Of a DNA stretch of 64,000 nt, positions 1-64,000 are shown piece after piece. Both the position numbers and the translations under genes were made by a program. How positions within the stretch are numbered: position 1 is the stretch's first letter; each line of letters starts with the position of its first letter. The notes beneath the pieces are model-generated. The model made no database searches. It was not told where the DNA came from and worked only from the letters and a program-made list of their open reading frames with translations. The stretch lies in NCBI RefSeq assembly GCF_003790525.1, contig NZ_CP033635.1, one strand, 5' to 3'. This DNA comes from Escherichia coli. GTDB taxonomy: Bacteria; Pseudomonadota; Gammaproteobacteria; Enterobacterales; Enterobacteriaceae.

Positions 1-62
1 GTCAGCGTTGAAAACGTACCGGTAAGCGCAGCTACCGCAGTGAGTGCCAGTAACTTTTTCAC
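1..62 (-). CDS. 5' end of a secreted-protein gene (signal peptide MKKLLALTAVAALTGTFSTL...), continues beyond the window start
   Basis: Reverse-strand reading from a GTG at 62..60 gives a typical signal peptide; a GGAGAGG Shine-Dalgarno lies just upstream (revcomp of ~66-72). Product unknown. Confidence 0.35.
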   Translation of the reverse strand, partial: MKKLLALTAVAALTGTFSTL

Positions 63-377
63 AATCCACCTCTCCTGATGTTTCCTTCAGACATATGAAT
101 TTGTCCAATTTTAAGACGGATTTCTCATTGGTAAAATGAATTGTACAGATCGTATCGATCGACAAAGTCGATCGTTAAGCAGAAAAAAGATTTATCGTCA
201 GCGAAGATTTGTTTATGGAAATGACTGAAAAAACGGGTTAAAAAACAGACTGTTCTGTCCATGTGAAACGGGAAGTGACGGGATAAGACGTTATGTGAGG
301 ATTGTTACGGGAAATGCTGTTTTACGTTGTTAAAATGTAACTCCGCAATGAAACTATCCCCTGTGGAGGTCCTGTAA

Positions 378-731
378 ATGAACAAAGCACTCTCTTCCAT
401 TCTGCTCATCTTCGGTATCTGTGCATCATCACTGGCCGCTGAAAAAAACAGAACCGTCAGTTTTCCACGATGTGAAGTACAGGAAGCATCAGCTGTTGCA
501 GCCAGCGTCAAACGGGACTATCTCCAGAAACAGGTATTTCAGTGGAAAGATGATCAGGAAATTCTCGGTCAGCAGCGTCCCGTTGTCTGGGTGAATCTTC
601 GTGAGCCGGTAAATAAAGGTGATAATGTCATCACAGTGCATCTCACTGCCCGTGGAAAGAAAGCAGATATTCAGTATCGTGTGCGCGTTGACTGTAAGAA
701 CGGAAGTGCTACCTGGCAACGCCAGGGATGA
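378..731 (+). CDS. YebF-like small secreted protein (island paralog)
   Basis: 117-aa ORF with signal peptide and conserved motifs (SVKRDY, DCK) resembling E. coli YebF from memory; the neighbourhood is not the K-12 yebF locus. Confidence 0.7.
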   Translation: MNKALSSILLIFGICASSLAAEKNRTVSFPRCEVQEASAVAASVKRDYLQKQVFQWKDDQEILGQQRPVVWVNLREPVNKGDNVITVHLTARGKKADIQYRVRVDCKNGSATWQRQG

Positions 732-777
732 ACGGGTGAAGTTGAATACAGAGCCCGAACGAACGGGCTCTCCATAC

Positions 778-1350
778 TCATCGTATATAACTGAATGCGG
801 TGATGACGTGTTTCACCCCCGCCACGCGACTGGCGATATCAGCAGCAGCCTGTCCTTCCTTCTCTGTAACTCTCCCCATAAGAAAGACTTCACCATTCTC
901 CGTCAGTACCTTTACATCTGACAGTTTCACCCTGCTGCTCTTCAGTAACTGTGCCCGGATTTTTGTGGTCAGCCACGCATCAGTAGCTGTTTTATCAGCC
1001 CGAAGTGGTTTTCCCGTCCTTATTTCATTCCATACCTGCACAGTCCCCTCAACACCATCTGCAATCTGACGGGCTTTTTCACCTGCACTACGGTCTGGTG
1101 CCTGCCCTGTCAGCAGTACAGTGCCCTGGTATGCTGTGACGATGATTCGCGCATCCCCCCTGAGTTGTGAGTCCTTCGACAGCGCACGGCTGACCCTTGC
1201 TTCCAGAATTTCATCATCAATCTGCGTTCCCGCACTTCGGGGGTCCACTGACACTTTAGTACCCACAGCAGCCGTACCGACCAGCGCAGCGGCAACACAA
1301 CCCTGTAACAGCAACAGAGTCGAAAGAAAAGGCAGAAACCAGCGTTGCAT
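778..1350 (-). CDS. DolP/YraP-like BON-domain outer-membrane lipoprotein (island paralog)
   Basis: Lipobox LLLQGC followed by two BON-like repeats; strong resemblance to DolP (YraP). Start placed at the internal ATG (MQRWFLPF...) rather than the upstream ORF-track Met. Confidence 0.7.
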   Translation of the reverse strand: MQRWFLPFLSTLLLLQGCVAAALVGTAAVGTKVSVDPRSAGTQIDDEILEARVSRALSKDSQLRGDARIIVTAYQGTVLLTGQAPDRSAGEKARQIADGVEGTVQVWNEIRTGKPLRADKTATDAWLTTKIRAQLLKSSRVKLSDVKVLTENGEVFLMGRVTEKEGQAAADIASRVAGVKHVITAFSYIR

Positions 1351-1673
1351 GGCAGAATCCTCCACGGTCTGATATCCGGAATTTCGCAGTATGACGGCAG
1401 GAATCAGCCATCACAGATACCACAAGCTTCAGAGAGTAACGAAAACGTTAAAGGAAACGGAAGTGCCTGAATGTAAAGAACGGGGAACCACACAGGGTAT
1501 GGACAAACATAATAACAATAACAGGATGAAAATATTGAATAAAAAATAAAAACCGAGACATCATCATTTGCAGTAATAGCCACCTCCTTACCGAAAAGTG
1601 TGAGTTGCCGGACATTTTTTAAACGCATGATAAGGTCTGATGATACAGTCACCCTGCAACCAGGAGGTACATC

Positions 1674-1967
1674 ATGCGTATACGTGTTTTTGGTTACCGG
1701 CACTGCCCTTCAGTCCATCGCATCATGCATCACGCAACGCGAATCCCCGATGAAATGGAACCGGATGTTGTGTTTATTGATGTCGCGAAGCACAGTGTGA
1801 CGCTGCGGGATATGGCTGACCGTGCAGGCTGCCCGGTGGATAACTTCCCGTGTGTGTTTGTTGATGATGTCTATCTGGAGCCCCTCCACCAGAACCGGGC
1901 AAACCGCACTTTACATACTGCTGAATATTTATTACCGGATATGGACAATCGCTTTCATTCGGGATAA
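1674..1967 (+). CDS. hypothetical protein, possibly glutaredoxin-like fold
   Basis: 97-aa ORF with an N-terminal beta-strand plus CPxx motif (MRIRVFGYRHCPSV) reminiscent of glutaredoxin/NrdH, but without a canonical CxxC; weak call. Confidence 0.3.
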   Translation: MRIRVFGYRHCPSVHRIMHHATRIPDEMEPDVVFIDVAKHSVTLRDMADRAGCPVDNFPCVFVDDVYLEPLHQNRANRTLHTAEYLLPDMDNRFHSG

Positions 1968-2091
1968 AAAATACTGCGCGTTCCTGGTTTATTTTGCGTT
2001 GCTGTCATGACGTGTTTGCCTTCATTGCCGGGATCGCGCACTTTTTGTTATAACTCCCCGGAGGACACTGTCTGTAATCAGATGGAAACCT

Positions 2092-2526
2092 TTATCTCAG
2101 TGATGTCCTGGTTAATACAGAATACTGCCCCGGACCAAGTAACATAATGGCAATCCCCCCCATGAAATACAGCATTTCATTTTCAAGCCCCCACGCCCCT
2201 ACTTCAGTCAGTGTGAAAAACTTCCCTGTTCCGACCAGAAGCGTGGCAACAATCAGTGTCAGCGCATAAATCAGAGCAGCAGGTCTGGTAAATATCCCAA
2301 GAATGATAAGTACCGGAGCCACGATTTCACCAATATACACACCATAGGCAATAAATCCTGGCAAACCAGCATCCTGCAACATTGATATAATCCAGTTGAC
2401 ACCGTGCTCTATTTTGGCCACACCATGGAACAGCATCAATATACCAAATGTCAGTCTCAGCAACAGAAGACCTGTATCCGGGTAGTCTGTCAGTCTGGTA
2501 AAGAACATATTTATTCTTGCTGGCAT
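2092..2526 (-). CDS. DoxX-family inner membrane protein
   Basis: 144-aa hydrophobic ORF with the DoxX-like N-terminal pattern (LLLLRLTFGILMLFHG). Confidence 0.65.
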   Translation of the reverse strand: MPARINMFFTRLTDYPDTGLLLLRLTFGILMLFHGVAKIEHGVNWIISMLQDAGLPGFIAYGVYIGEIVAPVLIILGIFTRPAALIYALTLIVATLLVGTGKFFTLTEVGAWGLENEMLYFMGGIAIMLLGPGQYSVLTRTSLR

Positions 2527-3085
2527 AAAAAACCTCGTTAAACGATAACAGATAATGAAGAAACTATTATCGTTGAGTCGACACCATCAATTGACCAGAT
2601 ATTTCTGACATTCATAATCAAAAAATTTGACAAAACTGTAAACGTTCGCTTTTTATACCAACACAGAATCCACTCAGTCACACAACCTGTATGCGTCATT
2701 TCCTGCTGTTATTTAAAAAATTTCTCACGTAACAGACATTTCAAAAAAACACTAAAAAATACCAGAACAATTAAGATAATATTACGATCAAATAAGTAAA
2801 AGTCTTTTGTCTGTTATTTTTATTTTCTGTGATTACTGTCATTCTTTCACCACTTTAATTAACATCGCATAATAATCCGGGAGGTGGATAAGATATGAAA
2901 ATTAACTATCCTTTACTGGCGCTGGCGTTGAATTATTACCTGTAGAGCTCACTCCGGATGAGCAGAAAGAACCGATGGTGGCTCTTACTCCACTTTTATC
3001 CACTCCTTCACACAGCACTGTCAGTGCAGGTGCCTGAAAGATCTCGTTCCGTCACGGTAAAATGACGCTGGAAAATTCTTCACCA

Positions 3086-3285
3086 GAACTGCTCACTGTG
3101 TTAATTCGTGAACTGACCTGGGGGGAATGCGTGGTACCCTGCTGTACGGACTAATCGGAACCTGTCGGTTGAACGGTATCGATCCGGAAGCGTATCTGCG
3201 CCATATCCTGAACGTTCTACCGGAATGGCCTTCCTGCATGGTTGATGAACTCCTGCCATGGAATATGGTGCTCCCATTGGGGTAA
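3086..3285 (+). mobile_element. IS66-family transposase 3' remnant
   Basis: Translation ...GTLLYGLIGTCRLNGIDPEAYLRHILNVLPEWPSCMVDELLPWNMVLPLG* matches the conserved C-terminal end of IS66-family transposases; no intact upstream ORF. Confidence 0.6.
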
Positions 3286-3411
3286 GCGTCAATACGGCGT
3301 TCGCTTAACTTAACACTTACTTTCAAAGCCTGATATCTGTCCTACGCTTTTCCTCAATACCACATCGCCAGCAGGAAACAACCTAATGCCTGTGTTGGGG
3401 TCTGAATTACT

Positions 3412-3427
3412 AATGATAATCATTTGC
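3412..3427 (+). promoter_or_regulatory. putative Fur box upstream of sitA
   Basis: AATGATAATCATTTGC resembles the Fur consensus GATAATGATAATCATTATC; sit operons are known to be Fur-regulated. Confidence 0.5.
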
Positions 3428-3449
3428 ATTGTGTATAGCTTATGCTATA

Positions 3450-3471
3450 AAACATAGCCGTTGCTATGTTT
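3450..3471 (+). promoter_or_regulatory. putative MntR operator upstream of sitA
   Basis: Near-perfect palindrome AAACATAGC-cgtt-GCTATGTTT, as in MntR sites of mntH/sitA. Confidence 0.55.
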
Positions 3472-3503
3472 GTTCTAATTTTACTCACTATAGGTACTGA
3501 ATT

Positions 3504-4418
3504 ATGCACTCAATAAAAAAAGTAACCATGCTCCTGGGGTGCCTCGCCCTCACCTGCTCGATAGCATTTCAGGCGAGTGCAACTGAAAAATTCAAGGTCA
3601 TTACAACATTTACCATCATCGCAGATATGGCCAAAAACGTGGCTGGAGATGCTGCAGAAGTCTCATCCATAACCAGGCCCGGTGCAGAAATTCATGAGTA
3701 TCAGCCTACCCCTGGCGATATTAAACGTGCGCAGGGGGCACAACTGATTCTCGCCAACGGTATGAATCTGGAATTGTGGTTCCAGCGCTTTTACCAGCAT
3801 CTCAGTGGGGTTCCAGAAGTGATTGTCTCTTCGGGTGTGACGCCAGTAGGGATCACCGAAGGCCCCTACGAGGGAAAACCTAACCCTCATGCCTGGATGT
3901 CGCCAGATAATGCTTTGATTTACGTCGATAATATTCGTGATGCGTTGATAAAATACGATCCGGCAAATGCAAAAACATACCAACGTAATGCCGATACTTA
4001 TAAAGCCAAGATTACCCAAACCCTTGCCCCCCTGCGTAAGCAGATTGCTGAACTCCCTGAGAATAAAAGATGGATGGTCACCAGTGAAGGGGCTTTTTCT
4101 TATCTCGCACGCGATTTGGGGCTAAAAGAGCTTTATCTGTGGCCGATAAATGCCGATCAACAAGGAACACCCCAGCAGGTACGTAAAGTGGTTGATATAG
4201 TGAAGAAAAATAATATCCCAGCGGTATTTAGTGAGAGTACGGTTTCCGATAAACCAGCGCGTCAGGTTGCGCGTGAAACCGGCGCACACTACGGCGGTGT
4301 GCTCTATGTCGATTCCCTGAGCACAGAAAACGGCCCGGTACCTACGTATATCGACCTTCTGAAGGTTACTACCAGTACGCTGGTGCAGGGAATTAAAGCC
4401 GGGAAAAGGGAGAAGTAA
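3504..4418 (+). CDS. sitA: SitA, periplasmic Mn/Fe-binding protein of the SitABCD ABC transporter
   Basis: 304-aa ORF with signal peptide and metal-binding SBP cluster-9 features; matches SitA from memory. Confidence 0.85.
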   Translation: MHSIKKVTMLLGCLALTCSIAFQASATEKFKVITTFTIIADMAKNVAGDAAEVSSITRPGAEIHEYQPTPGDIKRAQGAQLILANGMNLELWFQRFYQHLSGVPEVIVSSGVTPVGITEGPYEGKPNPHAWMSPDNALIYVDNIRDALIKYDPANAKTYQRNADTYKAKITQTLAPLRKQIAELPENKRWMVTSEGAFSYLARDLGLKELYLWPINADQQGTPQQVRKVVDIVKKNNIPAVFSESTVSDKPARQVARETGAHYGGVLYVDSLSTENGPVPTYIDLLKVTTSTLVQGIKAGKREK

Positions 4419-4560
4419 TGATGCAATCTGCGGGTATTGTCGTTAATGGCGTTACTGTCACCTGGCGAAACGGGCAGAAAGCACTGCGCGATGCATCCTT
4501 CACAGTACCAGGCGGATCTATTGCCGCTCTGCTTGGGGTAAACGGTTCCGGTGAAATCGT
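4418..4560 (+). pseudogene. sitB: sitB remnant (ATPase truncated just after the Walker A region)
   Basis: ORF begins like SitB (GIVVNGVTVTWRNGQKALRDASFTVPGGSIAALLGVNGSG) then diverges into unrelated sequence; sitC and sitD are absent. Confidence 0.7.
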
Positions 4561-4900
4561 CTTGACACGTTTCTGGGCTCGTCATCAGCGGTTGTTGCGA
4601 ATGATCGCCGCCCTGCGATGGTTGATTTATTTTATTGCGCCCCGGCGTCTGCCTTGCCAGGTACCGGAGGCGGGCTCTGAAGGACTGAGTAGGGTGAGCG
4701 CGTCAGGCCGCGAAGTACTGACACGGGAGTTTGTGGCAGGCAGTGAAGTCCTGACCAGGGTAAGGGAGGCGCTGACGTGCAGGTCCTGACTGTCAGCCAG
4801 GCGCATGGTGACTGACTTTCTCAATAACCCGCTGTCAGGCGCTCAACGCCCGACAGCAGGCCATGGCCCGGTGTGCAAAGACCTGACGGCAGGTGTTGTG

Positions 4901-5221
4901 TCACCCGGAGAAGGTAAATCCCTCAAGAGGCAGCAGCTCAGCCAGTCGGTCCTCAGGCCACTCCGGCAGGCGCGTCAGTACGTCCGTCAGCCAGGCATGT
5001 GGCTCCAGACCATTACGCTTTGCTGTTTCCAGAAGACTCATTATCTGTGCCGCGCGTTTGCCGGCCATCAGCGAGCCTGCGAATAACCATGCCTTTCGCC
5101 CCAGCGTGACCGGGCGGATGGCTCGTTCGCAGATATTGTTGTCCGGTGGCACAGAGCCATCATCCAGAAAACGGCACAGCTCATCAGGTCGTTTCAGGAT
5201 ATAGCTGATAGCCTTATGCAA
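4901..5221 (-). mobile_element. IS66-family transposase C-terminal remnant
   Basis: 106-aa ORF (...ICERAIRPVTLGRKAWLFAGS...LETAKRNGLEPHAWLTDVLTRLPEW...) matches the IS66-family transposase C-terminus; the 5' part of the gene is missing. Confidence 0.7.
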
Positions 5222-5694
5222 TGGACTGTCTGGCGGACCGCCTGCTCCTGCTCTTGACGGTTTTTTGCCTTGTATATCAGGTTATAGACGAGAAGATTGT
5301 CGTCTTCGTGGTTTCCGTCAGGAAAAGAGAATGCTCAAAAGTGTATAGTAAGGCGGTCAAACGCATTCGCTGAAATAAGATGTGTCACTTCAGCTTTGCG
5401 TTAACACGACTATTTTTCATCACTCAAGCGGTAGTCCCGGTGACTCACACGTATACGAGTCACCGCTTCAGATTTGAGTATCCGAATTTAAATCAGGGAC
5501 ACAATGGAAGAAGCGAACACTTTCGCATCCTCTTCCTGCAATTCGCAGACTGTCACTCTGCGTCCAGTTCCCTCTTTCCTCAGCAGGTACCAACGCCAGG
5601 CTCCCGACAAAGGTTGACCTGAAACGACCAAATACACAGGAAACAAAATACTGTCAGACAGAACGAGGCGTGCTATACATCACGCCTCAATGCT

Positions 5695-6684
5695 TCAGTG
5701 GCTGATTTTTTTCAGCTGTTCTTCACTCAATCCCGTGATTTTCATGATGGTCTGAAGCCCCATTCCTTCAGCCAACATATTACGCGCCGTTTCCAGTTTG
5801 CCTTCCAGTTGTCCTTCGAGTCGCCCTTCGGCACGGCCTTCCATTCTGCCTTCCATTCTGCCTTCTAGCTTACCGCGCTCCATACCCTGGGCAATACCGC
5901 GCTCAAATCCCTTGACTTCCCCTTCCTGCTTCAGTTGTTCAGCCAGTGTCATTATGTTGCCCTCATGCTGTGGCAGCCGCTCCGCCAGCGTCTGCAAAAA
6001 CCTTACCGTCACATGTTCACTGCCGTTCAGCAGATAGTGGAACAGAGCCTTCGCCAGCTCTTCATTCAGTGAAGTCTGTATCAGCTGAACCAGCCTGTCC
6101 ATCTGCAGCATGATGTCGCGGCTGCGGCTGTGTTTCATCAGCAGCGTCAGTGCCCCCATTCGGCGGTGTTGCATTATCTCATCGTCATCCAGTACCGTCA
6201 CGTCCACCAGGTGGAACGGTCTGGTGTAGATTTTAGCAGCAAGTTCCGGATTTCTGAAACACTCCAGCCAGTTCATGCTGTACGGGTACGGGCTCCGCTC
6301 ACCGTGGTAGAATAACAGCGGGATCACCAGCGGCAGCTCATGGTGCTGTTCAAAGTGACGCTGCATCGCCGCCACCGCATATCTGAGCATCCTGAACGCC
6401 ATAAACGCGTTTTCCGTACTCTGGTGTTCCGCGAGGCAATAAATATACCCCTCCTCACCGCTGACGGTCTTCATGCTGAACAGCGCATCGCACGCATACT
6501 GTTTCAGATCCTGGTCCACAAAGGTACAGGGCTCCAGCCGCAGCGTCGACAGATCACACAACTGCCGGTATTCCGCCGGAAGATGCAGTTCAACAAAATC
6601 ACGGGCCACCTCTGCTGAGGCCATAAACGCCCTGAAGGCGGCATCATGCGGCGTGGGCGTATTTTTCTCTTTCCTGCTGCTCAC
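5695..6684 (-). CDS. Rpn-family recombination-promoting nuclease (YhgA-like putative transposase)
   Basis: 329-aa ORF with PDDEXK-like N-terminal region and the characteristic C-terminal EGRxEGR repeat tail of RpnA-E paralogs. Confidence 0.8.
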   Translation of the reverse strand: MSSRKEKNTPTPHDAAFRAFMASAEVARDFVELHLPAEYRQLCDLSTLRLEPCTFVDQDLKQYACDALFSMKTVSGEEGYIYCLAEHQSTENAFMAFRMLRYAVAAMQRHFEQHHELPLVIPLLFYHGERSPYPYSMNWLECFRNPELAAKIYTRPFHLVDVTVLDDDEIMQHRRMGALTLLMKHSRSRDIMLQMDRLVQLIQTSLNEELAKALFHYLLNGSEHVTVRFLQTLAERLPQHEGNIMTLAEQLKQEGEVKGFERGIAQGMERGKLEGRMEGRMEGRAEGRLEGQLEGKLETARNMLAEGMGLQTIMKITGLSEEQLKKISH

Positions 6685-6918
6685 TGTTTATCTCTTCTGA
6701 ACCAGGTAACATTAACAGAACATGTTTCAGGATATCCGCGCAGTGCGGAACATTACGGCTCACCACTGTGACGGCGGATCATCGCCACCCAGTATCCGAC
6801 AGACCCCTTACTTTGTTCGTAAACATCCTTCCTGCCCCCCTGAATCTCCAGACAACCAATATCACTTAAATAAGTGATAGTCTTAATACTAGTTTTTAGA
6901 CTAGTCATTGGAGAACAG

Positions 6919-7284
6919 ATGATTGATGTCTTAGGGCCGGAGAAACGCAGACGGCGTACCACACAGGAAAAGATCGCAATTGTTCAGCAGAGTTTTGAAC
7001 CGGGAATGACGGTCTCCCTTGTAGCCCGGCAACACGGTGTGGCAGCCAGCCAGCTATTTCTCTGGCGCAAGCAATACCAGGAGGGAAGTCTTACTGCTGT
7101 GGCCGCAGGAGAACAGGTCGTTCCTGCCTCTGAACTTGCTGCTGCCATGAAGCAGATTAAAGAACTCCAGCGCCTGCTCGGCAAAAAAACGATGGAAAAT
7201 GAACTCCTCAAAGAAGCCGTTGAATATGGACGGGCAAAAAAGTGGATAGCGCACGCGCCCTTATTGCCCGGGGATGGGGAGTAA
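6919..7284 (+). CDS. insC: IS2 transposase OrfA (InsC)
   Basis: [56 protein letters not shown]... is the IS2 OrfA sequence. Confidence 0.9.
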
Positions 7285-8147
7285 GCTTAGTCAGCCGTTG
7301 TCTCCGGGTGTCGCGTGCGCAGTTGCACGTCATTCTCAGACGAACCGATGACTGGATGGATGGCCGCCGCAGTCGTCACACTGATGATACGGATGTGCTT
7401 CTCCGTATACACCATGTTATCGGAGAGCTGCCCACGTATGGTTATCGTCGGGTATGGGCGCTGCTTCGCAGACAGGCAGAACTTGATGGTATGCCTGCGA
7501 TCAATGCCAAACGTGTTTACCGGATCATGCGCCAGAATGCGCTGTTGCTTGAGCGAAAACCTGCTGTACCGCCATCGAAACGGGCACATACAGGCAGAGT
7601 GGCTGTGAAAGAAAGTAATCAGCGATGGTGCTCTGACGGGTTCGAGTTCCGCTGTGATAACGGAGAAAAACTGCGAGTCACGTTCGCGCTGGACTGCTGT
7701 GACCGTGAGGCACTGCACTGGGCGGTCACTACGGGCGGCTTCAACAGTGAAACAGTACAGGACGTCATGCCAGGAGCGGTGGAACGCCGCTTCGGCAACG
7801 ATCTTCCGGCGTCTCCAGTAGAGTGGCTGACGGATAATGGTTCATGCTACCGGGCTAATGAAACACGGCAGTTTGCCCGGATGTTGGGGCTTGAACCGAA
7901 GAGCACGGCGGTGCGGAGTCCGGAGAGTAACGGCATAGCAGAGAGCTTCGTGAAAACGATAAAGCGTGACTACATCAGTATCATGCCTAAACCAGACGGG
8001 TTAACGGCAGCAAAGAACCTTGCAGAGGCGTTCGAGCATTATAACGAATGGCATCCGCATAGTGCACTGGGTTATCGCTCGCCACGGGAATATCTGCGGC
8101 AGCAGGCCAGTAATGGGTTAAGTGATAACAGGTGTCTGGAAATATAG
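7242..8147 (+). CDS. insD: IS2 transposase OrfB (InsD)
   Basis: 301-aa ORF with integrase-core catalytic region, overlapping orfA in the -1 frame as in IS3-family elements. Confidence 0.9.
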
Positions 8148-8199
8148 GGGCAAATCCACCTGAATCTGAGGCAGCACCTGGCACGGCTGGGACGGAAGT

Positions 8200-8441
8200 C
8201 GCTGTCGTTTTCAAAATCGGTGGAGCTGCATGACAAAGTCATCAGGCATTATCTGAACATAAAACACTATCAATAAGTTGGAGTCATTACCGTGTTCCCG
8301 ACAGACGACTCGGTGAAAAAAGTGGTGTGGCTGGCAATCCAGTCTGCGTCCCAGAAATGGACGATGCCGTTGAAGGACTGGCGAATGGCAATGAGCCGCT
8401 TTATTATCGAGTTCGGTGACCGCCTGGACGGTCACTTCTGA
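8200..8441 (+). mobile_element. IS256-family transposase 3' remnant
   Basis: Translation FPTDDSVKKVVWLAIQSASQKWTMPLKDWRMAMSRFIIEFGDRLDGHF* matches the conserved C-terminal tail of IS256-family transposases; only this tail is present, immediately right of IS2. Confidence 0.5.
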
Positions 8442-8473
8442 GAAAAGGCATTTACACAGAATCCTAAACAGGC

Positions 8474-9211
8474 TCATGTACAGCGCTGTACCGGGCAATG
8501 GGTAATACCGGTCACAACCGGTAACCCCAGAGACAATGCAACTGTTTTTAACGCAATATACTGGCCGGATGTATCACCCCGGGCAGCCTGAAAACACCTT
8601 TCCACCCGGCATTGTCCGTCAGCACTTATCACCCGCCATGTCTGTTGCAATAAATCCACCCGTTGCGAACATTCTTCATCAACCGTGGCACTGACCCGTG
8701 GATGGCAAATGCTCGTCTGGCTGAGCAGCAACAGGCATCGCATTGTTGCTCCTCCATGTTGTTCCCGCAACCAGCGTAATACCACCGGTGGTGCTGGACT
8801 GGCCGTGTGATTACGTTCAGTAATACGCTCGTGCACCTGTCGGTAAAAGGAAGTACAGAATGCATGAATCTGTTGTCCGTTGATGTTTCCTTCTGCCGAA
8901 TGGAGTGTGAAGTGGACGGCCAGCAGACGCGGCCAGTGATCCACCGCCTGCTGAATAAAACGCCGGATTTCCACCGGCTCTGAAAGTACGGTTTCGGTTA
9001 TTTGCACGATTTGATCCCCTTGAATGTTGCTGAACCGGTGTCGGTACGCAGGAAAGCACGCCGAGACCGGTACGATGCCTGTTACAGCGAAGAACGAGGA
9101 ATGACAGACGGGGGCAGCAGGTCGCCAGCACCAGGGACAGGGCTGATTTCCACAATACCAACGCTGGTATTTTGCACATTGCCAGCGTACCGGCATTACA
9201 ACACGTTTCAT
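8474..9211 (-). CDS. YagK/YfjJ-like (inovirus Gp2-like) protein, third tandem copy; possibly degenerate
   Basis: Central region (RLLAVHFTLH...NGQQIHAFCTSFYRQV...) parallels the two upstream paralogs; an internal Met at 9211 would overlap the alpA-like stop (ATGA). The N-terminal region is Cys/Trp-rich and atypical, so a frameshifted pseudogene is possible. Confidence 0.35.
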   Translation of the reverse strand: MKRVVMPVRWQCAKYQRWYCGNQPCPWCWRPAAPVCHSSFFAVTGIVPVSACFPAYRHRFSNIQGDQIVQITETVLSEPVEIRRFIQQAVDHWPRLLAVHFTLHSAEGNINGQQIHAFCTSFYRQVHERITERNHTASPAPPVVLRWLREQHGGATMRCLLLLSQTSICHPRVSATVDEECSQRVDLLQQTWRVISADGQCRVERCFQAARGDTSGQYIALKTVALSLGLPVVTGITHCPVQRCT

Positions 9212-9444
9212 GCTGCTGCCCCTCGTGATGCCTCGATTCGTTGCTGCATCCACTGCTCCACTTCACTTTTGTACCAGCGGCTGCTGCGCCCCAGTTTGAT
9301 GGGTTTAGGGAAATGGCCTTCACTGATCAGCTTGTAAAACCATTTGTCGGTCATACCAGTGAAGCTGGTGATGTAGTTCATGTCGATCAGGGGATCGTCG
9401 GCACGCAGCAATACGCTGTCGTGACCTGTCATTGAGGTCAACAT
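9208..9444 (-). CDS. AlpA-family prophage regulatory protein
   Basis: Contains ...FTGMTDKWFYKLISEGHFPKPIKLGRSSRWYKSEVEQWMQQRIEASRG, the typical AlpA-like helix-turn-helix of integrative islands. The true start is probably the internal Met at 9381. Confidence 0.7.
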   Translation of the reverse strand: MLTSMTGHDSVLLRADDPLIDMNYITSFTGMTDKWFYKLISEGHFPKPIKLGRSSRWYKSEVEQWMQQRIEASRGAAA

Positions 9445-9512
9445 GGTCAGAATGTCCTCTGTGAGATTTATGAATGTTGGGCAAATGCGGGTGAATCTGC
9501 TGAGCTGAGCTT

Positions 9513-10115
9513 TCAGAGCTGGCCTGCTACGGGATACCAGGGATTACCGGCGAGGTAACGGGCTTCCGGATCGCGCACACCACGACGATCGCGGGCGAAA
9601 TCACTGAACGCCCATATCAGCTCTTTGAGTCTCTCTTCGCAGTCCGGTGAACAACTGTCCAGCACCACATCCCGGGTTATCTGTTTCTGGTACGGTGCCG
9701 CTTCACCCGGTGAGGCGAAGCCCAGCACGTTGCTCCAGGCATCCAGAATCAGCCGATCCAGTTCAGGGCCGTCGAAATACTCCTGCCTGACGCACAGCAC
9801 CACGTGGTATTCCGGCTTTTCAGGATGACGTGTCAGGAGCCAGCAGAGGTCACGTCCGGGGGTTGCATTCATCAGGTCACTGACGGTTTCAATAAAGGCC
9901 ATACCGAACCAGGTCCTGCGGCTGCTGAAGGTATTATCGGGTTCCCACGGCAGACGAAGCAGGATACGTCGTATCCGGGAGCCGGACTGCTCACGCAGCG
10001 CACGGTCAAGAACGCCAATAACTTTGTTCTGATACGAGGGCCAGAAGGGTGCCATGCTGTCGTCGAAATAAGAGAAAGTATTCACAGGATATGCTCCGTT
10101 ATGCGCAGCCCACAA
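9513..10115 (-). CDS. YagK/YfjJ-family (inovirus Gp2-like) protein
   Basis: 200-aa ORF paralogous to 10418..11149; the only in-frame start before an upstream stop is a TTG. Confidence 0.5.
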   Translation of the reverse strand: MWAAHNGAYPVNTFSYFDDSMAPFWPSYQNKVIGVLDRALREQSGSRIRRILLRLPWEPDNTFSSRRTWFGMAFIETVSDLMNATPGRDLCWLLTRHPEKPEYHVVLCVRQEYFDGPELDRLILDAWSNVLGFASPGEAAPYQKQITRDVVLDSCSPDCEERLKELIWAFSDFARDRRGVRDPEARYLAGNPWYPVAGQL

Positions 10116-10417
10116 CGCGTCCTGCCCGGGGATGGATGGGCTGACGGGTTACAGGCTGCGGATGAGGTTGATGGAACAGGTGAAGAACCGACGCTGAGCG
10201 GGAATATCAGGGAAGAACATTCAGGGTGAATGAACTCCGTTGACTTCGGTTCACATCATTAAGCAGGGCGGTAAGGTTTTACCGACAGATTGTTTCCGGG
10301 TGCGGAAGCAGATACCGCTGCTGACTTCATGACGGGTTATCAGAATACGGGATAAGGGCATTGGCTGACTCTCTTACCGTGGCATAAGTTCAGGTACCGG
10401 ATACCGTTTTACCGACC

Positions 10418-11149
10418 TCACCTGCCATCCAGCAAACGCCCCGGCCCACGGCTGCAACCATAATTACGCTGACCGGAACCATTATGCTGCTTCGTTTTAT
10501 TTTTCACGAGATAACTGGCTCTGTTCCTGGCTTTCTGCATCGCTGCCACATCACCACGCTTGATCCAGAGAACAGCGGCTTCACCCGGCTTTTTTTCTGA
10601 AGCCTTCCTGGTATCAGAACATCCACCCGACAAAGGCGTGTCATCGGAAGAAGGGCGAGCATCAGACGATGCTGGTTTACGAAAAGGCTTCCACCTGGAA
10701 AAATGGACCAGGCCATCGCCTTGCCAGGGCTCAAGATGCAGAGCGCTGCACCATGCCTCCTGGATCATCGCCGCCAGCGAAGACGGTTCGCTGAAATCCC
10801 CGAGCGAGCACCAGGTATCTTTGTTGAGCAGCAATATCACGTGATAATGTTTCCTGTTTTCTTCCTCTCCGAACTCCCGGCACCAGAAATAACGCAGGCT
10901 GGTTGCATGCACACGCTGACTGGCACGTCGCTTATGCTGCTGGTAAGCCTGGATTTTGGCTTTCAGGGATTCGAAAAAACGAGAAATCACCGCTGAATCC
11001 GGATCGGGATCCATGATGGTGACAGGCATATACTCAGGGAAACGTAAATCCACCCGGATTAACGAGACGGCACGGTGCTGCGACAGGGCACTGTCGAGAA
11101 GGCTGTCAAAACGGGATAACCAGTAAGCATTGTGTATTGGTTGATTCAT
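10418..11149 (-). CDS. YagK/YfjJ-family (inovirus Gp2-like) protein
   Basis: 243-aa ORF with N-terminal ...AVSLIRVDLRFPEYM... motif recalled from CP4-57 YfjJ / CP4-6 YagK. Confidence 0.55.
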   Translation of the reverse strand: MNQPIHNAYWLSRFDSLLDSALSQHRAVSLIRVDLRFPEYMPVTIMDPDPDSAVISRFFESLKAKIQAYQQHKRRASQRVHATSLRYFWCREFGEEENRKHYHVILLLNKDTWCSLGDFSEPSSLAAMIQEAWCSALHLEPWQGDGLVHFSRWKPFRKPASSDARPSSDDTPLSGGCSDTRKASEKKPGEAAVLWIKRGDVAAMQKARNRASYLVKNKTKQHNGSGQRNYGCSRGPGRLLDGR

Positions 11150-11209
11150 GATGAGAGATCTCCGTTGATTTGGATTGACTTCACATCATTAATCACCGCG
11201 GTAAAACTT

Positions 11210-12720
11210 TACGGCATCATGTCATTAAGCAATGCTACAACTCTCTGATTAAGAGTGATTGAAACGGAACAAACCATCCCGGAACGAAAAGATAATCCTG
11301 CACACAGCAGCAAAACACGCAACAACAGCATGAATGGATTTAAAAACGACATGGACGACGAGAAAAGCCTGAAGGGAAAAGGATCCACAGAACATTCGAA
11401 CAAAACACCAGAAACGCAACCAGAACGCTTCCTGGCAATGCAAATCAACAACAACACCAAAACCTACAGCTTAATCACACAACTCAATCACGAATGCGAA
11501 TGACACGTTTAAAACCTGTTTACAGATAACGTCGTAACAAGATCATCCCCATCAGAATCGATTTTCTTATCTTGAGTATGTTACTTTTCAACATACCTAA
11601 ACGATTAACCACCGATAACGTAAATCTCATCTGAATCAAAACACCAAAACCAATCATCACGTTTTCGACAGAAGAAAAACACCACATCATGACAAAAAGA
11701 ATGACCTTACACGGAAAAGAAAAACGTCAGGAATCGTTAATGCATACCTCAATCTGATTGTTATCAAAACATCCAGAAAGTCGTTTAACAGAATCGTCGT
11801 AAGCACATCGAAAAGAACGTCAGATCACCTCAGGAAAGTTCGGGTTGATTTAGCGTAAAGATACTTTTCTCAGCTTAACGTCGAAACACAAACCAAAAAC
11901 CACAAACAACCAAAGCTCAGGAAAGGTTAAACGTCACATCAGTAAAATCGAATAGCAGATTGATTGCTTAAACAGGAAGGATTGTTTTACAGCAGCATTA
12001 AACTGATTTAGTTAACGTAAAATCAGAACTGACAGGTTTACTAACTTGGATGTGTATCAGTTCAAAAATGTGTACAGCAATGCGTAATGAAACACATTTA
12101 AAGGAGATTAATGGGAAAAGTGTGTAAATGCGTAAACATGCACTAATGAATCACTGAAGGAATACATACAAAACGACTTAATGAAAACATAAAAGGACCT
12201 AATGGAAAAGGTGTATATAATACCATATCCGACATTCTCAACATCTTAAGACATCCATGCAGACTGAATGTTGGTTTCAGTTTTTCACGGTAAGCATGAA
12301 TCTTTTCTGTTCAAAAGCAGAGCAGATTTACTCTGGAATTATTTTTCTTACTCCGTATTCTGTACAGCAAAAACTTGTGCTAACTTTACAGCAAACCATC
12401 ATAATCAGCGTCTGTAGTCCCATCGCTTTACCCCATGAAAGTGAATCCATATGATGCGAGAGAGATAAGTCATCGTATCCGGTAAACACTGCTAACCATA
12501 ACATAAGATCATTCAGTCAGTTTTATCTCTGAACTGACGATTATGGCATGCTCATTTATATGGCTCACAGAGGAGTGTTATTATCTGTAAGCTTTAATCA
12601 TCAAATCACATGACCATACCAAACTGGCGCTATATCAGCTCATTTGACACCCCTTCCCTTTAGATTTCTTTATGTGTTTTTTGTCGATAATTAAAATGTA
12701 ATATGAATTTAATATTTTTA
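11210..12720 (+). other. ~1.5 kb non-coding, strand-asymmetric A-rich tract
   Basis: No ORF of 60 aa or more between 11503 and 12257 in any frame; hand counts on sampled 60-nt blocks give roughly 38-45% A versus 12-23% T on the + strand. Confidence 0.6.
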
Positions 12721-12722
12721 CA

Positions 12723-13946
12723 TCATAAACACCATTTAAAACCATTATCCTGAACATCATACAACAATATATTTTTACTAAAGCATGAATTGTATATTTC
12801 TATTAATTCAGGAAAATTATCAGGATTCACCTTTAAATTCACCTGAATGTTACGCCTAATTTCACCCAGCAGTTTTTCATGCGTGAATTTTATTATTTCT
12901 TTATCATAATCTATAAATTCACACATGTTTTTTATGAATTCAAACCCTTTTCCTGTATACAGTTTGATGAATGCCACAAGAGCAAACATTTCAAGATGCA
13001 GCCATAATGCCACGTGAGTTTTTCGCAAAGTATAAAAAATTGAATTCACCTCTTTTTTACTTATTGCTCTTTTGTACTGTGAGTGTGCCAGATTCAGTAG
13101 TGGCAATTCTCTCTCGATAAATGAAAGTGAAAAAGGCGGGTAAATTGATGTCGGAAATATTTTAGGTCTTATGATATTTTCTATTTCCACCATAAATCTA
13201 TCCATAGAAAGAAAATCATTTTCTTTTTTTATTCTGGTATAGAGACCGCCTTTATTTCTTACTGCGACTTTTTTTCGTGCTACCCCCCCCAACACTTCCT
13301 CTAATTGTTTATTTATCTTCGTATCATTAAATACAACCATTCTTCTTATCATCCTGGGAAGGATGATAATATCAGAGCTTGAATCACTTGAACGGTAATT
13401 ATTATTGATCCATGCAACTTCAAGTTGAAGTATCGGAACATTAAATTCTCTGGGGTTAATAACTCTCTGATATTGTTTTTTGTATGCGTTTTTATTAAGA
13501 TATTCTCTGCTGTAGAGAAACTTATAGCAATATAATCTGACAATATCCTTTATGTAAGATTTAAATGAGTCACCTGTAACAGATATATTTTTTCTGCTCA
13601 GTAACTCCTGTGTATTGAGCCATTCCCGTGACCGGAGTACTCCCTTATGAAGACTTTTTCTTACTTGCATTGAACTGCGCAATTGATGTAATATTTTTGC
13701 GTCCTCAACAATTCTCTTTCCCGTTTGATTTCTTGCAGCATCTATTACTCTGTCAAATATCTCCCGGTCCAGACTTTTGTCATATTTACTGATTATACGA
13801 CAAATATTCCTGACCCGACGGTTCTCTTTATTTCGTTTCCATAACTGATAATGATCATCACATAACCTCAGGGCATTTGCCTCATCAAATTCTGAAACAG
13901 GATTGCTGCATTTTTTATTCCGACAGATACCTTTGTTTTTAGCCAT
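12723..13946 (-). CDS. hypothetical protein, 407 aa, very low GC, N-terminal Cys/His cluster
   Basis: Long uninterrupted ORF in a region of roughly 30% GC (hand count on sampled blocks); K/N/I-rich; N-terminus GICRNKKCSNP...LCDDHY suggests a zinc-ribbon-like motif. No family recognised. Confidence 0.6.
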   Translation of the reverse strand: MAKNKGICRNKKCSNPVSEFDEANALRLCDDHYQLWKRNKENRRVRNICRIISKYDKSLDREIFDRVIDAARNQTGKRIVEDAKILHQLRSSMQVRKSLHKGVLRSREWLNTQELLSRKNISVTGDSFKSYIKDIVRLYCYKFLYSREYLNKNAYKKQYQRVINPREFNVPILQLEVAWINNNYRSSDSSSDIIILPRMIRRMVVFNDTKINKQLEEVLGGVARKKVAVRNKGGLYTRIKKENDFLSMDRFMVEIENIIRPKIFPTSIYPPFSLSFIERELPLLNLAHSQYKRAISKKEVNSIFYTLRKTHVALWLHLEMFALVAFIKLYTGKGFEFIKNMCEFIDYDKEIIKFTHEKLLGEIRRNIQVNLKVNPDNFPELIEIYNSCFSKNILLYDVQDNGFKWCL

Positions 13947-14000
13947 ACTCTTCTTCCCGTCAATGGAAAATTTTTCACGTCCATATTACCTGACTGAGAG

Positions 14001-14021
14001 ACCGGATTAATGTGATCCGGT
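14001..14021 (+). promoter_or_regulatory. inverted repeat in the divergent intergenic region
   Basis: ACCGGAT-taatgtg-ATCCGGT perfect 7-bp arms, between the divergent 407-aa ORF and the GTPase gene. Confidence 0.3.
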
Positions 14022-14046
14022 TCAGTGAAATCAACAGGATACCGGT

Positions 14047-14931
14047 ATGTCATTCAGCCATTCTTCCCTTTCCGCACACGTAAAATCACATCTGACCTTT
14101 CTTCCTGAAGAAATACGCCAGAAAATCCTTGAATATCTTCACAGCGTCATTCAGTACGAACCCGTGATTGGCATTATGGGTAAATCCGGTGCCGGAAAAA
14201 GCAGCCTGTGCAATGCCATTTTTCAGTCCCGTGTCTGCGCCACGCATCCACTGAACGGCTGCACCCGTCAGGCTCATCGTCTTACCTTTCAGCCTGGTGA
14301 ACGCAGAATGACGCTCGTCGATCTGCCCGGCACTGGCGAAACACCACAGCATGATCAGGAATACCGGGCACTTTACCGTCAGTTACTGCCCGAACTGGAT
14401 CTGATTATCTGGATCCTGCGTGCTGATGAACGTGCGTATGCTGCCGACATCGCCATGCATCAGTTTTTACTGAATGAAGGTGCCGATCCCTCGCGTTTTC
14501 TGTTTGTTCTCAGCCATGCTGATCGCATCCACCCGGCTGAAGAATGGAACAGCCAGAGCAACACGCCATCCCGTCAGCAGGAACTCTCACTGGCAACAGT
14601 AACAGCCCGGGTGGCAACCCTGTTCCCTTCATCATTTCCGGTACTCCCCATAGCTGCCCCTGCAGGCTGGAATCTTCCGGCATTTGTGTCACTGATGATC
14701 CACGCCCTGCCACCACAGGCAACCAGCACGGTTTATTCGCATATCCGGAATGAAAAGCGCACTGCGCAGGATCAGCAACACGCACAGCAGGCTTTTGGTG
14801 ACGCCATCGGCCAGAGCTTTGACGCGGCCATTGCCCGGTTCAGCTTTCCGGCCTGGATGCTGCAGCTTCTGCGTAAAGCCCGTGATCGCATTATCCGCCT
14901 GCTGGTCACACTGTGGGATCGCCTGTTCTGA
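14047..14931 (+). CDS. YeeP/YfjP/YkfA-family GTPase (50S ribosome-binding GTPase domain)
   Basis: 294-aa ORF with P-loop GIMGKSGAGKSS and overall resemblance to K-12 prophage GTPases YfjP/YeeP. Confidence 0.85.
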   Translation: MSFSHSSLSAHVKSHLTFLPEEIRQKILEYLHSVIQYEPVIGIMGKSGAGKSSLCNAIFQSRVCATHPLNGCTRQAHRLTFQPGERRMTLVDLPGTGETPQHDQEYRALYRQLLPELDLIIWILRADERAYAADIAMHQFLLNEGADPSRFLFVLSHADRIHPAEEWNSQSNTPSRQQELSLATVTARVATLFPSSFPVLPIAAPAGWNLPAFVSLMIHALPPQATSTVYSHIRNEKRTAQDQQHAQQAFGDAIGQSFDAAIARFSFPAWMLQLLRKARDRIIRLLVTLWDRLF

Positions 14932-15116
14932 ATTTCCCCGCTTTTTGACCGGCACAGACGATGACCAGGGAACGCATTTCCGGCGGCTTTACCACAATGC
15001 TGAAGGGCTTTTGGTAAACCTCATTCATTTCATCCATCAGGCAGCGTCTTCTCCGGGAGATGCGGCTTTTTCATTGATTACGTCAGTCAGTCTTAACCAC
15101 TGATAAGGAGCAAAGT

Positions 15117-15935
15117 ATGCGATTAGCCAGTCGTTTTGGTTATGCGAACCAGATACGCCGTGACCGTCCGCTGACACATGAAGAGCTGATGCACCATGTG
15201 CCCGGGATTTTCGGGGAGGATAAGCACACCTCCCGGAGCCGGAACTATACATACATCCCCACCATCACCGTGCTGGAAAGCCTGCAACGGGAAGGCTTTC
15301 AGCCGTTCTTTGCCTGCCAGACCCGCGTGCGTGACCCGGGACGCCGGGGATACACAAAGCACATGCTGCGTCTGCGCCGTGACGGGGAGATAAACGGACA
15401 GCATGTCCCTGAAATCATCCTGCTCAACTCCCATGACGGCACCTCCAGCTACCAGATGCTGCCGGGTTACTTCCGGTTCGTGTGTCAGAACGGATGTGTC
15501 TGTGGTCAGTCTCTCGGAGAGGTGCGTGTCCCGCACCGGGGAGACGTGGTGGACAGGGTCATTGAAGGGGCTTACGAGGTGGTGGGCGTGTTTGACCGGA
15601 TAGAGGAAAAGCGTGATGCCATGCAGTCACTGATTTTACCACCACCGGCTCGTCAGGCGCTGGCACAGGCCGCCCTGACTTACCGTTATGGTGACGAACA
15701 TCAGCCCGTCACCACCGCCGACATTCTGACACCACGACGCCGGGAGGATTACGGTCAGGACCTGTGGAGTGCTTATCAGACCATCCAGGAGAATATGCTG
15801 AAAGGCGGGATTTCCGGTCGCAGTGCAAAAGGAAAACGTATCCATACCCGGGCCATTCACAGCATTGATACCGATATAAAACTCAACCGCGCATTGTGGG
15901 TGATGGCAGAAACGCTGCTGGAGAGCATGCGCTGA
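15117..15935 (+). CDS. DUF932 protein (YfjQ-like)
   Basis: 272-aa ORF closely resembling CP4-57 YfjQ (MRLASRFG...YTYIPTI...FFACQ.RVRD...). Confidence 0.85.
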   Translation: MRLASRFGYANQIRRDRPLTHEELMHHVPGIFGEDKHTSRSRNYTYIPTITVLESLQREGFQPFFACQTRVRDPGRRGYTKHMLRLRRDGEINGQHVPEIILLNSHDGTSSYQMLPGYFRFVCQNGCVCGQSLGEVRVPHRGDVVDRVIEGAYEVVGVFDRIEEKRDAMQSLILPPPARQALAQAALTYRYGDEHQPVTTADILTPRRREDYGQDLWSAYQTIQENMLKGGISGRSAKGKRIHTRAIHSIDTDIKLNRALWVMAETLLESMR

Positions 15936-16016
15936 TGCCGTTTCCCTGAGTGAGGGAATCATTCAGCTTTCGTTCCTGAAAAACACACATTTATTTGTTA
16001 TTTAAGGAGTTATCTC

Positions 16017-16457
16017 ATGAAAACCGTTTCTCAGAATACCCCCACAATTTATTCAGCTACAACACCAGAGAATAATCCGCCTCAGTTGGTTGCCAGCCTC
16101 GTCCCTGATGAACAGCGCATCAGCTTCTGGCCGCAGCATTTTGGCCTCATTCCACAGTGGGTGACCCTGGAGCCCCGTGTCTTCGGCTGGATGGACCGTC
16201 TGTGCGAAGACTACTGCGGTGGTATCTGGAATCTGTACACCCTGAACAACGGCGGCGCATTTATGGCCCCCGAACCGGATGATGATGATGACGAAACATG
16301 GGTACTGTTCAATGCCATGAACGGTAACCGCGCTGAAATGAGCCCGGAAGCCGCCGGCATTGCTGCCTGTCTGATGACGTACAGTCATCATGCCTGTCGT
16401 ACGGAGTGTTATGCCATGACGGTTCATTATTACCGTCTGCGGGATTACGCCCTGTAG
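16017..16457 (+). CDS. antirestriction protein (YfjX/KlcA/ArdB-like)
   Basis: 146-aa ORF with the conserved FWPQHFGLIPQW...GWMDRLCEDYCGGIW motif block. Confidence 0.8.
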   Translation: MKTVSQNTPTIYSATTPENNPPQLVASLVPDEQRISFWPQHFGLIPQWVTLEPRVFGWMDRLCEDYCGGIWNLYTLNNGGAFMAPEPDDDDDETWVLFNAMNGNRAEMSPEAAGIAACLMTYSHHACRTECYAMTVHYYRLRDYAL

Positions 16458-16511
16458 CATCCGGAATGCAGCGCCATTATGCGCATCATTGACTGAAAGG
16501 GGGCCGGAACA

Positions 16512-16988
16512 ATGCAACAGATTTCCTTTCTGCCCGGAGAAATGACAACCAGAGAGCGCAGCCTCATTCAGCGGGCCCTGAAAGCCCTGGACCGCCATCT
16601 TCATGAACCCGGCGTGGCCTTCACCTCCACCCGTGCGGCACGGGAATGGCTGATTCTGAACATGGCGGGACTGGAGCGGGAAGAGTTCCGGGTGCTGTAC
16701 CTGAACAACCAGAATCAGCTGATTGCCGGTGAAACCCTCTTCACCGGCACCATCAACCGCACGGAAGTCCATCCCCGGGAGGTGGTTAAACGCGCCCTGT
16801 ACCACAATGCCGCTGCCGTGGTGCTGGCACACAATCATCCGTCCGGTGAAGTCACACCCGGTAAGGCAGACCGGCTTATCACTGAACGTCTGGTACAGGC
16901 ACTGGCCCTGGTGGATATCCGGGTGCCGGACCATCTGATAATCGGTGGCAGCCGGGTGTTCTCCTTTGCCGAACACGGTCTGCTTTAA
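16512..16988 (+). CDS. RadC-like JAB-domain protein (YeeS/YfjY/YkfG-like)
   Basis: 158-aa ORF with JAMM motif HNHPSG...; typical island position after the antirestriction gene. Confidence 0.85.
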   Translation: MQQISFLPGEMTTRERSLIQRALKALDRHLHEPGVAFTSTRAAREWLILNMAGLEREEFRVLYLNNQNQLIAGETLFTGTINRTEVHPREVVKRALYHNAAAVVLAHNHPSGEVTPGKADRLITERLVQALALVDIRVPDHLIIGGSRVFSFAEHGLL

Positions 16989-17077
16989 TCCGTCACCGTC
17001 ACAACCACCTTCATATTGTCACTTCAGTTTCTCTTTCTCAGCTGTTTCTCACTTTCACATTCAGGAGGACTGTTCTC

Positions 17078-17299
17078 ATGAAAATCGTCACCCGTGGTGA
17101 AGCCATGCGCGTTCACCGTCAGTATCCGTCATCCCGTCTTTTTCCGTTCTGCACCGGTAAGTACCGCTGGCACGGCGGCACTGAGGCGTATACCGGTCGT
17201 GAAGTGCAGGATATCCCCGGCGTACTGGCCGTGTTTGCCGAACGCCGCAAGGACAGTTTTGGCCCGTATGTCCGGCTGATGAGCGTCACCCTGAACTGA
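17078..17299 (+). CDS. DUF987 protein (YeeT/YkfH-like)
   Basis: 73-aa ORF MKIVTRGEAMRVHRQ...; size and position match DUF987 genes of CP4-type islands. Confidence 0.7.
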   Translation: MKIVTRGEAMRVHRQYPSSRLFPFCTGKYRWHGGTEAYTGREVQDIPGVLAVFAERRKDSFGPYVRLMSVTLN

Positions 17300-17303
17300 G
17301 TCA

Positions 17304-17960
17304 GTGGAGATGCTGATGAGCAGCATTATCACCACCACCGTGTATACGCTGAATGAACTTTCCGCCACAGCACGGGAAAAAGCCCGCGGCTGGTACCGTC
17401 AGCATCATGCTGACAGCCGCTGGTATGAAAACGTGTATGAGGACTTCAGGGCGGTCTGTGAGATTGTCGGGATTGTCCTCCGCCAGCGTGTTATCCGGCT
17501 CAGCAGCGGCAGGTTTATGGAAGAGCCGTGCATCTGGTTCAGCGGATTCTGCAGCCAGGGGGACGGAGCCTGTTTTGAAGGGCGCTGGCACTGGCAGCCG
17601 GCAACAGCCAGGCGAGTCCGGGAATATGCCCCGCAGGACCGTGAGCTTCATCGTATCACGGATGCCCTGCAGGCGGTGCAGAAGCATAACTTCCGGCAGT
17701 TACAGGCTGAAATCCGTCACCGGGGACGCTACTGCCATCCGTACAGCATGGATATCACCGTCACCCGGGACAGCCCGACCGGACAGGCAATGACAGCCGG
17801 CGCGGAAACCGTTGTCTGTGACGCCCTGCGGGACCTGGCCTTCTGGTTATACAGTCAACTGGAAAACGAGTACGACTGGCTGACCTCAGATGACGCCGTG
17901 GATGAGGCGCTTCTCATCAACGGATACACCTTCACCGAAGCCGGTCTGCGCGCCGGCTGA
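17304..17960 (+). CDS. hypothetical protein, 218 aa, unrecognised family
   Basis: ORF starts 5 nt after the DUF987 stop and lies between DUF987 and the CbeA-like antitoxin; Cys/Trp/His-rich (CIWFSGFCSQGDGACFEGRWHW). Confidence 0.5.
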   Translation: MEMLMSSIITTTVYTLNELSATAREKARGWYRQHHADSRWYENVYEDFRAVCEIVGIVLRQRVIRLSSGRFMEEPCIWFSGFCSQGDGACFEGRWHWQPATARRVREYAPQDRELHRITDALQAVQKHNFRQLQAEIRHRGRYCHPYSMDITVTRDSPTGQAMTAGAETVVCDALRDLAFWLYSQLENEYDWLTSDDAVDEALLINGYTFTEAGLRAG

Positions 17961-18010
17961 CCCGTCATTGTTAAAACCATTCTTAACCGATTATCAGTGA
18001 GGACTTTATC

Positions 18011-18388
18011 ATGTCAGACACACTCACCGGGACAACGCATCCCGACGACAACAGCGACCGCCCCTGGTGGGGGCTGCCCTGCACCGTGACGCCCTGTTTC
18101 GGTGCCCGTCTGGTGCAGGAGGGTAACCGCCTGCATTACCTTGCAGACCGCGCCGGCATCAGAGGCCGGTTCAGCGACGCAGATGCGTACCACCCGGACC
18201 AGGCCTTTCCGCTGCTGATGAAACAGCTGGAACTCATGCTCACCAGTGGTGAACTCAGTCCCCGCCATCAGCATACCGTCACACTGTATGCGAAAGGGCT
18301 GACCTGCGAAGCCGACACCCTCGGCAGTTGTGGTTACGTGTATATCGCCATTTATCCGACACCGGCAACACCCGGAACCACCGCATAA
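18011..18388 (+). CDS. cbeA: CbeA/YeeU-family type IV antitoxin
   Basis: [52 protein letters not shown]... is near-identical to YeeU/CbeA as recalled. Confidence 0.85.
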
Positions 18389-18434
18389 CCCCGGACAGCA
18401 CTTCTTTATCACCACCTGTTACAGAGTACTTAAG

Positions 18435-18809
18435 ATGAAAACATTCCCCGACACACATGTACGGGCAACATCGCGCTGCCCGTCTCCGGTTGAAATCTGG
18501 CAGACACTGCTCACCCGGTTGCTGGACCAGCACTACGGCCTCACGCTGAATGACACACCGTTCGCCGATGAACGTGTGATTGAACAGCATATTGAGGCAG
18601 GTATTTCACTGTGTGATGCGGTGAACTTTCTCGTGGAAAAATACGCACTGGTGCGTACCGACCAGCCGGGATTCAGTGCCTGCACCCGCTCTCAGTTAAT
18701 CAACAGCATTGATATCCTCCGGGCCCGCCGGGCAACCGGCCTGATGACCCGCAGCCACTACCGAATGGTGAGCAACATCACCCTGGGTAAACACTGTGAG
18801 GTGAAATGA
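18435..18809 (+). CDS. cbtA: CbtA/YeeV-family type IV toxin
   Basis: ...[65 protein letters not shown]... matches CbtA/YeeV. Start set at the ATG at 18435 rather than the longer ORF-track start. Confidence 0.85.
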
Positions 18810-19297
18810 TGAAACTGTCCCTGACGCTGGAAGCAGACAGCGTTAACGTCCGGGCACTGAACATGGGGCGCATTGTCGCTGACGTCGATGGTGTTAATCT
18901 CGCTGAACTGATTAACGTGGTCTGCGATAACGGCTGTTCCCTTCGTGTTGTTGATGAATCTGACCGGACCTCAGCAGACTGCATGCCACCATTTACTGCC
19001 CTTACCGGCATACGCTGCAGTACCGCACATATCACGGAACAGGACAATGCCTGGCTGTACTCGCTGTCGCATCAGACGAATGACAACGGCGAATCAGAAT
19101 GGATTCATTTTACAGGCAGCGGATATCTGTTACGTACTGATGCGTGGTCGTACCCGGCTCTGCGGCTTAAACGCCTGGGGCTGTCAAAAACCTTCCGCCG
19201 TCTGGTTGTCACACTTATCCGGCGTTATGGCGTCAGTCTCATTCATCTGGATGCCGGCGCTGAATGTCTGCCGGGTTTACCCACTTTCGACTGGTAA
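18806..19297 (+). CDS. YeeW-like protein (DUF5983)
   Basis: 163-aa ORF overlapping the cbtA stop, in the position occupied by yeeW in CP4-44. Confidence 0.65.
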
Positions 19298-19316
19298 CCG
19301 GGACAAAAGACACCGT

Positions 19317-19514
19317 ATGAAATCATTAACCACAGAAACGGCACCGGATATTCTGATTGCGTGGCTGCAGGACAATATCGACTGCGGCTCCGGCATTATC
19401 TTCGACAACGATGAGGATAAAACGGATTCGGCAGCACTGCTGCCCTGTATCGAACAGGCCAGAGCGGATATCCGCACCCTGCGCCACCTGCAGCTTCAGC
19501 ACCAGAACCGGTGA
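19317..19514 (+). CDS. DUF957 small protein
   Basis: 65-aa ORF MKSLTTETAPDILIAWLQDNIDCGSGIIFDNDEDKTD..., recalled as the DUF957 family of island ends. Confidence 0.55.
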   Translation: MKSLTTETAPDILIAWLQDNIDCGSGIIFDNDEDKTDSAALLPCIEQARADIRTLRHLQLQHQNR

Positions 19515-19609
19515 GTCTCACTCATCATCTCACTCACCACGATTCATTCCCCTGACGCCAGTCCGAATACGGCTGGCGTTTTCATTTATAAACCACAAGG
19601 AAAAATGTA

Positions 19610-20458
19610 ATGTCTGATATCACAATCCCTTATCCGGAAGCGGTCAACGGACATACGGACGTTATCTGCTCCACAGATATCCGGCACGTTGTGACGGTAC
19701 GGAATGAAGCACTGCAACAAACCGAAAGGGTTATCCGGCAACTGGCAGAAATCTCAGCAATGACAGAAAGCATAGGCGGTAAAACGGCGCGGGACTGGGC
19801 CGTGAAACAGGATTTTCGCTGTGGCTGCTGGCTGATGGAAAAACCGGAAACCGCAATGAAAGCCATCACCCGGAACCTTGACCGTGAAATCTGGCGTGAC
19901 CTGATGCAACGCTCCGGGATGCTGAGTCTGATGGATGCACAGGCGCGTGATGAATGGTACCGTTCACAGGAGGACGATAATTTCCCGGAAATCAGCGAAG
20001 CGAATATCCTGAGCACGTCTGAACAACTGCACCGTAACAGGGATGAAATGGCTGAACGGGGCGTCATCAACCTCTTCAGGGGACTGAGCCGGACGCAAAA
20101 CAGCGGGTCACCCTGTAAATTCGGCAGCAAGATTATCCTCAACAACCTGGTGAAATGGGACTGGTGGGGATTTGGTCTGAACCATGGCCCGCAGGCCGGG
20201 CGGCTTGCCGACCTGGAAAGAATGTTGTATCTGTTCAGTGGTAAACCCATACCCGATTACAGGGACAATATCCTCATTCGTCTGGATGAGCACATCCGGT
20301 CCGTTCAGGGTGAAGCGTGTTATGAAGATGAGATGTTCAGCATCAGATACTTCAGGAAAGGCTCTGCGCATATCACGTTTAAACACCCGGAACTGGTGGA
20401 GAAGCTGAATGCTGTTCTGGCGAAACATTATTCGGTAAAGTTCCATTCTTCTGTATAA
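19610..20458 (+). CDS. hypothetical protein, 282 aa (possibly DUF4942-like)
   Basis: Long ORF with a good SD (AAGGAAAA); family assignment from memory is uncertain. Last gene before the core genome. Confidence 0.5.
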   Translation: MSDITIPYPEAVNGHTDVICSTDIRHVVTVRNEALQQTERVIRQLAEISAMTESIGGKTARDWAVKQDFRCGCWLMEKPETAMKAITRNLDREIWRDLMQRSGMLSLMDAQARDEWYRSQEDDNFPEISEANILSTSEQLHRNRDEMAERGVINLFRGLSRTQNSGSPCKFGSKIILNNLVKWDWWGFGLNHGPQAGRLADLERMLYLFSGKPIPDYRDNILIRLDEHIRSVQGEACYEDEMFSIRYFRKGSAHITFKHPELVEKLNAVLAKHYSVKFHSSV

Positions 20459-20661
20459 ACTTACAGATCACGGGTATTGTGTCTCGTCCTGAACAGGGCC
20501 GACAGGTATACTGCATTCGCTGAGCCATTACAGATAATGCCTCAACTGAGTTCAATCTACCTCCATGTACAACAACAATACGATGGGGGCTACATTGGGG
20601 GCTATACTTTCAAGTAAAACTGATATAACCAAGATTAAACAATAAGATAGAGAATTTTCAC

Positions 20662-20716
20662 CATTCCCCTCTGGGGAGAGGATTAGGGTGAGGGGCGCAA
20701 ACCCGCTCCGGGGCCA
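20662..20716 (+). repeat. GC-rich palindromic repeat-like element upstream of glnP
   Basis: CCATTCCCCTCTGGGGAGAGGATTAGGGTGAGGGGCGCAAACCCGCTCCGGGGCC contains nested inverted repeats resembling E. coli intergenic palindromic units. Confidence 0.3.
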
Positions 20717-20765
20717 TTAATTACCCTGAATTTGATTATTTACACCACGGTAACAGGAACAACAT

Positions 20766-21425
20766 ATGCAGTTTGACTGGAGTGCCATCTGGCCAGCCAT
20801 TCCGCTTCTGATTGAAGGTGCCAAAATGACCCTGTGGATCTCGGTCCTCGGTCTGGCTGGCGGCCTGGTGATCGGATTGCTGGCAGGTTTTGCACGCACC
20901 TTCGGTGGTTGGATAGCCAACCACGTCGCGCTGGTCTTTATTGAAGTGATCCGCGGCACACCTATCGTCGTCCAGGTGATGTTTATCTATTTCGCCCTGC
21001 CGATGGCGTTTAACGACTTACGCATCGACCCGTTTACTGCGGCGGTGGTCACCATCATGATCAACTCTGGCGCGTACATTGCGGAAATCACGCGTGGTGC
21101 GGTGCTGTCTATTCACAAAGGTTTTCGTGAAGCAGGACTGGCGCTCGGTCTTTCACGTTGGGAAACCATTCGCTACGTCATTTTACCGCTGGCACTGCGT
21201 CGTATGCTGCCGCCGCTGGGTAACCAGTGGATCATCAGCATTAAAGACACCTCGCTGTTTATTGTTATCGGTGTGGCGGAACTGACCCGTCAGGGGCAAG
21301 AAATTATTGCCGGTAACTTCCGCGCCCTTGAGATCTGGAGCGCCGTGGCGGTGTTCTATCTGATTATTACCCTGGTGCTGAGCTTTATTCTGCGTCGTCT
21401 GGAAAGAAGGATGAAAATCCTGTGA
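20766..21425 (+). CDS. glnP: glutamine ABC transporter permease GlnP
   Basis: 219-aa ORF matching K-12 GlnP ([15 protein letters not shown]...). Confidence 0.95.
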
Positions 21426-22144
21426 TTGAATTTAAAAACGTCTCCAAGCATTTTGGTCCAACCCAGGTGCTGCACAATATCGATTTGAACATTGCTCAGG
21501 GCGAAGTCGTGGTGATTATCGGGCCGTCCGGTTCCGGTAAATCGACCCTGCTGCGCTGCATCAACAAACTGGAAGAAATCACTTCCGGCGATCTGATTGT
21601 CGATGGCCTGAAGGTTAACGATCCGAAAGTTGACGAGCGCCTGATTCGCCAGGAAGCAGGTATGGTGTTCCAGCAGTTTTACCTCTTCCCGCATCTGACG
21701 GCGCTGGAAAACGTCATGTTTGGTCCGCTACGCGTGCGTGGCGCGAACAAAGAAGAGGCGGAAAAACTGGCGCGTGAGCTGCTGGCGAAAGTCGGTCTGG
21801 CAGAACGTGCACATCACTACCCTTCCGAACTTTCTGGTGGTCAACAGCAGCGTGTGGCGATCGCACGCGCGCTGGCGGTGAAGCCGAAAATGATGCTGTT
21901 TGATGAACCGACTTCCGCTCTTGACCCGGAACTGCGCCATGAAGTGCTGAAGGTTATGCAGGATCTGGCTGAAGAAGGGATGACGATGGTGATCGTGACA
22001 CACGAAATCGGTTTTGCCGAGAAAGTAGCTTCGCGCCTGATCTTTATCGACAAAGGCCGGATTGCGGAAGATGGCGATCCGCAGGTGTTGATCAAGAACC
22101 CACCGAGCCAGCGCTTGCAGGAATTTTTGCAGCACGTCTCTTAA
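21422..22144 (+). CDS. glnQ: glutamine ABC transporter ATP-binding protein GlnQ
   Basis: 240-aa ORF with GTG start overlapping the glnP stop; Walker [10 protein letters not shown] and signature LSGGQQQR. Confidence 0.95.
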
Positions 22145-22260
22145 CTTCTCAGCCTCCCTTTCCCCCGAAAGGGAGGCACACCAGATTCCTCTCATTTAAA
22201 ATCGCCCCTCCTCCAGCATCTATACTTATCTTTTTGCTCTGTTTTCTCACTGGAGGAGTC

Positions 22261-24486
22261 ATGCGGTGGATCCTGTTCATCCTCTTCTGCCTGCTGGGCG
22301 CACCTGCCCACGCGGTATCCATACCCGGCGTTACAACCACAACGACAACGGACTCAACGACTGAACCGGCCCCGGAACCGGATATCGAACAAAAAAAAGC
22401 GGCCTATGGCGCACTGGCGGATGTGCTGGATAATGACACCTCGCGTAAAGAGTTGATCGACCAGTTGCGCACCGTCGCCGCGACGCCCCCGGCAGAACCC
22501 GTACCGAAGATCGTGCCGCCGACGCTGGTTGAAGAGCAAACCGTGCTGCAAAAGGTCACCGAAGTCAGCCGCCATTATGGTGAAGCCCTTTCCGCCCGCT
22601 TCGGGCAACTTTATCGCAATATCACCGGCTCCCCGCATAAGCCGTTTAATCCACAAACCTTCAGCAATGCGTTGACCCATTTTTCAATGTTAGCGGTATT
22701 AGTGTTTGTTTTTTACTGGCTGATTCGCCTGTGCGCACTTCCGCTGTATCGCAAAATGGGCCAGTGGGCGCGGCAAAAAAATCGTGAGCGCAGTAACTGG
22801 TTGCAGCTTCCGGCGATGATTATCGGGGCGTTTATTATCGACCTGCTGTTACTGGCACTGACATTGTTTGTCGGCCAGGTATTAAGCGACAACCTGAATG
22901 CGGGCAGTCGCACCATCGCTTTCCAACAAAGTTTGTTTCTCAACGCCTTTGCCCTGATTGAATTTTTCAAAGCCGTACTACGCCTGATTTTTTGCCCAAA
23001 CGTGGCTGAACTGCGCCCGTTCACGATTCATGACGAGACCGCCCGTTACTGGAGCCGTCGCCTGAGCTGGTTAAGCAGCCTGATTGGCTATGGCCTGATT
23101 GTGGCCGTGCCGATTATCTCTAATCAGGTGAATGTACAGATAGGTGCGCTGGCGAACGTCATCATTATGCTGTGCATGACGGTCTGGGCGCTGTACCTGA
23201 TCTTTCGTAATAAAAAAGAGATTACCCAGCATTTGCTCAACTTCGCGGAGCATTCGCTGGCCTTTTTCAGCCTGTTTATCCGCGCCTTTGCGCTGGTGTG
23301 GCACTGGCTGGCAAGCGCCTATTTTATCGTGCTGTTTTTCTTTTCGTTGTTCGATCCGGGCAACAGCCTGAAATTTATGATGGGTGCAACGGTGCGCAGC
23401 CTGGCGATTATTGGTATCGCAGCATTTGTTTCCGGTATGTTTTCCCGCTGGCTGGCGAAAACCATCACCCTCTCGCCACATACTCAGCGTAACTATCCGG
23501 AGCTGCAAAAACGGTTGAATGGCTGGCTGTCGGCGGCGCTGAAAACGGCGCGTATTCTGACAGTCTGCGTGGCGGTAATGCTGCTGTTGAGCGCATGGGG
23601 ATTGTTCGATTTCTGGAACTGGCTGCAAAACGGCGCGGGGCAGAAAACCGTAGATATCCTGATCCGTATCGCACTCATTCTTTTCTTCTCGGCGGTTGGC
23701 TGGACAGTGCTCGCCAGTTTGATCGAAAACCGGCTGGCTTCGGATATTCATGGCCGCCCGCTACCCAGCGCCCGTACGCGTACCCTGCTGACGCTGTTTC
23801 GTAACGCGCTGGCGGTGATTATCAGTACCATCACCATCATGATTGTGTTGTCGGAAATCGGCGTTAATATCGCGCCATTGCTGGCAGGTGCCGGGGCATT
23901 AGGTCTGGCTATCTCGTTTGGTTCGCAAACGCTGGTGAAAGATATTATCACCGGGGTATTTATTCAGTTTGAAAACGGCATGAACACTGGAGATTTGGTG
24001 ACTATCGGGCCGTTGACCGGCACTGTGGAACGGATGTCGATTCGCTCCGTGGGCGTGCGTCAGGATACCGGGGCGTATCACATCATTCCGTGGTCTTCGA
24101 TAACTACCTTTGCTAACTTCGTCCGCGGCATTGGTTCGGTGGTGGCAAATTACGATGTTGATCGCCATGAAGATGCTGATAAAGCCAATCAGGCACTGAA
24201 AGATGCGGTAGCGGAATTAATGGAAAACGAAGAAATTCGCGGGCTGATTATTGGTGAACCGAATTTTGCCGGGATTGTCGGCTTAAGCAATACCGCGTTT
24301 ACACTGCGTGTTTCGTTCACCACGCTGCCACTCAAACAGTGGACGGTCCGCTTTGCCCTCGACAGCCAGGTGAAAAAACATTTCGACCTGGCGGGCGTTC
24401 GCGCGCCAGTGCAGACTTATCAGGTGCTGCCTGCTCCGGGCGCGACCCCGGCTGAACCGTTGCCGCCGGGGGAACCAACGCTTTAA
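22261..24486 (+). CDS. ybiO: mechanosensitive channel YbiO (MscS family)
   Basis: Matches K-12 YbiO starting [18 protein letters not shown]; start moved to the internal Met relative to the ORF track. Confidence 0.9.
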
Positions 24487-25409
24487 CGCTGGCGATTGAC
24501 AAAACGGCGGCGCTGCTCGTCGTTCATAAAGGTCCAGGCTATAAAGCGGCTCTGCTTTTGCCCCTGGGCCATCTCTTTTTTGACCACTTTCACCGCGCCC
24601 ACTTCCGTCAGAGCACGATACAACGGCGGTAAGTTTTCGCCACGAGATACCAGCGAGGTAAACCACATCACCTGCTTCGCGAAGCCTTTGCTCTCTTCAA
24701 TCATCTTTTTAATAAAAGCGACTTCACCGCCTTCACACCACAACTCCTGTTGCTGACCACCAAAATTCAGTGCATCGTCTTTGTTTAGCCCCAGGTTACG
24801 GCGTTTACGTTCACTACCTGCCCGTGCCGCAGCGGCGGAATCGTGGAATGGCGGGTTACACAAGGTCGCGTCGTATTGCTCGTTTTTATGGATGATGCCG
24901 TTAAAAATCGCCCCACTCTCTTTTTGCCGACGCAGACGAATGGCGCGGTTAAGCCCCGGATTAGCACTGATGATCGCCTGCGCACTGCTTAACGCCTGGC
25001 TGCTGGTTTCACTACCAGTAAAACGCCAGCCATATTCATGTACGCCAATCAGCGGATAAATACAGTTCGCACCAACGCCGATATCCAGAATGCTGGCATT
25101 AGCTAGAATTGATCCTGTTGCTTCTGCCAGTAAATCGGCAAGGTGATGAATATAATCCGCCCGGCCCGGTACTGGTGGGCAGAGAAAACCGTCGGGGATA
25201 TCCCAGTTCGCTACGGCGTAAAAATGGGCCAGCAACGCCTTATTGAGCGCCTTCACCGCCAGCGGATTGGCAAAGTCTACGCTTTGCTCCCCGGCGGGTG
25301 TAAGCGTGAGGAATTGCCTGAGTTCAGGATTGACCTGACAAAGCGTGGCGAGATCGTAGCGGCTGTGATGACGGTTGCGCGGATGCAACCCCGGTTTCTG
25401 GGCGGACAT
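24483..25409 (-). CDS. rlmF: 23S rRNA m6A1618 methyltransferase RlmF
   Basis: Matches RlmF from [20 protein letters not shown]...; the ORF-track upstream extension is rejected. Confidence 0.9.
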
Positions 25410-25684
25410 AGCATTCTCCTTTAAGCAGCGGCGTAAGATACCCGCATAACGCGACAGGGTAAATATCTGGCTGCGTTTATCATTTCTATAAACCTTCACA
25501 TGGCTATGTTTTATGGCAATTCATCATAAAAATCAGCATTATGCATATCATTGATTTGTCTTGTTTTGTAAAAATATATCGTTCAAAAAACAAGCACATC
25601 TCTGTCAATTTTTTGCGTCATTTTCATCGCCCAGGCGACCTACACTTATCAGGCACTACCCGTTGTATTTATGAGGATGTCATT

Positions 25685-25945
25685 ATGAAAAAGTGCCTCA
25701 CACTACTGATTGCCACCGTCCTGAGCGGAATCTCTCTCACGGCTTATGCCGCGCAACCGATGAGTAACCTGGACAGCGGTCAGCTACGGCCCGCCGGTAC
25801 CGTTTCGGCAACTGGCGCATCAAACCTAAGCGATCTGGAGGATAAACTGGCAGAAAAAGCGCGCGAACAAGGCGCGAAAGGTTATGTCATTAATTCCGCA
25901 GGCGGAAATGACCAGATGTTCGGTACTGCAATCATCTACAAATAA
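25685..25945 (+). CDS. mcbA: McbA (YbiM), DUF1471 periplasmic protein
   Basis: 86-aa signal-peptide protein MKKCLTLLIATVLSG...; K-12 synteny. Confidence 0.85.
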   Translation: MKKCLTLLIATVLSGISLTAYAAQPMSNLDSGQLRPAGTVSATGASNLSDLEDKLAEKAREQGAKGYVINSAGGNDQMFGTAIIYK

Positions 25946-26080
25946 CCCCACCAACGTAACTGCATTCGCCTCTGGATGCAGTTTTCGTCCGATTTGTAAG
26001 CAAAAAACATCAAATATGAACGCAATGTAAATAAATGTATTTCTTTTTCGCGCAATGGGTGATAGAAAATCGCGCCAAGT

Positions 26081-26107
26081 GATAATGCTTATCAAAATTA
26101 TTATCAC
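26081..26107 (+). promoter_or_regulatory. putative Fur box in the fiu promoter
   Basis: GATAATGCTTATCAAAATTATTATCAC resembles the Fur consensus; fiu is a known Fur-regulated receptor gene. Confidence 0.55.
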
Positions 26108-26209
26108 TTGCACGAACGCTATCACGAGATTAACAATGGCATCGCATCCGCAGAGATGCTTTCTCGTGGCAGTGAAAATTTCAACATATAAGAAAAAGTC
26201 ACCTGCAAA

Positions 26210-28492
26210 ATGGAAAACAATCGCAATTTCCCTGCCAGACAATTTCATTCGCTCACGTTCTTTGCCGGTCTTTGTATTGGCATCACGCCTGTGGCTCAGG
26301 CTCTCGCCGCCGAAGGGCAAATTAACGCGGATGACACGCTGGTTGTCGAAGCATCAACGCCTTCGCTTTATGCGCCACAACAATCTGCCGATCCGAAATT
26401 CTCGCGTCCGGTAGCGGATACTACCCGCACGATGACGGTGATTTCTGAACAAGTGATTAAAGATCAGGGTGCAACCAACCTTACCGACGCGCTCAAAAAC
26501 GTCCCCGGCGTGGGTGCGTTTTTTGCGGGTGAGAACGGTAACTCCACCACTGGCGACGCCATTTATATGCGTGGTGCCGATACCTCTAACAGTATTTATA
26601 TTGATGGCATTCGCGATATCGGCAGCGTCTCGCGCGACACCTTCAATACCGAGCAGGTCGAAGTGATTAAAGGGCCGTCCGGCACCGACTACGGGCGCAG
26701 CGCACCGACGGGCTCGATCAATATGATCAGCAAGCAGCCGCGCAATGATTCGGGCATTGACGCCTCCGCGAGTATTGGCAGCGCCTGGTTCCGCCGCGGC
26801 ACGCTGGACGTCAATCAGGTCATTGGTGATACCACCGCGGTGCGCCTGAATGTAATGGGCGAAAAAACGCACGATGCCGGACGCGACAAAGTCAAAAATG
26901 AGCGTTACGGCGTCGCCCCTTCTGTCGCTTTTGGCCTTGGTACAGCGAATCGTTTGTATCTTAATTATCTGCATGTCACCCAGCACAACACGCCAGACGG
27001 TGGCATTCCGACTATCGGTTTACCGGGCTATTCTGCCCCATCTGCGGGAACAGCGGCCCTGAATCATTCCGGAAAAGTTGATACGCATAACTTTTACGGC
27101 ACGGATTCCGATTACGACGATTCGACCACCGACACCGCTACCATGCGTTTTGAGCACGACATCAACGATAACACCACCATTCGCAATACTACCCGTTGGT
27201 CGCGCGTGAAGCAGGATTACCTGATGACGGCGATTATGGGTGGGGCGTCGAATATTACCCAGCCCACCAGCGATGTGAATAGCTGGACGTGGTCACGCAC
27301 GGCGAATACCAAAGATGTGAGTAACAAAATTCTCACCAACCAGACCAACCTGACCTCGACGTTCTATACCGGCGCTATCGGTCATGATGTCAGTACCGGC
27401 GTGGAATTTACCCGTGAAACGCAGACTAACTATGGCGTTAATCCGGTGACGTTACCGGCGGTAAATATTTATCATCCTGACAGCAGCATTCATCCCGGCG
27501 GCCTGACGCGCAACGGCGCAAACGCCAATGGTCAGACGGATACCTTCGCAATTTACGCCTTCGATACGCTGCAAATCACCCGTGATTTTGAGCTGAACGG
27601 CGGGATCCGTCTGGATAATTATCATACTGAATATGACAGTGCCACCGCCTGCGGCGGCAGCGGACGCGGTGCCATCACCTGCCCAGCTGGTGTGGCAAAA
27701 GGTTCTCCGGTCACCACCGTCGACACCGCCAGGTCGGGCAATCTGGTGAACTGGAAAGCCGGGGCGCTGTATCACCTGACGGAAAACGGCAATGTCTATA
27801 TTAACTATGCCGTTTCCCAGCAGCCTCCGGGCGGCAACAACTTCGCCCTTGCGCAGTCTGGCAGCGGTAACAGTGCCAACCGCACCGATTTTAAACCGCA
27901 AAAAGCCAACACCAGCGAGATTGGCACCAAATGGCAGGTTCTGGATAAACGCCTGTTGCTCACCGCCGCGCTGTTCCGTACTGATATCGAAAATGAAGTT
28001 GAGCAAAATGATGACGGAACTTACTCGCAATACGGTAAGAAACGCGTCGAAGGCTATGAGATATCCGGGGCCGGGAATATCACCCCCGCGTGGCAGGTGA
28101 TTGGCGGCTATACCCAGCAAAAAGCAACCATCAAAAACGGCAAAGATGTTGCCCAAGATGGTTCCTCATCGCTGCCCTATACGCCGGAGCACGCCTTTAC
28201 CTTATGGAGCCAATATCAGGCAACCGATGATATTTCCGTTGGTGCGGGCGCACGGTATATCGGCAGTATGCATAAAGGTTCTGACGGCGCGGTGGGAACG
28301 CCAGCGTTTACCGAAGGTTATTGGGTCGCCGACGCTAAACTGGGGTATCGGGTTAATCGCAATCTCGACTTCCAGCTAAACGTCTACAACCTGTTTGATA
28401 CCGATTACGTCGCCTCAATCAACAAGAGCGGCTACCGTTATCACCCGGGCGAGCCAAGAACCTTCTTGCTCACGGCCAATATGCATTTCTGA
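26210..28492 (+). CDS. fiu: TonB-dependent catecholate siderophore receptor Fiu
   Basis: 760-aa ORF matching Fiu; TonB box and C-terminal aromatic residue (F). Confidence 0.95.
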
Positions 28493-28533
28493 TTCAGATG
28501 TGGGGCGCAGGCCCCACTTTTTGGAGAACTTGT

Positions 28534-29211
28534 ATGATGTACCACATTCCCGGCGTGCTATCGCCACAGGACGTCGCCCGGTTTCGCGAACAACTGGAAC
28601 AAGCCGAATGGGTGGATGGACGCGTCACCACCGGCGCACAAGGTGCGCAAGTTAAGAACAATCAACAGGTAGACACCCGCAGCACGTTATACGCCGCCCT
28701 GCAAAATGAGGTGCTGAACGCGGTTAATCAACATGCTTTATTCTTTGCCGCGGCCTTGCCGCGTACCCTTTCCACGCCGCTGTTTAATCGCTATCAGAAC
28801 AATGAAACCTATGGTTTCCATGTGGATGGCGCAGTACGCAGCCATCCACAAAACGGCTGGATGCGCACTGACCTTTCTGCCACGCTGTTTTTAAGCGATC
28901 CAGAAAGCTACGACGGCGGCGAACTGGTCGTTAATGACACCTTCGGGCAACATCGGGTAAAACTCCCGGCAGGCGATCTGGTGTTGTATCCCTCCAGCAG
29001 CCTGCATTGCGTGACACCCGTAACCCGCGGCGTGCGAGTGGCATCATTTATGTGGATCCAGTCGATGATCCGCGATGATAAAAAGCGCGCCATGCTGTTT
29101 GAACTGGACAACAATATTCAGTCGCTGAAAAGCCACTACGGCGAAAGTGAAGAGATCCTGTCGCTGCTCAATCTTTATCATAATCTGCTGCGGGAATGGT
29201 CGGAGATCTGA
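28534..29211 (+). CDS. ybiX: PKHD-type Fe(II)/2-oxoglutarate hydroxylase YbiX
   Basis: Matches YbiX from [14 protein letters not shown]... Confidence 0.9.
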
Positions 29212-29284
29212 CGCTTGAACTGCCCGAGTTCGTCCCTATATTAGCTACACTTAACTGTACAAGCATTGATATGGGGAGGACGAT

Positions 29285-29551
29285 ATGGCATCCGGTTGGG
29301 CTAACGATGACGCCGTCAACGAACAGATCAACAGTACAATTGAAGATGCGATTGCTCGTGCCCGGGGTGAAATTCCGCGTGGCGAGAGCCTGTATGAATG
29401 TGAAGAGTGCGGCGCCCCCATCCCGCAGGCCCGTCGGGAAGCCATTCCTGGCGTGCGCTTATGCATTCATTGTCAGCAGGATAAAGATTTACAAAAATCA
29501 GCTTATACAGGATATAATCGCAGAGGTTCGAAAGACAGCCAGTTACGTTAA
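29285..29551 (+). CDS. ybiI: DksA/TraR-type zinc-finger protein YbiI
   Basis: 88-aa ORF with C4 zinc finger CEECGAPIP...CIHCQ. Confidence 0.9.
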   Translation: MASGWANDDAVNEQINSTIEDAIARARGEIPRGESLYECEECGAPIPQARREAIPGVRLCIHCQQDKDLQKSAYTGYNRRGSKDSQLR

Positions 29552-29815
29552 CTACAACTGGCGGGATGTATAGCGAGTATAATTTGTGTTTTGCGTGGCA
29601 TTCCGTGCCTTTAACGCTGTCGTGACTGCCACGCTGCATAAAACAAGTCCATAAGTTCAACAAATAAATGGATTATCAGTATGTTAGATATCAATCAATT
29701 TATTTGAACAAGGCGGTCAATTCTCTTCGATTTTATCTCTCGTAAAAAAACGTGATACTCATCACATCGACGAAACAACGTCACTTATACAAAAATCACC
29801 TGCGAGAGATTAATT

Positions 29816-30076
29816 ATGAAAACTATCAATACTGTTGTTGCTGCTATGGCTCTTTCAACTCTGTCATTTGGCGTGTTCGCGGCGGAACCGGTAACGACAT
29901 CCCAGGCACAGAACATGAATAAAATCGGCGTGGTTTCTGCCGATGGCGCATCCACCCTCGATGCCCTGGAAGCGAAACTGGCTGAGAAAGCCGCGGCGGC
30001 CGGTGCCAGTGGATACAGCATCACTTCTGCCACCAACAACAATAAATTAAGCGGTACTGCGGTAATTTATAAGTAA
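29816..30076 (+). CDS. ybiJ: YbiJ, DUF1471 periplasmic protein
   Basis: 86-aa signal-peptide protein ending ...GTAVIYK; K-12 synteny. Confidence 0.9.
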   Translation: MKTINTVVAAMALSTLSFGVFAAEPVTTSQAQNMNKIGVVSADGASTLDALEAKLAEKAAAAGASGYSITSATNNNKLSGTAVIYK

Positions 30077-30187
30077 TTCGTATGCTAGATCAGGCGTTTA
30101 CGCTACATTCAGCACAAGTATTTCCCTGTCTGTTTGCCGACAGACGCATATGCTCTAACCCTCATTGATCCTATGTTACCCTTGTTT

Positions 30188-30214
30188 GCCCGTCCGCCAC
30201 TGGACGGGCTTTTT

Positions 30215-30217
<3 letters not shown>
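30188..30217 (+). terminator. rho-independent terminator after ybiJ
   Basis: GCCCGTCC-gccactg-GACGGGC hairpin followed by a T-run. Confidence 0.6.
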
Positions 30218-31434
<1,217 letters not shown>

Positions 31435-31440
31435 AAAGAA

Positions 31441-32403
<963 letters not shown>

Positions 32404-32430
32404 TTACGACTCCTTACCTGACTCACATCA

Positions 32431-34581
32431 TTAACGCCGCCGACGGCGTGGGGATTTCGTTTTTTCTTTCTTTTTAACTATACCTTCAGGGACTTCCGGT
32501 TGCTCTATCGGAAATACCGGTAATGCATCCAGTAGCCGCTTGCCGTAGTTTTTGGTGAGCAAGCGTTTATCGTAAATCACCACTTCGCCCCAGCAACCGT
32601 GGCTTCGAATCAGTCGCCCAACCTGCTGAATCAGGTTAAACGAGGCGCTCGGCAGGCTTTGCACCTCAAACGGATAGCGGTTGAGGCTTTTCAGCCATTC
32701 CCCTTCGGTGATCACCACGGGGCTGTCGATGGGCGGAAAAGCGATTTTGTGGATATGCACCTGGCTGAGCAGATCGCCTTTCAGATCAAGCCCTTCGGCA
32801 AATGACTGTAAGCCCACCAGCACGCTGCGCTCACCGTTGGCGACGCGTTTGCGGTGCAGTTCAACTAAACGGTAACGCGGCTGATCGCCCTGCACCAGCA
32901 ACATCAGACGTAAATCCGTCACATAGTCGAGAAAGCGCTGCATCGCCCGTCCGCTGGCAAACAGTACCAACATACCGAGATGTTTTTTGCTCTCCACCTG
33001 CTTACGGAAAAAGGCCGCCATTTCGGCAATATGCTGCTCTTCGTTGTCGAGGGAAGGCTCAACGCGCATCCGGGGAATAACAATTTTGCCCTGTTCGCAG
33101 TGGTTAAAGGGGGAATCCAGCGCCACAAAACGGTCGCCCGCTTTCTCTTTCAGCCCACTCATCTCCTGCAAACGCGAAAAACTGTTCAGCGAACGCAAGG
33201 TTGCGGAGGTAACAATAATGTGCGGAATACTGCGCCACAGCAGCCTTTCCAGTTGGTCGCTAACACGAATACCCACACAGTGAAACCAGAGATGCAGCTG
33301 CCCTTCGCGCTCTTCCCGCGTCGCCCATTTGGTCACCGGCGCACCGGAAGATTGCGCCAGAGACGCCAGCCGCCAGAGTTTGCTTTGCGCCTCGAACATC
33401 CCCAACGCGCGGTTCATCTGCAAAATCAACCGATGCAGGCGTACAATGTCATGGCTGCCGGTTTTCTCACTTAAATCGTTAAGAAATAACTCCGCCAGGC
33501 CACGCAGCATCTCGGTGAGTTTTGCCAGCCGCTGGCAGATCTCCAGTACTTCATCAGGCAGTTCGCCCATCGCAAAACGGTGCTCTGCCTCCTGCCCGGC
33601 AGGCATGTAGAGGTTGAGAATGTTGTTTAACGAGGCGATAAGCTCATACAACTCTTCACAATGGGCATTCAAACGTTCAGGGATCGCCAGCGGCGGGATG
33701 GTCTTCGGGCGAAACTGCTCCATGCAGGTAGCGACCAGTTTCGTGAACAAGTCCAGCTGTAGCCGATACCACGGTGCGGTGATTTCTGCACTCATCTCCA
33801 GCGCATCCCGCGCCACATCCGGCAGGTGATGACCTTCGTCCAGCACCAGCAGTAAATTTTTCGGGTCAGGCAATACGGCTTCGCTTTCCATCGCCGCCAT
33901 CACCAGCGCATGGTTTGCCACCACCACTTCCGCTTCCTGAATCTCCCGACGAGCGACAAAAAACGGGCATTCGCGATAGTAATAACAGTTGCGGTTAAGG
34001 CAACTGGCCTTGTCGGTGCTCAAACGACGCCAGAGATCGTCATCTATAGCGATATCAGTATGATCACGCAGACCATCCCATTTATAAGTGTCGAGATCGC
34101 CCTTCAGCTTCGCACAACGTTTTTGTTCTTCCTGATTGTTCGGCGTCAGTTCGTCGTCAAGAAACGCCAGCAAATCCTGTTGCGTGGGTTCAGTGCTGGC
34201 GAGCGCCGTCAGATTACGCGGACAAACGTAGCGCCCACGCCCAAAAGCGGCAGTGAATTTAAGATCGGGAATGATCTTTTTCAGCAGCGGTAAATCTTTA
34301 CTGTAGATCTGATCCTGCAATGCCACGTTGGCGGTACTCACCACCAGCGTTTTTTGCTCTTCGCGGGCAATGGCGATGCCAGGGATCAAATAGGAGAGCG
34401 TTTTCCCAACGCCAGTGGGGGCTTCAATCGCCAGATGCCGCCCTTCTTCTCCGGCCAGCGTTTTGGCGACGTCCGCAATCATCTGCCGCTGCGGCGCACG
34501 GGGAATAAAGTCGGGGATCTGTTCCTGAAGCGCCTTATACCAGGCGGCAATTTGCGCTTTAAGCGCGGCGGTTAATGCCAT
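32431..34581 (-). CDS. dinG: ATP-dependent DNA helicase DinG
   Basis: 716-aa ORF matching DinG; Fe-S helicase motifs. Confidence 0.95.
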   Translation of the reverse strand: MALTAALKAQIAAWYKALQEQIPDFIPRAPQRQMIADVAKTLAGEEGRHLAIEAPTGVGKTLSYLIPGIAIAREEQKTLVVSTANVALQDQIYSKDLPLLKKIIPDLKFTAAFGRGRYVCPRNLTALASTEPTQQDLLAFLDDELTPNNQEEQKRCAKLKGDLDTYKWDGLRDHTDIAIDDDLWRRLSTDKASCLNRNCYYYRECPFFVARREIQEAEVVVANHALVMAAMESEAVLPDPKNLLLVLDEGHHLPDVARDALEMSAEITAPWYRLQLDLFTKLVATCMEQFRPKTIPPLAIPERLNAHCEELYELIASLNNILNLYMPAGQEAEHRFAMGELPDEVLEICQRLAKLTEMLRGLAELFLNDLSEKTGSHDIVRLHRLILQMNRALGMFEAQSKLWRLASLAQSSGAPVTKWATREEREGQLHLWFHCVGIRVSDQLERLLWRSIPHIIVTSATLRSLNSFSRLQEMSGLKEKAGDRFVALDSPFNHCEQGKIVIPRMRVEPSLDNEEQHIAEMAAFFRKQVESKKHLGMLVLFASGRAMQRFLDYVTDLRLMLLVQGDQPRYRLVELHRKRVANGERSVLVGLQSFAEGLDLKGDLLSQVHIHKIAFPPIDSPVVITEGEWLKSLNRYPFEVQSLPSASFNLIQQVGRLIRSHGCWGEVVIYDKRLLTKNYGKRLLDALPVFPIEQPEVPEGIVKKKEKTKSPRRRRR

Positions 34582-34593
34582 GAGAAAACCTGA

Positions 34594-34613
34594 AATACTG
34601 TATAAACAGCCAA
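34594..34613 (-). promoter_or_regulatory. LexA box of dinG
   Basis: Minus-strand sequence TATTGGCTGTTTATACAGTATTT (CTGT-N8-ACAG) just upstream of the dinG start. Confidence 0.8.
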
Positions 34614-34751
34614 TATTGTGGCATTTTTCGGTTTTCAGGGGTAATGGTTTTTCTGTTTCTGGAAAGCGGCTCGCAATAACGTTTTCTGGCTGTGGGGTTT
34701 TCTCGCAACAGAAGAAACATCATTGCGTAGTAAAAGACAATGCACGCAGGC

Positions 34752-35033
34752 TTATTGCGCTGGTGGCCATTGCAGGGCGGTATGTAAAACACGCAGTACC
34801 GAGAGCGTATCGCCCTCCACTTGGTAGATCAGCACATAATGCGGCCTGACAACGGCTTCATGTGTACCAGCGACTCGTCCGGCCCGGTACATCTCCGGGC
34901 GTTCACAGGCCTGTTCCGCAATGGCTTCAAATTGATTATCAAGGGCTATTGCCGCTAGCGGATTATCTTTACTGATGTATTCCATGATTTGCTCCCTGTC
35001 AGACAGGGACATTGGCTTCCATTCCAGACGCAT
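34752..35033 (-). CDS. RelE/ParE-family type II toxin
   Basis: 93-aa ORF with the ParE-like pattern (...RPHYVLIYQVEGDTLSVLRVLHTA...). Confidence 0.7.
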   Translation of the reverse strand: MRLEWKPMSLSDREQIMEYISKDNPLAAIALDNQFEAIAEQACERPEMYRAGRVAGTHEAVVRPHYVLIYQVEGDTLSVLRVLHTALQWPPAQ

Positions 35034-35473
35034 TAATCCCCCTTCAGCAAGGCTTTTTTACGGGCAGCAAATAGACTTTTGGCCTCTTCATGAGAGAGCG
35101 CCGGGCGTGGATCGTCAATGGCGGCCTGTACCTGTTCACGAAACCAGGCGTCATACGCGGCAGCTTCATGAGCTCGTTTTAATGCCTCTGCCCTGTCTGG
35201 TCGGGTCGTTTTCTTCTGACCGTCCGGGTCGTAATGAGAGGCGTCGACTTCAAACCGGGCAATACCAACATCTTTCAGGTAGTTGACAACCGTTTCCAGC
35301 CGTTTAAACAAGCGAATTTGCCGACTGCGTTGTGCTGCAAGAGGCCGTTCAGTGTGGCCGTATTTCACGGTCAACGACCAGCCTCCCTGGGTGCCAATAA
35401 CGTGTGCTGCATCCACTACGCCAGATTCAACCAGTTTATGTAAGGTTGAGTGATCGATCGTTTCTGGTGCCAT
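35033..35473 (-). CDS. putative cognate antitoxin (146 aa, family uncertain)
   Basis: Immediately upstream of the ParE-like ORF, overlapping by 1 nt; the C-terminal region is helical and charged as in ParD/RHH-type antitoxins, while the N-terminal half is unrecognised. Confidence 0.5.
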   Translation of the reverse strand: MAPETIDHSTLHKLVESGVVDAAHVIGTQGGWSLTVKYGHTERPLAAQRSRQIRLFKRLETVVNYLKDVGIARFEVDASHYDPDGQKKTTRPDRAEALKRAHEAAAYDAWFREQVQAAIDDPRPALSHEEAKSLFAARKKALLKGD

Positions 35474-35629
35474 AATGCGCTAACCTCTTTGTATACGGCA
35501 TGCAATTTATAATTAAAGATAGCGCAATTAATAATAAATTGCAGCACCTTAATCGTAAATTGCCCAGGATAAAATTGCGGTAGAAAGAGATTTGTTGCGA
35601 ATATGCCGGGCATCGCCCGGCATAAAAGA

Positions 35630-36994
35630 TTACTGCGCAGCGGCAGGTTTACGCGGACGGCGACGGCGTTGTTGTTCGCCTGCCGGTTTGGCATCACCAA
35701 GACGACGAGATGTTTTTTCTGCGGGCTTCGCGCTAGCTGATTTCGCACCACCTTCTCCACGGCGTGGTTGCTGTTGACCGCGACCACCACCTTGCCCACG
35801 ACCGCCGCCGCCACGTTGCTGGCGACCGTTCTGGATCGGTTCGGCTTTGATTGACGGGTCCGGCTCATAACCCGGAATCGCAATGCGCGGGATCTCTTTT
35901 TTCAGCAGTTTTTCGATATCACGCAGCAGTTTGTGTTCATCAACACACACCAGCGACAACGCTTCACCGGTAGCAGCCGCACGACCGGTACGCCCGATAC
36001 GGTGGACATAATCTTCCGGTACGTTTGGCAGTTCATAGTTGACCACGTGCGGCAGCTCTTCAATATCCAGGCCGCGCGCAGCGATGTCAGTTGCCACCAG
36101 TACACGAATATCGCCCGATTTAAAATCAGCCAGCGCACGGGTACGCGCACCTTGCGATTTATTGCCGTGGATCGCCGCACTGCGGATGCCATCTTTATTA
36201 AGCTGTTCAGCCAGATGGTTAGCGCCATGTTTGGTACGGGTAAACACCAGCACCTGCTGCCAGTTCCCTTTCCCAATCATATGCGACAGCAATTCGCGTT
36301 TGCGTTTCTTATCGACAAAGTGAACGTGCTGGGTCACCTGATCAGACGCAGTATTGCGGCGTGCCACTTCGATTTCCAGCGGGTTGTGCAACAGTTTTTC
36401 CGCCAGGGCTTTAATATCGTCAGAGAAGGTCGCGGAGAACAACAGGTTCTGGCGCTTCGCTGGCAGTTTTGTTAACACGCGACGGATATCGTGGATAAAG
36501 CCCATGTCGAGCATGCGGTCAGCTTCATCAAGGACGAGGATTTCAACCTGATCCAGCTTCACTGCATTTTGATGTTCCAGGTCCAGCAGACGTCCCGGCG
36601 TTGCCACCAGCACATCAACGCCGCCGCGCAACTTCATCATTTGTGGGTTAATGCTGACACCGCCAAACACCACCAGCGAACGAATGTTCAGGTATTTGCT
36701 GTAATCACGGACGTTTTCGCCAATCTGCGCCGCCAGTTCACGGGTCGGGGTAAGAATGAGCGCACGTACCGGACGACGCCCTTTGGCGTGCGGCTGGCGA
36801 GTGATCAGGTGTTGCAACAGCGGCAGCGTAAAGCCCGCTGTTTTGCCGGTGCCGGTCTGGGCGCTGGCCATCAGGTCGCGGCCTTCCAACACCGCAGGGA
36901 TCGCCTGCTGCTGAATAGGGGTGGGTTCACGGTAACCCTGCTCGGCAACGGCGCGCAGGATATCAGGGCTTAAACCCAAAGAATCGAAAGACAT
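35630..36994 (-). CDS. rhlE: ATP-dependent RNA helicase RhlE
   Basis: 454-aa DEAD-box ORF ([15 protein letters not shown]) with a basic C-terminal tail; matches RhlE. Confidence 0.95.
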
Positions 36995-37222
36995 AACTAC
37001 TCCGAACCGCCCCGACCGTTACCGGTGTAGTTTTCAGGGAGATACTGAAAAGGAAAATGACAAAAACCACAATGTCATGAGGGAGCGGAGTGTAGCAGTT
37101 TTTGTGACGCAGCGCATAAATTATCCCTGCGACTGGCGTAGCTAAAATTCTTAGCCATACTGGACAACTCCCCTATGGAGTCATAATCTTAATCAATCAT
37201 TTGATTAAGAATGGACTGTGCG

Positions 37223-40613
<3,391 letters not shown>

Positions 40614-40621
<8 letters not shown>

Positions 40622-41747
40622 TCCGATCCTGTCCTGGCGTCGCGTGCGGGCACTGTGCGTCAAAGAGACGCGGCAGATCGTTCGCGATCCGAGTAGCTGG
40701 CTGATTGCGGTAGTGATCCCACTGCTACTGCTGTTTATTTTTGGATACGGCATTAACCTCGACTCCAGCAAGCTGCGGGTCGGGATATTGCTGGAACAGC
40801 GTAGCGAAGCGGCGCTGGATTTCACCCACACCATGACCGGTTCGCCCTACATCGACGCCACCATCAGCGATAACCGTCAGGAACTGATCGCCAAAATGCA
40901 GGCGGGGAAAATTCGCGGTCTGGTGGTTATTCCCGTGGATTTCGCCGAACAGATGGAGCGCGCCAGCGCCACCGCACCGATTCAGGTGATCACCGACGGC
41001 AGTGAGCCGAATACCGCTAACTTTGTGCAGGGGTATGTCGAAGGGATCTGGCAGATCTGGCAAATGCAGCGAGCGGAGGATAACGGGCAGACTTTTGAAC
41101 CGCTTATTGATGTACAAACCCGCTACTGGTTTAACCCGGCGGCGATTAGCCAGCACTTTATTATCCCCGGTGCGGTGACCATTATCATGACGGTCATCGG
41201 CGCGATTCTCACCTCGCTGGTGGTGGCGCGAGAATGGGAACGCGGCACCATGGAGGCTCTGCTCTCTACGGAGATTACCCGCACGGAACTGCTACTGTGT
41301 AAGCTGATCCCTTATTATTTTCTCGGGATGCTGGCGATGCTGCTGTGTATGCTGGTGTCAGTGTTTATTCTCGGCGTGCCGTATCGTGGGTCACTGCTGA
41401 TTCTGTTTTTTATCTCCAGCCTGTTTTTACTCAGTACCCTGGGGATGGGGCTGCTGATTTCCACGATTACCCGCAACCAGTTCAATGCCGCTCAGGTCGC
41501 TCTGAACGCGGCTTTTCTGCCGTCGATTATGCTTTCCGGCTTTATATTTCAGATAGACAGTATGCCCGCGGTGATCCGCGCGGTGACGTACATTATTCCC
41601 GCACGTTATTTCGTCAGCACCCTGCAAAGCCTGTTCCTCGCCGGGAATATTCCGGTGGTACTGGTGGTGAACGTGCTGTTTTTGATCGCTTCGGCGGTGA
41701 TGTTTATCGGCCTGACGTGGCTGAAAACCAAACGTCGGCTGGATTAG
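40614..41747 (+). CDS. ybhS: ABC-2 family permease YbhS
   Basis: Matches YbhS from [16 protein letters not shown]... Confidence 0.9.
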
Positions 41748-41757
41748 GGAGAAGAGC

Positions 41758-42864
41758 ATGTTTCATCGCTTATGGACGTTAATCCGCAAAGAGTTGCAGT
41801 CGCTGCTGCGCGAACCGCAAACCCGCGCAATTCTGATTTTACCCGTGCTGATTCAGGTGATCCTGTTCCCGTTCGCCGCCACGCTGGAAGTGACCAACGC
41901 CACCATCGCCATCTACGATGAAGATAACGGCGAGCATTCGGTGGAACTTACTCAACGTTTTGCCCGCGCCAGCGCCTTTACCCATGTGCTGCTGCTGAAA
42001 AGCCCGCAGGAGATCCGCCCGACCATCGACACACAAAAGGCGTTACTCCTGGTGCGTTTCCCGGCTGACTTCTCGCGCAAACTGGATACCTTCCAGACCG
42101 CGCCGTTACAGTTGATCCTAGACGGGCGTAACTCCAACAGTGCGCAAATTGCCGCCAACTACCTGCAACAGATCGTCAAAAATTATCAGCAGGAGCTGCT
42201 GGAAGGAAAACCGAAACCCAACAACAGCGAGCTGGTGGTACGCAACTGGTATAACCCGAATCTCGACTACAAATGGTTTGTGGTGCCGTCGCTGATCGCC
42301 ATGATCACCACTATCGGCGTAATGATCGTCACGTCACTTTCCGTCGCCCGCGAACGTGAACAAGGTACGCTCGATCAGTTACTGGTTTCGCCGCTCACCA
42401 CCTGGCAGATATTTATCGGCAAAGCCGTACCTGCGTTAATTGTCGCCACGTTTCAGGCCACCATTGTGCTGGCGATTGGTATCTGGGCGTATCAAATCCC
42501 CTTCGCCGGATCGCTGGCGCTGTTCTACTTTACGATGGTGATTTACGGTTTATCGCTGGTGGGATTCGGTCTGTTGATTTCATCACTCTGTTCAACACAA
42601 CAACAGGCGTTTATCGGCGTGTTTGTCTTTATGATGCCCGCCATTCTTCTTTCCGGTTACGTTTCGCCGGTGGAAAACATGCCAGTATGGCTGCAAAACC
42701 TGACGTGGATTAACCCTATTCGCCACTTTACGGACATTACCAAGCAGATTTATTTGAAGGATGCGAGTCTGGATATTGTGTGGAATAGTTTGTGGCCGCT
42801 ACTGGTGATAACGGCCACGACAGGGTCAGCGGCGTACGCGATGTTTAGACGCAAGGTGATGTAA
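41758..42864 (+). CDS. ybhR: ABC-2 family permease YbhR
   Basis: 368-aa ORF matching YbhR. Confidence 0.9.
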
Positions 42865-43236
42865 TTTTTTATCTTTCGCCAGCAAAGACACTACCGCCGG
42901 GCCAGCAAGGATTGCCAGCCCTGCAATTGCCAGCAAAAAGTTGTTTTCCAGTACACGGGACAACAGCCACAGCACAATCAGCGCTGCGCCAAAATACCAG
43001 GTCGTGGTCAGCTCTTCCAGCACGTCTGCCACCTCACGCCAGCGTTGCTCGGGGTGGCGCTGAAACACCAGCATCATCACTACCGTGACACAATACAGTG
43101 CGCATAATCCCACGCCGACGTGAACCAGAGTCTTACTCATCCAGCCCACCACCAGCAGCGCCACTACCAGTAAATGCAACATAATCTGCCAGCAACTTAG
43201 GCCAGTTGCGACACGAACACGTTGTTGCCACTTCAT
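42826..43236 (-). CDS. ybhQ: inner membrane protein YbhQ
   Basis: 136-aa hydrophobic ORF; K-12 synteny. Confidence 0.85.
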
Positions 43237-43368
43237 GGCTTCTCTCCTGAAGAATTTATCTCTACTTATTCAGAGTACCGAACTTTACGGAAAATTCCGT
43301 AAGACCGCACCTTTTTGTGACGCCGACTACACTATTTCAATGAGATAAGAGGCAAAGACAGGAAAATT

Positions 43369-44130
43369 ATGCCCGATCAAACACAACAATTTTCGTTCAA
43401 GGTGCTCACCATCAATATTCACAAAGGCTTTACCGCGTTTAACCGACGCTTCATTTTGCCGGAACTTCGCGACGCCGTGCGTACCGTCAGTGCCGATATT
43501 GTTTGCCTGCAGGAAGTGATGGGCGCGCACGAAGTTCATCCGCTGCATGTGGAAAACTGGCCCGATACCTCGCACTACGAGTTTCTCGCCGACACCATGT
43601 GGAGCGATTTCGCCTACGGTCGCAATGCCGTATACCCGGAAGGACATCACGGTAATGCGGTTCTTTCACGTTATCCCATTGAACATTATGAGAATCGTGA
43701 TGTTTCGGTCGATGGTGCGGAAAAGCGCGGCGTGCTCTACTGCCGCATTGTGCCGCCGATGACCGGGAAAGCGATTCATGTGATGTGCGTACATCTGGGC
43801 CTGCGTGAGGCGCACCGTCAGGCGCAGCTTGCGATGCTCGCCGAATGGGTGAATGAGCTGCCGGACGGCGAACCGGTATTGGTGGCGGGTGATTTCAACG
43901 ACTGGCGGCAAAAAGCTAATCATCCGTTAAAAGTGCAGGCCGGGCTGGATGAGATATTTACCCGCGCCCACGGACGCCCGGCGCGCACGTTTCCGGTGCA
44001 ATTTCCTCTACTACGACTGGACAGGATCTACGTCAAAAATGCCAGCGCCAGCGCGCCAACCGCGTTGCCGCTGCGGACATGGCGACACCTTTCTGATCAT
44101 GCCCCTTTAAGTGCGGAGATTCATTTATGA
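43369..44130 (+). CDS. ybhP: endonuclease/exonuclease/phosphatase family protein YbhP
   Basis: 253-aa ORF matching YbhP. Confidence 0.9.
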
Positions 44131-45368
44131 AATGTAGCTGGCGCGAAGGCAATAAGATCCAGTTGCTGGAAAACGGCGAGCAATATTATCCCGCGGTGTT
44201 TAAGGCGATTGGCGAGGCGCAAGAACGCATCATTCTTGAAACGTTTATCTGGTTTGAGGATGACGTCGGCAAACAGCTGCATGCGGCGCTACTGGCAGCA
44301 GCGCAACGCGGGGTGAAAGCGGAAGTCTTGCTGGATGGCTACGGTTCGCCGGATCTCAGCGATGAGTTTGTCAATGAACTGACGGCAGCTGGCGTGGTAT
44401 TTCGCTACTACGATCCCCGCCCGCGCCTTTTTGGTATGCGCACCAATGTGTTTCGCCGGATGCATCGCAAAATTGTGGTGATCGACGCGCTTATCGCCTT
44501 TATTGGCGGGCTGAATTACTCCGCCGAGCATATGTCCAGCTACGGTCCAGAGGCCAAACAGGATTACGCGGTACGCCTTGAAGGGCCGATTGTTGAAGAT
44601 ATCCTCCAGTTTGAACAGGAAAATCTGCCAGGACAGAGCGCGGCCCGACGCTGGTGGCGACGTCATCACAAAGCGGAAGAAAATCGCCAGCCGGGAGAAG
44701 CGCAGGTATTGCTGGTCTGGCGCGATAACGAAGAACATCGCGATGATATCGAACGTCACTATCTGAAAATGCTCACTCAGGCGCGGCGAGAAGTGATTAT
44801 CGCCAACGCCTACTTCTTCCCCGGCTATCGATTTTTACACGCCTTGCGTAAAGCGGCACGGCGCGGGGTGCGGATCAAACTGATCATTCAGGGCGAACCG
44901 GATATGCCGATTGTCAGAGTCGGTGCGCGTTTGCTGTATAACTATCTGGTTAAAGGCGGCGTTCAGGTGTTTGAGTACCGCCGCCGTCCGCTACATGGCA
45001 AAGTGGCATTGATGGACGATCACTGGGCGACGGTAGGATCCAGTAATCTCGATCCGCTCAGTTTGTCACTGAATCTCGAAGCAAATGTCATCATCCACGA
45101 TCGTCATTTTAACCAGACGCTGCGTGATAATCTGAACGGCATTATCGCCGCAGATTGTCAGCAGGTGGATGAGACCATGCTGCCGAAACGCACCTGGTGG
45201 AATCTGACCAAAAGCGTGCTGGCCTTCCACTTTTTACGCCACTTCCCGGCGCTGGTCGGCTGGCTTCCGGCACACACGCCACGTCTGGCGCAGGTTGATC
45301 CCCCCGCACAACCGACAATGGAAACGCAGGATCGGGTAGAAACTGAAAACACGGGGGTAAAACCCTGA
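44127..45368 (+). CDS. clsB: cardiolipin synthase B (ClsB/YbhO)
   Basis: 413-aa ORF with two HKD motifs ([17 protein letters not shown]). Confidence 0.9.
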
Positions 45369-46324
45369 TGAGTAAATCACACCCGCGCTGGCGCTTAGCA
45401 AAGAAACTCCTCACCTGGCTGTTTTTTATCGCGGTGATTGTGTTACTGGTGGTCTACGCCAAAAAAGTGGACTGGGAAGAGGTCTGGAAGGTCATCCGCG
45501 ACTACAATCGCGTTGCGCTGCTTAGTGCGGTCGGGCTGGTGGTCGTCAGTTATCTGATTTACGGTTGCTACGACCTGCTCGCCCGTTTCTACTGCGGTCA
45601 CAAACTGGCGAAGCGCCAGGTGATGCTGGTGTCGTTTATCTGCTACGCCTTCAACCTGACACTCAGTACCTGGGTCGGCGGCATTGGTATGCGCTATCGT
45701 TTGTACTCCCGGCTAGGGTTACCGGGCAGCACTATTACGCGGATTTTCTCGCTCAGTATTACCACCAACTGGCTGGGCTATATTTTGCTGGCAGGGATTA
45801 TCTTTACCGCAGGCGTGGTGGAGCTGCCGGACCACTGGTATGTCGATCAAACCACGCTGCGCATTCTCGGCATTGGCTTACTGATGATTATCGCGGTTTA
45901 TTTGTGGTTTTGCGCTTTCGCGAAGCACCGCCATATGACCATCAAAGGACAAAAACTGGTGCTGCCTTCATGGAAATTCGCCCTCGCCCAAATGCTGATT
46001 TCCAGTGTTAACTGGATGGTAATGGGGGCGATTATCTGGCTGTTACTTGGTCAAAGCGTGAACTATTTCTTTGTACTGGGCGTGTTACTGGTTAGTAGTA
46101 TTGCTGGCGTCATCGTGCATATTCCAGCGGGGATTGGTGTGCTGGAAGCGGTGTTTATCGCGCTACTGGCTGGGGAGCATACATCCAAGGGCACAATTAT
46201 CGCCGCCCTACTCGCTTACCGTGTGCTGTATTACTTTATCCCGCTGCTGCTGGCGCTGGTTTGCTATCTGGTACTGGAAAGCCAGGCGAAGAAGCTGCGG
46301 GCGAAAAATGAAGCGGCGATGTGA
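45368..46324 (+). CDS. ybhN: inner membrane protein YbhN
   Basis: 318-aa hydrophobic ORF overlapping the clsB stop; K-12 synteny. Confidence 0.9.
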   Translation: MSKSHPRWRLAKKLLTWLFFIAVIVLLVVYAKKVDWEEVWKVIRDYNRVALLSAVGLVVVSYLIYGCYDLLARFYCGHKLAKRQVMLVSFICYAFNLTLSTWVGGIGMRYRLYSRLGLPGSTITRIFSLSITTNWLGYILLAGIIFTAGVVELPDHWYVDQTTLRILGIGLLMIIAVYLWFCAFAKHRHMTIKGQKLVLPSWKFALAQMLISSVNWMVMGAIIWLLLGQSVNYFFVLGVLLVSSIAGVIVHIPAGIGVLEAVFIALLAGEHTSKGTIIAALLAYRVLYYFIPLLLALVCYLVLESQAKKLRAKNEAAM

Positions 46325-46359
46325 AGTATAGTTAAGTTCTTTAGTATGTGCATTTACGG

Positions 46360-47073
46360 CTAATGAAAAAACCGCGTATGCCTTTGCCAGACAAGCGTTA
46401 TAGCTATAGCGGCAAGAATCCCAAAGAAGCCGATAAAATAGTAATAGAGTGTTAATGCACCTATAAAAGCACAACGAACCGGACTCCATAATTCTTCACT
46501 ATGGCATTTTCCTGCCAGTTCAAGGAGCTTATTTCGTCCATGCGAGATAATGCCTGACCATAAGACAATCATTAAGCAACTTATTACCCAAATGGGTCGT
46601 TCACTCATTAATGTGGCATTCACGATGATTACCAGGGCCAACCCTGTCAACGTCATCATAATGGTAAAACGGTGAGAGCCAGGATCAACATTGAATAATA
46701 AACCAGCCAGCATACTGATAAAAAACATCGCGCCCGCTGTGCTGAATACGACGATAATGGCAGATACAGGCGCTAAACTCGCAACGACAATCGCCACCAA
46801 AGAGATTAAAAACAAATATATTACGCCCGCGATGGCGGTATTTATCTTGTTGATATCTTTACTTAAGCCATACATAGAAAGTAATAATAATCCTATAGCA
46901 ATATACATTTCCGGTGAATCATATTTTGTTGCCGTAATTTCGAGATACTTAGCGCCCCAGGCCAGCCCTGCGGTTGCCACCAAACCCAAAGCGGTAATGA
47001 GCCATATGCCGTTTAATATCCTGGCTTCGTGCTGAAAATCTAATTTATTGCTATTTTGCGAGTATGATTCCAT
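46360..47073 (-). CDS. ybhM: BAX inhibitor-1 family membrane protein YbhM
   Basis: Matches YbhM from MESYSQNSNKLDF...; the ORF-track N-terminal extension is rejected. Confidence 0.85.
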   Translation of the reverse strand: MESYSQNSNKLDFQHEARILNGIWLITALGLVATAGLAWGAKYLEITATKYDSPEMYIAIGLLLLSMYGLSKDINKINTAIAGVIYLFLISLVAIVVASLAPVSAIIVVFSTAGAMFFISMLAGLLFNVDPGSHRFTIMMTLTGLALVIIVNATLMSERPIWVISCLMIVLWSGIISHGRNKLLELAGKCHSEELWSPVRCAFIGALTLYYYFIGFFGILAAIAITLVWQRHTRFFH

Positions 47074-47279
47074 TCTTTTAGTTGTCCTCAGAAAAAACAT
47101 TAATATTCACCATCAATAAATTTAAAACCACGCATACAAAATACTTTTGCATTTATGGATACAGAAAACACTTCCGCTCGGCCATAAGGCATATTTTATA
47201 CCTGGTACTTGTTAAGTGTCGTTTTTAGTAAGAAAAAAAATCCCGACACATGGCCGGGATATTGATGGTGAAAAAAGAA

Positions 47280-47984
47280 TTAACGGCGGTTGCCGAAGAT
47301 CCGCAGCAACATCAGGAACAGGTTGATGAAGTCCAGATACAAGGTCAACGCGCCAAGAATGGAATATTTGCGCAGGTTCGACGTGTCGCGGGTATCAATC
47401 TGCTCACCCATATTTTTCAGTTTCTGGGTGTCATACGCCGTCAATCCGACAAAGACAATCACGCCGATGTATGTGACTGCCCACATCAACGCTTCGCTTT
47501 TCAGCCAGAAGTTGACCAGCGATGCCAGCACAATGCCGATCAACGCCATAAACAGCATATTGCCGAAACCACTTAGATCGCGCTTCGTGGTGTAACCGTA
47601 CAGGCTCATTGCGCCGAACATCCCGGCAGTAACGACGAAAGTACTGGCGATAGAAGCAGCGGTATAGACAATGAAAATACTGGAAAGCGTCAGGCCAGTC
47701 AGCGCGGAATAAAGCATAAAGAGCATCGTCGTTACACCTGCGCTCAGCTTTTGAATCATCGCTGATAACACAATAACCAGAGCTAATTGTGCTATTACCA
47801 GACCAATTAAAAAGATGCGGTTGGTGAATAATAGCTCCATAACGGCCGCGGAATTAGCCGCATACCAGGCAACAAACGCAGTAAGCAGCAAGCCTACTGT
47901 CATCCAGCCATAGACCTGTGCCATATAGGTTTGCAGGCCAGTTCGGGTTTGTACGATTGAATCAGAACGTGGGAATCTGTCCAT
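47280..47984 (-). CDS. ybhL: BAX inhibitor-1 family membrane protein YbhL
   Basis: Matches YbhL from MDRFPRSDSIVQTRTGLQTYMAQ...; start at the ATG at 47984. Confidence 0.85.
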   Translation of the reverse strand: MDRFPRSDSIVQTRTGLQTYMAQVYGWMTVGLLLTAFVAWYAANSAAVMELLFTNRIFLIGLVIAQLALVIVLSAMIQKLSAGVTTMLFMLYSALTGLTLSSIFIVYTAASIASTFVVTAGMFGAMSLYGYTTKRDLSGFGNMLFMALIGIVLASLVNFWLKSEALMWAVTYIGVIVFVGLTAYDTQKLKNMGEQIDTRDTSNLRKYSILGALTLYLDFINLFLMLLRIFGNRR

Positions 47985-48120
47985 GACGATCTCCTGAAGA
48001 TATAAGGAATATCTTAAGGATACTGCAAAATGATGAGGCTGTGCATCGACGCAGCGTAAACGCATATACTGAGCGGTGAAATTGCCGGACGCAGCGGTGC
48101 CTTATCCGGCTAACAAAAAA

Positions 48121-48573
48121 CTACCAGCGTTTTGCCGCCTGCTGATCGCTCTCCCGAGCTTCGACCCAGCGGTCGCCTTCCGGCGTGGCTTCGCGCTTCC
48201 AGAACGGTGCGCGGGTTTTGAGATAATCCATAATAAACTGCCCGGCTTCAAACGCACTGCTGCGATGCGCACTGGTGACACCGACAAAAACGATTTCATC
48301 GCCCGGCCATAATTCCCCGATGCGGTGAATCACCGTGACGCGCCCCAGCGGCCAGCGGTTACGCGCTTCATCGACAATTTCTGCCAGTGCTTTTTCAGTC
48401 ATCCCCGGATAGTGTTCGAGGGTTAATGCTTTGACGCTGTCGCCAAGGTTATGGTTGCGCACCTTACCGGTAAAGGTGACTACCGCACCGTCTTCATCAC
48501 GCTCCGCCAGCCACGGATACTCTTCTCCTACGCTGAACGGCTGCGGGCCGATAACAATTTTGGTTTCTGCCAT
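48121..48573 (-). CDS. moaE: molybdopterin synthase catalytic subunit MoaE
   Basis: 150-aa ORF matching MoaE. Confidence 0.95.
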   Translation of the reverse strand: MAETKIVIGPQPFSVGEEYPWLAERDEDGAVVTFTGKVRNHNLGDSVKALTLEHYPGMTEKALAEIVDEARNRWPLGRVTVIHRIGELWPGDEIVFVGVTSAHRSSAFEAGQFIMDYLKTRAPFWKREATPEGDRWVEARESDQQAAKRW

Positions 48574-48574
48574 C

Positions 48575-48820
48575 TTAACCTCCGGTTACCGGCGGGAAGA
48601 AAGCCACTTCGTCGCCGTCAGTCAGCGGATGGTCAAAACTCACCAGCGTCTGGTTGACAGCAGCCAGCAATTTGCCATCTTCCAGCGCCAGCGCCCAGCG
48701 ATCGCTCTGCGCAGCCAGATGTTGGCGTAACGCTTCAACGGTTGGGAAATCCGCAGCTACTTCGGTTGCATCTGTTCCCACCAACTCGCGCACCTGGGCG
48801 AAAAAAAGAACTTTAATCAT
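48575..48820 (-). CDS. moaD: molybdopterin synthase sulfur-carrier subunit MoaD
   Basis: 81 aa from [13 protein letters not shown]... to the C-terminal GG. Confidence 0.95.
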
Positions 48821-49298
48821 CCGCTTCCACCTTAAAGTCACCCGACTTGCCGCCGCTCTTCGCCAGCAAACGTACCGGACCAATCACCATATCTTTTTGC
48901 ACCGCTTTGCACATGTCATAAATGGTCAGCGCCGCCACGGAGGCCGCGGTTAATGCTTCCATTTCGACACCGGTTTTCCCGGTCAGGCGGCATAAGGTTT
49001 CTATACGTACCCGATTGTGCTCCGGCTCAGCCTGTAAATTGACTTCAACTTTGCTGAGCATCAGCGGGTGACACAGCGGGATCAGATCCCAGGTGCGTTT
49101 TGCCGCCTGAATACCGGCAATACGCGCAGTGGCAAATACGTCGCCTTTGTGGTGGCGACCATCAATAATCATCGCCAGCGTCTCGCTGCGCATGGTGACA
49201 AAGGCTTCGGCGCGCGCTTCACGCACGGTTTCCGCTTTGGCGGAGACATCCACCATGTGCGCTTCGCCAGCGGCGTTGATATGGGTCAGTTGCGACAT
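48813..49298 (-). CDS. moaC: cyclic pyranopterin monophosphate synthase MoaC
   Basis: 161-aa ORF matching MoaC. Confidence 0.95.
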
Positions 49299-49300
49299 AC

Positions 49301-49813
49301 TTATTTCTTCAAATGTGGATGGAAATTACACGGACGCGTACGGGCATCCAGCTGCGGCGCAATGATATTTTCCCATGCGGTACGGCACGCTTTGGTCGAA
49401 CCCGGCATGGCGAAAATCAGCGTTTTGTTAGCGACGCCCGCTACCGCACGAGATTGCAACGTGGAAGTGCCAATCTCTTCGAACGACAACATCCGGAACA
49501 CTTCACCAAAACCTTCAACTTCACGGTCGAACAACGGCAGCAGCGCTTCGGGAGCCTGATCTCCTTCCGTCAGGCCAGTACCACCCGTAATCAACACCAC
49601 TTGTACATCGTCGCTGGCGATCCACGCAGATACCTGAGCGCGAATAGCGTAGCGGTTTTCTTTCACAATGGCTTTATCGACAACGTGATGGCCCGCTTCT
49701 TGCGCCGAGTCGCGCAGATAGTGACCGGAGGTATCGTCTTCTTCACCGCGACGATTAGAAACCGTAAGAATAGCAATACGGGTCGGGATAAATTCAGTGC
49801 TTACCTGACTCAT
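49301..49813 (-). CDS. moaB: molybdenum cofactor biosynthesis protein MoaB
   Basis: 170-aa ORF matching MoaB. Confidence 0.95.
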
Positions 49814-49834
49814 CTGATCTCTCCTTTTGACGTT

Positions 49835-50824
49835 TTAGCCACCAATGTACGATAAGTTTTGCGTAATACCGGTGTTGTTTTGATGCAGGAAATGGGTCTG
49901 TTTTTTCTCCCGCAGCGCCGCTGAAATACGCGCTTCCAGCGCCTGTTGCTGGGTATCGTCTTCCAGCAGATCGCGCAGGTTAACGCCGCCTTCACCAAAC
50001 AGGCAGAGATGGAGTTTACCAATGGAGGAAACGCGCAGGCGGTTGCAAGTGGCGCAGAAGTCTTTTTCATACGGCATGATAAGGCCAATCTCTCCGGCGT
50101 AATCCGGATGACAAAAGACTTGCGCGGGACCGTCGCTGCGTTGACGTAATTGGTGGATCCAGCCGCGACGCAGTAGCTCGTCACGCAGAACCTGACCAGA
50201 GATGTGATGCTTACGGAAGAGCTCGCTGCCCTCGCCCGTTTCCATCAATTCGATGAAACGCAGCTGGATAGGGCGATGCTGGATCCAGTTCAGAAAGGTG
50301 TCGAGCTGATGATGATTAACATCACGCATCAGCACGGTATTGACTTTGACCTTCTCAAAACCGGCCTCAAATGCAGCATCGATTCCTGCCATGACCTGGT
50401 TGAATTTATCCTGCCCGGTAATGGCATGAAACTGGCGGGCGTCCAGACTATCAACGCTGACGTTGATGCCAGTAAGTCCAGCATCGCGCCAGTTCGCCAC
50501 ATCGCGTTCCAGACGGTAACCATTGGTGGTGACAGCAATCTGGCGGATAGCGTCGTTTTCTCGCACAGCGGCGATGATATCGGTAAAGTCGCGGCGTAAA
50601 GACGGCTCACCGCCCGTCAGACGGACTTTTTCGGTGCCCAGACTGGCGAAGGCGCGCGTAACCCGGCGAATTTCATCGACGGTAAGAAAGCCTTTATTGG
50701 TGACGCCGCTCGGTTTGTAGCCATCCGGCAGGCAGTAGGTGCAACGAAAGTTACACACATCGGTAATCGACAGGCGCAAGTAGTAAAACTTACGCGCAAA
50801 TGCATCAGTCAGTTGTGAAGCCAT
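49835..50824 (-). CDS. moaA: GTP 3',8-cyclase MoaA (radical SAM)
   Basis: Matches MoaA from [31 protein letters not shown]...; the ORF-track upstream extension reads through the leader and is rejected. Confidence 0.95.
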
Positions 50825-50827
50825 GTA

Positions 50828-50965
50828 CACCTTTCCAGATACGGGAGGCGAAGTCATTTCTTCCTTCGCCCTGGTGGCAATCTTTACGAGCATTGTCACG
50901 GCCAAAGCACCGTATCAGTTGACCCAGGTGCAGAGGCTAGAGTGTTTAGTGGTTAAGCCGATACT
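50828..50965 (-). ncRNA. Moco (molybdenum cofactor) riboswitch in the moaA leader
   Basis: Position directly upstream of moaA, where the E. coli Moco RNA motif is known to lie; the minus-strand leader is GC-rich with paired segments (e.g. GGCGAAGGAAG...CTTCGCC). Boundaries approximate. Confidence 0.55.
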
Positions 50966-51160
50966 AGCGTGTAAATGAGATTTTTACCATCCACACTTTC
51001 GCTATGTAATCATGTATATAGCGTCATGATCGTGCTATTTCGCTACAGAATAAGGGAAAATGGCGGTTTTACTTTGATATACATCATCAGGAAGGCATAG
51101 CGTACATCGTCCTTTAGAGGTAGAAGAAAATAGTTTGTATCCTCAATATTGGCAGGTTAA

Positions 51161-52129
<969 letters not shown>

Positions 52130-52166
52130 CACGAAGCCGGAAGAATATTCCGGCTTCGTCATCTTG

Positions 52167-54188
52167 TCACGACGCGGCAATAAACAGCTCACGCAGCTGA
52201 TGCAACTGGTCACGAATTTGCGCCGCTTCTTCGAACTCCAGATTCTGCGCGTGTTGCATCATCAACCCTTCCAGTTCATGGATCTTCTGCTGCAACGCTT
52301 TAGGCGACATATCCATCGGCACATTATCTGGCTCAACAATCGGGCGCGATTTTCCTCTGCCCTTCGCTTTGGTTTTGGCAATGTTCTGCCCCAGCGCCAG
52401 GATATCGACCACTTTCTTGTTCAAGCCTTGCGGCGTAATGCCGTGTTCCTCGTTGTACTTCTGCTGTTTCTCGCGGCGACGTTCGGTTTCGCCAATCGCT
52501 TTCGCCATTGATGGGGTGATCTTATCGCCGTAGAGAATCGCTTTACCGTTAACGTTACGTGCCGCACGACCAATGGTCTGGATCAACGAACGTTCGGAAC
52601 GCAGGAAGCCTTCTTTGTCAGCGTCGAGGATCGCCACCAGCGACACTTCCGGCATATCCAGACCTTCGCGCAGTAAGTTGATCCCTACCAATACGTCGAA
52701 CTCACCCAGACGCAAGTCGCGGATAATCTCCATACGTTCGACGGTGTCGATATCTGAGTGAAGATAACGCACGCGCTCACCGTGTTCTTCGAGATATTCA
52801 GTGAGATCTTCCGCCATCCGCTTGGTCAGAGTTGTAACCAGTACGCGTTCGTTAATTGCCGCTCGCTGACGAATCTCCGATAGAAGATCATCGACCTGTG
52901 TCGCTACCGGACGCACTTCAATAATCGGGTCAAGTAAGCCTGTTGGACGCACCACCTGATCCACCACATCGCCGCCGGATTTTTCCAGCTCGTAATTACC
53001 CGGCGTCGCCGAAACATAGATGGTTTGCGGCGCTAATGCTTCGAACTCTTCAAATTTCAGCGGACGGTTATCCAGCGCTGATGGCAGGCGGAAGCCGTAC
53101 TCCACCAGCGTCTCTTTACGCGCCCGGTCACCGCGATACATGCCGCCAATTTGCGGAATGGTAACGTGAGATTCATCGACGACCAGCAGCCCATCGGCAG
53201 GCAGGTAATCAAACAGCGTCGGCGGTGGCTCACCCGGTCCACGACCGGAGAGGAAGCGCGAGTAGTTTTCAATCCCCGAACAGTAGCCCAGCTCGTTCAT
53301 CATCTCCAGATCAAACTGGGTACGCTGGGTCAGCCGCTGCTCTTCCAGCAGTTTGTTGTTTTCCAACAGCACCTTGCGTCTGGCAGCCAGTTCTTCTTTA
53401 ATTTCTTCCATCGCCTGCACAATGCGCTCGCGCGGTGTGACGTAGTGCGTTTTCGGGTAGATGGTAAAACGTGGAATAGTGGAAACAATCTGCCCGGTGA
53501 GCGGATCAAATAACGACAATCGTTCCACTTCCTCGTCAAACAGTTCCACGCGAAGTGCAATGTCATCCGATTCTGCCGGGAAGATGTCAATCACCTCCCC
53601 ACGAACGCGGAAAGTACCGCGCTGGAAGGCTTGATCATTACGAGCGTATTGCAGCTCCGCCAGTCGACGCAGGATCGCGCGCTGATCGATAATCATACCG
53701 ACCGTAAGATGGAGCATCATCTTGAGATATAAATCAGGATCGCCCAGACCATAAATCGCGGAAACCGATGCCACCACAACCACATCACGCCGCTCCAGCA
53801 TCGCTTTGGTGGCGGACAAACGCATCTGCTCGATATGTTCGTTTACCGAGGCATCTTTCTCAATGAAGGTGTCGGAACTCGGTACATAGGCTTCCGGCTG
53901 ATAATAGTCGTAGTAGGAGACGAAATACTCCACCGCGTTTTCCGGGAAGAATTCTTTCATTTCGCCATACAACTGGGCCGCCAGCGTTTTGTTGGGCGCA
54001 AGTACCATGGTAGGGCGCTGAAGGTCAGCAATGACATTGGCAATGGTGAAGGTTTTCCCGGAGCCAGTCACGCCAAGTAACGTCTGGTGCGCCAGGCCAT
54101 CTTCCAGCCCCTCTTCGAGACGTCGAATCGCCTCTGGCTGATCGCCAGAAGGTTTAAAAGCGGAATTCAGTTTGAACGGTTTACTCAT
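52167..54188 (-). CDS. uvrB: excinuclease ABC subunit B UvrB
   Basis: 673-aa ORF matching UvrB. Confidence 0.97.
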
Positions 54189-54261
54189 GAGTCGCTACCT
54201 GAAGGAGTTGGGCGGGCAGGTATGTAATTTTACTCGTCGTACTTAATTATGCCAACAAATT

Positions 54262-54280
54262 ATACTGGATAAAAAAACAG
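54262..54280 (-). promoter_or_regulatory. LexA box of uvrB
   Basis: Minus-strand CTGTTTTTTTATCCAGTA (CTGT-N8-CCAG), the classic uvrB SOS box. Confidence 0.8.
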
Positions 54281-54766
54281 TTTCTCACCATAATATTTCT
54301 GTTACAGCGTAAACTCCGCTGTCAATCATGAGCAAAATTTACTCTGTGGCGAGATAAAACTCCGGCCTTACCGGGTTATCCCCAAAGCAACGGCTTTTTT
54401 AACATTTGTCAAGATGATTGATGACAGTTTTATGGCAAGAGATGCCTGTTCAGTGACTGCCATTGCAATTATCTAACCTGTTAAAAAATAAAAAATATTT
54501 CTTTGAGCCGTCTTTAACGCCAATTCGCGTGCAAGCCGCGTATTCTCTCGCTTGCCTCGTGTTTTCTAACTCTAATACACATGGTTATCCACAGGAATAG
54601 TGGATAACTGTCTGCAGCCCCTATCCCCCGCCGCCTGGGCAATTCCCACATTCACCGCATGATGCGGAGGTAAAATTTTTTTCGTGATTTTTTTAGAATT
54701 TAATTGGTTAAATTGCAGTCAATCGAAGACGCGATCTCGCTCGCAATTTAACCAAGTACAGGATGA

Positions 54767-55444
54767 CTACATTAAGGCAAGATTGATGTACTTTCCGGTT
54801 GCCGCATTTTCTGGATTTTCTGCAAGCCAGGGAATTTCGCCCAGCAGCGGAGCGGGAATCATGCGGGTGAGCGTGGTCATATATTCAGCGTGACGTTTTC
54901 CCGGAGGCGTGACATCATTCGCCACCCAACCCGCCAGAGTCAGTCCGGCGTGTTGTATTGCCTGTGCCGTCAACATCGCGTGATTAATACAGCCGAGTTT
55001 CACACCAACTACCAGTATCACCGGCAGTTGTTCCTGTGTTACCCAATCCGCAAAAGTGAAAGTGTCAGAAAGCGGCGTAAACCAGCCGCCAGCACCTTCC
55101 ACTAACACCCAGTCAGCCTGTTGTTCAAGCGCGCGTAATCCGGCGCTCATTACCAATGATTCTATCGGCCTGCCCTCTTGTGCGCTGATGATGTGCGGCG
55201 AAGTGGGTTCTGCGAAGGTGTAAGGATTTACCGTTGCGTAATCCAGCTGCAGGCTGCTGTTGCGCTGTAACGCCAGCGCGTCGCTATTACGTAAGCCTTC
55301 CGGGATCTTTTCGCTGCCAGAGGCGACCGGTTTATAACCTGCCGTCCGGTAGCCTACTGCCTTTGCGGCTTGTAAAAGTGCACAACTGGCGACGGTTTTC
55401 CCCACTTCGGTATCCGTTCCGGTGACAAAATAACGTTTACTCAC
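54767..55444 (-). CDS. bioD: dethiobiotin synthetase BioD
   Basis: Matches BioD ([17 protein letters not shown]...); start assigned to a GTG (ORF track begins 6 nt upstream at a TTG). Confidence 0.9.
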
Positions 55445-56192
55445 GAGCAATCACTCCCAAAAAAAGATGATACGTCAGAGGATATCGCCCCTGTTTTTGT
55501 GGCCAGGCCAGTTGCAATCGCTGCAACTGCGAACGCGTTAATATCCGCGGGTCGCGCCCTTCATGAAGATGCGTGGCACCGATGCCTTTCAGCGAACGCA
55601 TGGCACTGAGCGCATCATCAAACCACAGCGTGATGGGCTGAATATGATGTTGATAATGCAGGCCGTTCAGCGACTGTTCGATTTCATCTGGCGGTAAAAA
55701 GCGATTAGCATGCGGGCGCTCGTCCACCGCCTGCCACGCCTGATGTAATTCAGGGAGCGATCCCTGCACCAGCGTGGTAAACGCGACCACGCCTCCGGGG
55801 CGCACCACCCTGTATAGCTCGCGGAGTGCCGTGGATAAATTACCGCACCACTGTACCGCGAGATTGCTCCATGCAAGATCGAAGGTTGCAGTCGCTAACG
55901 GCAGGGATTCGATATCTCCCGCCAGATAATGGTCTGCGGCATCCTTCTGGCGTGCCTGAACAAGCATTGGCGGAGAGAGATCTAACGCCGTCACCTGCGC
56001 GTGACGTTCCCGCCAGTGGCGGCTCATCCAGCCAGGTCCACAACCCGCATCCAGTACGTGGGTGTATTTACGCTGTGGGAGCATTGCCAGTAAGACGTCA
56101 GCACTCTGGCGCTGTAGATCCGCATGTTGCTCATAGTGCGCGGCTGCCCGACCAAATGCCGCTGCAATGGCTTGTTTATTAACCGTTGTCAT
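55437..56192 (-). CDS. bioC: malonyl-ACP O-methyltransferase BioC
   Basis: Matches BioC from M(T/A)[15 protein letters not shown]...; SAM-binding motif LDAGCGPG. Confidence 0.9.
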
Positions 56193-57333
56193 GCAGCACC
56201 TCCAGCAGACGGTCGATATCCTGCATTTCATGCGCGGCGGTTAGTGTTAAGCGCAGTCGCGCAGTACCAGCAGGTACGGTTGGCGGGCGAATCGCCGTGA
56301 CCCAGCAACCTTGCTGGCGCAGTTTTTCTGCCAGTTGTAACGCACGGCTGTTATCACCGACGATCAATGGCTGGATGGCGCTCCATGAATCAGCAAGCGT
56401 AAACGGCAAATCCTGCACTCCGGCACGAAAACGCGTAATGAGTGCCGCCAGTTTTTCGCGCCGTGCATCACCCTCATCACTGCGAATGACCGCCAGCGAC
56501 GCACGTAATGCCTGCGCCTGAGCGGGCGGCATACTGGTGCTGTAGATAAGATGGCGGGCGAATTGCAGCAGATAATCCGCCACCGTATTGGAGCAAAGCA
56601 CCGCTGCCCCGCTGACGCCAAATCCTTTGCCAAAAGTCACCACCAGCAATTCTGGTTTTACCTTTTGCAGCCAGCAGCTGCCACGCCCCTGCTCCCCGAT
56701 AACGCCCGTGCCGTGGGCGTCATCGACCATCAACCAGCCATCGTGCTGTTGCGTTACCTGCTGGATTTCCTCCAGTGGCGCACTATCGCCGTCCATGCTG
56801 AACACGCCTTCTGTCACTACCAGTTGCTGCCCCGGACAGGGGGAAGCAAGCAGTCGCGCCAGATGAGTGACATCGTTATGAGCAAAACGGCGAAGCGGCG
56901 ACGGGCTTAAACTTGCAGCCTCCAGCAATGAGGCATGGCTAAGCCGGTCGGCAACAATACGGTCCTCTTTCGCCATCATCGCGGTAATAACTGCCTGGTT
57001 AGCGGCAAAACCAGAGATAAACAGCAGTGCCCGCGAATAGCCCAGCCACTCGGCCAGTTCTTCTTCCAGCGCCTGATGCGCCACGCTATAACCGCTGACG
57101 TGACCGGAGCCGCCGCTACCGACGCCAAATTGCTCCGCACTCAGCTTCCAGGCACGGATAATTTGCGGATGATGGCTTAAACCTAAATAATCGTTACTGG
57201 AAAAGTTCAGATAATGGCGATCGTCCGCCACCAGCCAGCGTCCGGCTCCTTGCGCCACTGGATAACGGCGACGCAGGGCATCGGCAGCACGCCGCGCATC
57301 GAGCGCCGCGTTGATTTTCTCCTGCCAGCTCAT
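56179..57333 (-). CDS. bioF: 8-amino-7-oxononanoate synthase BioF
   Basis: 384-aa ORF matching BioF. Confidence 0.95.
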
Positions 57334-58370
57334 AGTGCTGCCGCGTTGTAATATTCGTCAGTGTCCGGGGTCATCAGCGCCTGCTCCAGACGCTGCTGTT
57401 GTTCGTTATCGCCCGCCAGCACGGCAGTTTGCTGCGGATTTAGCCCCAGTTTGCGGAACAGTTGCAGGTCTTTATCTTCTTCCGGATTCGGCGTGGTCAG
57501 CAGTTTGCAACCGTAGAAAATCGAGTTTGCGCCAGCCATAAAGCACATCGCCTGAGTCTGTTCGTTCATCTGCTCGCGTCCGGCAGAAAGGCGTACGTAA
57601 GAGGTCGGCATCATGATCCGCGCAACTGCAATGGTGCGAATAAAATCAAAGGCATCGACATCATCGTTATCAGCAAGCGGCGTGCCTTTCACCTTCACCA
57701 GCATGTTGATTGGTACGCTTTCCGGCGGCGTTGGCAGGTTTGCCAGTTGCAGCAATAATCCGGCGCGATCTTTTACTGTTTCGCCTAAGCCCACAATGCC
57801 GCCCGAGCAGACTTTGATCCCGGCGTCGCGCACTTTTTCCAGCGTATCGAGGCGTTCCTGATAGGTACGCGTGGTGATGATATTGCCGTAAAACTCCGGC
57901 GAGGTGTCGAGGTTGTGGTTGTAGTAATCCAGCCCGGCGTTCGCAAGGCGCTGCGCCTGAGATTCACTCAACGTACCCAGCGTCATACACGCCTCCAGCC
58001 CCATCGCTTTTACTCCCTGCACCATTTGTTCCAGGTAGGGCATATCGCGTTCGTGGGGATTCTTCCACGCCGCGCCCATGCAGAAGCGCGTCGATCCTGC
58101 CGCTTTCGCTTTGCGCGCCGACTCCAGCACCTGTTCAACTTCCATCAACCGCTCGGCTTCCAGCCCGGTTTTGTAGCGCGAGCTTTGCGGGCAGTATTTG
58201 CAATCTTCCGGACAAGCTCCGGTCTTAATCGACAGCAAAGTGCTGACCTGCACCTGACGTGGATCGAAATGCTGACGATGCACCTGCTGCGCTTCAAACA
58301 GCAGATCCAGCAACGGTTTTTCAAATAATTCTGTGACTTGCGACAATGTCCAGCGTGGGCGGTGAGCCAT
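57330..58370 (-). CDS. bioB: biotin synthase BioB
   Basis: 346-aa radical-SAM ORF (CPEDCKYC) matching BioB. Confidence 0.97.
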
Positions 58371-58410
58371 AGGGCTTCTCCAAAACGTGTTTTTTGTTGT
58401 TAATTCGGTG

Positions 58411-58450
58411 TAGACTCGTAAACCTAAATCTTTTCAATTTGGTTTACAAG
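58411..58450 (+). promoter_or_regulatory. bio operator (BirA binding site) between divergent bioB and bioA
   Basis: 40-bp imperfect palindrome GTAGACTCGTAAACCTAAATCTTTTCAATTTGGTTTACAAG, matching the known bioO. Confidence 0.85.
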
Positions 58451-58456
58451 TCGATT

Positions 58457-59746
58457 ATGACAACGGACGATCTTGCCTTTGACCAACGCCATATCTGGCA
58501 CCCATACACATCCATGACCTCCCCGCTACCGGTTTATCCGGTGGCGAGCGCCGAGGGTTGCGAGCTAATTTTGTCTGACGGCAGACGCCTTGTTGACGGT
58601 ATGTCGTCCTGGTGGGCGGCGATCCACGGTTACAATCACCCGCAGCTTAATGCGGCGATGAAATCGCAAATTGATGCTATGTCGCATGTGATGTTTGGCG
58701 GTATCACCCATGCGCCCGCCATTGAGCTGTGCCGCAAATTGGTGGCAATGACGCCGCAACCGCTGGAGTGCGTTTTTCTCGCGGACTCCGGCTCCGTAGC
58801 GGTAGAAGTGGCGATGAAAATGGCGTTGCAGTACTGGCAGGCCAAAGGCGAAGCGCGCCAGCGTTTTCTGACCTTCCGCAATGGTTATCATGGCGATACC
58901 TTTGGCGCGATGTCGGTGTGCGATCCGGACAACTCAATGCACAGCCTGTGGAAAGGCTATCTGCCAGAAAACTTGTTTGCTCCCGCCCCGCAAAGCCGCC
59001 TGGATGGTGAATGGGATGAACGCGATATGGTGGGCTTTGCCCGCCTGATGGCGGCGCATCGTCATGAAATCGCCGCAGTGATCATTGAACCGATTGTCCA
59101 GGGCGCAGGCGGGATGCGCATCTACCATCCGGAATGGTTAAAACGAATCCGCAAAATGTGCGATCGCGAAGGTATCTTGCTGATTGCCGACGAGATCGCC
59201 ACCGGATTTGGTCGTACCGGCAAACTGTTTGCCTGTGAACATGCAGAAATCGCGCCGGATATTTTGTGTCTCGGTAAAGCCTTAACCGGCGGCACAATGA
59301 CCCTTTCCGCCACGCTCACCACGCGCGAGGTTGCGGAAACCATCAGTAACGGCGAAGCCGGCTGCTTTATGCATGGGCCAACTTTTATGGGCAATCCGCT
59401 GGCCTGCGCAGCAGCAAACGCCAGCCTGGCGATTCTCGAATCTGGCGACTGGCAGCATCAGGTGGCGGCTATTGAAGGGCAGCTACGCGAGCAACTTGCC
59501 CCCACCTGTGACGCCGAAATGGTTGCCGATGTGCGCGTACTGGGGGCAATCGGCGTGGTCGAAACCACTCGTCCGGTGAATATGGCAGCGCTGCAAAAAT
59601 TCTTTGTCGAACAGGGTGTCTGGATCCGGCCTTTTGGCAAACTGATTTACCTGATGCCGCCCTATATTATTCTCCCGCAACAGTTGCAGCGTCTGACCGC
59701 AGCGGTTAATCGTGCGGTGCAGGATGAAACATTTTTTTGCCAATAA
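58457..59746 (+). CDS. bioA: adenosylmethionine-8-amino-7-oxononanoate aminotransferase BioA
   Basis: Matches BioA from [20 protein letters not shown]... Confidence 0.95.
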
Positions 59747-59804
59747 CGGGAAGTTAGCGTGAGGGTTTCTGGCTACACTTTCTGCAAACAAGAAAGGAGG
59801 GCTC

Positions 59805-60281
59805 ATGAAACTCATCAGTAATGATTTACGCGATGGCGATAAGTTGCCACATCGTCATGTCTTTAACGGCATGGGTTACGATGGCGATAATATTTCACCG
59901 CATCTGGCGTGGGATGATGTTCCTGTGGGAACGAAAAGTTTTGTTGTCACCTGCTACGACCCGGATGCGCCAACCGGCTCCGGCTGGTGGCACTGGGTAG
60001 TTGTTAATTTACCCGCTGATACCCGTGTATTACCGCAAGGGTTTGGCTCTGGTCTGGTAGCAATGCCAGACGGCGTTTTGCAGACGCGTACCGACTTTGG
60101 TAAAACCGGGTACGATGGTGCAGCGCCGCCGAAAGGCGAAACCCATCGCTACATTTTTACCGTTCACGCGCTGGATGTAGAACGTATTGATGTCGATGAA
60201 GGTGCCAGCGGCGCGATGGTCGGGTTTAACGTTCATTTCCACTCTCTGGCGAGTGCCTCGATTACTGCGATGTTTAGTTAA
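59805..60281 (+). CDS. ybhB: PEBP-family protein YbhB
   Basis: 158-aa ORF matching YbhB. Confidence 0.9.
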   Translation: MKLISNDLRDGDKLPHRHVFNGMGYDGDNISPHLAWDDVPVGTKSFVVTCYDPDAPTGSGWWHWVVVNLPADTRVLPQGFGSGLVAMPDGVLQTRTDFGKTGYDGAAPPKGETHRYIFTVHALDVERIDVDEGASGAMVGFNVHFHSLASASITAMFS

Positions 60282-60432
60282 TCACTCTGCCAGATGGCGC
60301 AATGCCATCTGGTATCACTTAAAGGTATTAAAAACAACTTTTTGTCTTTTTACCTTCCCGTTTCGCTCAAGTTAGTATAAAAAAGCAGGCTTCAACGGAT
60401 TCATTTTTCTATTTCATAGCCCGGAGCAACCT

Positions 60433-61716
60433 GTGAACACATTTTCAGTTTCCCGTCTGGCGCTGGCATTGGCTTTTGGCGTGACGCTGACCGCCTGTAG
60501 CTCAACACCGCCCGATCAACGTCCTTCTGATCAAACCGCGCCAGGTACCTCTTCTCGCCCGATTCTGTCGGCAAAAGAAGCGCAGAATTTCGATGCTCAA
60601 CACTATTTTGCATCCCTGACACCAGGTGCTGCAGCGTGGAATCCTTCCCCGATTACCCTGCCTGCACAACCTGACTTTGTTGTCGGCCCGGCGGGTACTC
60701 AAGGTGTAACGCATACCACGATTCAGGCGGCGGTAGATGCGGCAATTATCAAGCGTACCAACAAGCGCCAGTATATTGCCGTGATGCCTGGTGAGTATCA
60801 GGGAACGGTGTATGTCCCTGCCGCTCCGGGTGGAATTACTCTGTACGGTACAGGTGAAAAACCGATTGATGTGAAGATTGGGCTTTCCCTTGATGGTGGC
60901 ATGAGCCCTGCCGACTGGCGTCACGACGTCAACCCGCGCGGCAAATATATGCCAGGTAAACCGGCGTGGTATATGTACGATAGCTGCCAGAGTAAACGCA
61001 GCGACAGTATCGGTGTTCTCTGCTCTGCGGTCTTCTGGTCACAAAACAATGGCCTGCAACTGCAAAACCTGACCATCGAAAACACGCTGGGCGATAGCGT
61101 AGATGCGGGTAACCATCCGGCGGTGGCACTGCGTACTGATGGCGACAAAGTGCAGATCAATAACGTCAACATTCTCGGTCGTCAGAACACCTTCTTTGTC
61201 ACCAACAGCGGTGTGCAGAACCGTCTGGAAACCAACCGTCAGCCGCGTACGCTGGTGACCAACAGCTATATTGAAGGGGATGTGGATATCGTTTCTGGTC
61301 GCGGCGCAGTGGTGTTCGATAACACCGAATTCCGCGTGGTGAACTCCCGTACCCAGCAAGAAGCGTATGTGTTTGCACCGGCTACGCTGTCCAACATTTA
61401 CTACGGTTTCCTCGCCGTAAACAGCCGTTTCAATGCTTCCGGTGATGGCGTGGCGCAACTGGGCCGCTCGCTGGATGTTGATGCCAATACCAACGGTCAG
61501 GTAGTGATCCGTGATAGCGCCATCAACGAAGGTTTTAACACGGCGAAACCGTGGGCCGATGCGGTGATTTCCAATCGTCCGTTTGCGGGTAATACTGGCA
61601 ACGTTGATGATAACGACGAAGTACAGCGCAATCTGAATGACACTAACTACAACCGCATGTGGGAATACAATAACCGCGGCGTGGGTAGCAAAGTGGTTGC
61701 AGAGGCGAAGAAGTAA
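60433..61716 (+). CDS. ybhC: YbhC, outer-membrane lipoprotein (pectinesterase-like fold)
   Basis: 427-aa ORF with lipoprotein signal (LTACSS); matches YbhC. Confidence 0.9.
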   Translation: MNTFSVSRLALALAFGVTLTACSSTPPDQRPSDQTAPGTSSRPILSAKEAQNFDAQHYFASLTPGAAAWNPSPITLPAQPDFVVGPAGTQGVTHTTIQAAVDAAIIKRTNKRQYIAVMPGEYQGTVYVPAAPGGITLYGTGEKPIDVKIGLSLDGGMSPADWRHDVNPRGKYMPGKPAWYMYDSCQSKRSDSIGVLCSAVFWSQNNGLQLQNLTIENTLGDSVDAGNHPAVALRTDGDKVQINNVNILGRQNTFFVTNSGVQNRLETNRQPRTLVTNSYIEGDVDIVSGRGAVVFDNTEFRVVNSRTQQEAYVFAPATLSNIYYGFLAVNSRFNASGDGVAQLGRSLDVDANTNGQVVIRDSAINEGFNTAKPWADAVISNRPFAGNTGNVDDNDEVQRNLNDTNYNRMWEYNNRGVGSKVVAEAKK

Positions 61717-61750
61717 AAAAAGAAAACCCGATAGTCTGAACCATCGGGTT
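61712..61750 (-). terminator. rho-independent terminator after ybhJ
   Basis: On the minus strand, AACCCGATGG-ttcagact-ATCGGGTT hairpin followed by a T-rich run. Confidence 0.55.
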
Positions 61751-61760
61751 AATGAAACTG

Positions 61761-61788
61761 GGCGCTATATTTCATAGCGCCTTTTTTT
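61761..61788 (+). terminator. rho-independent terminator after ybhC
   Basis: GGCGCTAT-atttc-ATAGCGCC hairpin followed by TTTTTTT. Confidence 0.65.
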
Positions 61789-64000
61789 ACATCTGACGGT
61801 TTTTATTGAAGTTAATCAAACTACCCGCCTTGATAATCTCGCGCTCTTCGGCCGTCAGGCTTTCCATGTAAAGCGTAATTTCCGTTACCGGCGCATCTTC
61901 ATGGATCACATAACCTTTAAACGTCGTACCCGGATTATCCAGTGCCGCTTTAATGCCAGGGATGTAAATGTAATCCCCCACTTCAAAGGTTGGCGCTTCC
62001 GCCATCTGCAGCGGTAACATCCCCCAGTTGATGACGTTAGAACGATAGCGTTTAGTCGCGTACTCCTCGGCAATATTCGCCAGACCGCCAATCACACGCT
62101 GACAACTCGCCGCCTGTTCACGCGCAGAACCATCGCCTGGTTTCACCGCATAGACCATACTGCCAATTTCAGTTTGCAGCGGATCAATATGCTCCTGACC
62201 AGCAATCTGCTTAATGCGCGCAAACACCTCTGTCAGCTCGCTGACATTTCCCGCCAGACGCTGATTTTCCAGCTCGGCAGTCGCTTTACTTCTGCCAACA
62301 TAACCTGGATCGCGGCGTGACAGAGTAAACTCCGCCAGACCAATCGGATTTGAACGATATGAAGAGGTTTCACCGGAAGGAATCAGTTCGTCGGTGGTGG
62401 TCACTTCGTCGAGGATCTTCGAGCACACTTTGAGGACGATATTGTCAGTCAGCGCACCCAATTCTGGCCAGTCTTTAATGTTCGGTCCGTAAATCAGCGG
62501 TTGCTGGGTCGCCCCTTTCACAAAGCCCTGATAAACACGGTTTTTATACGGCGTTACATCGAAGGCGTACTCCGGCACGTTGTCCCAGCAATCCAGCTCG
62601 CTGGCAGAGGTTAAATAGCCACCGTTTGCCGCAGTCGCAGCGATAGAACGAGCGTCCATCAACGCCACCGCTGACATCTGCCCATTAGCTGGCTTAGAGC
62701 CTTCGCGGTTCGGGAAGTTACGCGTGGTGTGGCGAATACTCAAACCGTTATTGATTGGTGTATCGCCCGCGCCAAAGCATGGGCCGCAGAACGCGGTTCT
62801 GATGATTGCGCCTGCGCCAATCAAATCTGCTACCACACCTTTTTTGGCGAGATCCATAAACACGGGCTGTGATGACGGGTAAACCGCTAACGAGAAGGTG
62901 TCATTGCCACAGGATTGACCGCGCAGTGCATTCGCCGCCGCGATGACGTTTTCGTAGTTACCGCCAGAACAGCCCGCGATAATCCCCTGCTGCACTTTCA
63001 GGCGACCGTTTTCGACTTTATCCAGCAGCGAGAGTTTGGCTTTACCGTGCGCCACGCGCTCGGACTCAATTTCAATCTCACGCAGAATGTCGGTCAGGTT
63101 CTGGTTCAGCGTGTCGATTTCATACACGTTGCTCGGGTGAAACGGCAGCGCAATCATTGGTTTGATGGCGCTTAAATCAACGCTGATGCAGCCATCGTAG
63201 TACGCCATCGGTTGAGGGTTAAGCTGGCAGTAATCCTGGCCGCGACCGTGCAGCGCCAGCCAGTTATGGACTTCTTCATCGGTTTGCCAGACAGAACTTA
63301 AACAGGTCGTTTCAGTGGTCATCACGTCAACGCTGTTACGGAAATCGGTAGAGAGCGCAGCAACACCGGGACCTACGAATTCCATCACTTTGTTTTTGAC
63401 GTAGCCGTTTTTGAACACGGCACCGATGATAGCCAGCGCAACATCCTGTGGCCCCACATACGGCGCAGGTTTTCCGGTCAAATGCACCGCAACAACTCCC
63501 GGATAGTCGATATCCCAGGTGTCATTAAGCAGCTGTTTTACCAACTCACCGCCACCCTCACCGACTGCCATTGTCCCTAATGCACCGTAACGGGTATGGC
63601 TGTCTGACCCGAGAATCATTTTGCCGCCGCCCGCCATCATTTCACGCATATATTGATGGATGACCGCAATATGCGGTGGCACAAAAATACCGCCATAACG
63701 TTGCGCTGCCGATAAGCCAAAAATATGGTCATCGCCATTAATAGTACCGCCGACGGCGCAGAGTGAGTTATGGCAGTTGGTCAGCACATACGGCAGCGGG
63801 AAACGTTCCATACCGGACGCTTTAGCGGTCTGTACAATACCAACAAAGGTAATATCGTGAGAGGCTAATGAATCAAACTTAATTTTAAGTTTATCCATAT
63901 TACCAGACGTATTATGAGAAGAGAGAATAGACCAGGCAATAGTGCCTTTTTTGGCTTCTTCTTTTTTAATTTCACCGGTGAAATGTTCTTCGGCAATTAT
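61787..64000 (-). CDS. ybhJ: YbhJ, aconitase-family protein; 5' end beyond the window
   Basis: The ORF continues in frame to the window edge (revcomp of 63899-64000 reads ...[42 protein letters not shown]...). Confidence 0.9.

What the first reader, a model, noticed from the sequence alone, without database searches (positions are those of the whole stretch)
10231..11215. Conserved ~50-bp block repeated upstream of two YagK/YfjJ-like paralogs
The sequences CTCCGTTGACTTCGGTTCACATCATTAAGCAGGGCGGTAAGGTTTTACCG (from 10231) and CTCCGTTGATTTGGATTGACTTCACATCATTAATCACCGCGGTAAAACTTTACGG (from 11156) share CTCCGTTGA..TTCACATCATTAA..GCGGTAA..TTTACCG. Each lies upstream of a paralog, so the duplication kept a probable promoter or operator, perhaps an AlpA or autoregulatory site.
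Basis: seen in the sequence. Interest (0 to 1): 0.4.

Follow-up and report, generated by a model that had tools for sequence, protein, structure and literature searches.

The report
Shared control block before Rep-like genes
A roughly 65-base stretch occurs twice in this E. coli genomic island, each time ahead of a replication-initiator-like gene. It is kept under selection in thousands of genomes and is most likely a shared control site for those genes, which is useful but fairly ordinary.

Summary
Two minus-strand blocks, A (10219-10282) and B (11144-11212), align at 49 of 64 bases with one 5-base gap. The local score is 29, against 9.8 +/- 1.3 for shuffles. This is the only DNA similarity between the two gene units.

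B ends in the ribosome-binding site and ATG of gene 2, a Gp2/YagK-YfjJ protein with an HUH nickase fold. A has lost that start codon (CTG). It lies 134 nt upstream of gene 1, a very remote and probably inactive paralog that is followed by alpA.

Both blocks occur in about 1,900 E. coli genomes. Both are more conserved than synonymous sites or the flanking non-coding DNA.

Orthologs in six other genera keep a two-part motif, TTWACS-N14-TRTGAR. In seven of them it sits at a fixed 25 nt from the ATG.

No sigma-70 consensus, Rfam family, consensus RNA structure or strong DNA hairpin supports a more specific reading.

My best reading (about 0.45) is a shared operator/promoter-proximal control region of the Rep-like genes. 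The main rival (about 0.25) is a Rep recognition site or rolling-circle origin. The AlpA link is untested. It is a new member of a known kind and of modest interest.

The parts
11144..11212 (-). Block B, the intact copy. Read 5'->3' on the minus strand it contains GTAAAGTTTTAC, the two-part motif TTTACC(11200-11205)-N14-TGTGAA(11180-11185), TTAATGATGTGAA (11180-11192), TCAACGGAG with the Shine-Dalgarno GGAG (11160-11168), and the ATGAAT start of gene 2 (11144-11149).
   Evidence: Found at 3,190 places in E. coli genomes, with an 'inovirus Gp2 family protein' under the match in every listed row. Mean pairwise identity is 0.964, against 0.904 at third codon positions, in loci ascertained through the other block.
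10219..10282 (-). Block A, the orphaned copy. It contains GTAAAACCTTAC, within the imperfect palindrome CGGTAAAACCTTACCG (10269-10284). It also contains CTTACC-N14-TGTGAA, TTAATGATGTGAA (10250-10262) and TCAACGGAG (10235-10243). CTGAAT (10219-10224) stands where block B has ATGAAT.
   Evidence: Found at 2,495 places in 1,876 E. coli genomes. Pairwise identity is 0.926, against 0.849 at third codon positions and 0.767 in the leader.
10418..11149 (-). Gene 2: a 243-aa inovirus Gp2 / YagK-YfjJ family protein, an HUH-type Rep-like nickase. It carries HYH at residues 101-103, and Y213 and K216 in the motif YLVK.
9513..10085 (-). Gene 1: a 190-aa remote paralog of the Gp2 family. The start is GTG here and ATG in other islands. 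It has EYH in place of HYH, and no residue aligns with the Tyr/Lys motif, so it is probably not a nickase.
   Evidence: No Pfam or NCBIfam hit. BLASTP against gene 2 gives 24% identity, E 0.002. hhalign against the family gives probability 91%, E 1e-6. The start is taken from other islands and the PGAP annotation.
10086..10218 (-). Leader between block A and the gene 1 start. All three frames contain stops. It evolves fast and is replaced by a second leader type with no detectable similarity in other islands.
   Evidence: Pairwise identity 0.767.
9208..9444 (-). alpA: a 78-aa PF05930 excisionase-type HTH regulator lying 68 nt downstream of gene 1. In orthologous islands the pairing Gp2-like gene followed by alpA is conserved.
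   Evidence: Gene order.
10283..10417 (-). Spacer between the gene 2 stop and block A. Homology between islands breaks here, at about 10311-10380 on the gene 2 side and about 10308 on the block A side. Other islands carry 3-9 kb of variable cargo plus a third Gp2 paralog at this point.

Best explanation
The two blocks are two copies of the conserved 5' control region of the island's Rep-like genes (HUH fold, 'inovirus Gp2 / YagK-YfjJ' family).

Copy B is the working original. A two-part DNA motif (TTTACC, 14 bp, TGTGAA) is followed by an A/C-rich stretch, the ribosome-binding site GGAG and the ATG of gene 2.

Copy A is the same region with its start codon decayed to CTG. It now heads the unit 'leader - gene 1 - alpA'. 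It was probably copied from a gene-2-type 5' end well after the two proteins diverged.

Proposed mechanism (inferred, not shown): one sequence-specific DNA-binding factor recognises the two-part motif in both copies. The motif overlaps a weak, non-consensus promoter. The factor thereby switches transcription of the Rep-like genes and of alpA together. The most economical candidates are the Rep-like proteins themselves, in particular the inactive-looking paralog gene 1. AlpA or a helper-phage or host factor is also possible.

In copy B the transcribed part also supplies the ribosome-binding site. It can fold into a hairpin that covers the Shine-Dalgarno sequence and the AUG, which may damp translation.

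Shown: the existence and significance of the repeat, purifying selection on both copies, positional conservation of the motif in orthologs, and the HUH fold of gene 2. Inferred: protein binding, promoter activity and the identity of the factor.
For: 1. The repeat is far above chance and is the only DNA similarity between the two units.
2. Both copies are kept in fixed position and orientation across about 1,900 E. coli genomes. In every one of the 27 loci held that carry both, B precedes A on the same strand.
3. Both copies are under constraint. In loci ascertained through the other block, B has identity 0.964 and A 0.926. Third codon positions give 0.904 and 0.849, and flanking non-coding DNA gives 0.68-0.82. 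Site-bootstrap P values are 0.0004 and 0.0036.
4. Block A stays conserved while the sequence on both of its sides is replaced. Upstream lies either gene 2 or cargo plus gene 3. Downstream, two leader types show no detectable similarity to each other.
5. Orthologs share a layout of T-tract, TTWACS, an invariant 14-bp spacer of variable sequence, and TRTGAR. These are from Rouxiella, Enterobacter, Serratia, Klebsiella, Morganellaceae, Providencia and Brenneria, at about 37-42% protein identity to gene 2. In 7 of 10 the motif is then exactly 25 nt from the ATG. Fixed spacing with free spacer sequence is the signature of a site read by one protein complex.
6. The same motif (TTACCG-N13-TATGAG) precedes a third paralog, gene 3.
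7. In about 263 kb of loci, the strict motif was found 9 times against about 0.5 expected. Eight of the nine lie directly upstream of Gp2-type genes.
8. Most islands carry a stem-loop after gene 2 (GGGCGTcagccaACGCCC). Gene 1 and alpA may therefore need their own start signal near block A.
Against: - No sigma-70 consensus promoter is present in either block on either strand. The best scores, 6.6-7.9 bits, equal the background median of 6.8.
- The 14-bp gap between the two conserved hexamers is too short for a sigma-70 -35/-10 pair. TGTGAA has G where the essential -11 A would be.
- The alternative upstream pair in block B (TTGCTC ... TAAAGT) has a spacer that varies between 14 and 15 bp among islands.
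- No transcription start data exist for this locus.
- No binding factor has been identified.
- Block A's whole length is conserved, including the now useless GGAG. A pure promoter or operator does not obviously require that.
Confidence: 0.45

Rival explanations
1. The blocks are DNA-processing sites for the HUH Rep-like proteins. They would be a double-strand origin, nick site or Rep-binding locus used for rolling-circle replication or mobilisation of the excised island, and not primarily a transcription signal. Two direct copies would then bracket gene 2 and the cargo.
For: - From general knowledge, origins of rolling-circle plasmids and of Ff phage lie next to or just upstream of their rep gene.
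- The block is the best-conserved non-coding sequence beside these genes.
- It contains a short inverted repeat, CGGTAA-AACC-TTACCG.
- The two-part motif, with a start-to-start distance of about 22 bp (two helical turns), could be a pair of binding repeats.
- The variable cargo lies between copies B and A.
Against: - Single-stranded DNA folding shows no strong hairpin. The z-scores are -0.6 to -2.4 and the stem has only 6 bp.
- The outer palindrome positions vary among islands without compensating changes. The palindrome is absent from the orthologs.
- In orthologs the motif keeps a fixed 25-nt distance to the start codon. An origin does not need that.
- The cargo boundaries do not coincide with the blocks. 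The left boundary lies after the gene 2 stop, not at block B.
- Gene 1, downstream of copy A, lacks the catalytic motifs.
Confidence: 0.25
2. The block acts mainly as RNA. It would be a 5' leader whose hairpin hides the ribosome-binding site and start codon of the Rep-like gene. A tiny upstream ORF (AUG-AUG-UGA, or GUG plus 11 codons ending in AUGA) would couple translation, as in plasmid rep leaders.
For: - Block B RNA folds so that GGAG and the AUG are paired. The free energy is -23.3 kcal/mol, z is -3.97, and 0 of 200 shuffles fold as well.
- Several orthologs have hairpins of different sequence that pair the Shine-Dalgarno or AUG region, some using G-U pairs. These are Brenneria, Morganellaceae, an E. 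coli plasmid and L152.
- In B the GUG frame ends in a UGA that overlaps the gene 2 AUG, in 72 of 72 copies.
Against: - RNAalifold finds no consensus structure in 10 orthologs.
- The test of Shine-Dalgarno pairing against shuffles is weak. Only 2 of 10 reach p below 0.05, and the neighbouring alpA controls do as well.
- Natural variants of B break the outer stem without compensation.
- There is no Rfam match.
- Copy A has no start codon to control, yet it is conserved. Its GUG frame stops at codon 3 in 43 of 77 copies.
Confidence: 0.12
3. Copy A is a functionless relic of a rearrangement. It would look conserved only because these islands spread recently and recombine at shared sequences. Only copy B, the ordinary 5' end of gene 2, would matter.
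For: - Copy A has lost its start codon. It is separated from gene 1 by a variable leader.
- Homology breakpoints between islands fall right next to it.
- No promoter consensus is present.
Against: - Copy A is more conserved (0.926) than synonymous sites of the adjacent gene (0.849) and than the leader (0.767). This holds in loci chosen without reference to A. 50 of its 67 sites are invariant.
- It persists at 2,495 places with differing flanks on both sides.
- A and B keep fixed diagnostic differences, so ongoing conversion between them is not the cause.
Confidence: 0.08

Closest known systems
Autoregulatory Rep-binding elements in the promoters of HUH initiator genes, for example the AAV Rep-binding element in the p5 promoter (from general knowledge)
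   Same: A small conserved DNA element lies immediately upstream of an HUH-fold initiator gene and is repeated within the same element. It could serve both gene control and origin recognition. Gene 2's closest structural matches are the parvovirus NS1 and AAV Rep nuclease domains.
   Different: No binding or nicking has been shown here. The motif (TTWACS-N14-TRTGAR) is unrelated to GCTC or ACCA repeats. The proteins consist of a single domain of 190-243 aa with no helicase. The host is a bacterial chromosomal island.
Double-strand origins of rolling-circle plasmids and Ff phage (pMV158, pT181, pC194, f1 intergenic region; from general knowledge)
   Same: The block lies next to the rep gene, carries a short inverted repeat plus possible binding repeats, and is paired with a family annotated as inovirus gpII-like (PF23343).
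   Different: There is no strong hairpin. The palindrome is not conserved in orthologs. The motif sits at a fixed distance from the start codon. The second copy stands in front of a paralog that lacks the catalytic motifs.
Leader-peptide and hairpin control of plasmid rep genes (R1 repA/tap, IncI/IncB repZ/repY; from general knowledge)
   Same: Copy B has a short upstream ORF whose stop overlaps the rep start (AUGA), together with a hairpin that covers the Shine-Dalgarno sequence and the AUG.
   Different: No antisense promoter faces the leader. There is no covariation support. Copy A has no start codon.
Gp2-like plus AlpA core of tRNA/tmRNA-integrated genomic islands (Pseudomonas islands moved by a jumbo phage, PNAS 2025, PMC12595487; E. 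coli CP4-57 / CP4-6)
   Same: The gene pair (Gp2-like followed by alpA) is the same, as are the RadC, antirestriction and GTPase neighbours.
   Different: In the passages read, that paper describes the genes but no upstream element. The upstream regions of K-12 yfjJ and yagK do not carry the block.

Membership tests
Sigma-70 promoter | -35 (TTGACA-like) and -10 (TATAAT-like, with A at -11 and T at -7) hexamers spaced 16-18 bp apart | tested here: not met
   The consensus scan finds nothing in either block. Best position-weight-matrix scores are 6.6-7.9 bits, against a background median of 6.8 for the best site per 380 nt. The conserved hexamers are 14 bp apart, and TGTGAA lacks A-11 and T-7. 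This does not exclude a weak, activator-dependent promoter.
Sigma-70 promoter | A mapped transcription start site | not testable with these tools
   No 5'-end data were available. A literature search by sequence found nothing relevant.
Known RNA family (Rfam 15) | A covariance-model match at or near the gathering score | tested here: not met
   Scanning 8000-14000 on both strands up to E=1 gave only a chance miRNA hit elsewhere.
Translational-control leader (Shine-Dalgarno-sequestering hairpin) | A stable hairpin that pairs the Shine-Dalgarno sequence and start codon | tested here: inconclusive
   Block B folds this way with z -3.97. Block A (window copy) and several orthologs are weaker. The accessibility test is no better than for the alpA controls.
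Translational-control leader (Shine-Dalgarno-sequestering hairpin) | Structure conserved with compensatory changes among relatives | tested here: not met
   RNAalifold predicts 0 pairs on 10 orthologs. Natural B variants break the outer stem without compensation.
Rolling-circle double-strand origin | Located beside a gene for an HUH initiator with intact catalytic motifs | tested here: met
Rolling-circle double-strand origin | An extrudable inverted repeat that carries the nick site | tested here: inconclusive
   There is only a 6-bp stem with a 4-nt loop. DNA-fold z-scores are -0.6 to -2.4. The outer pairs vary without compensation, and the palindrome is not conserved in orthologs.
Rolling-circle double-strand origin | Site-specific nicking and covalent attachment by the initiator | not testable with these tools
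   This needs biochemistry.
AlpA operator | A match to a known AlpA recognition sequence | not testable with these tools
   No motif is known to me for the 78-aa PF05930 AlpA. The only defined element, GGGACG, belongs to the unrelated Q-like Pseudomonas AlpA. The strict two-part motif was not found in the K-12 CP4-57 stretch that includes intA, which AlpA activates.
YagK/YfjJ (PF11726, inovirus Gp2) protein family: gene 2 | A Pfam match above the gathering score | tested here: met
   129.2 bits against a cut-off of 25.8, E 1.9e-37.
YagK/YfjJ (PF11726, inovirus Gp2) protein family: gene 1 | A Pfam match above the gathering score | tested here: not met
   11.6 bits against a cut-off of 25.8, E 0.27. 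Remote homology is supported only by hhalign, probability 91%, E 1e-6. I therefore call it a divergent relative, not a family member.

The most novel reading that the evidence does not exclude
The blocks are the cognate recognition or nick sites of a family of small HUH Rep-like proteins. This family is part of the conserved core of a very common class of enterobacterial genomic islands. Two or three directly repeated sites per island would let the Rep proteins replicate the excised island. They could also release the segment between two sites (a Rep gene plus variable cargo) as a separate circle, which would be a rolling-circle route for exchanging cargo between islands.
Probability: 0.1. Interest if true: 0.7.

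Novelty: new member of a known kind. Interest (0 to 1): 0.33.

Why it matters
These islands are the backbone of many E. coli pathogenicity and defence islands. They carry a GTPase, DUF932, antirestriction, RadC and CbtA/CbeA genes, one to three Gp2-like genes, and alpA. How their excision and replication module is switched on is unknown.

A motif shared by all the Rep-like genes and by the unit that includes alpA gives a concrete handle. It names a roughly 60-bp target for footprinting, reporter and nicking assays. It also offers a searchable signature, TTWACS-N14-TRTGAR followed by the ribosome-binding site, for finding the control point of such islands in other Enterobacterales.

If it turns out to be only an ordinary operator or 5' region, the gain is modest: better annotation of a widespread island backbone.

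Tried and rejected
- **Rfam scan:** no family matched.
- **Sigma-70 promoter:** a consensus scan and my own position-weight matrix, on both strands and in orthologs, gave scores at background. The candidate TTGCTC-15-TAAAGT upstream of B was dropped because its spacer varies between 14 and 15 bp among islands. The reverse-strand candidate TTCACA-16-TAAGGT matches only 8 of 12 positions and is weak in orthologs.
- **The 'palindrome' as a dimer operator:** the outer positions vary without compensation. Other window matches to the palindrome pattern lie inside ordinary chromosomal genes.
- **Conserved RNA structure:** RNAalifold predicted nothing, and the Shine-Dalgarno accessibility test was weak.
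- **Leader peptide:** the GUG frame is closed at codon 3 in 43 of 77 A copies. The upstream ATG found in orthologs is interrupted by stops in Rouxiella, Morganellaceae and Providencia.
- **Leader of A as a decayed N-terminus of a Gp2 gene:** blastn and tblastx found no similarity.
- **Gene 1's own ribosome-binding-site region as a second partial copy of the block:** not above chance.
- **Strong DNA hairpin as an origin signature:** none found.
- **K-12 yfjJ and yagK upstream regions:** the block is absent.
- **Exact-pattern scan of one genome per species:** apart from hits consistent with chance, only one Enterobacteriaceae MAG carried it. The exact block is therefore essentially confined to Escherichia.
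- **Viral contigs:** one hit.
- **Literature searches** by gene name, family name, island gene set and raw sequence: no description of the element.
- **Pseudomonas AlpA binding element:** it belongs to a different protein and is not applicable.
Full report
**What is there**

All genes concerned lie on the minus strand. Reading that strand, the order is:
- a 1.1-kb A-rich region with no convincing gene (11216-12250);
- block B;
- gene 2 (10418-11149, 243 aa);
- a 135-nt spacer;
- block A;
- a 133-nt leader;
- gene 1 (9513-10085, 190 aa);
- alpA (9208-9444).

The surrounding genes include a 407-aa ORF and a GTPase in the window itself. In matching E. coli records they also include DUF932, antirestriction, RadC and CbtA/YeeU genes. 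This places the locus in the common CP4-like genomic-island backbone of E. coli.

**Check of the observation**

The two sequences exist, although the quoted strings start 4 nt later than stated.

A local alignment of the two upstream regions gives A 10219-10282 against B 11144-11212. There are 49 identities in 64 aligned positions and one 5-nt gap. The score is 29, against 9.8 +/- 1.3 (maximum 16) in 1000 shuffles. A 21-position pattern from the core occurs twice in the window, with none expected.

The similarity continues through the Shine-Dalgarno GGAG to the first two codons of gene 2. ATGAAT in B corresponds to CTGAAT in A.

The coding DNA of the two genes is not similar beyond chance.

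**The genes**

Gene 2 is a clear member of the YagK/YfjJ ('inovirus Gp2') family. It matches PF11726 at E 1.9e-37 and also PF23343, the Rep ORF2/G2P domain.
- It carries an HUH motif (HYH) and a Tyr...Lys motif. These residues are invariant or nearly so in a 15-member family alignment.
- Its AlphaFold model has pLDDT 82.

Gene 1 has no family hit.
- It shares 24% identity with gene 2 (E 0.002).
- A profile comparison supports remote homology over 113 columns (probability 91%, E 1e-6).
- It has EYH instead of HYH, and nothing aligns with the catalytic Tyr region.

'Paralogs' is therefore right only in a distant sense, and gene 1 is probably not a nickase.

**Conservation in other islands**

Block A is found at 2,495 places in 1,876 of 5,426 complete E. 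coli genomes. Block B is found at 3,190 places in 1,894 genomes, and every listed row has an 'inovirus Gp2 family protein' under the match.

A metagenome scan gave 120 further loci. In all 27 loci held that carry both blocks, B comes before A on the same strand.

To avoid ascertainment bias, I measured each block only in loci that were found through the other block.

| Region | Mean pairwise identity |
|---|---|
| Block B | 0.964 |
| Gene 2 third codon positions | 0.904 |
| Non-coding DNA upstream of B | 0.73-0.79 |
| Block A | 0.926 |
| Gene 1 third codon positions | 0.849 |
| Leader downstream of A | 0.767 |
| DNA upstream of A | 0.68-0.82 |

The site-bootstrap P value is 0.0004 for B and 0.0036 for A. 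Both copies are therefore under purifying selection, including A, which no longer has a start codon.

**Block A is a separate mosaic unit**

Downstream of A, the leader to gene 1 exists in at least two forms, and the two types compared show no similarity detectable by blastn.

Upstream of A, about half of the paired loci have gene 2 directly, as in this window. The other half have 3-9 kb of variable cargo: IS elements, ireA, a dynamin-like gene, a sugar/nucleoside gene set and others. In all 12 of those loci the cargo is followed by a third 188-aa Gp2 paralog (gene 3) that ends about 55 nt before block A.

Homology between islands breaks about 10-45 nt upstream of block A and 36-104 nt after the gene 2 stop.

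**Age of the repeat**

Orthologs of gene 2 at about 37-42% protein identity keep only a skeleton of the block. A and B are 77% identical although their proteins share only 20-24% identity.

The likeliest history is that block A is a later copy of a gene-2-type 5' end, start codon included, that came to lie ahead of gene 1. It is less likely to be a survivor of the original gene duplication. This is inference.

**The conserved core**

I compared upstream regions of orthologs from Rouxiella, Enterobacter ludwigii, Serratia, a Klebsiella plasmid, Morganellaceae, Providencia, Brenneria and an E. coli plasmid. They share:
- a T-tract;
- TTWACS;
- a spacer of exactly 14 bp whose sequence is free;
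- TRTGAR(C);
- an A/C-rich stretch and a Shine-Dalgarno sequence;
- in seven of ten cases, exactly 25 nt between the motif and the ATG.

A, B and the gene 3 upstream region fit the same pattern.

In about 263 kb of collected loci, the strict motif occurs 9 times against about 0.5 expected. Eight of the nine are directly upstream of Gp2-type genes. None lies in the K-12 CP4-57 stretch that includes intA. The K-12 yfjJ and yagK genes lack the block.

In these orthologous islands the Gp2-like gene is followed directly by alpA. By analogy, block A heads the unit that includes alpA.

**Mechanism: what the tests say**

*Promoter.* Neither the consensus scan nor a position-weight matrix finds a sigma-70 promoter above background on either strand. 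The two conserved hexamers are too close together (14 bp) to be a -35/-10 pair. An upstream candidate pair in B has a spacer that varies among islands.

*RNA element.* There is no Rfam match. Block B RNA folds into a hairpin that pairs GGAG and the AUG (z -3.97), and several orthologs have analogous hairpins. Against this:
- RNAalifold finds no consensus structure.
- A Shine-Dalgarno pairing test is no stronger than for neighbouring alpA genes.
- Natural variants break the outer stem.
- The small upstream frame is closed at codon 3 in most A copies.

*DNA hairpin, as at a rolling-circle origin.* Only a 6-bp stem is present, with no significant folding. It is not conserved in orthologs.

What remains robust is a two-part DNA motif with invariant spacing, gene-specific placement and selective constraint. 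That is the signature of a site read by a protein complex.

**Best reading and rivals**

I take the blocks to be copies of the 5' control region of the Rep-like genes. An operator would overlap a weak promoter and be read by an island factor. The most economical candidates are the Rep-like proteins themselves, including the inactive-looking gene 1 product. Gene 2 and the gene 1-alpA unit would then be switched together (confidence about 0.45).

The main rival is that the same site serves DNA processing by the HUH proteins, as an origin or nick site (about 0.25). It is supported by the fold and the intact catalytic motifs. It is weakened by the lack of a hairpin, by the fixed distance to the start codon, and by cargo boundaries that do not coincide with the blocks.

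An RNA-level leader (about 0.12) and a functionless relic (about 0.08) are less likely. The AlpA suggestion can be neither supported nor excluded. The only AlpA with a defined binding element is an unrelated Pseudomonas protein.

**Comparison with what is known**

The literature held here describes Gp2-like plus AlpA as core genes of tmRNA/tRNA islands. Searches by name and by sequence found no description of an upstream element.

The closest analogies are Rep-binding elements in the promoters of HUH initiator genes, origins of rolling-circle replicons next to their rep genes, and leader-controlled plasmid rep genes. The block meets no defining test of any of these beyond its position next to an HUH gene.

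I therefore file it as a new member of a known kind: a conserved cis-acting control block of a mobile-element gene family.

**Verdict**

Interest is modest (0.33). It would be higher only if the origin/cassette reading proves true.

Noticed in passing
window 10283-10417; loci L030, L035, L050, L056, L059, L064, L072, L073, L077, L084, L087, L115, L143, L144: The spacer between gene 2 and block A is a variable-cargo site. About half of the islands carry 3-9 kb here (IS2/IS21/IS3, ireA, a dynamin-like gene, a sugar/nucleoside gene set, unknown ORFs). The cargo is always followed by a third 188-aa Gp2 paralog (MPKSYTPNWFF...) that ends about 55 nt before block A. The window has the short form, without cargo or the third paralog.
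   Followed up: partly
window 11216-12250: About 1 kb upstream of block B has no convincing gene. The plus strand is 41% A and only 16% G, with scattered AACGTC-type short repeats. The 82-aa ORF annotated here in RefSeq records (11255-11503 in the window) is low-complexity. Gaps of roughly 0.3-1.1 kb upstream of the Gp2 gene also occur in the Rouxiella, Morganellaceae and Brenneria islands.
   Followed up: partly
L003 and three other metagenome loci, from block A's GTG through the leader: In 4 loci, the frame opening at the GTG inside block A runs without a stop through the leader, in frame, into gene 1. A 12-nt deletion removes the TGA seen in other islands. In most islands this frame is closed early, so I treated the open frame as chance or decay.
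   Followed up: partly
window 10406-10416 and 10276-10286: The 11-mer GTCGGTAAAAC occurs just after the gene 2 stop and again at the 5' edge of block A. In other islands only GTAAAAC is kept at the first site.
   Followed up: partly
loci such as L021, L040 and L045, about 85-105 nt upstream of block A's palindrome: Most islands have a stem-loop, GGGCGTcagccaACGCCC, followed by a weak T-containing tail after gene 2. It may be a terminator. The window's copy is degenerate (GAGAGTCAGCCAATGCCC).
   Followed up: no
window 6874-8147 and 8474-9253: An IS3-family element (two overlapping transposase ORFs) lies just beyond alpA. A 259-aa ORF overlaps the alpA 3' end and has no family hit. Related genomes annotate a shorter hypothetical gene or pseudogene there.
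   Followed up: no
L144 13493-13518 (+): This is the only strict-motif match (TTAACG-N14-TATGAA) that is not upstream of a Gp2 gene. It lies between the island GTPase gene and an HTH regulator gene. It may be chance, since about 0.5 hits were expected.
   Followed up: no
L145 (Klebsiella plasmid) and L016 (Enterobacter ludwigii): Other genera also carry two Gp2-type genes per island (Gp2 - AlpA - two zinc-ribbon proteins - second Gp2-like - DUF2913). The module also occurs on large plasmids.
   Followed up: no
window 12723-13946 (-): A 407-aa ORF lies between the A-rich region and the GTPase gene and has no Pfam or PHROG match. Unannotated ORFs of 319-323 aa occupy the same position in the Rouxiella, Enterobacter, Morganellaceae and Brenneria islands.
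   Followed up: no

What the first reader, a model, noticed from the sequence alone, without database searches (positions are those of the whole stretch)
11210..12720. ~1.5 kb strand-asymmetric A-rich non-coding tract between a YagK/YfjJ-like gene and the low-GC orphan ORF
About 1.5 kb with no convincing ORF in any frame and a strong A-over-T excess on the + strand (hand counts on sampled 60-nt blocks: about 38-45% A versus 12-23% T). Bacterial intergenic DNA rarely keeps such skew over this length. It could encode a long structured or A-rich RNA (ARN-type motifs are Hfq-binding sites), or be a replication-origin-like region for the adjacent inovirus Gp2-like (rolling-circle initiator family) proteins, or be an H-NS-silenced foreign spacer.
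Basis: seen in the sequence. Interest (0 to 1): 0.7.

Follow-up and report, generated by a model that had tools for sequence, protein, structure and literature searches.

The report
A-rich non-coding spacer of island
This is a real 1-kb stretch of gene-free, lopsidedly A-rich DNA that sits in front of a replication-initiator-like gene in a mobile island carried by about a third of E. coli genomes; it is neither a folded RNA nor a recognisable dead gene, and is most likely a control or insulating spacer whose function nobody has tested.

Summary
The A-over-T excess covers 11250-12230 (A 41%, T 21%), the strongest skew in the window (over 4 sd). The last 500 bases have none.

The interval is a mosaic:
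- a near-invariant 5' region of the Gp2-family (YagK/YfjJ-type, HUH-motif) gene;
- an A-rich core;
- a variable-copy array of short motifs;
- a 115-nt conserved block;
- a cargo-linked 3' flank.

It is non-coding: many stops, no codon periodicity in composition or substitutions. It has no Rfam match and no conserved RNA fold on either strand. It has no (ARN)4 run.

It co-occurs 1:1 with the Gp2-family gene (1877 versus 1878 of 5426 E. coli genomes), not with the 407-aa ORF (974 genomes). It diverges faster than the neighbour's synonymous sites yet keeps its composition. Low-frequency variants show a strand-asymmetric substitution spectrum.

The minus strand carries a conserved hairpin plus U-run about 255 nt before the gene.

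Best reading (confidence 0.4): a long control or insulating spacer and leader for the island's Gp2-AlpA module. Rivals: an origin for the HUH protein, neutral spacer, or A-rich RNA. No expression data were available. Moderate interest.

The parts
10418..11149 (-). Gp2-family (YagK/YfjJ-type) gene, 243 aa, with HUH-like HYHVILLL and Y-L-V-K motifs. The tract begins at its start codon.
   Evidence: ORF list. Annotated as 'inovirus Gp2 family protein' in RefSeq. Pfam PF11726 and PF23343 precomputed. 30% identical to K-12 YagK and YfjJ. H101, H103, Y213 and K216 are invariant or nearly so. Weak PHROG hits to replication initiators. Weak fold matches to parvovirus and AAV Rep nuclease domains. Not related to K-12 YagJ.
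11150..11340 (-). Proximal module: the 5' region of the Gp2-family gene (Shine-Dalgarno GGAG, imperfect palindrome, TTAATGATGTGAA box). Nearly invariant over 11150-11210.
   Evidence: Column diversity is 0.01-0.05 over 11150-11209. The first 187 nt are shared by many more genomes than the rest. They are also kept in the L010 class. A related copy lies before the next gene at 10232-10282.
11250..12040 (+). A-rich, C-over-G core (T-rich and G-over-C on the minus strand). Non-coding, unstructured, with no internal repeats.
   Evidence: composition; no coding signal; no structure; no simple-sequence or internal repeat signal; strand-asymmetric substitutions.
11399..11437 (-). Candidate intrinsic terminator or attenuator for leftward transcription: hairpin 11437-11406 followed by the U-run 11405-11399, about 255 nt before the Gp2-family start codon.
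   Evidence: Found by the terminator scan. Folds at -11.7 to -14.4 kcal/mol in three sequence variants, while the plus-strand version gives -7.5 and has no U-tail. 95.8% of cells are paired in 16 distinct variants, but covariation is not significant.
12040..12230 (.). Array of short alternating motifs: RYGTRTAY, and TAATGRAA in this lineage (MTTAGTARA in most others). Copy number varies between lineages.
   Evidence: Alignments. 2-8 and 1-6 copies in 72 distinct sequences, with an exact 34-nt tandem duplication in L097 and the array wholly replaced in L030. Within the window the two halves, 12053-12126 and 12147-12217, are 68% alike.
12212..12224 (.). Conserved TGTATATAAT/TATAGTA element: -10-like in both directions (TATAAT at 12216-12221 on the plus strand). 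It marks the right-hand end of the skewed zone.
   Evidence: Kept in nearly all variants. A minus-strand promoter-like site is found here in 8 of 26 sequences, and no other promoter-like site is conserved anywhere in the tract. The skew ends at about 12250.
12230..12345 (.). Boundary block whose length is conserved (the extracted segment from the -10-like element to the T-run is 138-141 nt in all variants). It is mosaic and ends in CAGAG..CTCTG plus a T-run. Close homology between islands ends at GGAATTATTTT.
   Evidence: No conserved RNA fold (-1.3 and -4.5 kcal/mol consensus). No codon phase.
12346..12722 (-). Non-coding 3' flank of the 407-aa ORF. Belongs to the variable cargo and shows no A excess.
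   Evidence: Composition. Shared only with islands that carry the same cargo, for example L011. Only 53 genomes cover 80% or more of the whole interval.
12723..13946 (-). 407-aa low-G+C ORF. One of several alternative cargo genes next to the GTPase gene, and not an orphan.
   Evidence: Present in 974 of 5426 genomes. Other islands carry 320-376-aa genes here. No PADLOC, PHROG or NCBIfam family.

Best explanation
The interval is the long non-coding control and spacer region of a CP4-57-type integrative island. It separates the leftward Gp2-family / 200-aa / AlpA module (the presumed excision and replication genes) from the variable cargo and the rightward GTPase-DUF932-antirestriction module.

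Shown:
- It is non-coding and unstructured.
- It is modular: proximal 5' module, A-rich core, motif array, boundary block.
- It is tied to the Gp2-family gene.
- It evolves fast while keeping its composition.

Inferred mechanism:
- It acts at the level of DNA and transcription.
- Transcripts that enter from the cargo side, or that start at the distal -10-like element next to the motif array (a likely operator array), run leftward as a U-rich, G-over-C, untranslated RNA.
- That RNA would be a poor substrate for Rho. It is stopped, or regulated, at the hairpin plus U-run about 255 nt before the Gp2-family gene.
- The excision module is thereby insulated from cargo expression and fires only from its own nearly invariant proximal module.
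- Rightward antisense RNA would be A/C-rich and unstructured, so Rho would end it readily.
- The A excess on the plus strand is maintained by a strand-asymmetric substitution process. This could be mutation on an exposed minus strand, or selection for that composition.
For: - Non-coding.
- No known or conserved RNA structure.
- Tied to the gene: tract in 1877 genomes and gene in 1878 of 5426 genomes. In every locus inspected it abuts the start codon. The cargo beyond about 12345 differs between islands (407-aa ORF in 974 genomes).
- The proximal 60 nt are almost invariant, and a related copy lies before the next gene of the operon.
- Minus-strand hairpin plus U-run: present in all 16 variants, 95.8% of cells paired, -12 to -14 kcal/mol; the plus-strand version is weak and has no tail.
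- The distal motif array varies in copy number and sits next to the only conserved -10-like element. The skew ends there.
- C/G ratio in 78-nt windows: plus-strand RNA median 1.23, with 37% of windows above 1.5 (window background 14%); minus-strand RNA median 0.81.
- Derived-allele spectrum on the plus strand: A>G 0.105 per site versus T>C 0.207 (p 0.005); G>A 0.375 versus C>T 0.263 (p 0.03). The implied equilibrium is A 0.37, T 0.28.
- Low G+C (37%) in an island whose relatives carry insertion sequences inside the tract.
Against: - No transcript data of any kind were available, so the direction of transcription is inferred.
- No canonical sigma-70 promoter is conserved in either direction. 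The promoter scan finds no more sites than chance (7 versus 10.5 expected).
- The hairpin is conserved mainly because its sequence is conserved. Covariation is not significant (83 of 500 shuffles reach the score).
- The hairpin lies in a segment that the L010 class of islands replaces with 1.2 kb carrying a 176-aa ORF. It is therefore not indispensable.
- The C/G bias is moderate.
- Overall the tract diverges faster than the neighbour's four-fold sites (86% versus 91% identity), which could mean little constraint.
- Four-fold sites of the Gp2-family gene show no matching substitution asymmetry, though counts are small.
- Distant relatives of the island (Enterobacter, Morganellaceae, Rouxiella) keep the gene order without a skewed tract.
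Confidence: 0.4

Rival explanations
1. Cis-acting origin (replication or transfer) for the adjacent HUH-type Gp2-family protein. The motif array would be the initiator's binding repeats and the AT-rich core the region that opens. The compositional skew would be the footprint of one strand being repeatedly single-stranded after nicking.
For: - 1:1 linkage with the Gp2-family gene, directly upstream of it, as the intergenic origin lies upstream of gene II in Ff phages (linkage; the Ff layout is from established knowledge).
- HUH and Y-x-x-K motifs are conserved.
- Weak profile and fold similarity to Rep proteins.
- Short motifs with variable copy number and an exact tandem duplication.
- The substitution asymmetry has the direction expected from deamination of C and A on the minus strand.
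Against: - No inverted repeat or DNA hairpin that could present a nick site. Only three weak, widely spaced inverted repeats were found, and the array/boundary junction does not fold.
- The array is wholly replaced in one lineage (L030) and lies about 0.9 kb from the gene.
- The tract and the gene recombine independently (identity correlation 0.33), so there is no sign of co-evolution.
- Distant homologues lack the tract.
- The skew is confined to 1 kb, whereas a displaced strand would cover the whole element.
- The fold match is weak (E 0.016 or more, TM 0.25-0.30).
Confidence: 0.2
2. Functionless filler: a fast-evolving, largely unconstrained spacer. It may be the remains of long-decayed genes or inserted DNA, whose odd composition is inherited history plus local mutation bias.
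For: - Diverges faster than neighbouring synonymous sites.
- Many indels and segment replacements, and insertion sequences tolerated inside it.
- No promoter, structure or repeat signal in the core.
- Absent from distant relatives of the island.
Against: - Lineages only 75% identical keep the same composition and nearly the same length (1061-1208 nt in most).
- Several blocks are nearly invariant inside the tract.
- Low-frequency variants show A is lost half as often as T.
- It is retained next to an intact gene in about 1900 genomes, often in several copies per genome.
- No homologue shows an intact or frameshifted gene at this place.
Confidence: 0.22
3. A long A-rich non-coding RNA read from the plus strand, divergent from the Gp2-family gene and ending at the hairpin and T-run of the boundary block. 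It would act as a sponge or regulator, for example through Hfq or ProQ.
For: - A terminator-like hairpin with a T-run on the plus strand at 12306-12345.
- The predicted RNA would be almost structure-free (-14 to -29 kcal/mol per 150 nt), as sponge-type RNAs can be.
- In the L010 class a plus-strand gene precedes the distal part of the tract.
Against: - No (ARN)4 run, against 3.4 expected.
- No conserved plus-strand promoter.
- The plus-strand hairpin is not conserved as a structure.
- A C-over-G, unstructured, untranslated RNA is the kind Rho terminates early (plus established knowledge of rut sites).
- The direction of the substitution asymmetry is opposite to that expected if the plus strand were the non-template strand (inference).
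Confidence: 0.08

Closest known systems
Intergenic region of Ff filamentous phages (f1/M13), upstream of gene II
   Same: A non-coding region directly upstream of a Gp2-family initiator gene. The strand that encodes the initiator is the T-rich one.
   Different: The Ff region is about 0.5 kb and built of strong hairpins (packaging signal, minus and plus origins) with a defined nick site (established knowledge). Here the region is 1.1-1.2 kb with no hairpins or inverted repeats. The element is a chromosomal island and is not found in the phage collection.
Long AT-rich upstream control regions of horizontally acquired or master-regulator genes (for example csgD, ler/LEE1, hilA), silenced by H-NS
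   Same: Long (about 1 kb), low G+C, gene-free, upstream of a regulatory or excision operon in foreign DNA. Tolerant of insertion sequences.
   Different: Those regions are not known for a strand asymmetry of this size. The high-affinity H-NS motif is absent from the core. H-NS binding is untested.
Iteron-type origins of plasmids and phage-inducible islands (repeats flanking an AT-rich stretch next to the rep gene)
   Same: Short repeated motifs whose copy number varies, next to AT-rich DNA and linked to an initiator-like gene.
   Different: The repeats are degenerate, lie about 0.9 kb from the gene, are replaced in one lineage and do not co-vary with the protein. The initiator is HUH-type, which normally nicks at a hairpin.
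Transcriptional insulators: long untranslated leaders with intrinsic or Rho-dependent terminators
   Same: A hairpin plus U-run on the sense strand before the operon. An unstructured, C-over-G antisense strand.
   Different: No transcript evidence. The leader would be unusually long and U-rich. The terminator lies in a segment that one class of islands replaces.
tmRNA-associated genomic islands of Pseudomonas with intY, alpA, Gp2-like and RadC genes and defence cargo (PMC12595487)
   Same: The same core gene set (Gp2-like next to AlpA, RadC, variable cargo), read.
   Different: That paper, in the passages read, describes no skewed non-coding tract. The host, integration site and sequences differ.

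Membership tests
Described structured RNA family (Rfam) | Match to a covariance model at or near the gathering score | tested here: not met
   Only a chance-level microRNA match outside the skewed zone (E 0.25). No match in the tract in the window or in three other variants at gathering threshold.
Structured non-coding RNA (any) | Secondary structure conserved across homologues, with covariation or folding energy beyond shuffles | tested here: not met
   Single-sequence z-scores are mostly between -1.2 and +1.4 on both strands. Consensus energies are 0 to -10 kcal/mol and the structure conservation index is mostly below 0.4. The boundary block gives -1.3 and -4.5 kcal/mol.
Protein-coding gene or recent pseudogene | Open frame, codon periodicity in composition and in substitutions, or an intact homologue elsewhere | tested here: not met
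   26-37 stops per frame. No period-3 signal. No substitution phase. Indels are not multiples of three. No intact gene at this place in other classes.
Hfq-binding A-rich RNA | Runs of ARN triplets (four or more) in a transcribed, accessible region | tested here: not met
   Zero (ARN)4 runs in 11250-12230, against 3.4 expected from shuffles. Transcription was not testable.
Rolling-circle (HUH) origin | Adjacent initiator with HUH and catalytic Tyr motifs | tested here: met
   HYHVILLL and Y-L-V-K, with H101, H103, Y213 and K216 invariant or nearly so in 22 homologues. Fold support is only weak.
Rolling-circle (HUH) origin | Inverted repeat or hairpin presenting the nick site | tested here: not met
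   No suitable inverted repeats. The array/boundary junction does not fold as DNA (0 to -1.7 kcal/mol, no better than shuffles).
Rolling-circle (HUH) origin | Initiator-binding repeats and initiator-dependent nicking or replication | not testable with these tools
   A variable-copy motif array exists, but binding and nicking need experiments.
Intrinsic terminator | G+C-containing hairpin followed directly by a U-run on the transcribed strand | tested here: met
   Minus strand 11437-11399, -11.7 to -14.4 kcal/mol, U-run invariant.
Intrinsic terminator | Pairing maintained by compensatory change; 3' ends in vivo | tested here: inconclusive
   95.8% of cells are paired, but there is one double change only and shuffles often match the score. 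3' ends are not testable here.
H-NS-silenced xenogeneic DNA | G+C well below the host average | tested here: met
   37% against 52% for the window.
H-NS-silenced xenogeneic DNA | High-affinity nucleation motif (TCGATAAATT-like), or H-NS occupancy | tested here: not met
   No match with up to two mismatches between 11150 and 12680. Occupancy is not testable here.
Intrinsically curved DNA | A-tracts phased at about 10-11 bp | tested here: not met
   No periodicity above shuffles for AA, AAA or AAAA.

The most novel reading that the evidence does not exclude
The skewed tract is the working origin region of a so far unrecognised replicative phase of these 'cryptic' islands. After excision the HUH-type Gp2-family protein nicks here. 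The minus strand of the tract then spends much of its time single-stranded (as a displaced strand or in an R-loop). The A/T and C/G skews, and the excess of C-to-T and A-to-G changes on that strand, would be the evolutionary footprint of this exposure.
Probability: 0.12. Interest if true: 0.7.

Novelty: new variant of a known kind. Interest (0 to 1): 0.4.

Why it matters
CP4-57-type islands are among the commonest mobile elements of E. coli. This one is in 35% of complete genomes, with up to seven copies in one genome. They carry variable cargo next to this tract, in the position where K-12's CP4-57 holds AbpAB and RnlAB.

How their excision and replication module is controlled is unknown, and the Gp2-family proteins have no demonstrated function. 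A conserved, unannotated 1-kb element welded to that gene is the obvious place to look for the island's control region or origin.

RefSeq currently marks the tract only with short 'hypothetical protein' calls that are very probably spurious. If the strand asymmetry reflects single-strandedness, it would be a sequence-only indicator of replication or heavy transcription in an element regarded as cryptic.

Tried and rejected
- **Rfam**, at permissive and gathering thresholds: nothing.
- **RNA folding**, sliding single-sequence and consensus, both strands: no signal.
- **Tandem and dispersed repeats in the core**: nothing beyond chance.
- **Cryptic simplicity** as the source of the skew: z 0.2-1.3, rejected.
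- **A-tract phasing or curvature**: none.
- **H-NS motif**: none in the core.
- **(ARN)n motifs**: none.
- **CRESS-like stem-loop** around TATAGTATCAT: does not fold.
- **Shared 8-mers** with the non-coding DNA of distant islands: chance level.
- **Homology to the gene-free DNA next to a second Gp2 paralogue**: none.
- **Small ORF from the ATG at 12299**: 52 codons in the window, but only 4 codons in 21 of about 95 loci, and amino-acid identity is below nucleotide identity. Judged non-coding.
- **Genome-collection scan with the Gp2-family protein**: only two loci returned.
- **Phage collection**: no match. **Plasmids**: four matches.
- **Mistaken link to K-12 YagJ**: I first equated the gene with YagJ because both are 243 aa. 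They are unrelated, and the IS1C argument built on that was dropped.
- **Literature searches** for yfjJ, yagK, yagJ and 'inovirus Gp2': nothing on this tract.
Full report
**What is in the sequence**

The interval lies between a 243-aa gene on the minus strand (10418-11149) and a 407-aa ORF, also on the minus strand (12723-13946). RefSeq names the 243-aa gene 'inovirus Gp2 family protein'.

All six frames are closed: 26-37 stops each, with the longest open stretch 84 codons. The period-3 signal of base composition is absent: 0.02-0.08, against 0.37-1.7 for A, C and T in the neighbouring gene. Variable alignment columns among 26 non-redundant homologues show no codon phase. The interval is non-coding.

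The A excess is real. Over 11230-12230 the plus strand is A 0.414, T 0.213, C 0.209, G 0.165. The AT skew of 0.32 is the maximum among all 1-kb windows of the 64-kb window (mean 0.00, sd 0.077). It is confined to about 11250-12250. The last 500 bases have A 0.30 and T 0.34.

**Surroundings**

Leftward from the tract run three genes:
- the Gp2-family gene;
- a 200-aa ORF;
- an AlpA/excisionase-type gene (9208-9444).

Rightward, beyond the 407-aa ORF, run a GTPase (14047-14931), a DUF932 gene, and antirestriction, RadC and toxin-antitoxin genes. This is the backbone of CP4-57/CP4-6-type islands of E. coli K-12.

The Gp2-family protein is 30% identical to K-12 YagK and YfjJ. It keeps an HUH-like motif (HYHVILLL) and a Y-L-V-K motif, with H101, H103, Y213 and K216 invariant or nearly so in 22 homologues. 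Other similarity is weak:
- profile similarity to phage replication initiators;
- in an AlphaFold model (mean pLDDT 76), weak fold similarity to parvovirus and AAV Rep nuclease domains (E 0.016 or more, TM 0.25-0.30).

It is unrelated to K-12 YagJ, a mistake I made and corrected.

**Distribution and linkage**

| Feature | Genomes (of 5426 complete E. coli) | Notes |
|---|---|---|
| Interval | 1877 | up to seven places in one genome |
| Gp2-family gene | 1878 | |
| A-rich core 11340-12230 | 1401 | by megablast |
| 407-aa ORF | 974 | |
| 80% or more of the whole interval | 53 | includes the cargo-linked end |

In all annotated loci inspected, the tract starts at the start codon of the Gp2-family gene. 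The genes beyond about 12345 differ between islands. So the tract travels with the Gp2-family gene, not with the 407-aa ORF, and that ORF is not an orphan.

The tract is absent from the phage collection and is present on only four plasmids.

Distant homologues of the gene in Enterobacter, Morganellaceae and Rouxiella keep the order Gp2-AlpA and GTPase. They have no comparable skewed tract, although they do have gene-free stretches of 1-1.7 kb. A second, unrelated Gp2-family paralogue in one E. coli island has its own non-homologous 1.4-kb gene-free region with a milder A excess (A 0.38, T 0.27).

**Anatomy from about 100 homologous loci**

- **(a) 11150-11340, proximal module.** The first 60 nt are almost invariant. 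The first 187 nt are shared by more islands than the rest. A related copy precedes the next gene of the operon.
- **(b) 11250-12040, A-rich core.**
- **(c) 12040-12230, motif array.** Two alternating short motifs with 2-8 and 1-6 copies. One locus has an exact 34-nt tandem duplication, and one lineage has replaced the array entirely.
- **(d) 12230-12345, boundary block.** Length is conserved (the extracted segment, which starts at the -10-like element, is 138-141 nt in every variant). Close homology between islands ends after this block.
- **(e) 12346-12722.** Belongs to the cargo.

Most tracts are 1061-1208 nt. About thirty loci replace 11340-11620 with 1.2 kb carrying a 176-aa plus-strand ORF. 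A few tracts carry insertion sequences.

**Constraint**

Mean pairwise identity of the tract is 86%. The adjacent gene is 93% identical, and 91% at its four-fold sites. The two are only weakly correlated (r = 0.33), which indicates recombination between them. There is therefore no global purifying selection on the tract's sequence.

Even so, variants down to 75% identity keep the same composition and similar length.

Polarising low-frequency variants against the majority base gives a strand-asymmetric spectrum on the plus strand:
- A>G 0.105 per site versus T>C 0.207 (p 0.005);
- G>A 0.375 versus C>T 0.263 over the whole tract (p 0.03).

The implied equilibrium is A 0.37, T 0.28, C 0.22, G 0.13. 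The skew is therefore being maintained, by mutation bias or by selection. Seen from the minus strand, the excess changes are C>T and A>G, the pair expected from deamination of an exposed strand (inference from established mutational chemistry). Four-fold sites of the neighbouring gene show no such asymmetry, but the counts are small.

**RNA**

There is no Rfam match. Single-sequence folding is like shuffles on both strands, and the plus-strand RNA would be almost structure-free. Consensus folding across 26 sequences gives 0 to -10 kcal/mol per 120 columns, with a structure conservation index mostly below 0.4. The boundary block gives -1.3 and -4.5 kcal/mol. There is no run of four ARN triplets, against 3.4 expected. 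A long structured RNA and an ARN-type Hfq site are therefore not supported.

**Directional signals**

The only conserved -10-like element is TGTATATAAT/TATAGTA at 12212-12224, where the skew ends. No canonical promoter is conserved elsewhere.

On the minus strand a hairpin (11437-11406) followed by an invariant U-run (11405-11399) lies about 255 nt before the Gp2-family start:
- It folds at -11.7 to -14.4 kcal/mol in three variants.
- The plus-strand version gives -7.5 and has no tail.
- Pairing holds in 95.8% of cells of 16 distinct variants.
- Covariation is not significant.

Plus-strand RNA would be C-over-G: median C/G 1.23, with 37% of 78-nt windows above 1.5 against 14% in the window. 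Minus-strand RNA would be G-over-C, median 0.81.

**DNA-level features**

- No helical phasing of A-tracts.
- No simple-sequence excess.
- No internal repeats in the core.
- No inverted repeats or foldable hairpin of the kind rolling-circle origins use.
- No H-NS high-affinity motif in the core.

**Interpretation**

The best-supported reading (confidence 0.4) is a long non-coding control and insulating spacer for the Gp2-AlpA module. Its parts would be a conserved proximal module, a distal -10-like element with an operator-like array, and a minus-strand terminator or attenuator between them. The composition would make leftward RNA a poor Rho substrate and rightward RNA a good one. The steps from anatomy to function are inference.

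Rivals:
- an origin for the HUH protein (0.2);
- an unconstrained spacer (0.22);
- a plus-strand A-rich RNA (0.08).

**Context from the literature**

Islands in Pseudomonas share intY, alpA, a Gp2-like gene and RadC with variable defence cargo. The paper treats these as likely core functions without assigning a role to the Gp2-like protein (PMC12595487). No paper found in the library addresses this tract.

Noticed in passing
window 11160-11215 and 10232-10290 (minus strand): A roughly 55-nt element is repeated immediately before both the Gp2-family gene and the next ORF of the operon. It comprises an imperfect palindrome (CCGTAAAGTTTTACCG / CGGTAAAACCTTACCG), then TTAATGATGTGAA, then CAACGGAG. 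It looks like a shared operator or 5'-UTR element for one regulator.
   Followed up: partly
window 12299-12457 (+), and equivalents in other loci: An ORF starts at a conserved ATG in the boundary block and runs into the variable cargo (M-x-x-x-x-x-K-x-E-Q-I-Y-S-G-I-I-F...). It is 24-68 codons in most variants but only 4 codons in 21 of about 95 loci, and amino-acid identity is below nucleotide identity. Probably not a gene.
   Followed up: yes
window 11255-11503 (+): RefSeq annotates 57-82-aa 'hypothetical proteins' here in several genomes (for example WP_157806645.1 and WP_000573212.1). Indels of 11, 8 and 1 nt between lineages break the frame, so these calls are very probably spurious.
   Followed up: partly
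L003 1656-3072: A second, unrelated Gp2-family paralogue (188 aa) has its own non-homologous 1.4-kb gene-free region upstream with A 0.38 and T 0.27. It is followed by an H-NS-family gene. This hints that long A-rich upstream regions recur with this gene family in E. coli.
   Followed up: partly
L010 4671-5201, and about 30 metagenome loci: An alternative version of the tract replaces 11340-11620 with 1.2 kb that encodes a 176-aa plus-strand protein of unknown function (weak D5-like regulator hit).
   Followed up: partly
L003 about 6395-6440: A (CATCAC)n microsatellite has expanded inside the tract in one lineage, which shows that replication slippage is tolerated there.
   Followed up: no
window 12723-13946 (-): The 407-aa low-G+C ORF has an N-terminal Cys/His pattern (C-x4-C ... 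C-x2-H). A 376-aa protein at the same position in other islands shares this pattern. The ORF is in 974 genomes and matches no defence, phage or NCBI family.
   Followed up: partly
L003 8028-8882, L006 5692-6480, L009 7087-7896: Many islands carry a 262-284-aa plus-strand gene with an Arc/ribbon-helix-helix-like C-terminus between the tract and the gene next to the GTPase. The window lacks it.
   Followed up: no
L009 4962-6190: An IS2 element is inserted inside the tract in one E. coli genome. The window itself has an IS2 transposase at 7242-8147 and an RpnA-like gene at 5695-6684 to the left of the island module.
   Followed up: no
window 50812-50956 (-): A molybdenum cofactor riboswitch (RF01055, 103 bits) lies far from the finding.
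   Followed up: no

What the first reader, a model, noticed from the sequence alone, without database searches (positions are those of the whole stretch)
12723..13946. Orphan 407-aa ORF of very low GC with an N-terminal Cys/His cluster, divergent to the island GTPase gene
This ORF stands out in composition: about 30% GC on sampled blocks versus about 50% for the surrounding island and core, K/N/I/Y-rich. It is long and uninterrupted, so it is likely a real, recently acquired gene. Its N-terminus (C-x4-C ... C-x2-H) suggests a zinc-ribbon-like nucleic-acid-binding module, and I recognise no family for the rest. It sits in the slot upstream of the YeeP/YfjP-type GTPase that carries variable cargo in related islands (rnlAB in CP4-57). 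Low-GC orphan genes in such slots are often abortive-infection or other anti-phage effectors, so it is a candidate for an uncharacterised defence gene, possibly acting with the adjacent non-coding tract.
Basis: partly seen in the sequence, partly recalled or inferred. Interest (0 to 1): 0.75.

Follow-up and report, generated by a model that had tools for sequence, protein, structure and literature searches.

The report
Dead HNH-like partner of island GTPase
This is a real, widespread but unnamed E. coli island gene for a zinc-binding protein that descends from HNH nucleases but has lost their catalytic residues; it always sits beside the same uncharacterised GTPase, so it is a fixed part of the island and not a newly acquired orphan, and its function is still unknown.

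Summary
The ORF (12723-13946, minus strand, 407 aa, 33.5% GC) is real and under purifying selection (dN/dS 0.29; zinc module 0.05). It is not an orphan and not recently acquired. Its DNA is in 975 of 5,426 complete E. coli genomes, it has co-diverged with its neighbours, and low GC is a stable trait of the family in four lineages.

It belongs to an unnamed, Enterobacterales-restricted family with no Pfam, NCBIfam or PADLOC model and no solved fold. Long forms carry an invariant C-C-C-H cluster. Short forms (about 315 aa) lack it and instead have a convergent partner gene.

Rare divergent members keep an HNH motif (H-N-N) and match phage HNH endonuclease families. In the window protein those three positions are W179, D192 and R201, so it is probably nuclease-dead.

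Every family member examined lies next to the same Era-type "YeeP-like" GTPase: in tandem in H-N-N members, divergent (94-106 bp spacer) in degenerate ones. The slot therefore holds one exchangeable gene family, not random cargo.

Most of the adjacent non-coding tract is shared island backbone, independent of the cassette type.

Best reading: a nuclease-dead nucleic-acid-binding partner or regulator of the GTPase module. A defence role is neither supported nor excluded.

The parts
12723..13946 (-). Gene for the 407-aa protein ('X'), a long-form member of an unnamed Enterobacterales family derived from HNH endonucleases
   Evidence: ORF. RefSeq WP_042039149.1 'hypothetical protein' at 99.9% identity. 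dN/dS 0.29. Family alignments A1-A3.
13782..13946 (-). Residues 1-55: CCCH zinc-type module (C8, C13, C29, H32) followed by a long helix
   Evidence: The four ligands are invariant in all long forms. dN/dS 0.05. pLDDT 72-89. As an isolated fragment its only PHROG hit is an HNH endonuclease family, at E=0.045.
13647..13781 (-). Residues 56-100: poorly conserved helical linker
   Evidence: pLDDT 50-60. dN/dS 0.82. Low column conservation.
13287..13436 (-). Residues 171-220: beta-beta-alpha core homologous to the HNH motif but with W179 / D192 / R201 in place of His / Asn / Asn
   Evidence: Predicted strands 175-179 and 193-197 and helix 198-219, with pLDDT 82-93 over residues 171-200 and 65-75 over 201-220. 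Register against the H-N-N members from an independent profile. Table of residues per member.
12726..13250 (-). Residues 233-407: family-specific, mostly alpha-helical C-terminal domain with invariant Y236, LPL(281-283), R293, E319 and YNSxFS(385-390)
   Evidence: pLDDT mostly 85-95. dN/dS 0.22. No fold match in PDB.
13947..14046 (.). 100-bp divergent spacer. Its GTPase-proximal ~80 bp (from about 13970) is conserved between long- and short-form loci. It holds an ATATTACC motif (13982-13990) conserved across genera and an inverted repeat CCGGAT-N7-ATCCGG (14002-14020).
   Evidence: Spacer comparison across 9 loci. Coordinates. No consensus sigma-70 promoter was called in the spacer.
14047..14931 (+). 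YeeP-like GTPase (Era/EngA-type G domain plus C-terminal extension), the constant neighbour of the family and first gene of the DUF932 / antirestriction / RadC / CbeA-CbtA operon
   Evidence: Adjacency in every locus examined.
12363..12722 (-). Cassette-specific 3' flank of the long-form gene (non-coding), not shared with short-form loci
   Evidence: Column identity falls to 0.44-0.64 here against 0.65-0.98 further on. Matches to the tract in loci without the long form stop at about 12345-12360. No remnant of the short forms' partner gene.
11150..12362 (-). Shared ~1.2-kb non-coding backbone tract upstream of the Gp2-like gene. It is not specific to this ORF.
   Evidence: Present in 1,876 of 5,426 genomes, up to 7 places per genome, mostly at 60-80% identity and unannotated. 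Homologous in long- and short-form loci. No ORF conserved across copies. No Rfam match.

Best explanation
SHOWN. The ORF encodes a real, selectively maintained, basic (pI 9.7) protein of an unnamed family confined to chromosomal islands of Enterobacterales.

The family has three parts:
- an N-terminal C-C-C-H zinc-type module (long forms only);
- a central beta-beta-alpha core;
- a family-specific helical C-terminal domain.

Rare divergent members keep a canonical HNH signature at the core (E-V-S/C-H-x-Y-P-N-x-K-G-G ... N ... I-N-R), and one of them matches phage HNH endonuclease families. In the window protein and in every other long form examined that lies divergent from the GTPase, the three catalytic or metal-binding positions are W/F/Y/K, D and R (here W179, D192, R201).

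Every family member whose surroundings could be read lies next to the same Era-type 'YeeP-like' GTPase. H-N-N members are in tandem with it. Degenerate members are divergent from it across a 94-106-bp spacer.

Within E. coli the GTPase, most of the spacer and the far flank stay conserved. The slot gene is exchanged between 23-27%-identical long and short versions.

INFERRED. The protein is a nuclease-dead derivative of an HNH endonuclease. It still binds nucleic acid through its zinc module and dead His-Me-finger core. It works as the fixed partner of the GTPase-led module, either as a DNA-targeting or adaptor subunit for the GTPase, or as the regulator of the divergent promoter region. It is not a free-standing cargo effector that cuts DNA. 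What the pair does for the island (transfer or establishment, or conflict with phages and other elements) is not established.
For: Reality and selection.

Family size and restriction: 26 hits among 1.84 billion representatives. 77 proteins by profile search, all 'hypothetical', none with a Pfam domain. AFDB structural relatives only in Enterobacterales. None in phage, plasmid or IMG/VR collections.

Zinc module: ligands invariant; dN/dS 0.05.

HNH ancestry:
- P0036 vs phrog_8660 'HNH endonuclease', E=8.8e-07, and phrog_1271, E=1.5e-04.
- Its isolated motif fragment gives HNH or endonuclease VII families as all four hits (best E=1.1e-03).
- A weak hit to the Cas9d HNH region, E=0.019.
- hhalign to the verified SpCas9 HNH segment selects the same register, H/N/N to H840/N854/N863 by my count from the printed alignment, but is not significant.
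- Three AFDB relatives are named 'HNH endonuclease' by their source.
- A beta-beta-alpha element is predicted at this spot with pLDDT 82-93.

Loss of the triad: an independent profile alignment (72-74 bits) puts W179, D192 and R201 on H, N and N. Table for 24 members.

GTPase pairing:
- Four long lineages.
- Four short-form loci.
- Two H-N-N loci in tandem.
- Counts: 1,874 genomes with this GTPase subtype against 975 (long) plus 742 (short).

Cassette behaviour: (GTPase 86-89% identical, slot gene 85% or 23-27%).

Complementarity: short forms lacking the zinc module carry a partner gene with a ribbon-helix-helix-like C-terminus.
Against: No experiment and no expression data.

The HNH link is transitive. 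It rests mainly on one significant PHROG hit of a singleton metagenomic protein (P0036). Neither X, nor the family consensus, nor the ET881 H-N-N member hits any HNH model. The Cas9 comparison is not significant.

No fold match confirms a His-Me finger.

DNA binding is inferred only from domain ancestry and charge. There is no HTH and no operator shown to depend on X.

The inverted repeat in the spacer is identical in long- and short-form loci, which argues against it being an X-specific operator.

Exchange of 23-27%-identical cassettes beside an almost unchanged GTPase argues against tight protein-protein co-adaptation.

About 8% or more of genomes with this GTPase subtype are not accounted for by the long and short forms counted.

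The tandem H-N-N pairing rests on two loci only. A scan of species-representative genomes found no more.
Confidence: 0.4

Rival explanations
1. X and the GTPase together form a previously unrecognised two-component conflict system (anti-phage or anti-plasmid). The ancestor would be an HNH nuclease switched by a GTPase, following the NTPase-plus-nuclease logic of McrBC. In the degenerate forms X would serve as sensor or scaffold, and toxicity would come from the GTPase or another island gene.
For: Obligate pairing across the whole family. In E. coli ET881 the H-N-N member plus GTPase are the main cargo of a minimal ~7-kb integrase island. Cassette-like exchange of very divergent alleles in a conserved frame. 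The GTPase G domain resembles the LeoA and LeoBC defence GTPases (E about 1e-07, about 28-29 bits). Type IV restriction is a GTPase plus an endonuclease (PMC3632139).
Against: No PADLOC model hits any family member. The LeoA/LeoBC similarity is generic G-domain similarity in a protein half their length. The nuclease triad is lost in all common forms. The GTPase is the first gene of a conserved DUF932 / antirestriction / RadC operon; my own reading, not tested, is that this resembles an establishment or anti-defence module more than a defence island. dN/dS shows no overall positive selection.
Confidence: 0.2
2. X is purely the island's transcriptional master regulator or 'immunity' determinant. 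In this reading it is analogous in position and variability to SaPI Stl or a phage repressor. It would control the divergent promoters, with no protein-level link to the GTPase.
Confidence: 0.15
3. One reading: a free-standing abortive-infection or other anti-phage effector carried as variable cargo, possibly using the adjacent non-coding tract.
For: Low GC, an island location and no known function. In K-12 CP4-57 the region upstream of yfjP does carry defence genes (rnlAB, abpAB).
Against: It is not variable cargo: the same family fills the slot in every locus examined and in most genomes with this GTPase subtype. It has co-diverged with its neighbours. Low GC is a family trait. No defence model matches. 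The tract is shared backbone that also accompanies short-form cassettes, with no Rfam hit and no convincing repeats. CP4-57 is a distant paralogue lineage (GTPase 36% identical).
Confidence: 0.08
4. X is still an active nuclease or nickase that uses a non-canonical site (for example invariant E176 with D192 and R201/R202). It might act at an origin or packaging site in the neighbouring tract together with the Gp2-like replication proteins.
For: HNH ancestry. E176, P197 and I200 are invariant, and R201 is kept in all GTPase-divergent forms, so the site is constrained rather than decayed. It lies near a conserved non-coding tract and Gp2-like genes.
Against: The general base His and both Asn positions are replaced, and Arg at the metal-ligand position is incompatible with the one-metal His-Me mechanism (established knowledge of HNH enzymes). 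dN/dS of the middle domain is the second highest of the four segments analysed (0.50).
Confidence: 0.08
5. X is a decaying, functionless relic of a homing-type HNH endonuclease.
For: Loss of catalytic residues. AT-rich. A free-standing position between conserved genes.
Against: An intact 407-codon frame in 967 genomes. dN/dS 0.29 overall, 0.05 in the zinc module and 0.22 in the C-terminal domain. About 20 invariant residues at 22-37% identity. Chance open frame about 5e-14.
Confidence: 0.02

Closest known systems
HNH / His-Me finger endonucleases of phages (PHROG 8660, 1271, 5351; endonuclease VII PHROG 1035; Cas9 HNH domain)
   Same: Divergent family members carry the E-V-x-H ... N ... N-R signature in a predicted beta-beta-alpha element, and one matches HNH PHROGs. 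Cys/His zinc modules accompany the core, as in many HNH enzymes.
   Different: X has W179, D192 and R201 at the three defining positions. No HNH model (Pfam, NCBIfam, PHROG) detects X or the family consensus. About 175 extra C-terminal residues have no known relative. The family is absent from phage genomes.
McrBC-type (type IV) restriction: a GTPase plus an endonuclease (PMC3632139)
   Same: A two-gene logic pairing an NTP-hydrolysing protein with a nuclease-family protein, carried on mobile islands.
   Different: McrB is an AAA+ GTPase and McrC a PD-(D/E)xK nuclease. Here the GTPase is a small Era/EngA-type TRAFAC protein and the partner is HNH-derived and, in the common forms, lacks catalytic residues. 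No sequence relationship was found.
Master repressors / immunity regions of satellites and phages (SaPI Stl, lambdoid cI) - comparison from general knowledge, not tested
   Same: A position divergent from the element's main operon. Very high sequence divergence between otherwise similar elements, with sharp similarity breaks at the promoter region.
   Different: No HTH. Much larger. HNH-derived. The linkage to the GTPase also holds in tandem arrangement. No evidence of repression.
The rnlAB / abpAB region upstream of yfjP in K-12 CP4-57
   Same: Low-GC genes lying between the AlpA/YfjJ module and a YeeP/YfjP-type GTPase.
   Different: YfjP is 36% identical to this GTPase. rnlAB is co-directional and unrelated. 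CP4-57 has no member of this family. In the present island lineage the slot is not free cargo.
Eleos (LeoA / LeoBC dynamin-like GTPase) defence system
   Same: The neighbouring GTPase gives its best PADLOC hits to LeoBC and LeoA (E 1e-06 to 1e-07).
   Different: The similarity is at G-domain level in a 294-aa protein against 559-601-aa dynamin-like proteins. There is no LeoA/LeoBC pair and no HNH-like component in Eleos.

Membership tests
HNH / His-Me finger endonuclease | Beta-beta-alpha core fold | tested here: inconclusive
   AF2 predicts strand 175-179, strand 193-197 and helix 198-219 with pLDDT 82-93 over residues 171-200. No fold search returned an HNH structure, so the fold is predicted from secondary structure only.
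HNH / His-Me finger endonuclease | General-base His at the end of strand 1 | tested here: not met
   W179 in X. W/F/Y/K in the other 13 degenerate long forms tabulated. His only in P0034, P0036 and the ET881 homologue.
HNH / His-Me finger endonuclease | Conserved Asn before strand 2 and metal-ligand Asn/His in the helix | tested here: not met
   D192 and R201 in X, against N and N in the H-N-N members.
HNH / His-Me finger endonuclease | Significant match to an HNH profile | tested here: not met
   X: Pfam none; PHROG HNH E=0.65 for the full protein and 0.045 for the N-terminal fragment. Family consensus: none. Only the distant relative P0036 is significant (E=8.8e-07), so homology is transitive.
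Known anti-phage defence systems (PADLOC v2.0) | Match to a defence-system protein model | tested here: not met
   0 families for X at E<=1. Of 9 relatives (8 at E<=1, the ET881 homologue at E<=0.1), one had a noise-level DpdJ hit (E=0.031, 10 bits) and the rest none.
Known anti-phage defence systems | Variable presence as cargo in a hotspot | tested here: not met
   The slot is filled by this family in all loci examined. 975 + 742 genomes against 1,874 with the GTPase subtype.
Known anti-phage defence systems | Protection against phage in a challenge assay | not testable with these tools
   Needs cloning and plaque assays.
Zinc ribbon / treble-clef type zinc-binding module | Four conserved Cys/His ligands in two knuckles | tested here: met
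   C8-x4-C13 and C29-x2-H32 are invariant in all long forms. dN/dS 0.05.
Zinc ribbon / treble-clef type zinc-binding module | Ligands clustered in 3D, and metal bound | not testable with these tools
   Model coordinates are not exposed (one search shows no model file). Metal content needs ICP-MS or a structure.
Reverse transcriptase (UniRef name of the Klebsiella homologue P0016) | RVT_1 profile match / YxDD motif | tested here: not met
   No Pfam hit for P0016 or any of the 16 members. No YxDD in the sequences. The label is unsupported.
Type II toxin-antitoxin pair (as rnlAB) | Two co-directional small genes with a cognate antitoxin | tested here: not met
   X has no co-directional small partner. 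The short forms' partner is convergent and 269-289 aa.

The most novel reading that the evidence does not exclude
The HNH-like family and the YeeP-like GTPase form an undescribed two-protein system of Enterobacterales islands. The ancestor would be a GTPase-controlled HNH nuclease. In the common forms the system would be rewired around a nuclease-dead, zinc-binding DNA sensor. It would act in conflicts with phages or rival mobile elements, or in establishing the island after transfer. This would give a first functional handle on the YeeP/YkfA/YfjP-type GTPases, for which I found no published functional study.
Probability: 0.2. Interest if true: 0.75.

Novelty: new variant of a known kind. Interest (0 to 1): 0.5.

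Why it matters
About a third of complete E. coli genomes carry this island lineage, often in several copies, including well-studied pathogens. UTI89 has an 85%-identical long form and CFT073 a short form. Its first two genes have no known function.

This work shows three things. The low-GC 'hypothetical' gene is a conserved family. That family derives from a nuclease but has lost the active site. It is locked to the neighbouring GTPase across about 20-90% sequence identity and across two gene orientations. Together these turn two anonymous genes into a testable pair.

It also corrects a tempting inference: low GC plus an island location does not by itself mean recent cargo or defence.

The family has no Pfam, NCBIfam or PHROG model and no solved fold, so it is a candidate for a new family definition.

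Tried and rejected
- Direct family searches of X (PADLOC, NCBIfam, PHROGs, Pfam, PDB sequences) gave nothing usable. The only NCBIfam hit, YydG at 18 bits against a cut-off of 300, is noise.
- The family profile against PDB sequences gave nothing.
- The 'reverse transcriptase' lead from a UniRef name was rejected: no RVT match and no YxDD.
- The idea that the 1.5-kb tract is a partner non-coding RNA or repeat array was rejected: no Rfam hit, only weak two-copy repeats, no conserved small ORF, and most of it is shared with short-form loci.
- The idea that the long form's 3' flank holds a decayed copy of the short forms' partner gene was rejected: tblastn found nothing.
- The family consensus and eight more members against PHROGs gave no HNH hit.
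- P0036 homologues to build a bridge alignment: it is a singleton.
- hhalign of the H-N-N clade against the verified SpCas9 HNH gave the right register but was not significant.
- One profile comparison failed internally.
- Phage, plasmid and IMG/VR searches found no relatives.
- A scan of species-representative genomes seeded on the H-N-N clade found nothing.
- The consensus promoter scan called no site in the spacer.
- Literature searches found no description of the gene, the family or the pairing.
Full report
1. THE OBSERVATION

Its GC content is 33.5% (codon positions 40/30/30%). The whole window is 51.8% and the adjacent GTPase gene 54.1%.

In 400-bp windows GC is 0.29-0.39 across the ORF and 0.50-0.60 on either side. 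The low-GC zone runs from about 11200 to 14000, so it includes roughly 1.5 kb of non-coding DNA downstream of the ORF.

The protein is basic (pI 9.7) and rich in K, L, I, R and N. It begins with C8-x4-C13 ... C29-x2-H32.

An open frame of 407 codons at this composition has a chance probability of about 5e-14. Only the word 'orphan' is wrong.

2. IT IS A REAL, OLD, WIDESPREAD GENE

The ORF's DNA is present in 975 of 5,426 complete E. coli genomes. It is full length in 967 of them, with up to four places per genome, mostly at 90-95% identity. In the records listed it is annotated 'hypothetical protein'. One strain carries it at 99.9% as WP_042039149.1.

Against an allele that is 85% identical at the protein level (locus L010), dN/dS is 0.29. 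By segment it is 0.05 for the zinc module, 0.82 for the linker (residues 56-100), 0.50 for the middle domain and 0.22 for the C-terminal domain.

The neighbours give 0.20 (GTPase) and 0.38 (Gp2-like gene). Their dS values (0.38 and 0.20) bracket that of the ORF (0.26). So the gene has diverged together with the island.

Low GC (28-33%, about 20 points below the adjacent GTPase) recurs in the long-form gene of the Citrobacter locus, the Klebsiella locus, a metagenomic locus and a second E. coli lineage. It is therefore a stable property of the family and not a mark of recent arrival.

3. THE FAMILY

Direct searches find no named family. PADLOC gives 0 hits. NCBIfam gives only noise. Pfam gives nothing. 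PDB sequences give nothing.

An exhaustive phmmer run over 1.84 billion cluster representatives returns only 26 hits. Full-length relatives at 22-37% identity come from Citrobacter, Klebsiella michiganensis and unnamed assemblies.

A profile search adds a large group of short forms (about 310-324 aa) in E. coli. These start at about residue 100 of X and so lack the zinc module.

There are no relatives in phage genomes, plasmids or IMG/VR contigs.

The UniRef label 'Reverse transcriptase' on the Klebsiella homologue is unsupported. There is no RVT match for any member and no YxDD motif.

4. HNH ANCESTRY AND LOSS OF THE ACTIVE SITE

Three divergent members read E-V-S/C-H-x-Y-P-N-x-K-G-G ... N ... 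I-N-R at the conserved L-x-L-E-V block. They are P0034, P0036 and an intact ORF in E. coli ET881. That reading is the HNH signature.

The evidence for the link is as follows:
- P0036 matches PHROG 8660 'HNH endonuclease' at E=8.8e-07 and PHROG 1271 at 1.5e-04.
- Its isolated motif fragment returns HNH or endonuclease VII families as all four hits, best E=1.1e-03.
- It has a weak hit to the HNH region of Cas9d, E=0.019.
- hhalign against the SpCas9 HNH segment picks the same register but is not significant, E=0.084. I recalled that segment from memory and verified it against the PDB. By my count from the printed alignment, H/N/N fall on H840/N854/N863.

A profile built only from the GTPase-divergent long forms aligns end to end with P0034 and P0036 (72-74 bits). 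It places W179, D192 and R201 of X on their His, Asn and Asn.

All 14 degenerate long forms tabulated (X included) carry W/F/Y/K, D and R at these positions. Short forms vary at the first position, and all have Arg at the third.

The model predicts strand-strand-helix exactly here (175-179, 193-197, 198-219), with pLDDT 82-93 over residues 171-200.

The N-terminal 64 residues of X have as their only PHROG hit another HNH endonuclease family, E=0.045.

I conclude, with roughly 80% confidence, that the family descends from phage-type HNH endonucleases. On the established mechanism of these enzymes (a His general base and an Asn/His metal ligand), X is not a canonical nuclease.

The weak point is that the link is transitive. 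It runs through a singleton protein. No HNH model detects X, the family consensus or the ET881 member.

5. CONTEXT: ALWAYS BESIDE THE SAME GTPASE

In the window the gene is divergent from a 294-aa GTPase (14047-14931) across 100 bp. The same arrangement recurs widely, with spacers of 94-106 bp:
- Klebsiella michiganensis, Citrobacter sp. and a metagenomic contig, where X is 35-37% and the GTPase 52-69% identical to the window's.
- A second E. coli long-form lineage.
- Four short-form loci.

The H-N-N members are also next to this GTPase family, but in tandem. In E. coli ET881 the intact ORF (9001-10266 of L022) is followed 200 bp later by a GTPase 61% identical to the window's. This lies inside a minimal ~7-kb integrase island next to tRNA-Thr. 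In the P0036 contig the next gene, cut by the contig end, is the N-terminus of the same GTPase family at 59-72% identity. The P0034 contig is interrupted by an IS element.

The GTPase has an Era/EngA-type G domain with a C-terminal extension. Its best defence-model hits are generic G-domain similarities to LeoA and LeoBC.

In E. coli, 1,874 genomes carry this GTPase subtype at full length. 975 carry the long form and about 742 a short form. The two short-form queries cross-hit the same set. So most islands of this subtype, though not demonstrably all, carry a family member.

K-12 CP4-57 is a distant paralogue lineage. YfjP is 36% identical to the window's GTPase, and no family member is present there. 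The rnlAB analogy is therefore loose.

6. CASSETTE BEHAVIOUR

Within E. coli the GTPase stays 86-89% identical, and the GTPase-proximal ~80 bp of the spacer is nearly unchanged. The slot gene is either 85% identical (long allele) or 23-27% identical (short forms). Similarity breaks about 20-25 bp upstream of X's start codon (near 13970) and again near 12360.

Short forms are accompanied by a convergent gene (269-289 aa) that overlaps their 3' end by 4 bp. Its C-terminus weakly resembles ribbon-helix-helix replication regulators. The window has no trace of it.

So a form with its own zinc module stands alone, and forms without it come with a putative DNA-binding partner. This complementarity is suggestive, not proof.

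7. THE NON-CODING TRACT

The first 360 bp after X's stop (12363-12722) belong to the long-form cassette. The remaining ~1.2 kb (11150-12362) is shared backbone upstream of the Gp2-like gene:
- It is in 1,876 genomes, with up to seven places per genome, mostly at 60-80% identity and unannotated.
- It is homologous in long- and short-form loci, with 65-98% identical columns.

It has no Rfam match, only weak repeats and no ORF conserved across copies. It is not a partner specific to this ORF. What it does is unexplained.

8. MECHANISM

Shown: a real gene; family membership; conserved CCCH ligands; replacement of the three HNH positions; obligate GTPase neighbourhood; cassette exchange.

Inferred: the protein binds nucleic acid without cutting it, and it works with the GTPase-led module. 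It would act as a targeting or adaptor subunit, or as the regulator of the divergent promoters. I give this 0.4.

Against it: there is no direct evidence of binding or interaction. The spacer's inverted repeat does not change with cassette type. Very different cassettes sit beside an almost unchanged GTPase, which argues against tight co-adaptation.

Rivals:
- A two-component conflict system, 0.2.
- A pure Stl-like regulator, 0.15.
- A non-canonical active nuclease, 0.08.
- A functionless relic, 0.02, effectively excluded by selection.

9. COMPARISON WITH WHAT IS KNOWN, AND NOVELTY

It works most like a domesticated, catalytically dead HNH domain protein, but it fails the defining catalytic features of HNH enzymes. 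It is not a member of any PADLOC system.

The NTPase-plus-nuclease pairing recalls type IV restriction, which is a GTPase plus an endonuclease (PMC3632139), without any sequence relationship.

I found no paper describing the gene, the family or the pairing.

I rate it a new variant of a known kind: an HNH-derived family with a new architecture and a fixed GTPase partner.

Interest is 0.5. This is not a new defence system on present evidence. It is a widespread, unnamed family that makes two long-unexplained island genes testable together.

Noticed in passing
window 11150-12362 (minus-strand orientation, upstream of the Gp2-like gene 10418-11149): A ~1.2-kb conserved non-coding tract, T-rich on the transcribed strand (37% T). 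It is present in 1,876 of 5,426 E. coli genomes with up to 7 places per genome, mostly at 60-80% identity and unannotated. The most conserved blocks are 11923-12002 and 11163-11202. It has no Rfam hit and no ORF conserved across copies. It could be an origin or long leader for the Gp2-like replication genes, but nothing tested here says so.
   Followed up: partly
window 13982-13990 and 14002-14020 (divergent spacer): An ATATTACC motif is conserved across E. coli, Citrobacter, Klebsiella and a metagenomic locus. Downstream lies an inverted repeat CCGGAT-N7-ATCCGG. Its sequence differs in Citrobacter (CCTGGC...GCCAGG) and in the metagenomic locus (ATCCG...CGGAT), but it stays self-complementary. 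It may be an operator or a 5'-UTR hairpin of the GTPase operon. It is identical in long- and short-form E. coli loci.
   Followed up: partly
L011 6942-7751, L015 6954-7799, L019 6960-7814 (minus strand in those loci): Short-form family members are always followed by a convergent 269-289-aa gene that overlaps their 3' end by 4 bp. Its C-terminus weakly matches ribbon-helix-helix replication regulators (RepA / RepB-RCR_reg; E about 2e-04). No trace of it is present in the window.
   Followed up: partly
L022 9001-10266 (E. coli ET881, NZ_CP100890.1): RefSeq annotates only the 3' part (9490-10266, 258 aa) of what is an intact 421-aa ORF. That ORF has the CCCH module and a complete H-N-N HNH signature, so the annotated start appears too far downstream.
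   Followed up: yes
P0016 / L002 8001-9257 (Klebsiella michiganensis CP102103.1): UniRef names this 418-aa family member 'Reverse transcriptase'. No RVT profile match or YxDD motif supports that, so the name looks like an annotation error that could propagate.
   Followed up: yes
window 14047-14931; L022 10465-11346: The YeeP-like GTPase gives its best defence-model hits to the dynamin-like LeoBC and LeoA of the Eleos system (E 1e-06 to 1e-07, about 26-29 bits), mostly over the G domain. The window's GTPase also matches a C-terminal stretch of LeoBC (residues 183-286).
   Followed up: partly
L010 5660-6190 and L019 9433-9963: In some E. coli islands the shared tract carries an inserted, identical 176-aa ORF (WP_000778605.1, hypothetical) that is absent from the window.
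   Followed up: no
window 8474-11149, minus strand: A series of related YagK/YfjJ / 'inovirus Gp2 family' genes (10418-11149, plus a YagK/YfjJ-domain gene near 8474-9253), together with a 200-aa hypothetical gene (9513-10115) and an AlpA-type HTH gene (9208-9444), lie downstream of the tract. In the Klebsiella and Citrobacter loci AlpA follows the family member after only about 320 bp, so the long tract is specific to the E. coli islands.
   Followed up: no

What the first reader, a model, noticed from the sequence alone, without database searches (positions are those of the whole stretch)
14047..16988. GTPase - DUF932 - antirestriction - RadC module lacking the antigen 43 gene
The module matches CP4-44/CP4-57 architecture, but the GTPase gene is followed directly by DUF932 with no flu (Ag43) autotransporter or isrC-like region between them. 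The variable cargo is instead on the other side of the GTPase gene.
Basis: partly seen in the sequence, partly recalled or inferred. Interest (0 to 1): 0.25.

Follow-up and report, generated by a model that had tools for sequence, protein, structure and literature searches.

The report
Ordinary CP4-type island module, compact form
This is the well-known conserved gene block at the far end of E. coli CP4-type genomic islands; having no antigen 43 gene is normal for its lineage and matches two of the three K-12 islands, so the finding is ordinary.

Summary
The gene order is real: GTPase (14047-14931), DUF932 (15117-15935), ArdB-type antirestriction (16017-16457) and RadC-like JAB (16512-16988). 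It continues with DUF987, DUF8835, CbeA/CbtA, DUF5983, DUF957 and DUF4942, up to an island end at 20664. There is no Ag43 or isrC anywhere in the 64 kb.

The absence is not remarkable. In K-12, CP4-57 (yfjP-yfjQ) and CP4-6 (ykfA-yafZ) also place the GTPase 92 bp from DUF932. K-12 CP4-44, the only island with flu, has no DUF932 or antirestriction gene because of a 3.36 kb deletion.

The window's GTPase belongs to a separate lineage: about 36% identical to YfjP/YkfA/YeeP-type proteins and 87% to a FORC_082-type. In 5426 complete E. coli genomes this lineage is never found next to agn43.

The 185 bp spacer holds a 57 bp DUF905 remnant, so the adjacency comes from a small deletion. The likely ancestor had hyp225 and DUF905 in that slot, not Ag43.

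Side result: the island ends at a 14-17 bp att core inside a BoxC repeat in the glnH-glnP spacer, which is a published PAI site.

Verdict: already known, low interest.

The parts
12723..13946 (-). Orphan 407-aa gene, 33% GC, transcribed divergently from the GTPase. This is the variable cargo on the 'other side'.
   Evidence: ORF. No Pfam, PADLOC or PHROG hit. Only 'hypothetical' homologues in E. coli, Citrobacter and Klebsiella. Replaced by an unrelated 376-aa gene in L008/L009 while the flanks stay homologous. The AlphaFold model is poor (pLDDT 61).
14047..14931 (+). GTPase of 294 aa, a distinct lineage of the YeeP/YfjP/YkfA family.
   Evidence: Pfam MMR_HSR1 and Dynamin_N. G1 GKSGAGKS and G3 DLPG are intact. 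87% aa identity to the FORC_082 GTPase but only 34-37% to YfjP, YkfA and the YeeP-type proteins.
14957..15013 (+). Remnant of a DUF905 gene (internal 19 codons), with no start codon.
   Evidence: Nucleotide match to L008 7294-7345 and L009 9001-9052, inside their DUF905 CDS. tblastn gives 13/19 identities.
15015..15116 (+). Conserved DUF905-DUF932 spacer, with a terminator-like hairpin at 15044-15063 and the DUF932 ribosome-binding site.
   Evidence: Homology to thousands of genomes starts at 15015, which corresponds to the DUF905 stop codon. Hairpin.
15117..15935 (+). DUF932 protein (YfjQ/YafZ family).
   Evidence: Pfam E=1.1e-51. 97% identity to Z1322 and 75% to YfjQ/YafZ. Homologues lie in the F-type plasmid leading region.
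16017..16457 (+). ArdB/KlcA-type antirestriction gene. A premature TAG removes the last 13 codons.
   Evidence: Pfam. PDB 2WJ9 at E=3.4e-92 and KlcA 2KMG. The window reads TAG where CM2 reads Gln147, giving 146 versus 159 aa.
16512..16988 (+). RadC-like JAB protein (YeeS/LfgB family).
   Evidence: Pfam E=7.6e-44 and NCBIfam radC. 94% identity to YeeS. The JAMM Ser is Gly in this lineage: HNHPSGEVTPGKAD.
17078..17299 (+). DUF987 (YeeT family).
   Evidence: Pfam E=6.2e-37. 90% identity to YeeT.
17316..17960 (+). Extra gene (DUF8835 in RefSeq), absent from the K-12, Z1322, FORC_082, O157 and PRO_A modules.
   Evidence: Window 17341-17975 has no counterpart in L003, L006, L007, L008 or L009. Annotated as DUF8835 in 23CRST013. 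PHROG 5162.
18011..18809 (+). CbeA antitoxin (18011-18388) and CbtA toxin (18435-18809), a type IV toxin-antitoxin pair.
   Evidence: Pfam E=6e-54 and 1.7e-61. 90% and 85% identity to K-12 CbeA and CbtA.
18806..20458 (+). DUF5983 (18806-19297), DUF957 (19317-19514) and DUF4942 (19610-20458).
   Evidence: Pfam. RefSeq annotation of the near-identical loci. PHROG methyltransferase-like hit for DUF4942.
20459..20664 (+). Non-coding island terminus.
   Evidence: Found in only 16 of 5426 genomes. K-12 backbone homology starts at 20665.
20665..20681 (+). attR core TCCCCTCTGGGGAG(AGG), inside the BoxC/PIT repeat of the glnH-glnP spacer.
   Evidence: Comparison of empty site and occupied site, and the direct repeat in 23CRST013. 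The same core occurs at the CM2 and AR_0085 junctions.

Best explanation
The region is the conserved att-distal arm of an E. coli CP4-type genomic island (P4-like integrase), in its most compact form. The order is GTPase, DUF932, ArdB antirestriction, RadC-like JAB, DUF987, one extra DUF8835 gene, the CbeA/CbtA type IV toxin-antitoxin pair, DUF5983, DUF957 and DUF4942, ending at attR in the glnH-glnP spacer. The GTPase sits next to DUF932 because a deletion emptied a known variable slot between them and left a 57 bp DUF905 remnant. The lost segment was most likely a hyp225-DUF905 pair as in strain FORC_082, not an Ag43 gene. Inferred function: the block is not one machine. It is a set of entry and maintenance genes of plasmid leading-region type. 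ArdB blunts type I restriction of incoming DNA. DUF932 and DUF905 are shared with the F leading region. The RadC-like JAB is a protease, as shown for LfgB of CP4-57. CbtA/CbeA penalises loss of the island. The role of the GTPase is unknown. Gene identities, synteny, the deletion and the att site are shown here. The functional roles are taken from the literature on homologues or inferred.
For: The K-12 islands show the same adjacency. The slot between GTPase and DUF932 holds different cargo in different islands: agn43, an 838-aa protein, IrmA and DUF905 in Z1322; dynamin, RdcB and patatin in O157; hyp225 and DUF905 in FORC_082; HTH, hyp225 and DUF905 in PRO_A-1534. The DUF905 remnant and breakpoints at 14932/14957 and 15008/15015 are. 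Junction frequencies in 5426 complete genomes are 69 for the window type, 241 within about 1 kb, 578 for the yfjP-yfjQ type and at least 1886 for GTPase-agn43. A chimeric query of the window GTPase plus agn43 gave 0 genomes. DUF905 and DUF932 lie in an F-type leading region between ssb/psiB and the SLT gene. The yfjXY-ypjJ-yfjZF genes form an operon and LfgB (YfjY) is a protease (PMC10846083). Leading regions concentrate anti-defence genes including klcA (PMC11541004). attL, attR and the integrase are seen in 23CRST013.
Against: No experiment links this particular block to transfer or establishment. No oriT, relaxase, ssb or psiB was identified in 8000-21000 (ORF list). The integrase end lies outside the window. 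ArdB carries a premature stop and the RadC JAMM Ser is Gly, so parts may be inactive. The ancestor of the deletion is inferred from present-day relatives only. DUF932-RadC is closer to the Z1322/O157 type (95-98% aa) than to the FORC_082 type (88% for DUF932), so recombination between lineages is also involved.
Confidence: 0.85

Rival explanations
1. One reading: a distinct island architecture in which the Ag43/isrC cargo was lost and the variable cargo was relocated upstream of the GTPase.
For: No flu or isrC is present. The gene left of the GTPase is exchangeable. GTPase-agn43 is the commonest junction in E. coli, in at least 1886 of 5426 genomes.
Against: CP4-57 and CP4-6 have the same direct adjacency. 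The window's GTPase lineage is never next to agn43. The remnant in the spacer is DUF905, not agn43 or isrC. Cargo upstream of the GTPase also varies in islands that do carry agn43 and in K-12 (rnlAB, perR).
Confidence: 0.07
2. The block is an inert, decaying remnant of a once-mobile island with no present function.
For: ArdB has a nonsense codon. There is a DUF905 remnant. IS2, an IS66 fragment and a truncated sitB lie in the same island. The hyp407, DUF5983 and DUF4942 genes are frameshifted in sister strains.
Against: Ten of eleven module ORFs are intact and full length here. The block is conserved at 85-97% nucleotide identity across thousands of genomes. The homologous CP4-57 operon has measurable phenotypes (PMC10846083).
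Confidence: 0.2
3. The divergent pair of the 294-aa GTPase and the AT-rich orphan gene is an exchangeable two-gene unit, for example an anti-phage defence system, and is separate from the DUF932-DUF4942 block.
For: The pair shares a 100 bp divergent spacer. The partner gene is swapped between islands while the GTPase and the 77 bp upstream of it are kept. The cargo gene has low GC (0.33). There is a weak PADLOC LeoBC hit in the GTPase C-terminus, E=1.2e-6. K-12 has the defence toxin-antitoxin pair rnlAB at the equivalent position.
Against: The orphan has no defence-family hit. It is frameshifted in three of the closest strains. The structure model was too poor to use. No co-variation analysis was done.
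Confidence: 0.08

Closest known systems
CP4-57 of E. coli K-12 (yfjP-yfjQ ... lfgA/yfjX-lfgB/yfjY-ypjJ-yfjZ-ypjF)
   Same: Same gene families in the same order and orientation. The GTPase is directly followed by DUF932 with no flu. The antirestriction-RadC-DUF987-antitoxin-toxin operon was studied as lfgABCDE (PMC10846083).
   Different: CP4-57 has 6.4 kb of cargo (yfjR to ypjI) between DUF932 and antirestriction, whereas the window has 81 bp. CP4-57 ends after the toxin, whereas the window adds DUF5983, DUF957 and DUF4942 plus an extra DUF8835 gene. Proteins are 36% (GTPase) to 76% identical. CP4-57 sits at ssrA and the window island at glnH-glnP.
CP4-6 of K-12 (ykfA-yafZ ... yafX-ykfG-ykfH-yafW-ykfI)
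   Same: GTPase and DUF932 are adjacent with a 92 bp gap, and the downstream families are the same.
   Different: yafY, ykfB and ykfF lie between DUF932 and antirestriction. CP4-6 sits at thrW. Identities are 34-80%.
CP4-44 of K-12 and its undeleted form in strain Z1322HEC0010
   Same: The closest sequence relatives from DUF932 through CbtA: 95-98% aa to Z1322, and 85-94% to YeeS, YeeT, CbeA and CbtA.
   Different: The GTPase is YeeP-type (37% identical) and is followed by isrC and flu/agn43. Z1322 further has an 838-aa protein, IrmA and an intact DUF905. K-12 lost DUF932 and antirestriction in a 3.36 kb deletion.
Island of strain FORC_082 / PRO_A-1534 (same GTPase lineage)
   Same: A GTPase of the same 294 aa length, 87% identical, with a divergent upstream orphan gene and the same downstream block.
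   Different: These islands keep hyp225 and an intact DUF905 (plus an HTH/WYL regulator in PRO_A) in the slot that is deleted in the window. The upstream orphan is a different protein.
Leading region of F-type conjugative plasmids
   Same: Carries DUF905 and DUF932 genes, and ArdB/KlcA-type antirestriction genes are typical there (PMC11541004).
   Different: The plasmid region has ssb, a ParB-like gene, psiB/psiA and hok/sok, and adjoins the transfer genes. None of these is in window 8000-21000. DUF932 is only about 69% identical at the nucleotide level.
papGII-type pathogenicity islands integrated in the gln and ula operons (Biggel et al. 2020, PMC7686366)
   Same: Same non-tRNA integration sites (glnP-glnH, ulaE-ulaD) with site-specific integrases. 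The window island ends at the gln site.
   Different: No pap operon is in the window. The island carries a sitA remnant and other cargo.

Membership tests
CP4-type island conserved arm (YeeP/YfjP/YkfA GTPase ... CbtA/CbeA) | GTPase homologous over its full length to YfjP/YkfA/YeeP | tested here: met
   blastp gives 34-37% identity over about 280 aa, E=1e-58 to 1e-66. It is a divergent lineage.
CP4-type island conserved arm (YeeP/YfjP/YkfA GTPase ... CbtA/CbeA) | DUF932, PF03230 antirestriction, RadC-JAB, DUF987, CbeA and CbtA, co-oriented and in this order | tested here: met
   Pfam hits, coordinates, and 57-94% identity to the K-12 proteins.
CP4-type island conserved arm (YeeP/YfjP/YkfA GTPase ... 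CbtA/CbeA) | Bounded by a P4-like tyrosine integrase and direct-repeat att sites | tested here: inconclusive
   attR is identified at 20665. The integrase and attL are not in the window. They are seen only in sister strains 23CRST013 and CM2. No tRNA is in the window.
Ag43 (flu) / isrC cargo of CP4-44 | Autotransporter gene and the isrC/Dam-OxyR regulatory region downstream of the GTPase | tested here: not met
   blastn and tblastn find nothing in 64 kb. Rfam finds nothing. The chimeric junction query matches 0 of 5426 genomes.
ArdB/KlcA antirestriction proteins | Sequence membership and full-length fold | tested here: inconclusive
   Matches PDB 2WJ9 at E=3.4e-92 and KlcA 2KMG at 2.7e-16, but the last 13 residues are lost to a TAG codon. 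Activity was not tested.
JAMM/JAB metalloproteases (RadC-like) | H-x-H-x7-S-x2-D metal-binding motif | tested here: inconclusive
   HNHPSGEVTPGKAD: both His and the Asp are present, but the Ser is Gly in the window, CM2 and LH50-c, whereas it is Ser in the K-12, Z1322 and O157 proteins.
Type IV toxin-antitoxin CbtA/CbeA | Adjacent antitoxin-then-toxin genes of PF06154 and PF06755 | tested here: met
   E=6e-54 and 1.7e-61. 90% and 85% identity to K-12 CbeA and CbtA.
Conjugative-plasmid leading region | Position next to oriT together with ssb, psiB and similar genes | tested here: not met
   Only DUF932, the DUF905 remnant and ArdB are shared. No ssb/psi-like ORFs were noted in 8000-21000. oriT was not searched for. 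The resemblance is in gene content, not membership.

The most novel reading that the evidence does not exclude
The island family carrying this module uses its P4-like integrase to insert at a short palindrome, TCCCC-N3-GGGGAG. Multi-copy BoxC/PIT triplex repeats supply this palindrome at glnH-glnP and lptG-yjgR, and ulaE codons 13-18 supply it at the ula site. That would make it a repeat-targeting, multi-site island that splits operons. The gln and ula sites are published. I did not find the core sequence, the BoxC link or the lptG-yjgR site in the papers read, and one BoxC study states that no integrases were ever seen next to these repeats (PMC4666352).
Probability: 0.35. Interest if true: 0.35.

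Novelty: already known. Interest (0 to 1): 0.1.

Why it matters
It matters little. The finding correctly recognises a conserved island block, but the feature it flags is the normal state of two K-12 islands and of this GTPase lineage. It is already annotated in dozens of RefSeq genomes. There are two useful by-products. First, there is a clear picture of a variable cargo slot between the GTPase and DUF932 that can be full (Ag43, dynamin/patatin), small (hyp225-DUF905) or deleted. Second, the island's attachment core is pinned inside a BoxC repeat at the known gln PAI site.

Tried and rejected
1. Identifying the 407-aa upstream cargo gene. Pfam, PADLOC and PHROGs gave nothing. The large homologue search gave only 'hypothetical' proteins. 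The AlphaFold model from 10 sequences was poor (pLDDT 61, pTM 0.37), so no fold search was run.
2. A distant-mode DNA search to count all GTPase-DUF932 adjacencies. It cannot bridge the roughly 36%-identical GTPase lineages, so K-12-type junctions were counted separately. All counts are lower bounds.
3. A sequence search of DUF932 against the PDB. Only chance-level hits appeared.
4. Chromosomal inversion as the explanation for the missing glnH. Rejected once 23CRST013 showed glnH-attL-integrase about 40 kb upstream of the same glnP junction.
5. BoxC as the exclusive target. Rejected because the ula site lies inside the ulaE coding sequence and shares only the palindromic core.
6. Promoter scan. 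No convincing sigma-70 sites near the GTPase or DUF932 starts, and fewer matches than in shuffles.
7. Literature search for the DUF932+antirestriction+RadC module as a named unit. One incidental paper only.
Full report
**Observation.** The window is E. coli DNA; megablast finds it in essentially every complete genome. The flagged coordinates run exactly from the start of a 294-aa GTPase gene (14047-14931) to the stop of a RadC-like gene (16512-16988). A DUF932 gene (15117-15935) and an antirestriction gene (16017-16457) lie between them, all on the plus strand.

Pfam supports each assignment: MMR_HSR1/Dynamin_N at 1.4e-14, DUF932 at 1.1e-51, PF03230 at 1.3e-28 and RadC at 7.6e-44. The antirestriction protein matches the solved ArdB of strain CFT073 (2WJ9, E=3.4e-92) and KlcA.

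The block continues with these genes:
- DUF987 (17078-17299)
- a gene RefSeq calls DUF8835 (17316-17960)
- CbeA (18011-18388)
- CbtA (18435-18809)
- DUF5983 (18806-19297)
- DUF957 (19317-19514)
- DUF4942 (19610-20458)

Neither K-12 isrC+flu DNA nor the Ag43 protein finds any match in the 64 kb. Rfam finds no sRNA there.

The results are:
- CP4-57: yfjP (GTPase), a 92 bp gap, yfjQ (DUF932), then 6.4 kb of cargo, then lfgA/yfjX, lfgB/yfjY, ypjJ, yfjZ and ypjF.
- CP4-6: ykfA, a 92 bp gap, yafZ, then yafY, ykfB and ykfF, then yafX, ykfG, ykfH, yafW and ykfI.
- CP4-44: only here do isrC and flu follow the GTPase (the yeeP pseudogene). In K-12 this island has no DUF932 or antirestriction gene.

Alignment with the undeleted island at the same chromosomal site in strain Z1322HEC0010 shows a 3.36 kb K-12 deletion. 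It removes the 3' part of an 838-aa gene, IrmA, DUF905, DUF932, the antirestriction gene and the first bases of RadC.

A GTPase directly followed by DUF932 without flu is the state of two of the three K-12 islands.

**Frequencies in 5426 complete E. coli genomes.** All of these are lower bounds (places covering at least 80% of a junction query).
- Exact window-type junction: 69 genomes.
- GTPase 3' end and DUF932 5' end of this sequence type within about 1 kb: 241.
- K-12 yfjP-yfjQ-type junction: 578.
- YeeP-type GTPase to agn43 junction: 1886, with many more at 72-77% coverage.

Ag43 after the GTPase is thus the commonest arrangement in the species, but the Ag43-less arrangement is common and long annotated.

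**Anatomy of the spacer.** Homology to the thousands of DUF932 loci starts at window 15015. In those loci this position is the stop codon of a DUF905 gene.
- Window 14957-15008 matches an internal segment of DUF905 in FORC_082 and PRO_A-1534. It translates to DDDQGTHFRRLYHNAEGLL, with 13 of 19 residues identical to DUF905 residues 32-50.
- The first 93 nt of DUF905 and an 86 nt piece near its 3' end are missing.
- A terminator-like hairpin follows at 15044-15063.

The adjacency is therefore secondary. A deletion emptied the slot and left a DUF905 stub.

**Lineage.** The window's GTPase is 87% identical to the FORC_082 GTPase, which has the same 294 aa length. It is only 34-37% identical to YfjP, YkfA and the YeeP-type proteins. 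In contrast, DUF932, ArdB and RadC are 95-98% identical to the CP4-44-type island of Z1322. The block is therefore a mosaic joined at the DUF905 remnant.

In relatives with this GTPase lineage the slot holds hyp225-DUF905 (FORC_082) or HTH/WYL-hyp225-DUF905 (PRO_A-1534; also the WYL-containing hits). A chimeric query made of the last 500 nt of the window's GTPase joined to the Z1322 isrC region and the first 500 nt of agn43 found no genome with both halves together (0 of 5426). There is no evidence that this lineage ever carried Ag43.

**The slot and the 'other side'.** Across the family the GTPase-DUF932 slot holds various cargo:
- agn43, an 838-aa protein, IrmA and DUF905
- a dynamin-family protein, RdcB, a patatin-like phospholipase and two hypotheticals in an O157 island
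- the small sets described above
- nothing, in K-12 CP4-57/CP4-6 and in the window

Left of the GTPase, across a 100 bp divergent spacer, lies a 407-aa gene of 33% GC (12723-13946, minus strand). In FORC_082 and PRO_A-1534 an unrelated 376-aa gene replaces it, and homology resumes 77 bp upstream of the GTPase start.

Its function could not be assigned. There is no Pfam, PADLOC or PHROG hit. Only hypothetical homologues were found, in E. coli, Citrobacter and Klebsiella. The structure model was poor. The gene is frameshifted in CM2, Br_112_kylling and 23CRST013.

**State of the genes.** The GTPase keeps G1 (GKSGAGKS) and G3 (DLPG). ArdB has a CAG-to-TAG change at codon 147 that removes 13 C-terminal residues relative to CM2. 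RadC has Gly in place of the JAMM Ser, a change shared with CM2 and LH50-c. The DUF8835 gene is an insertion relative to all K-12, Z1322, FORC_082, O157 and PRO_A modules.

**Island context.** K-12 backbone homology begins at 20665, which is 38 nt after the position of the glnH stop. glnH, dps and rhtA are not in the window.

In strain 23CRST013 the same module abuts glnP. About 40 kb upstream lies a 397-aa P4-like integrase next to glnH. The junctions read glnH...TCCCCTCTGGGGAGG|island and island...CACCAT|TCCCCTCTGGGGAGAGG...glnP. The K-12 empty site reads ...CCCCTATGGGGAGAGG....

The core lies in a BoxC/PIT repeat. The repeat is named in PMC4666352 and has about 11 detectable copies per genome. 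The identical integrase in CM2 bounds a 92 kb island between lptG and yjgR at another BoxC copy. An integrase with 84.6% nucleotide identity sits in ulaE at CTCCCCGCCGGGGAG.

Integration of PAIs into the gln and ula operons is already published (PMC7686366).

The window's left edge lies inside the island. IS2 at about 6832-8162, an Rpn gene, an IS66 fragment and sitA with a truncated sitB lie upstream. Relative to CM2, about 66 kb of island DNA is missing near 8475.

**How it most likely works.** What is shown is a syntenic block of co-oriented, closely spaced genes, with gaps of -4 to 95 bp from DUF932 onward.

From the literature:
- The CP4-57 counterpart yfjXY-ypjJ-yfjZF is one operon, and YfjY/LfgB is a protease (PMC10846083).
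- ArdB/KlcA proteins counter type I restriction (established knowledge; structures 2WJ9 and 2KMG).
- CbtA/CbeA is a type IV toxin-antitoxin pair acting on cytoskeletal proteins (Pfam family descriptions).
- Leading regions of conjugative elements concentrate such anti-defence and addiction genes (PMC11541004).

DUF905 and DUF932 both occur in an F-type leading region between ssb/psiB and the SLT gene. My inference is that the arm provides early-entry protection and post-integration maintenance for the island. The GTPase and its exchangeable divergent partner form a separate unit of unknown role.

**Verdict.** It is wrong in treating the absence as a departure from the CP4-57 architecture. The arrangement is already present in K-12 and annotated in many genomes. 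Novelty: already known. Interest is low.

Noticed in passing
window 20665-20700 (and L014 20659-20875, L015 4893-5142, L016 3911-4142): The island ends at a 14-17 bp core, TCCCCTCTGGGGAG(AGG), inside a BoxC/PIT repeat of the glnH-glnP spacer. The same integrase family uses a BoxC copy at lptG-yjgR and a look-alike palindrome inside ulaE. The insertion separates glnH and its promoter from glnPQ. The gln and ula sites are published (PMC7686366); I did not find the core or the BoxC link described.
   Followed up: partly
window 16455-16457: A premature TAG (Gln147 in CM2) truncates the ArdB-type antirestriction protein by 13 residues (146 versus 159 aa).
   Followed up: yes
window 16512-16988 (residue ~119): The RadC-like JAB protein has Gly instead of the conserved JAMM-motif Ser (HNHPSGEVTPGKAD). 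The change is shared with CM2 and LH50-c but not with the K-12, Z1322 or O157 homologues.
   Followed up: partly
window 17304-17975: An extra 214/218-aa gene (DUF8835 in RefSeq, PHROG 5162) is inserted between DUF987 and CbeA. It is absent from all three K-12 islands and from the Z1322, FORC_082, O157 and PRO_A modules.
   Followed up: partly
window 11150-12720: About 1.5 kb with no sizeable ORF, A-rich on the plus strand (AT skew 0.29 in 11001-12000). Partly conserved in other islands (homology to L009 up to 12348). No Rfam hit.
   Followed up: no
window 3504-8162: An intact sitA is followed by a sitB truncated after about 50 codons, then an IS66 transposase fragment, an Rpn (YhgA-like) gene (5695-6684, minus strand) and a complete IS2 (about 6832-8162). 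The window order 1-8475 then 8476 onward is not contiguous in CM2 (about 66 kb apart) or Br_112_kylling (1.6 Mb apart). This points to recombination or deletion within the island near 8475.
   Followed up: partly
window 8474-11149: Island backbone genes on the minus strand: an AlpA-family regulator (9208-9444), a YagK/YfjJ 'inovirus Gp2' protein (10418-11149) and a 200-aa hypothetical (9513-10115). A 33 nt direct repeat lies upstream of the last two (10250-10282 and 11180-11212, 82% identical).
   Followed up: no
L003 12780-14312 vs L006 8645-13521: K-12 yeeR is the truncated 5' part of an 838-aa gene. A 3.36 kb deletion in CP4-44 removed IrmA, DUF905, DUF932 and the antirestriction gene, and fused the remainder to yeeS.
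   Followed up: yes
L007 6279-10644: In an O157:H7 island at ileX, the GTPase-DUF932 slot carries a dynamin-family protein, an RdcB-family protein and a patatin-like phospholipase in place of Ag43. The window GTPase has a weak PADLOC LeoBC hit.
   Followed up: no
window 50812-50956 (-): Molybdenum cofactor riboswitch (Rfam RF01055, 103 bits). An ordinary backbone feature.
   Followed up: no

Follow-up and report, generated by a model that had tools for sequence, protein, structure and literature searches.

The locus examined here raises the question of whether three consecutive genes near the end of an Escherichia coli genomic island form an intact CbeA/CbtA toxin-antitoxin module, and how far the genes around them belong with it. 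We analysed it within a stretch of 64,000 nucleotides from contig NZ_CP033635.1, which we call the window. The genes very probably make up a type IV toxin-antitoxin module, an intact CbeA/CbtA (YeeU/YeeV) allele of E. coli, situated in the conserved distal block of a CP4-like integrative island (Table 1). The module is already known, annotated, common and ordinary, and since RefSeq has identical, annotated entries for its proteins and the family is a textbook one, it carries little weight as a discovery. What novelty remains lies in its companions, i.e. YeeW, the DUF957 ORF and the 214-aa ORF, which have been lost in K-12.

Table 1. Genes and other features of the island block, in window coordinates; the last row gives related stand-alone genes in the coordinates of their own loci.
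Feature	Position	Strand	Length	Annotation or evidence
DUF932 gene	15117-15935	+		Pfam
Antirestriction gene	16017-16457	+		Pfam
RadC/JAB gene	16512-16988	+		Pfam
yeeT-like DUF987 gene	17078-17299	+	73 aa	PF06174, 125.8 bits; 90 % identity to K-12 YeeT
214-aa ORF	17316-17960	+	214 aa	RefSeq 'hypothetical', 'DUF8835', 'antitoxin of toxin-antitoxin stability system'
cbeA/yeeU-family antitoxin gene	18011-18388	+	125 aa	PF06154
cbtA/yeeV-family toxin gene	18435-18809	+	124 aa	PF06755
yeeW-like gene, full-length DUF5983 (N-domain and C-domain)	18806-19297	+	163 aa	PF25638 and PF19419
DUF957 ORF, last gene before the terminator	19317-19514	+	65 aa	RefSeq name
Terminator-like hairpin and T-run	19554-19590 (hairpin 19554-19580)	+		3′ of the DUF957 ORF
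DUF4942 gene, last of the island	19610-20458	+		PF13708, 199.9 bits
Stand-alone DUF5983 C-domain genes	L016 4001-4294; L019 4001-4336; L020 4001-4312			F-like plasmid leading regions, ICE-like elements

The six-frame ORF list and the sequence itself place the three genes one after another on the + strand, and the window contains only one copy of the module. CbeA matched PF06154 (CbeA_antitoxin) with 181.2 bits against a cut-off of 27 (E 6e-54, profile positions 1-100 of 101) and CbtA matched PF06755 (CbtA_toxin) with 205.6 bits against a cut-off of 25 (E 1.7e-61, profile positions 1-112 of 112), so that both scores are 7-8 times the gathering scores. BLASTP against K-12 YeeU, YeeV, YeeW and their paralogs (NC_000913.3) gave 89.8 % identity over 118 aa to K-12 CbeA and 85.5 % over 124 aa to K-12 CbtA. 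Identities to the paralogs were around 67 % for CbeA (YfjZ/YafW) and 61-65 % for CbtA (YpjF/YkfI). CbeA also matched the solved structures of the YeeU family, 2INW (E 8.6e-79) and 2H28, which is YeeU (E 4.7e-74), as well as the YfjZ structures 2JN7 and 2EA9 (E about 3e-41). Sequence searches returned no solved structural relative of CbtA or YeeW, and NCBIfam holds no model for CbeA, CbtA or YeeW. The preliminary description had assigned the pair to the CbeA/CbtA families and proposed this gene order, and the Pfam scores far above the cut-offs, the high BLASTP identities, the structures and the RefSeq labels of the closest strain all agree with it. The start of cbtA is the ATG at 18435, the same as in K-12 and RefSeq; a longer ORF beginning with GTG at 18330 is unsupported as the gene start and overlaps the antitoxin gene.

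The overlapping YeeW-like ORF named in the preliminary description is present too, and could be refined to the complete two-domain form of DUF5983. Pfam recognised DUF5983_N at residues 5-60 (98.9 bits) and the DUF5983 C-domain at residues 70-163 (80.9 bits). K-12 YeeW, a remnant of 64 aa, could be aligned by BLASTP over 51 aa only, with 67 % identity. Longer YeeW-related proteins in the databases (175-215 aa) were discarded as read-through or assembly artefacts with unrelated tails.

The genes are arranged compactly. From the 214-aa ORF through the DUF957 ORF, gaps on the same strand measure at most 50 nt, with 46 nt between the end of cbeA at 18388 and the start of cbtA. Most of the same-strand genes are preceded by a Shine-Dalgarno sequence, which for cbeA is GAGGA, 8 nt 5′ of the gene. 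The ATG of yeeW overlaps the TGA of cbtA by 4 nt (ATGA), and as this overlap is kept in all eight loci compared (the window and seven others), it indicates that translation of yeeW is probably coupled to that of cbtA. Behind the DUF957 ORF, a consensus scan found a terminator-like hairpin with a 10-bp stem including six G-C pairs, followed by TTCATTTATA. The hairpin folds as RNA with -18.1 kcal/mol (z -2.2) and the stretch is homologous in K-12. The genes of the module are probably co-transcribed, also with those upstream. The scan for promoter consensus on the + strand gave no convincing candidate for cbeA, since the -10 hexamer of the only match, at 17983-18012, overlaps the start codon of cbeA, and this match is unlikely to serve the gene. 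An Rfam scan of 13000-21000 with E-values up to 1 found no RNA family. On the opposite strand, an ORF of 133 aa runs antisense to cbeA (18014-18415, -), which probably arises just from the high GC content of the coding sequence.

Further upstream, the DUF932, antirestriction and RadC genes are separated by gaps of 54-89 nt, have a Shine-Dalgarno sequence before each of them and follow the same order as in the K-12 CP4 islands and at other loci. The same-strand block is headed by a gene for a YeeP-like GTPase (14047-14931, +), residues 183-286 of which gave a weak PADLOC match to LeoBC (E 1.2e-6). PADLOC returned no defence-system match for any protein of the module.

We estimated selection with the Nei-Gojobori method against six to seven diverged E. 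coli loci. The dN/dS values were 0.09-0.29 for cbeA, 0.11-0.22 for cbtA, 0.10-0.38 for yeeW and 0.08-0.40 for the DUF957 ORF, where the near-identical pair with locus L005, which shows no amino-acid difference, was set aside. Judged by these ratios (0.1-0.4), all four genes are under purifying selection, and their frames are full length relative to their profiles. yeeW and the DUF957 ORF are thus real conserved genes, and the segment consisting of these two is covered to at least 80 % in 3835 complete E. coli genomes. The DUF957 ORF carries this RefSeq label at every homologous locus examined, and found no match in the current copies of Pfam, NCBIfam, PHROGs and PADLOC. It may correspond to AntiFam ANF00264, a family beside DUF5983 that is possibly wrongly classed as spurious and is discussed in a 2026 preprint.

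We also noticed an open frame of 189 aa (18945-19514, +) lying +1 relative to yeeW, which overlaps the 3′ half of yeeW and enters the DUF957 ORF. It is open in four of the eight loci, namely the window, its two closest loci L001 (strain CM2) and L005, as well as L009, and closed in the other four. Together with a recent report (bioRxiv 10.64898/2026.06.09.728211), this frame suggested a YeeW-DUF957 fusion made by programmed +1 frameshifting. We rejected the idea for these loci because some loci have an offset of 1 and others of 2 and, in four of the eight, stop codons lie 9-45 nt before the ATG of the DUF957 ORF.

The relation to K-12 became clear from direct alignment. Three stretches of the window, 17078-17340, 17976-18957 and 19432-19604, have homologous sequence in K-12 CP4-44. 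Two are missing there: 17341-17975, with the body of the 214-aa ORF (a remnant of 16 codons, MSRIIATT..., is kept), and 18958-19431, with the C-domain of YeeW and the beginning of the DUF957 ORF. Judged from this alignment, the arrangement is complete in the window, and CP4-44 of K-12 derives from such an arrangement by two deletions; the 64-aa yeeW of K-12 is a deletion remnant of a two-domain DUF5983 gene. What the preliminary description had called an extra upstream ORF, our 214-aa ORF, is indeed there, but it is extra only relative to K-12, where it was deleted. Lying between yeeT and cbeA, it encodes a highly conserved mobile-element protein with 2170 homologs, which reach about 60 % identity in Salmonella and Alphaproteobacteria. 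It matches phrog_5162 (E 3e-34); the copy of Pfam that we searched has no family for it, and structural comparison gave nothing informative.

In the remaining parts, the CP4-44 pair has the same families, order and strand as the window, the same upstream genes (yeeT, at 90 % identity, and RadC) and the conserved F65 in the toxin. The window differs from it in having Cys15 and another N-terminus at residues 4-15 of CbtA, a CbeA tail three residues longer, like that of 2INW, and a cbeA-cbtA spacer of 46 nt instead of 88 nt, in addition to the intact 214-aa ORF, full-length YeeW and intact DUF957 ORF, all hit by the K-12 deletions. The other two K-12 pairs, YafW/YkfI in CP4-6 and YfjZ/YpjF in CP4-57, are paralogous type IV pairs in the same antirestriction-RadC-DUF987-antitoxin-toxin block, and their toxins carry Cys15. 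However, they are only 61-67 % identical to the window proteins, their toxins are shorter (109-113 aa), their antitoxins lack the N-terminal extension of 14 residues and no DUF5983 gene follows 3′ in either island. Besides CP4-44, CP4-6 and CP4-57, the gene order also matches five other E. coli loci. The module had been proposed as a marker of the island type, and the island is accordingly CP4-like and integrative, with the module as a landmark for its distal end. The K-12 copy used in all functional work is the doubly deleted form of an arrangement that many other E. coli genomes carry, so experiments in K-12 would not have revealed any role that YeeW, the DUF957 ORF or the 214-aa ORF may have.

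Regarding the mechanism, K-12 CbtA has two targets (PMC5624674). Its direct contact with the FtsZ H6/H7 loop blocks cell division, and it blocks elongation by way of MreB, at the flat double-filament face. CbeA, as summarised in the same paper, acts in the type IV manner: it does not attach to the toxin but binds to FtsZ and MreB, whose bundling it stabilises. The three pairs of K-12 cross-neutralise, and their transcription is weak and not autoregulated (PMC5371832). By homology, we are confident that the module in the window works as CbtA/CbeA of K-12 does. Its CbtA is predicted to be toxic and would bind the FtsZ H6/H7 loop and the flat face of MreB, and the block of both division and elongation would lead to lemon-shaped cells. 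CbeA would neutralise it without contacting the toxin, by binding and bundling the FtsZ and MreB filaments.

Two residues were examined in this respect. The FtsZ and MreB activities of K-12 CbtA are separable, as F65S abolishes FtsZ binding, also in YkfI and YpjF, and R15C in K-12 CbtA abolishes MreB binding (PMC5624674). F65 is conserved in the window, in the motif AVNFLVEKY, and position 15 is Cys. We considered that this Cys could mean a loss of MreB targeting and set this aside as unlikely, as Cys15 is the common allele: together with an N-terminus of the PDTHVR..SRCPSP type it occurs in seven of the eight E. coli alleles compared, with Arg15 of K-12 as the outlier. Moreover, YkfI and YpjF carry Cys15 and still block elongation, and the reverse change C15R had no effect in either (PMC5624674). 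Cys15 is therefore weak counter-evidence to a K-12-like action.

The companion genes suggest that the pair might be part of a larger conserved unit with YeeW, the DUF957 ORF and the 214-aa protein. These would either modulate the pair or, joined by the genes for antirestriction, RadC and DUF4942, correspond on the island to the establishment and anti-defence set found in plasmid leading regions; taken together, we see this as an unlikely extension of the type IV pair. The former version, a system of four to five genes in which YeeW, the DUF957 ORF and/or the 214-aa ORF act with CbtA/CbeA as modulators, a second antitoxin or a sensor, appears doubtful to a similar degree. It fits with the coupling of yeeW to cbtA in all eight loci, with the purifying selection on yeeW and the DUF957 ORF, and with the published adjacency of CbtA and DUF5983 across E. 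coli sequence types (PMC10790755; bioRxiv 10.64898/2026.06.09.728211). It is also in line with fusions of the 214-aa ORF to CbeA (342-343 aa), which are found in many E. coli and form many protein clusters, and with a Salmonella contig where the homolog of the 214-aa ORF lies directly between CbeA and CbtA. However, the CP4-44 pair of K-12 works as a toxin-antitoxin system in published experiments (PMC5624674, PMC5371832) without the 214-aa ORF, the C-domain of YeeW and the beginning of the DUF957 ORF, and CP4-6 and CP4-57 have no yeeW at all. Three upstream genes left the toxicity of YkfI unchanged (PMC5371832), and the DUF5983 C-domain and the 214-aa ORF both occur without CbtA in plasmid and ICE contexts.

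These contexts bring in the second version. Stand-alone DUF5983 C-domain proteins, encoded in leading regions of plasmids and ICEs and in phages, share the C-domain of the window YeeW with 30-43 % identity, and H75, D80, G106, S127 and W163 are invariant in the alignment. Unlike YeeW of the window, they lack the N-domain and an adjacent CbtA, and their gene neighbours are PsiA/PsiB, N6_Mtase, antirestriction and SLT/TraM, or ArdC/DUF1281/TraI_2. In F-like plasmids the gene sits between PsiB-PsiA-N6_Mtase and SLT-TraM. The ICE-like order is ArdC, DUF1281, DUF5983, UvrD and TraI_2, with an overlap of 4 nt between the DUF5983 gene and the one preceding it.

The likeness hints that the distal block of the island resembles a leading-region gene set. 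If the stretch from DUF932 to DUF4942 were the island counterpart of a conjugative leading region, CbtA/CbeA would serve the establishment or retention of the element and not host physiology, which we rate as somewhat less probable still than the multi-gene system. Beyond the plasmid, ICE and phage relatives of DUF5983, this is suggested by the antirestriction, RadC and DUF4942 genes in the block, the last of these encoding a protein with weak similarity to a phage DNA-methyltransferase family, and by an alphaproteobacterial element in which homologs of the 214-aa ORF adjoin RadC, ParB_N and a large helicase. All of this is guilt by association, however, and against it stand the lack of PADLOC matches among the block proteins and of transfer genes near the module in the window. 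The reading as a K-12-like type IV pair is thus the one we keep.

The module is widespread. Searched by megablast, the segment 17000-19600 matches 4952 of the 5426 complete E. coli genomes, the median being three places per genome. One place covers at least 80 % of this segment in 1638 genomes, and thus includes the 214-aa ORF; the full arrangement is present in about a third of the matching E. coli records (1640 of 4959). The best match is E. coli strain CM2 (NZ_CP158308.1, 1808584-1811184), with 99.9 % nucleotide identity over 2601 nt. Its CbeA, CbtA, YeeW, 214-aa ORF and DUF4942 proteins are 100 % identical to those of the window, and RefSeq labels them as 'YeeU family antitoxin', 'CbtA family toxin', DUF5983, a 214-aa hypothetical protein and DUF4942.

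The near-perfect match in another strain, together with frames that are all full length against the Pfam profiles and dN/dS values well below 1 for four genes, makes it very improbable that this is a mere relic of evolution, with genes that stayed intact by chance but have ceased to act as a toxin-antitoxin system in this host, even though CP4-like islands decay, K-12 has two deletions in the same module, the antitoxin of the O157 strain TX 265-1 is truncated and the K-12 paralogs are transcribed at a low level (PMC5371832).

As to the site of the island, core-genome homology begins near 20665, about 100 nt 5′ of glnP, which marks the junction between island and core. The island end (about 20459-20766) contains neither glnH nor a tRNA gene, and no tRNA gene was found anywhere in the window. 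In CM2 the module lies at a different chromosomal site, beside yjgR/idn and near a tRNA-Leu gene, whereas the island of the window abuts glnP. The region 8476-20696 is about 98.5 % identical to CM2 overall and 99.9 % over 17000-19600, and the strains with the same glnP junction reach only about 96 % identity in the toxin-antitoxin region. We regard the island as mosaic or mobile. The glnP junction is common to only 4 of the 5426 complete E. coli genomes, so it represents a rare insertion site for a CP4-like island.
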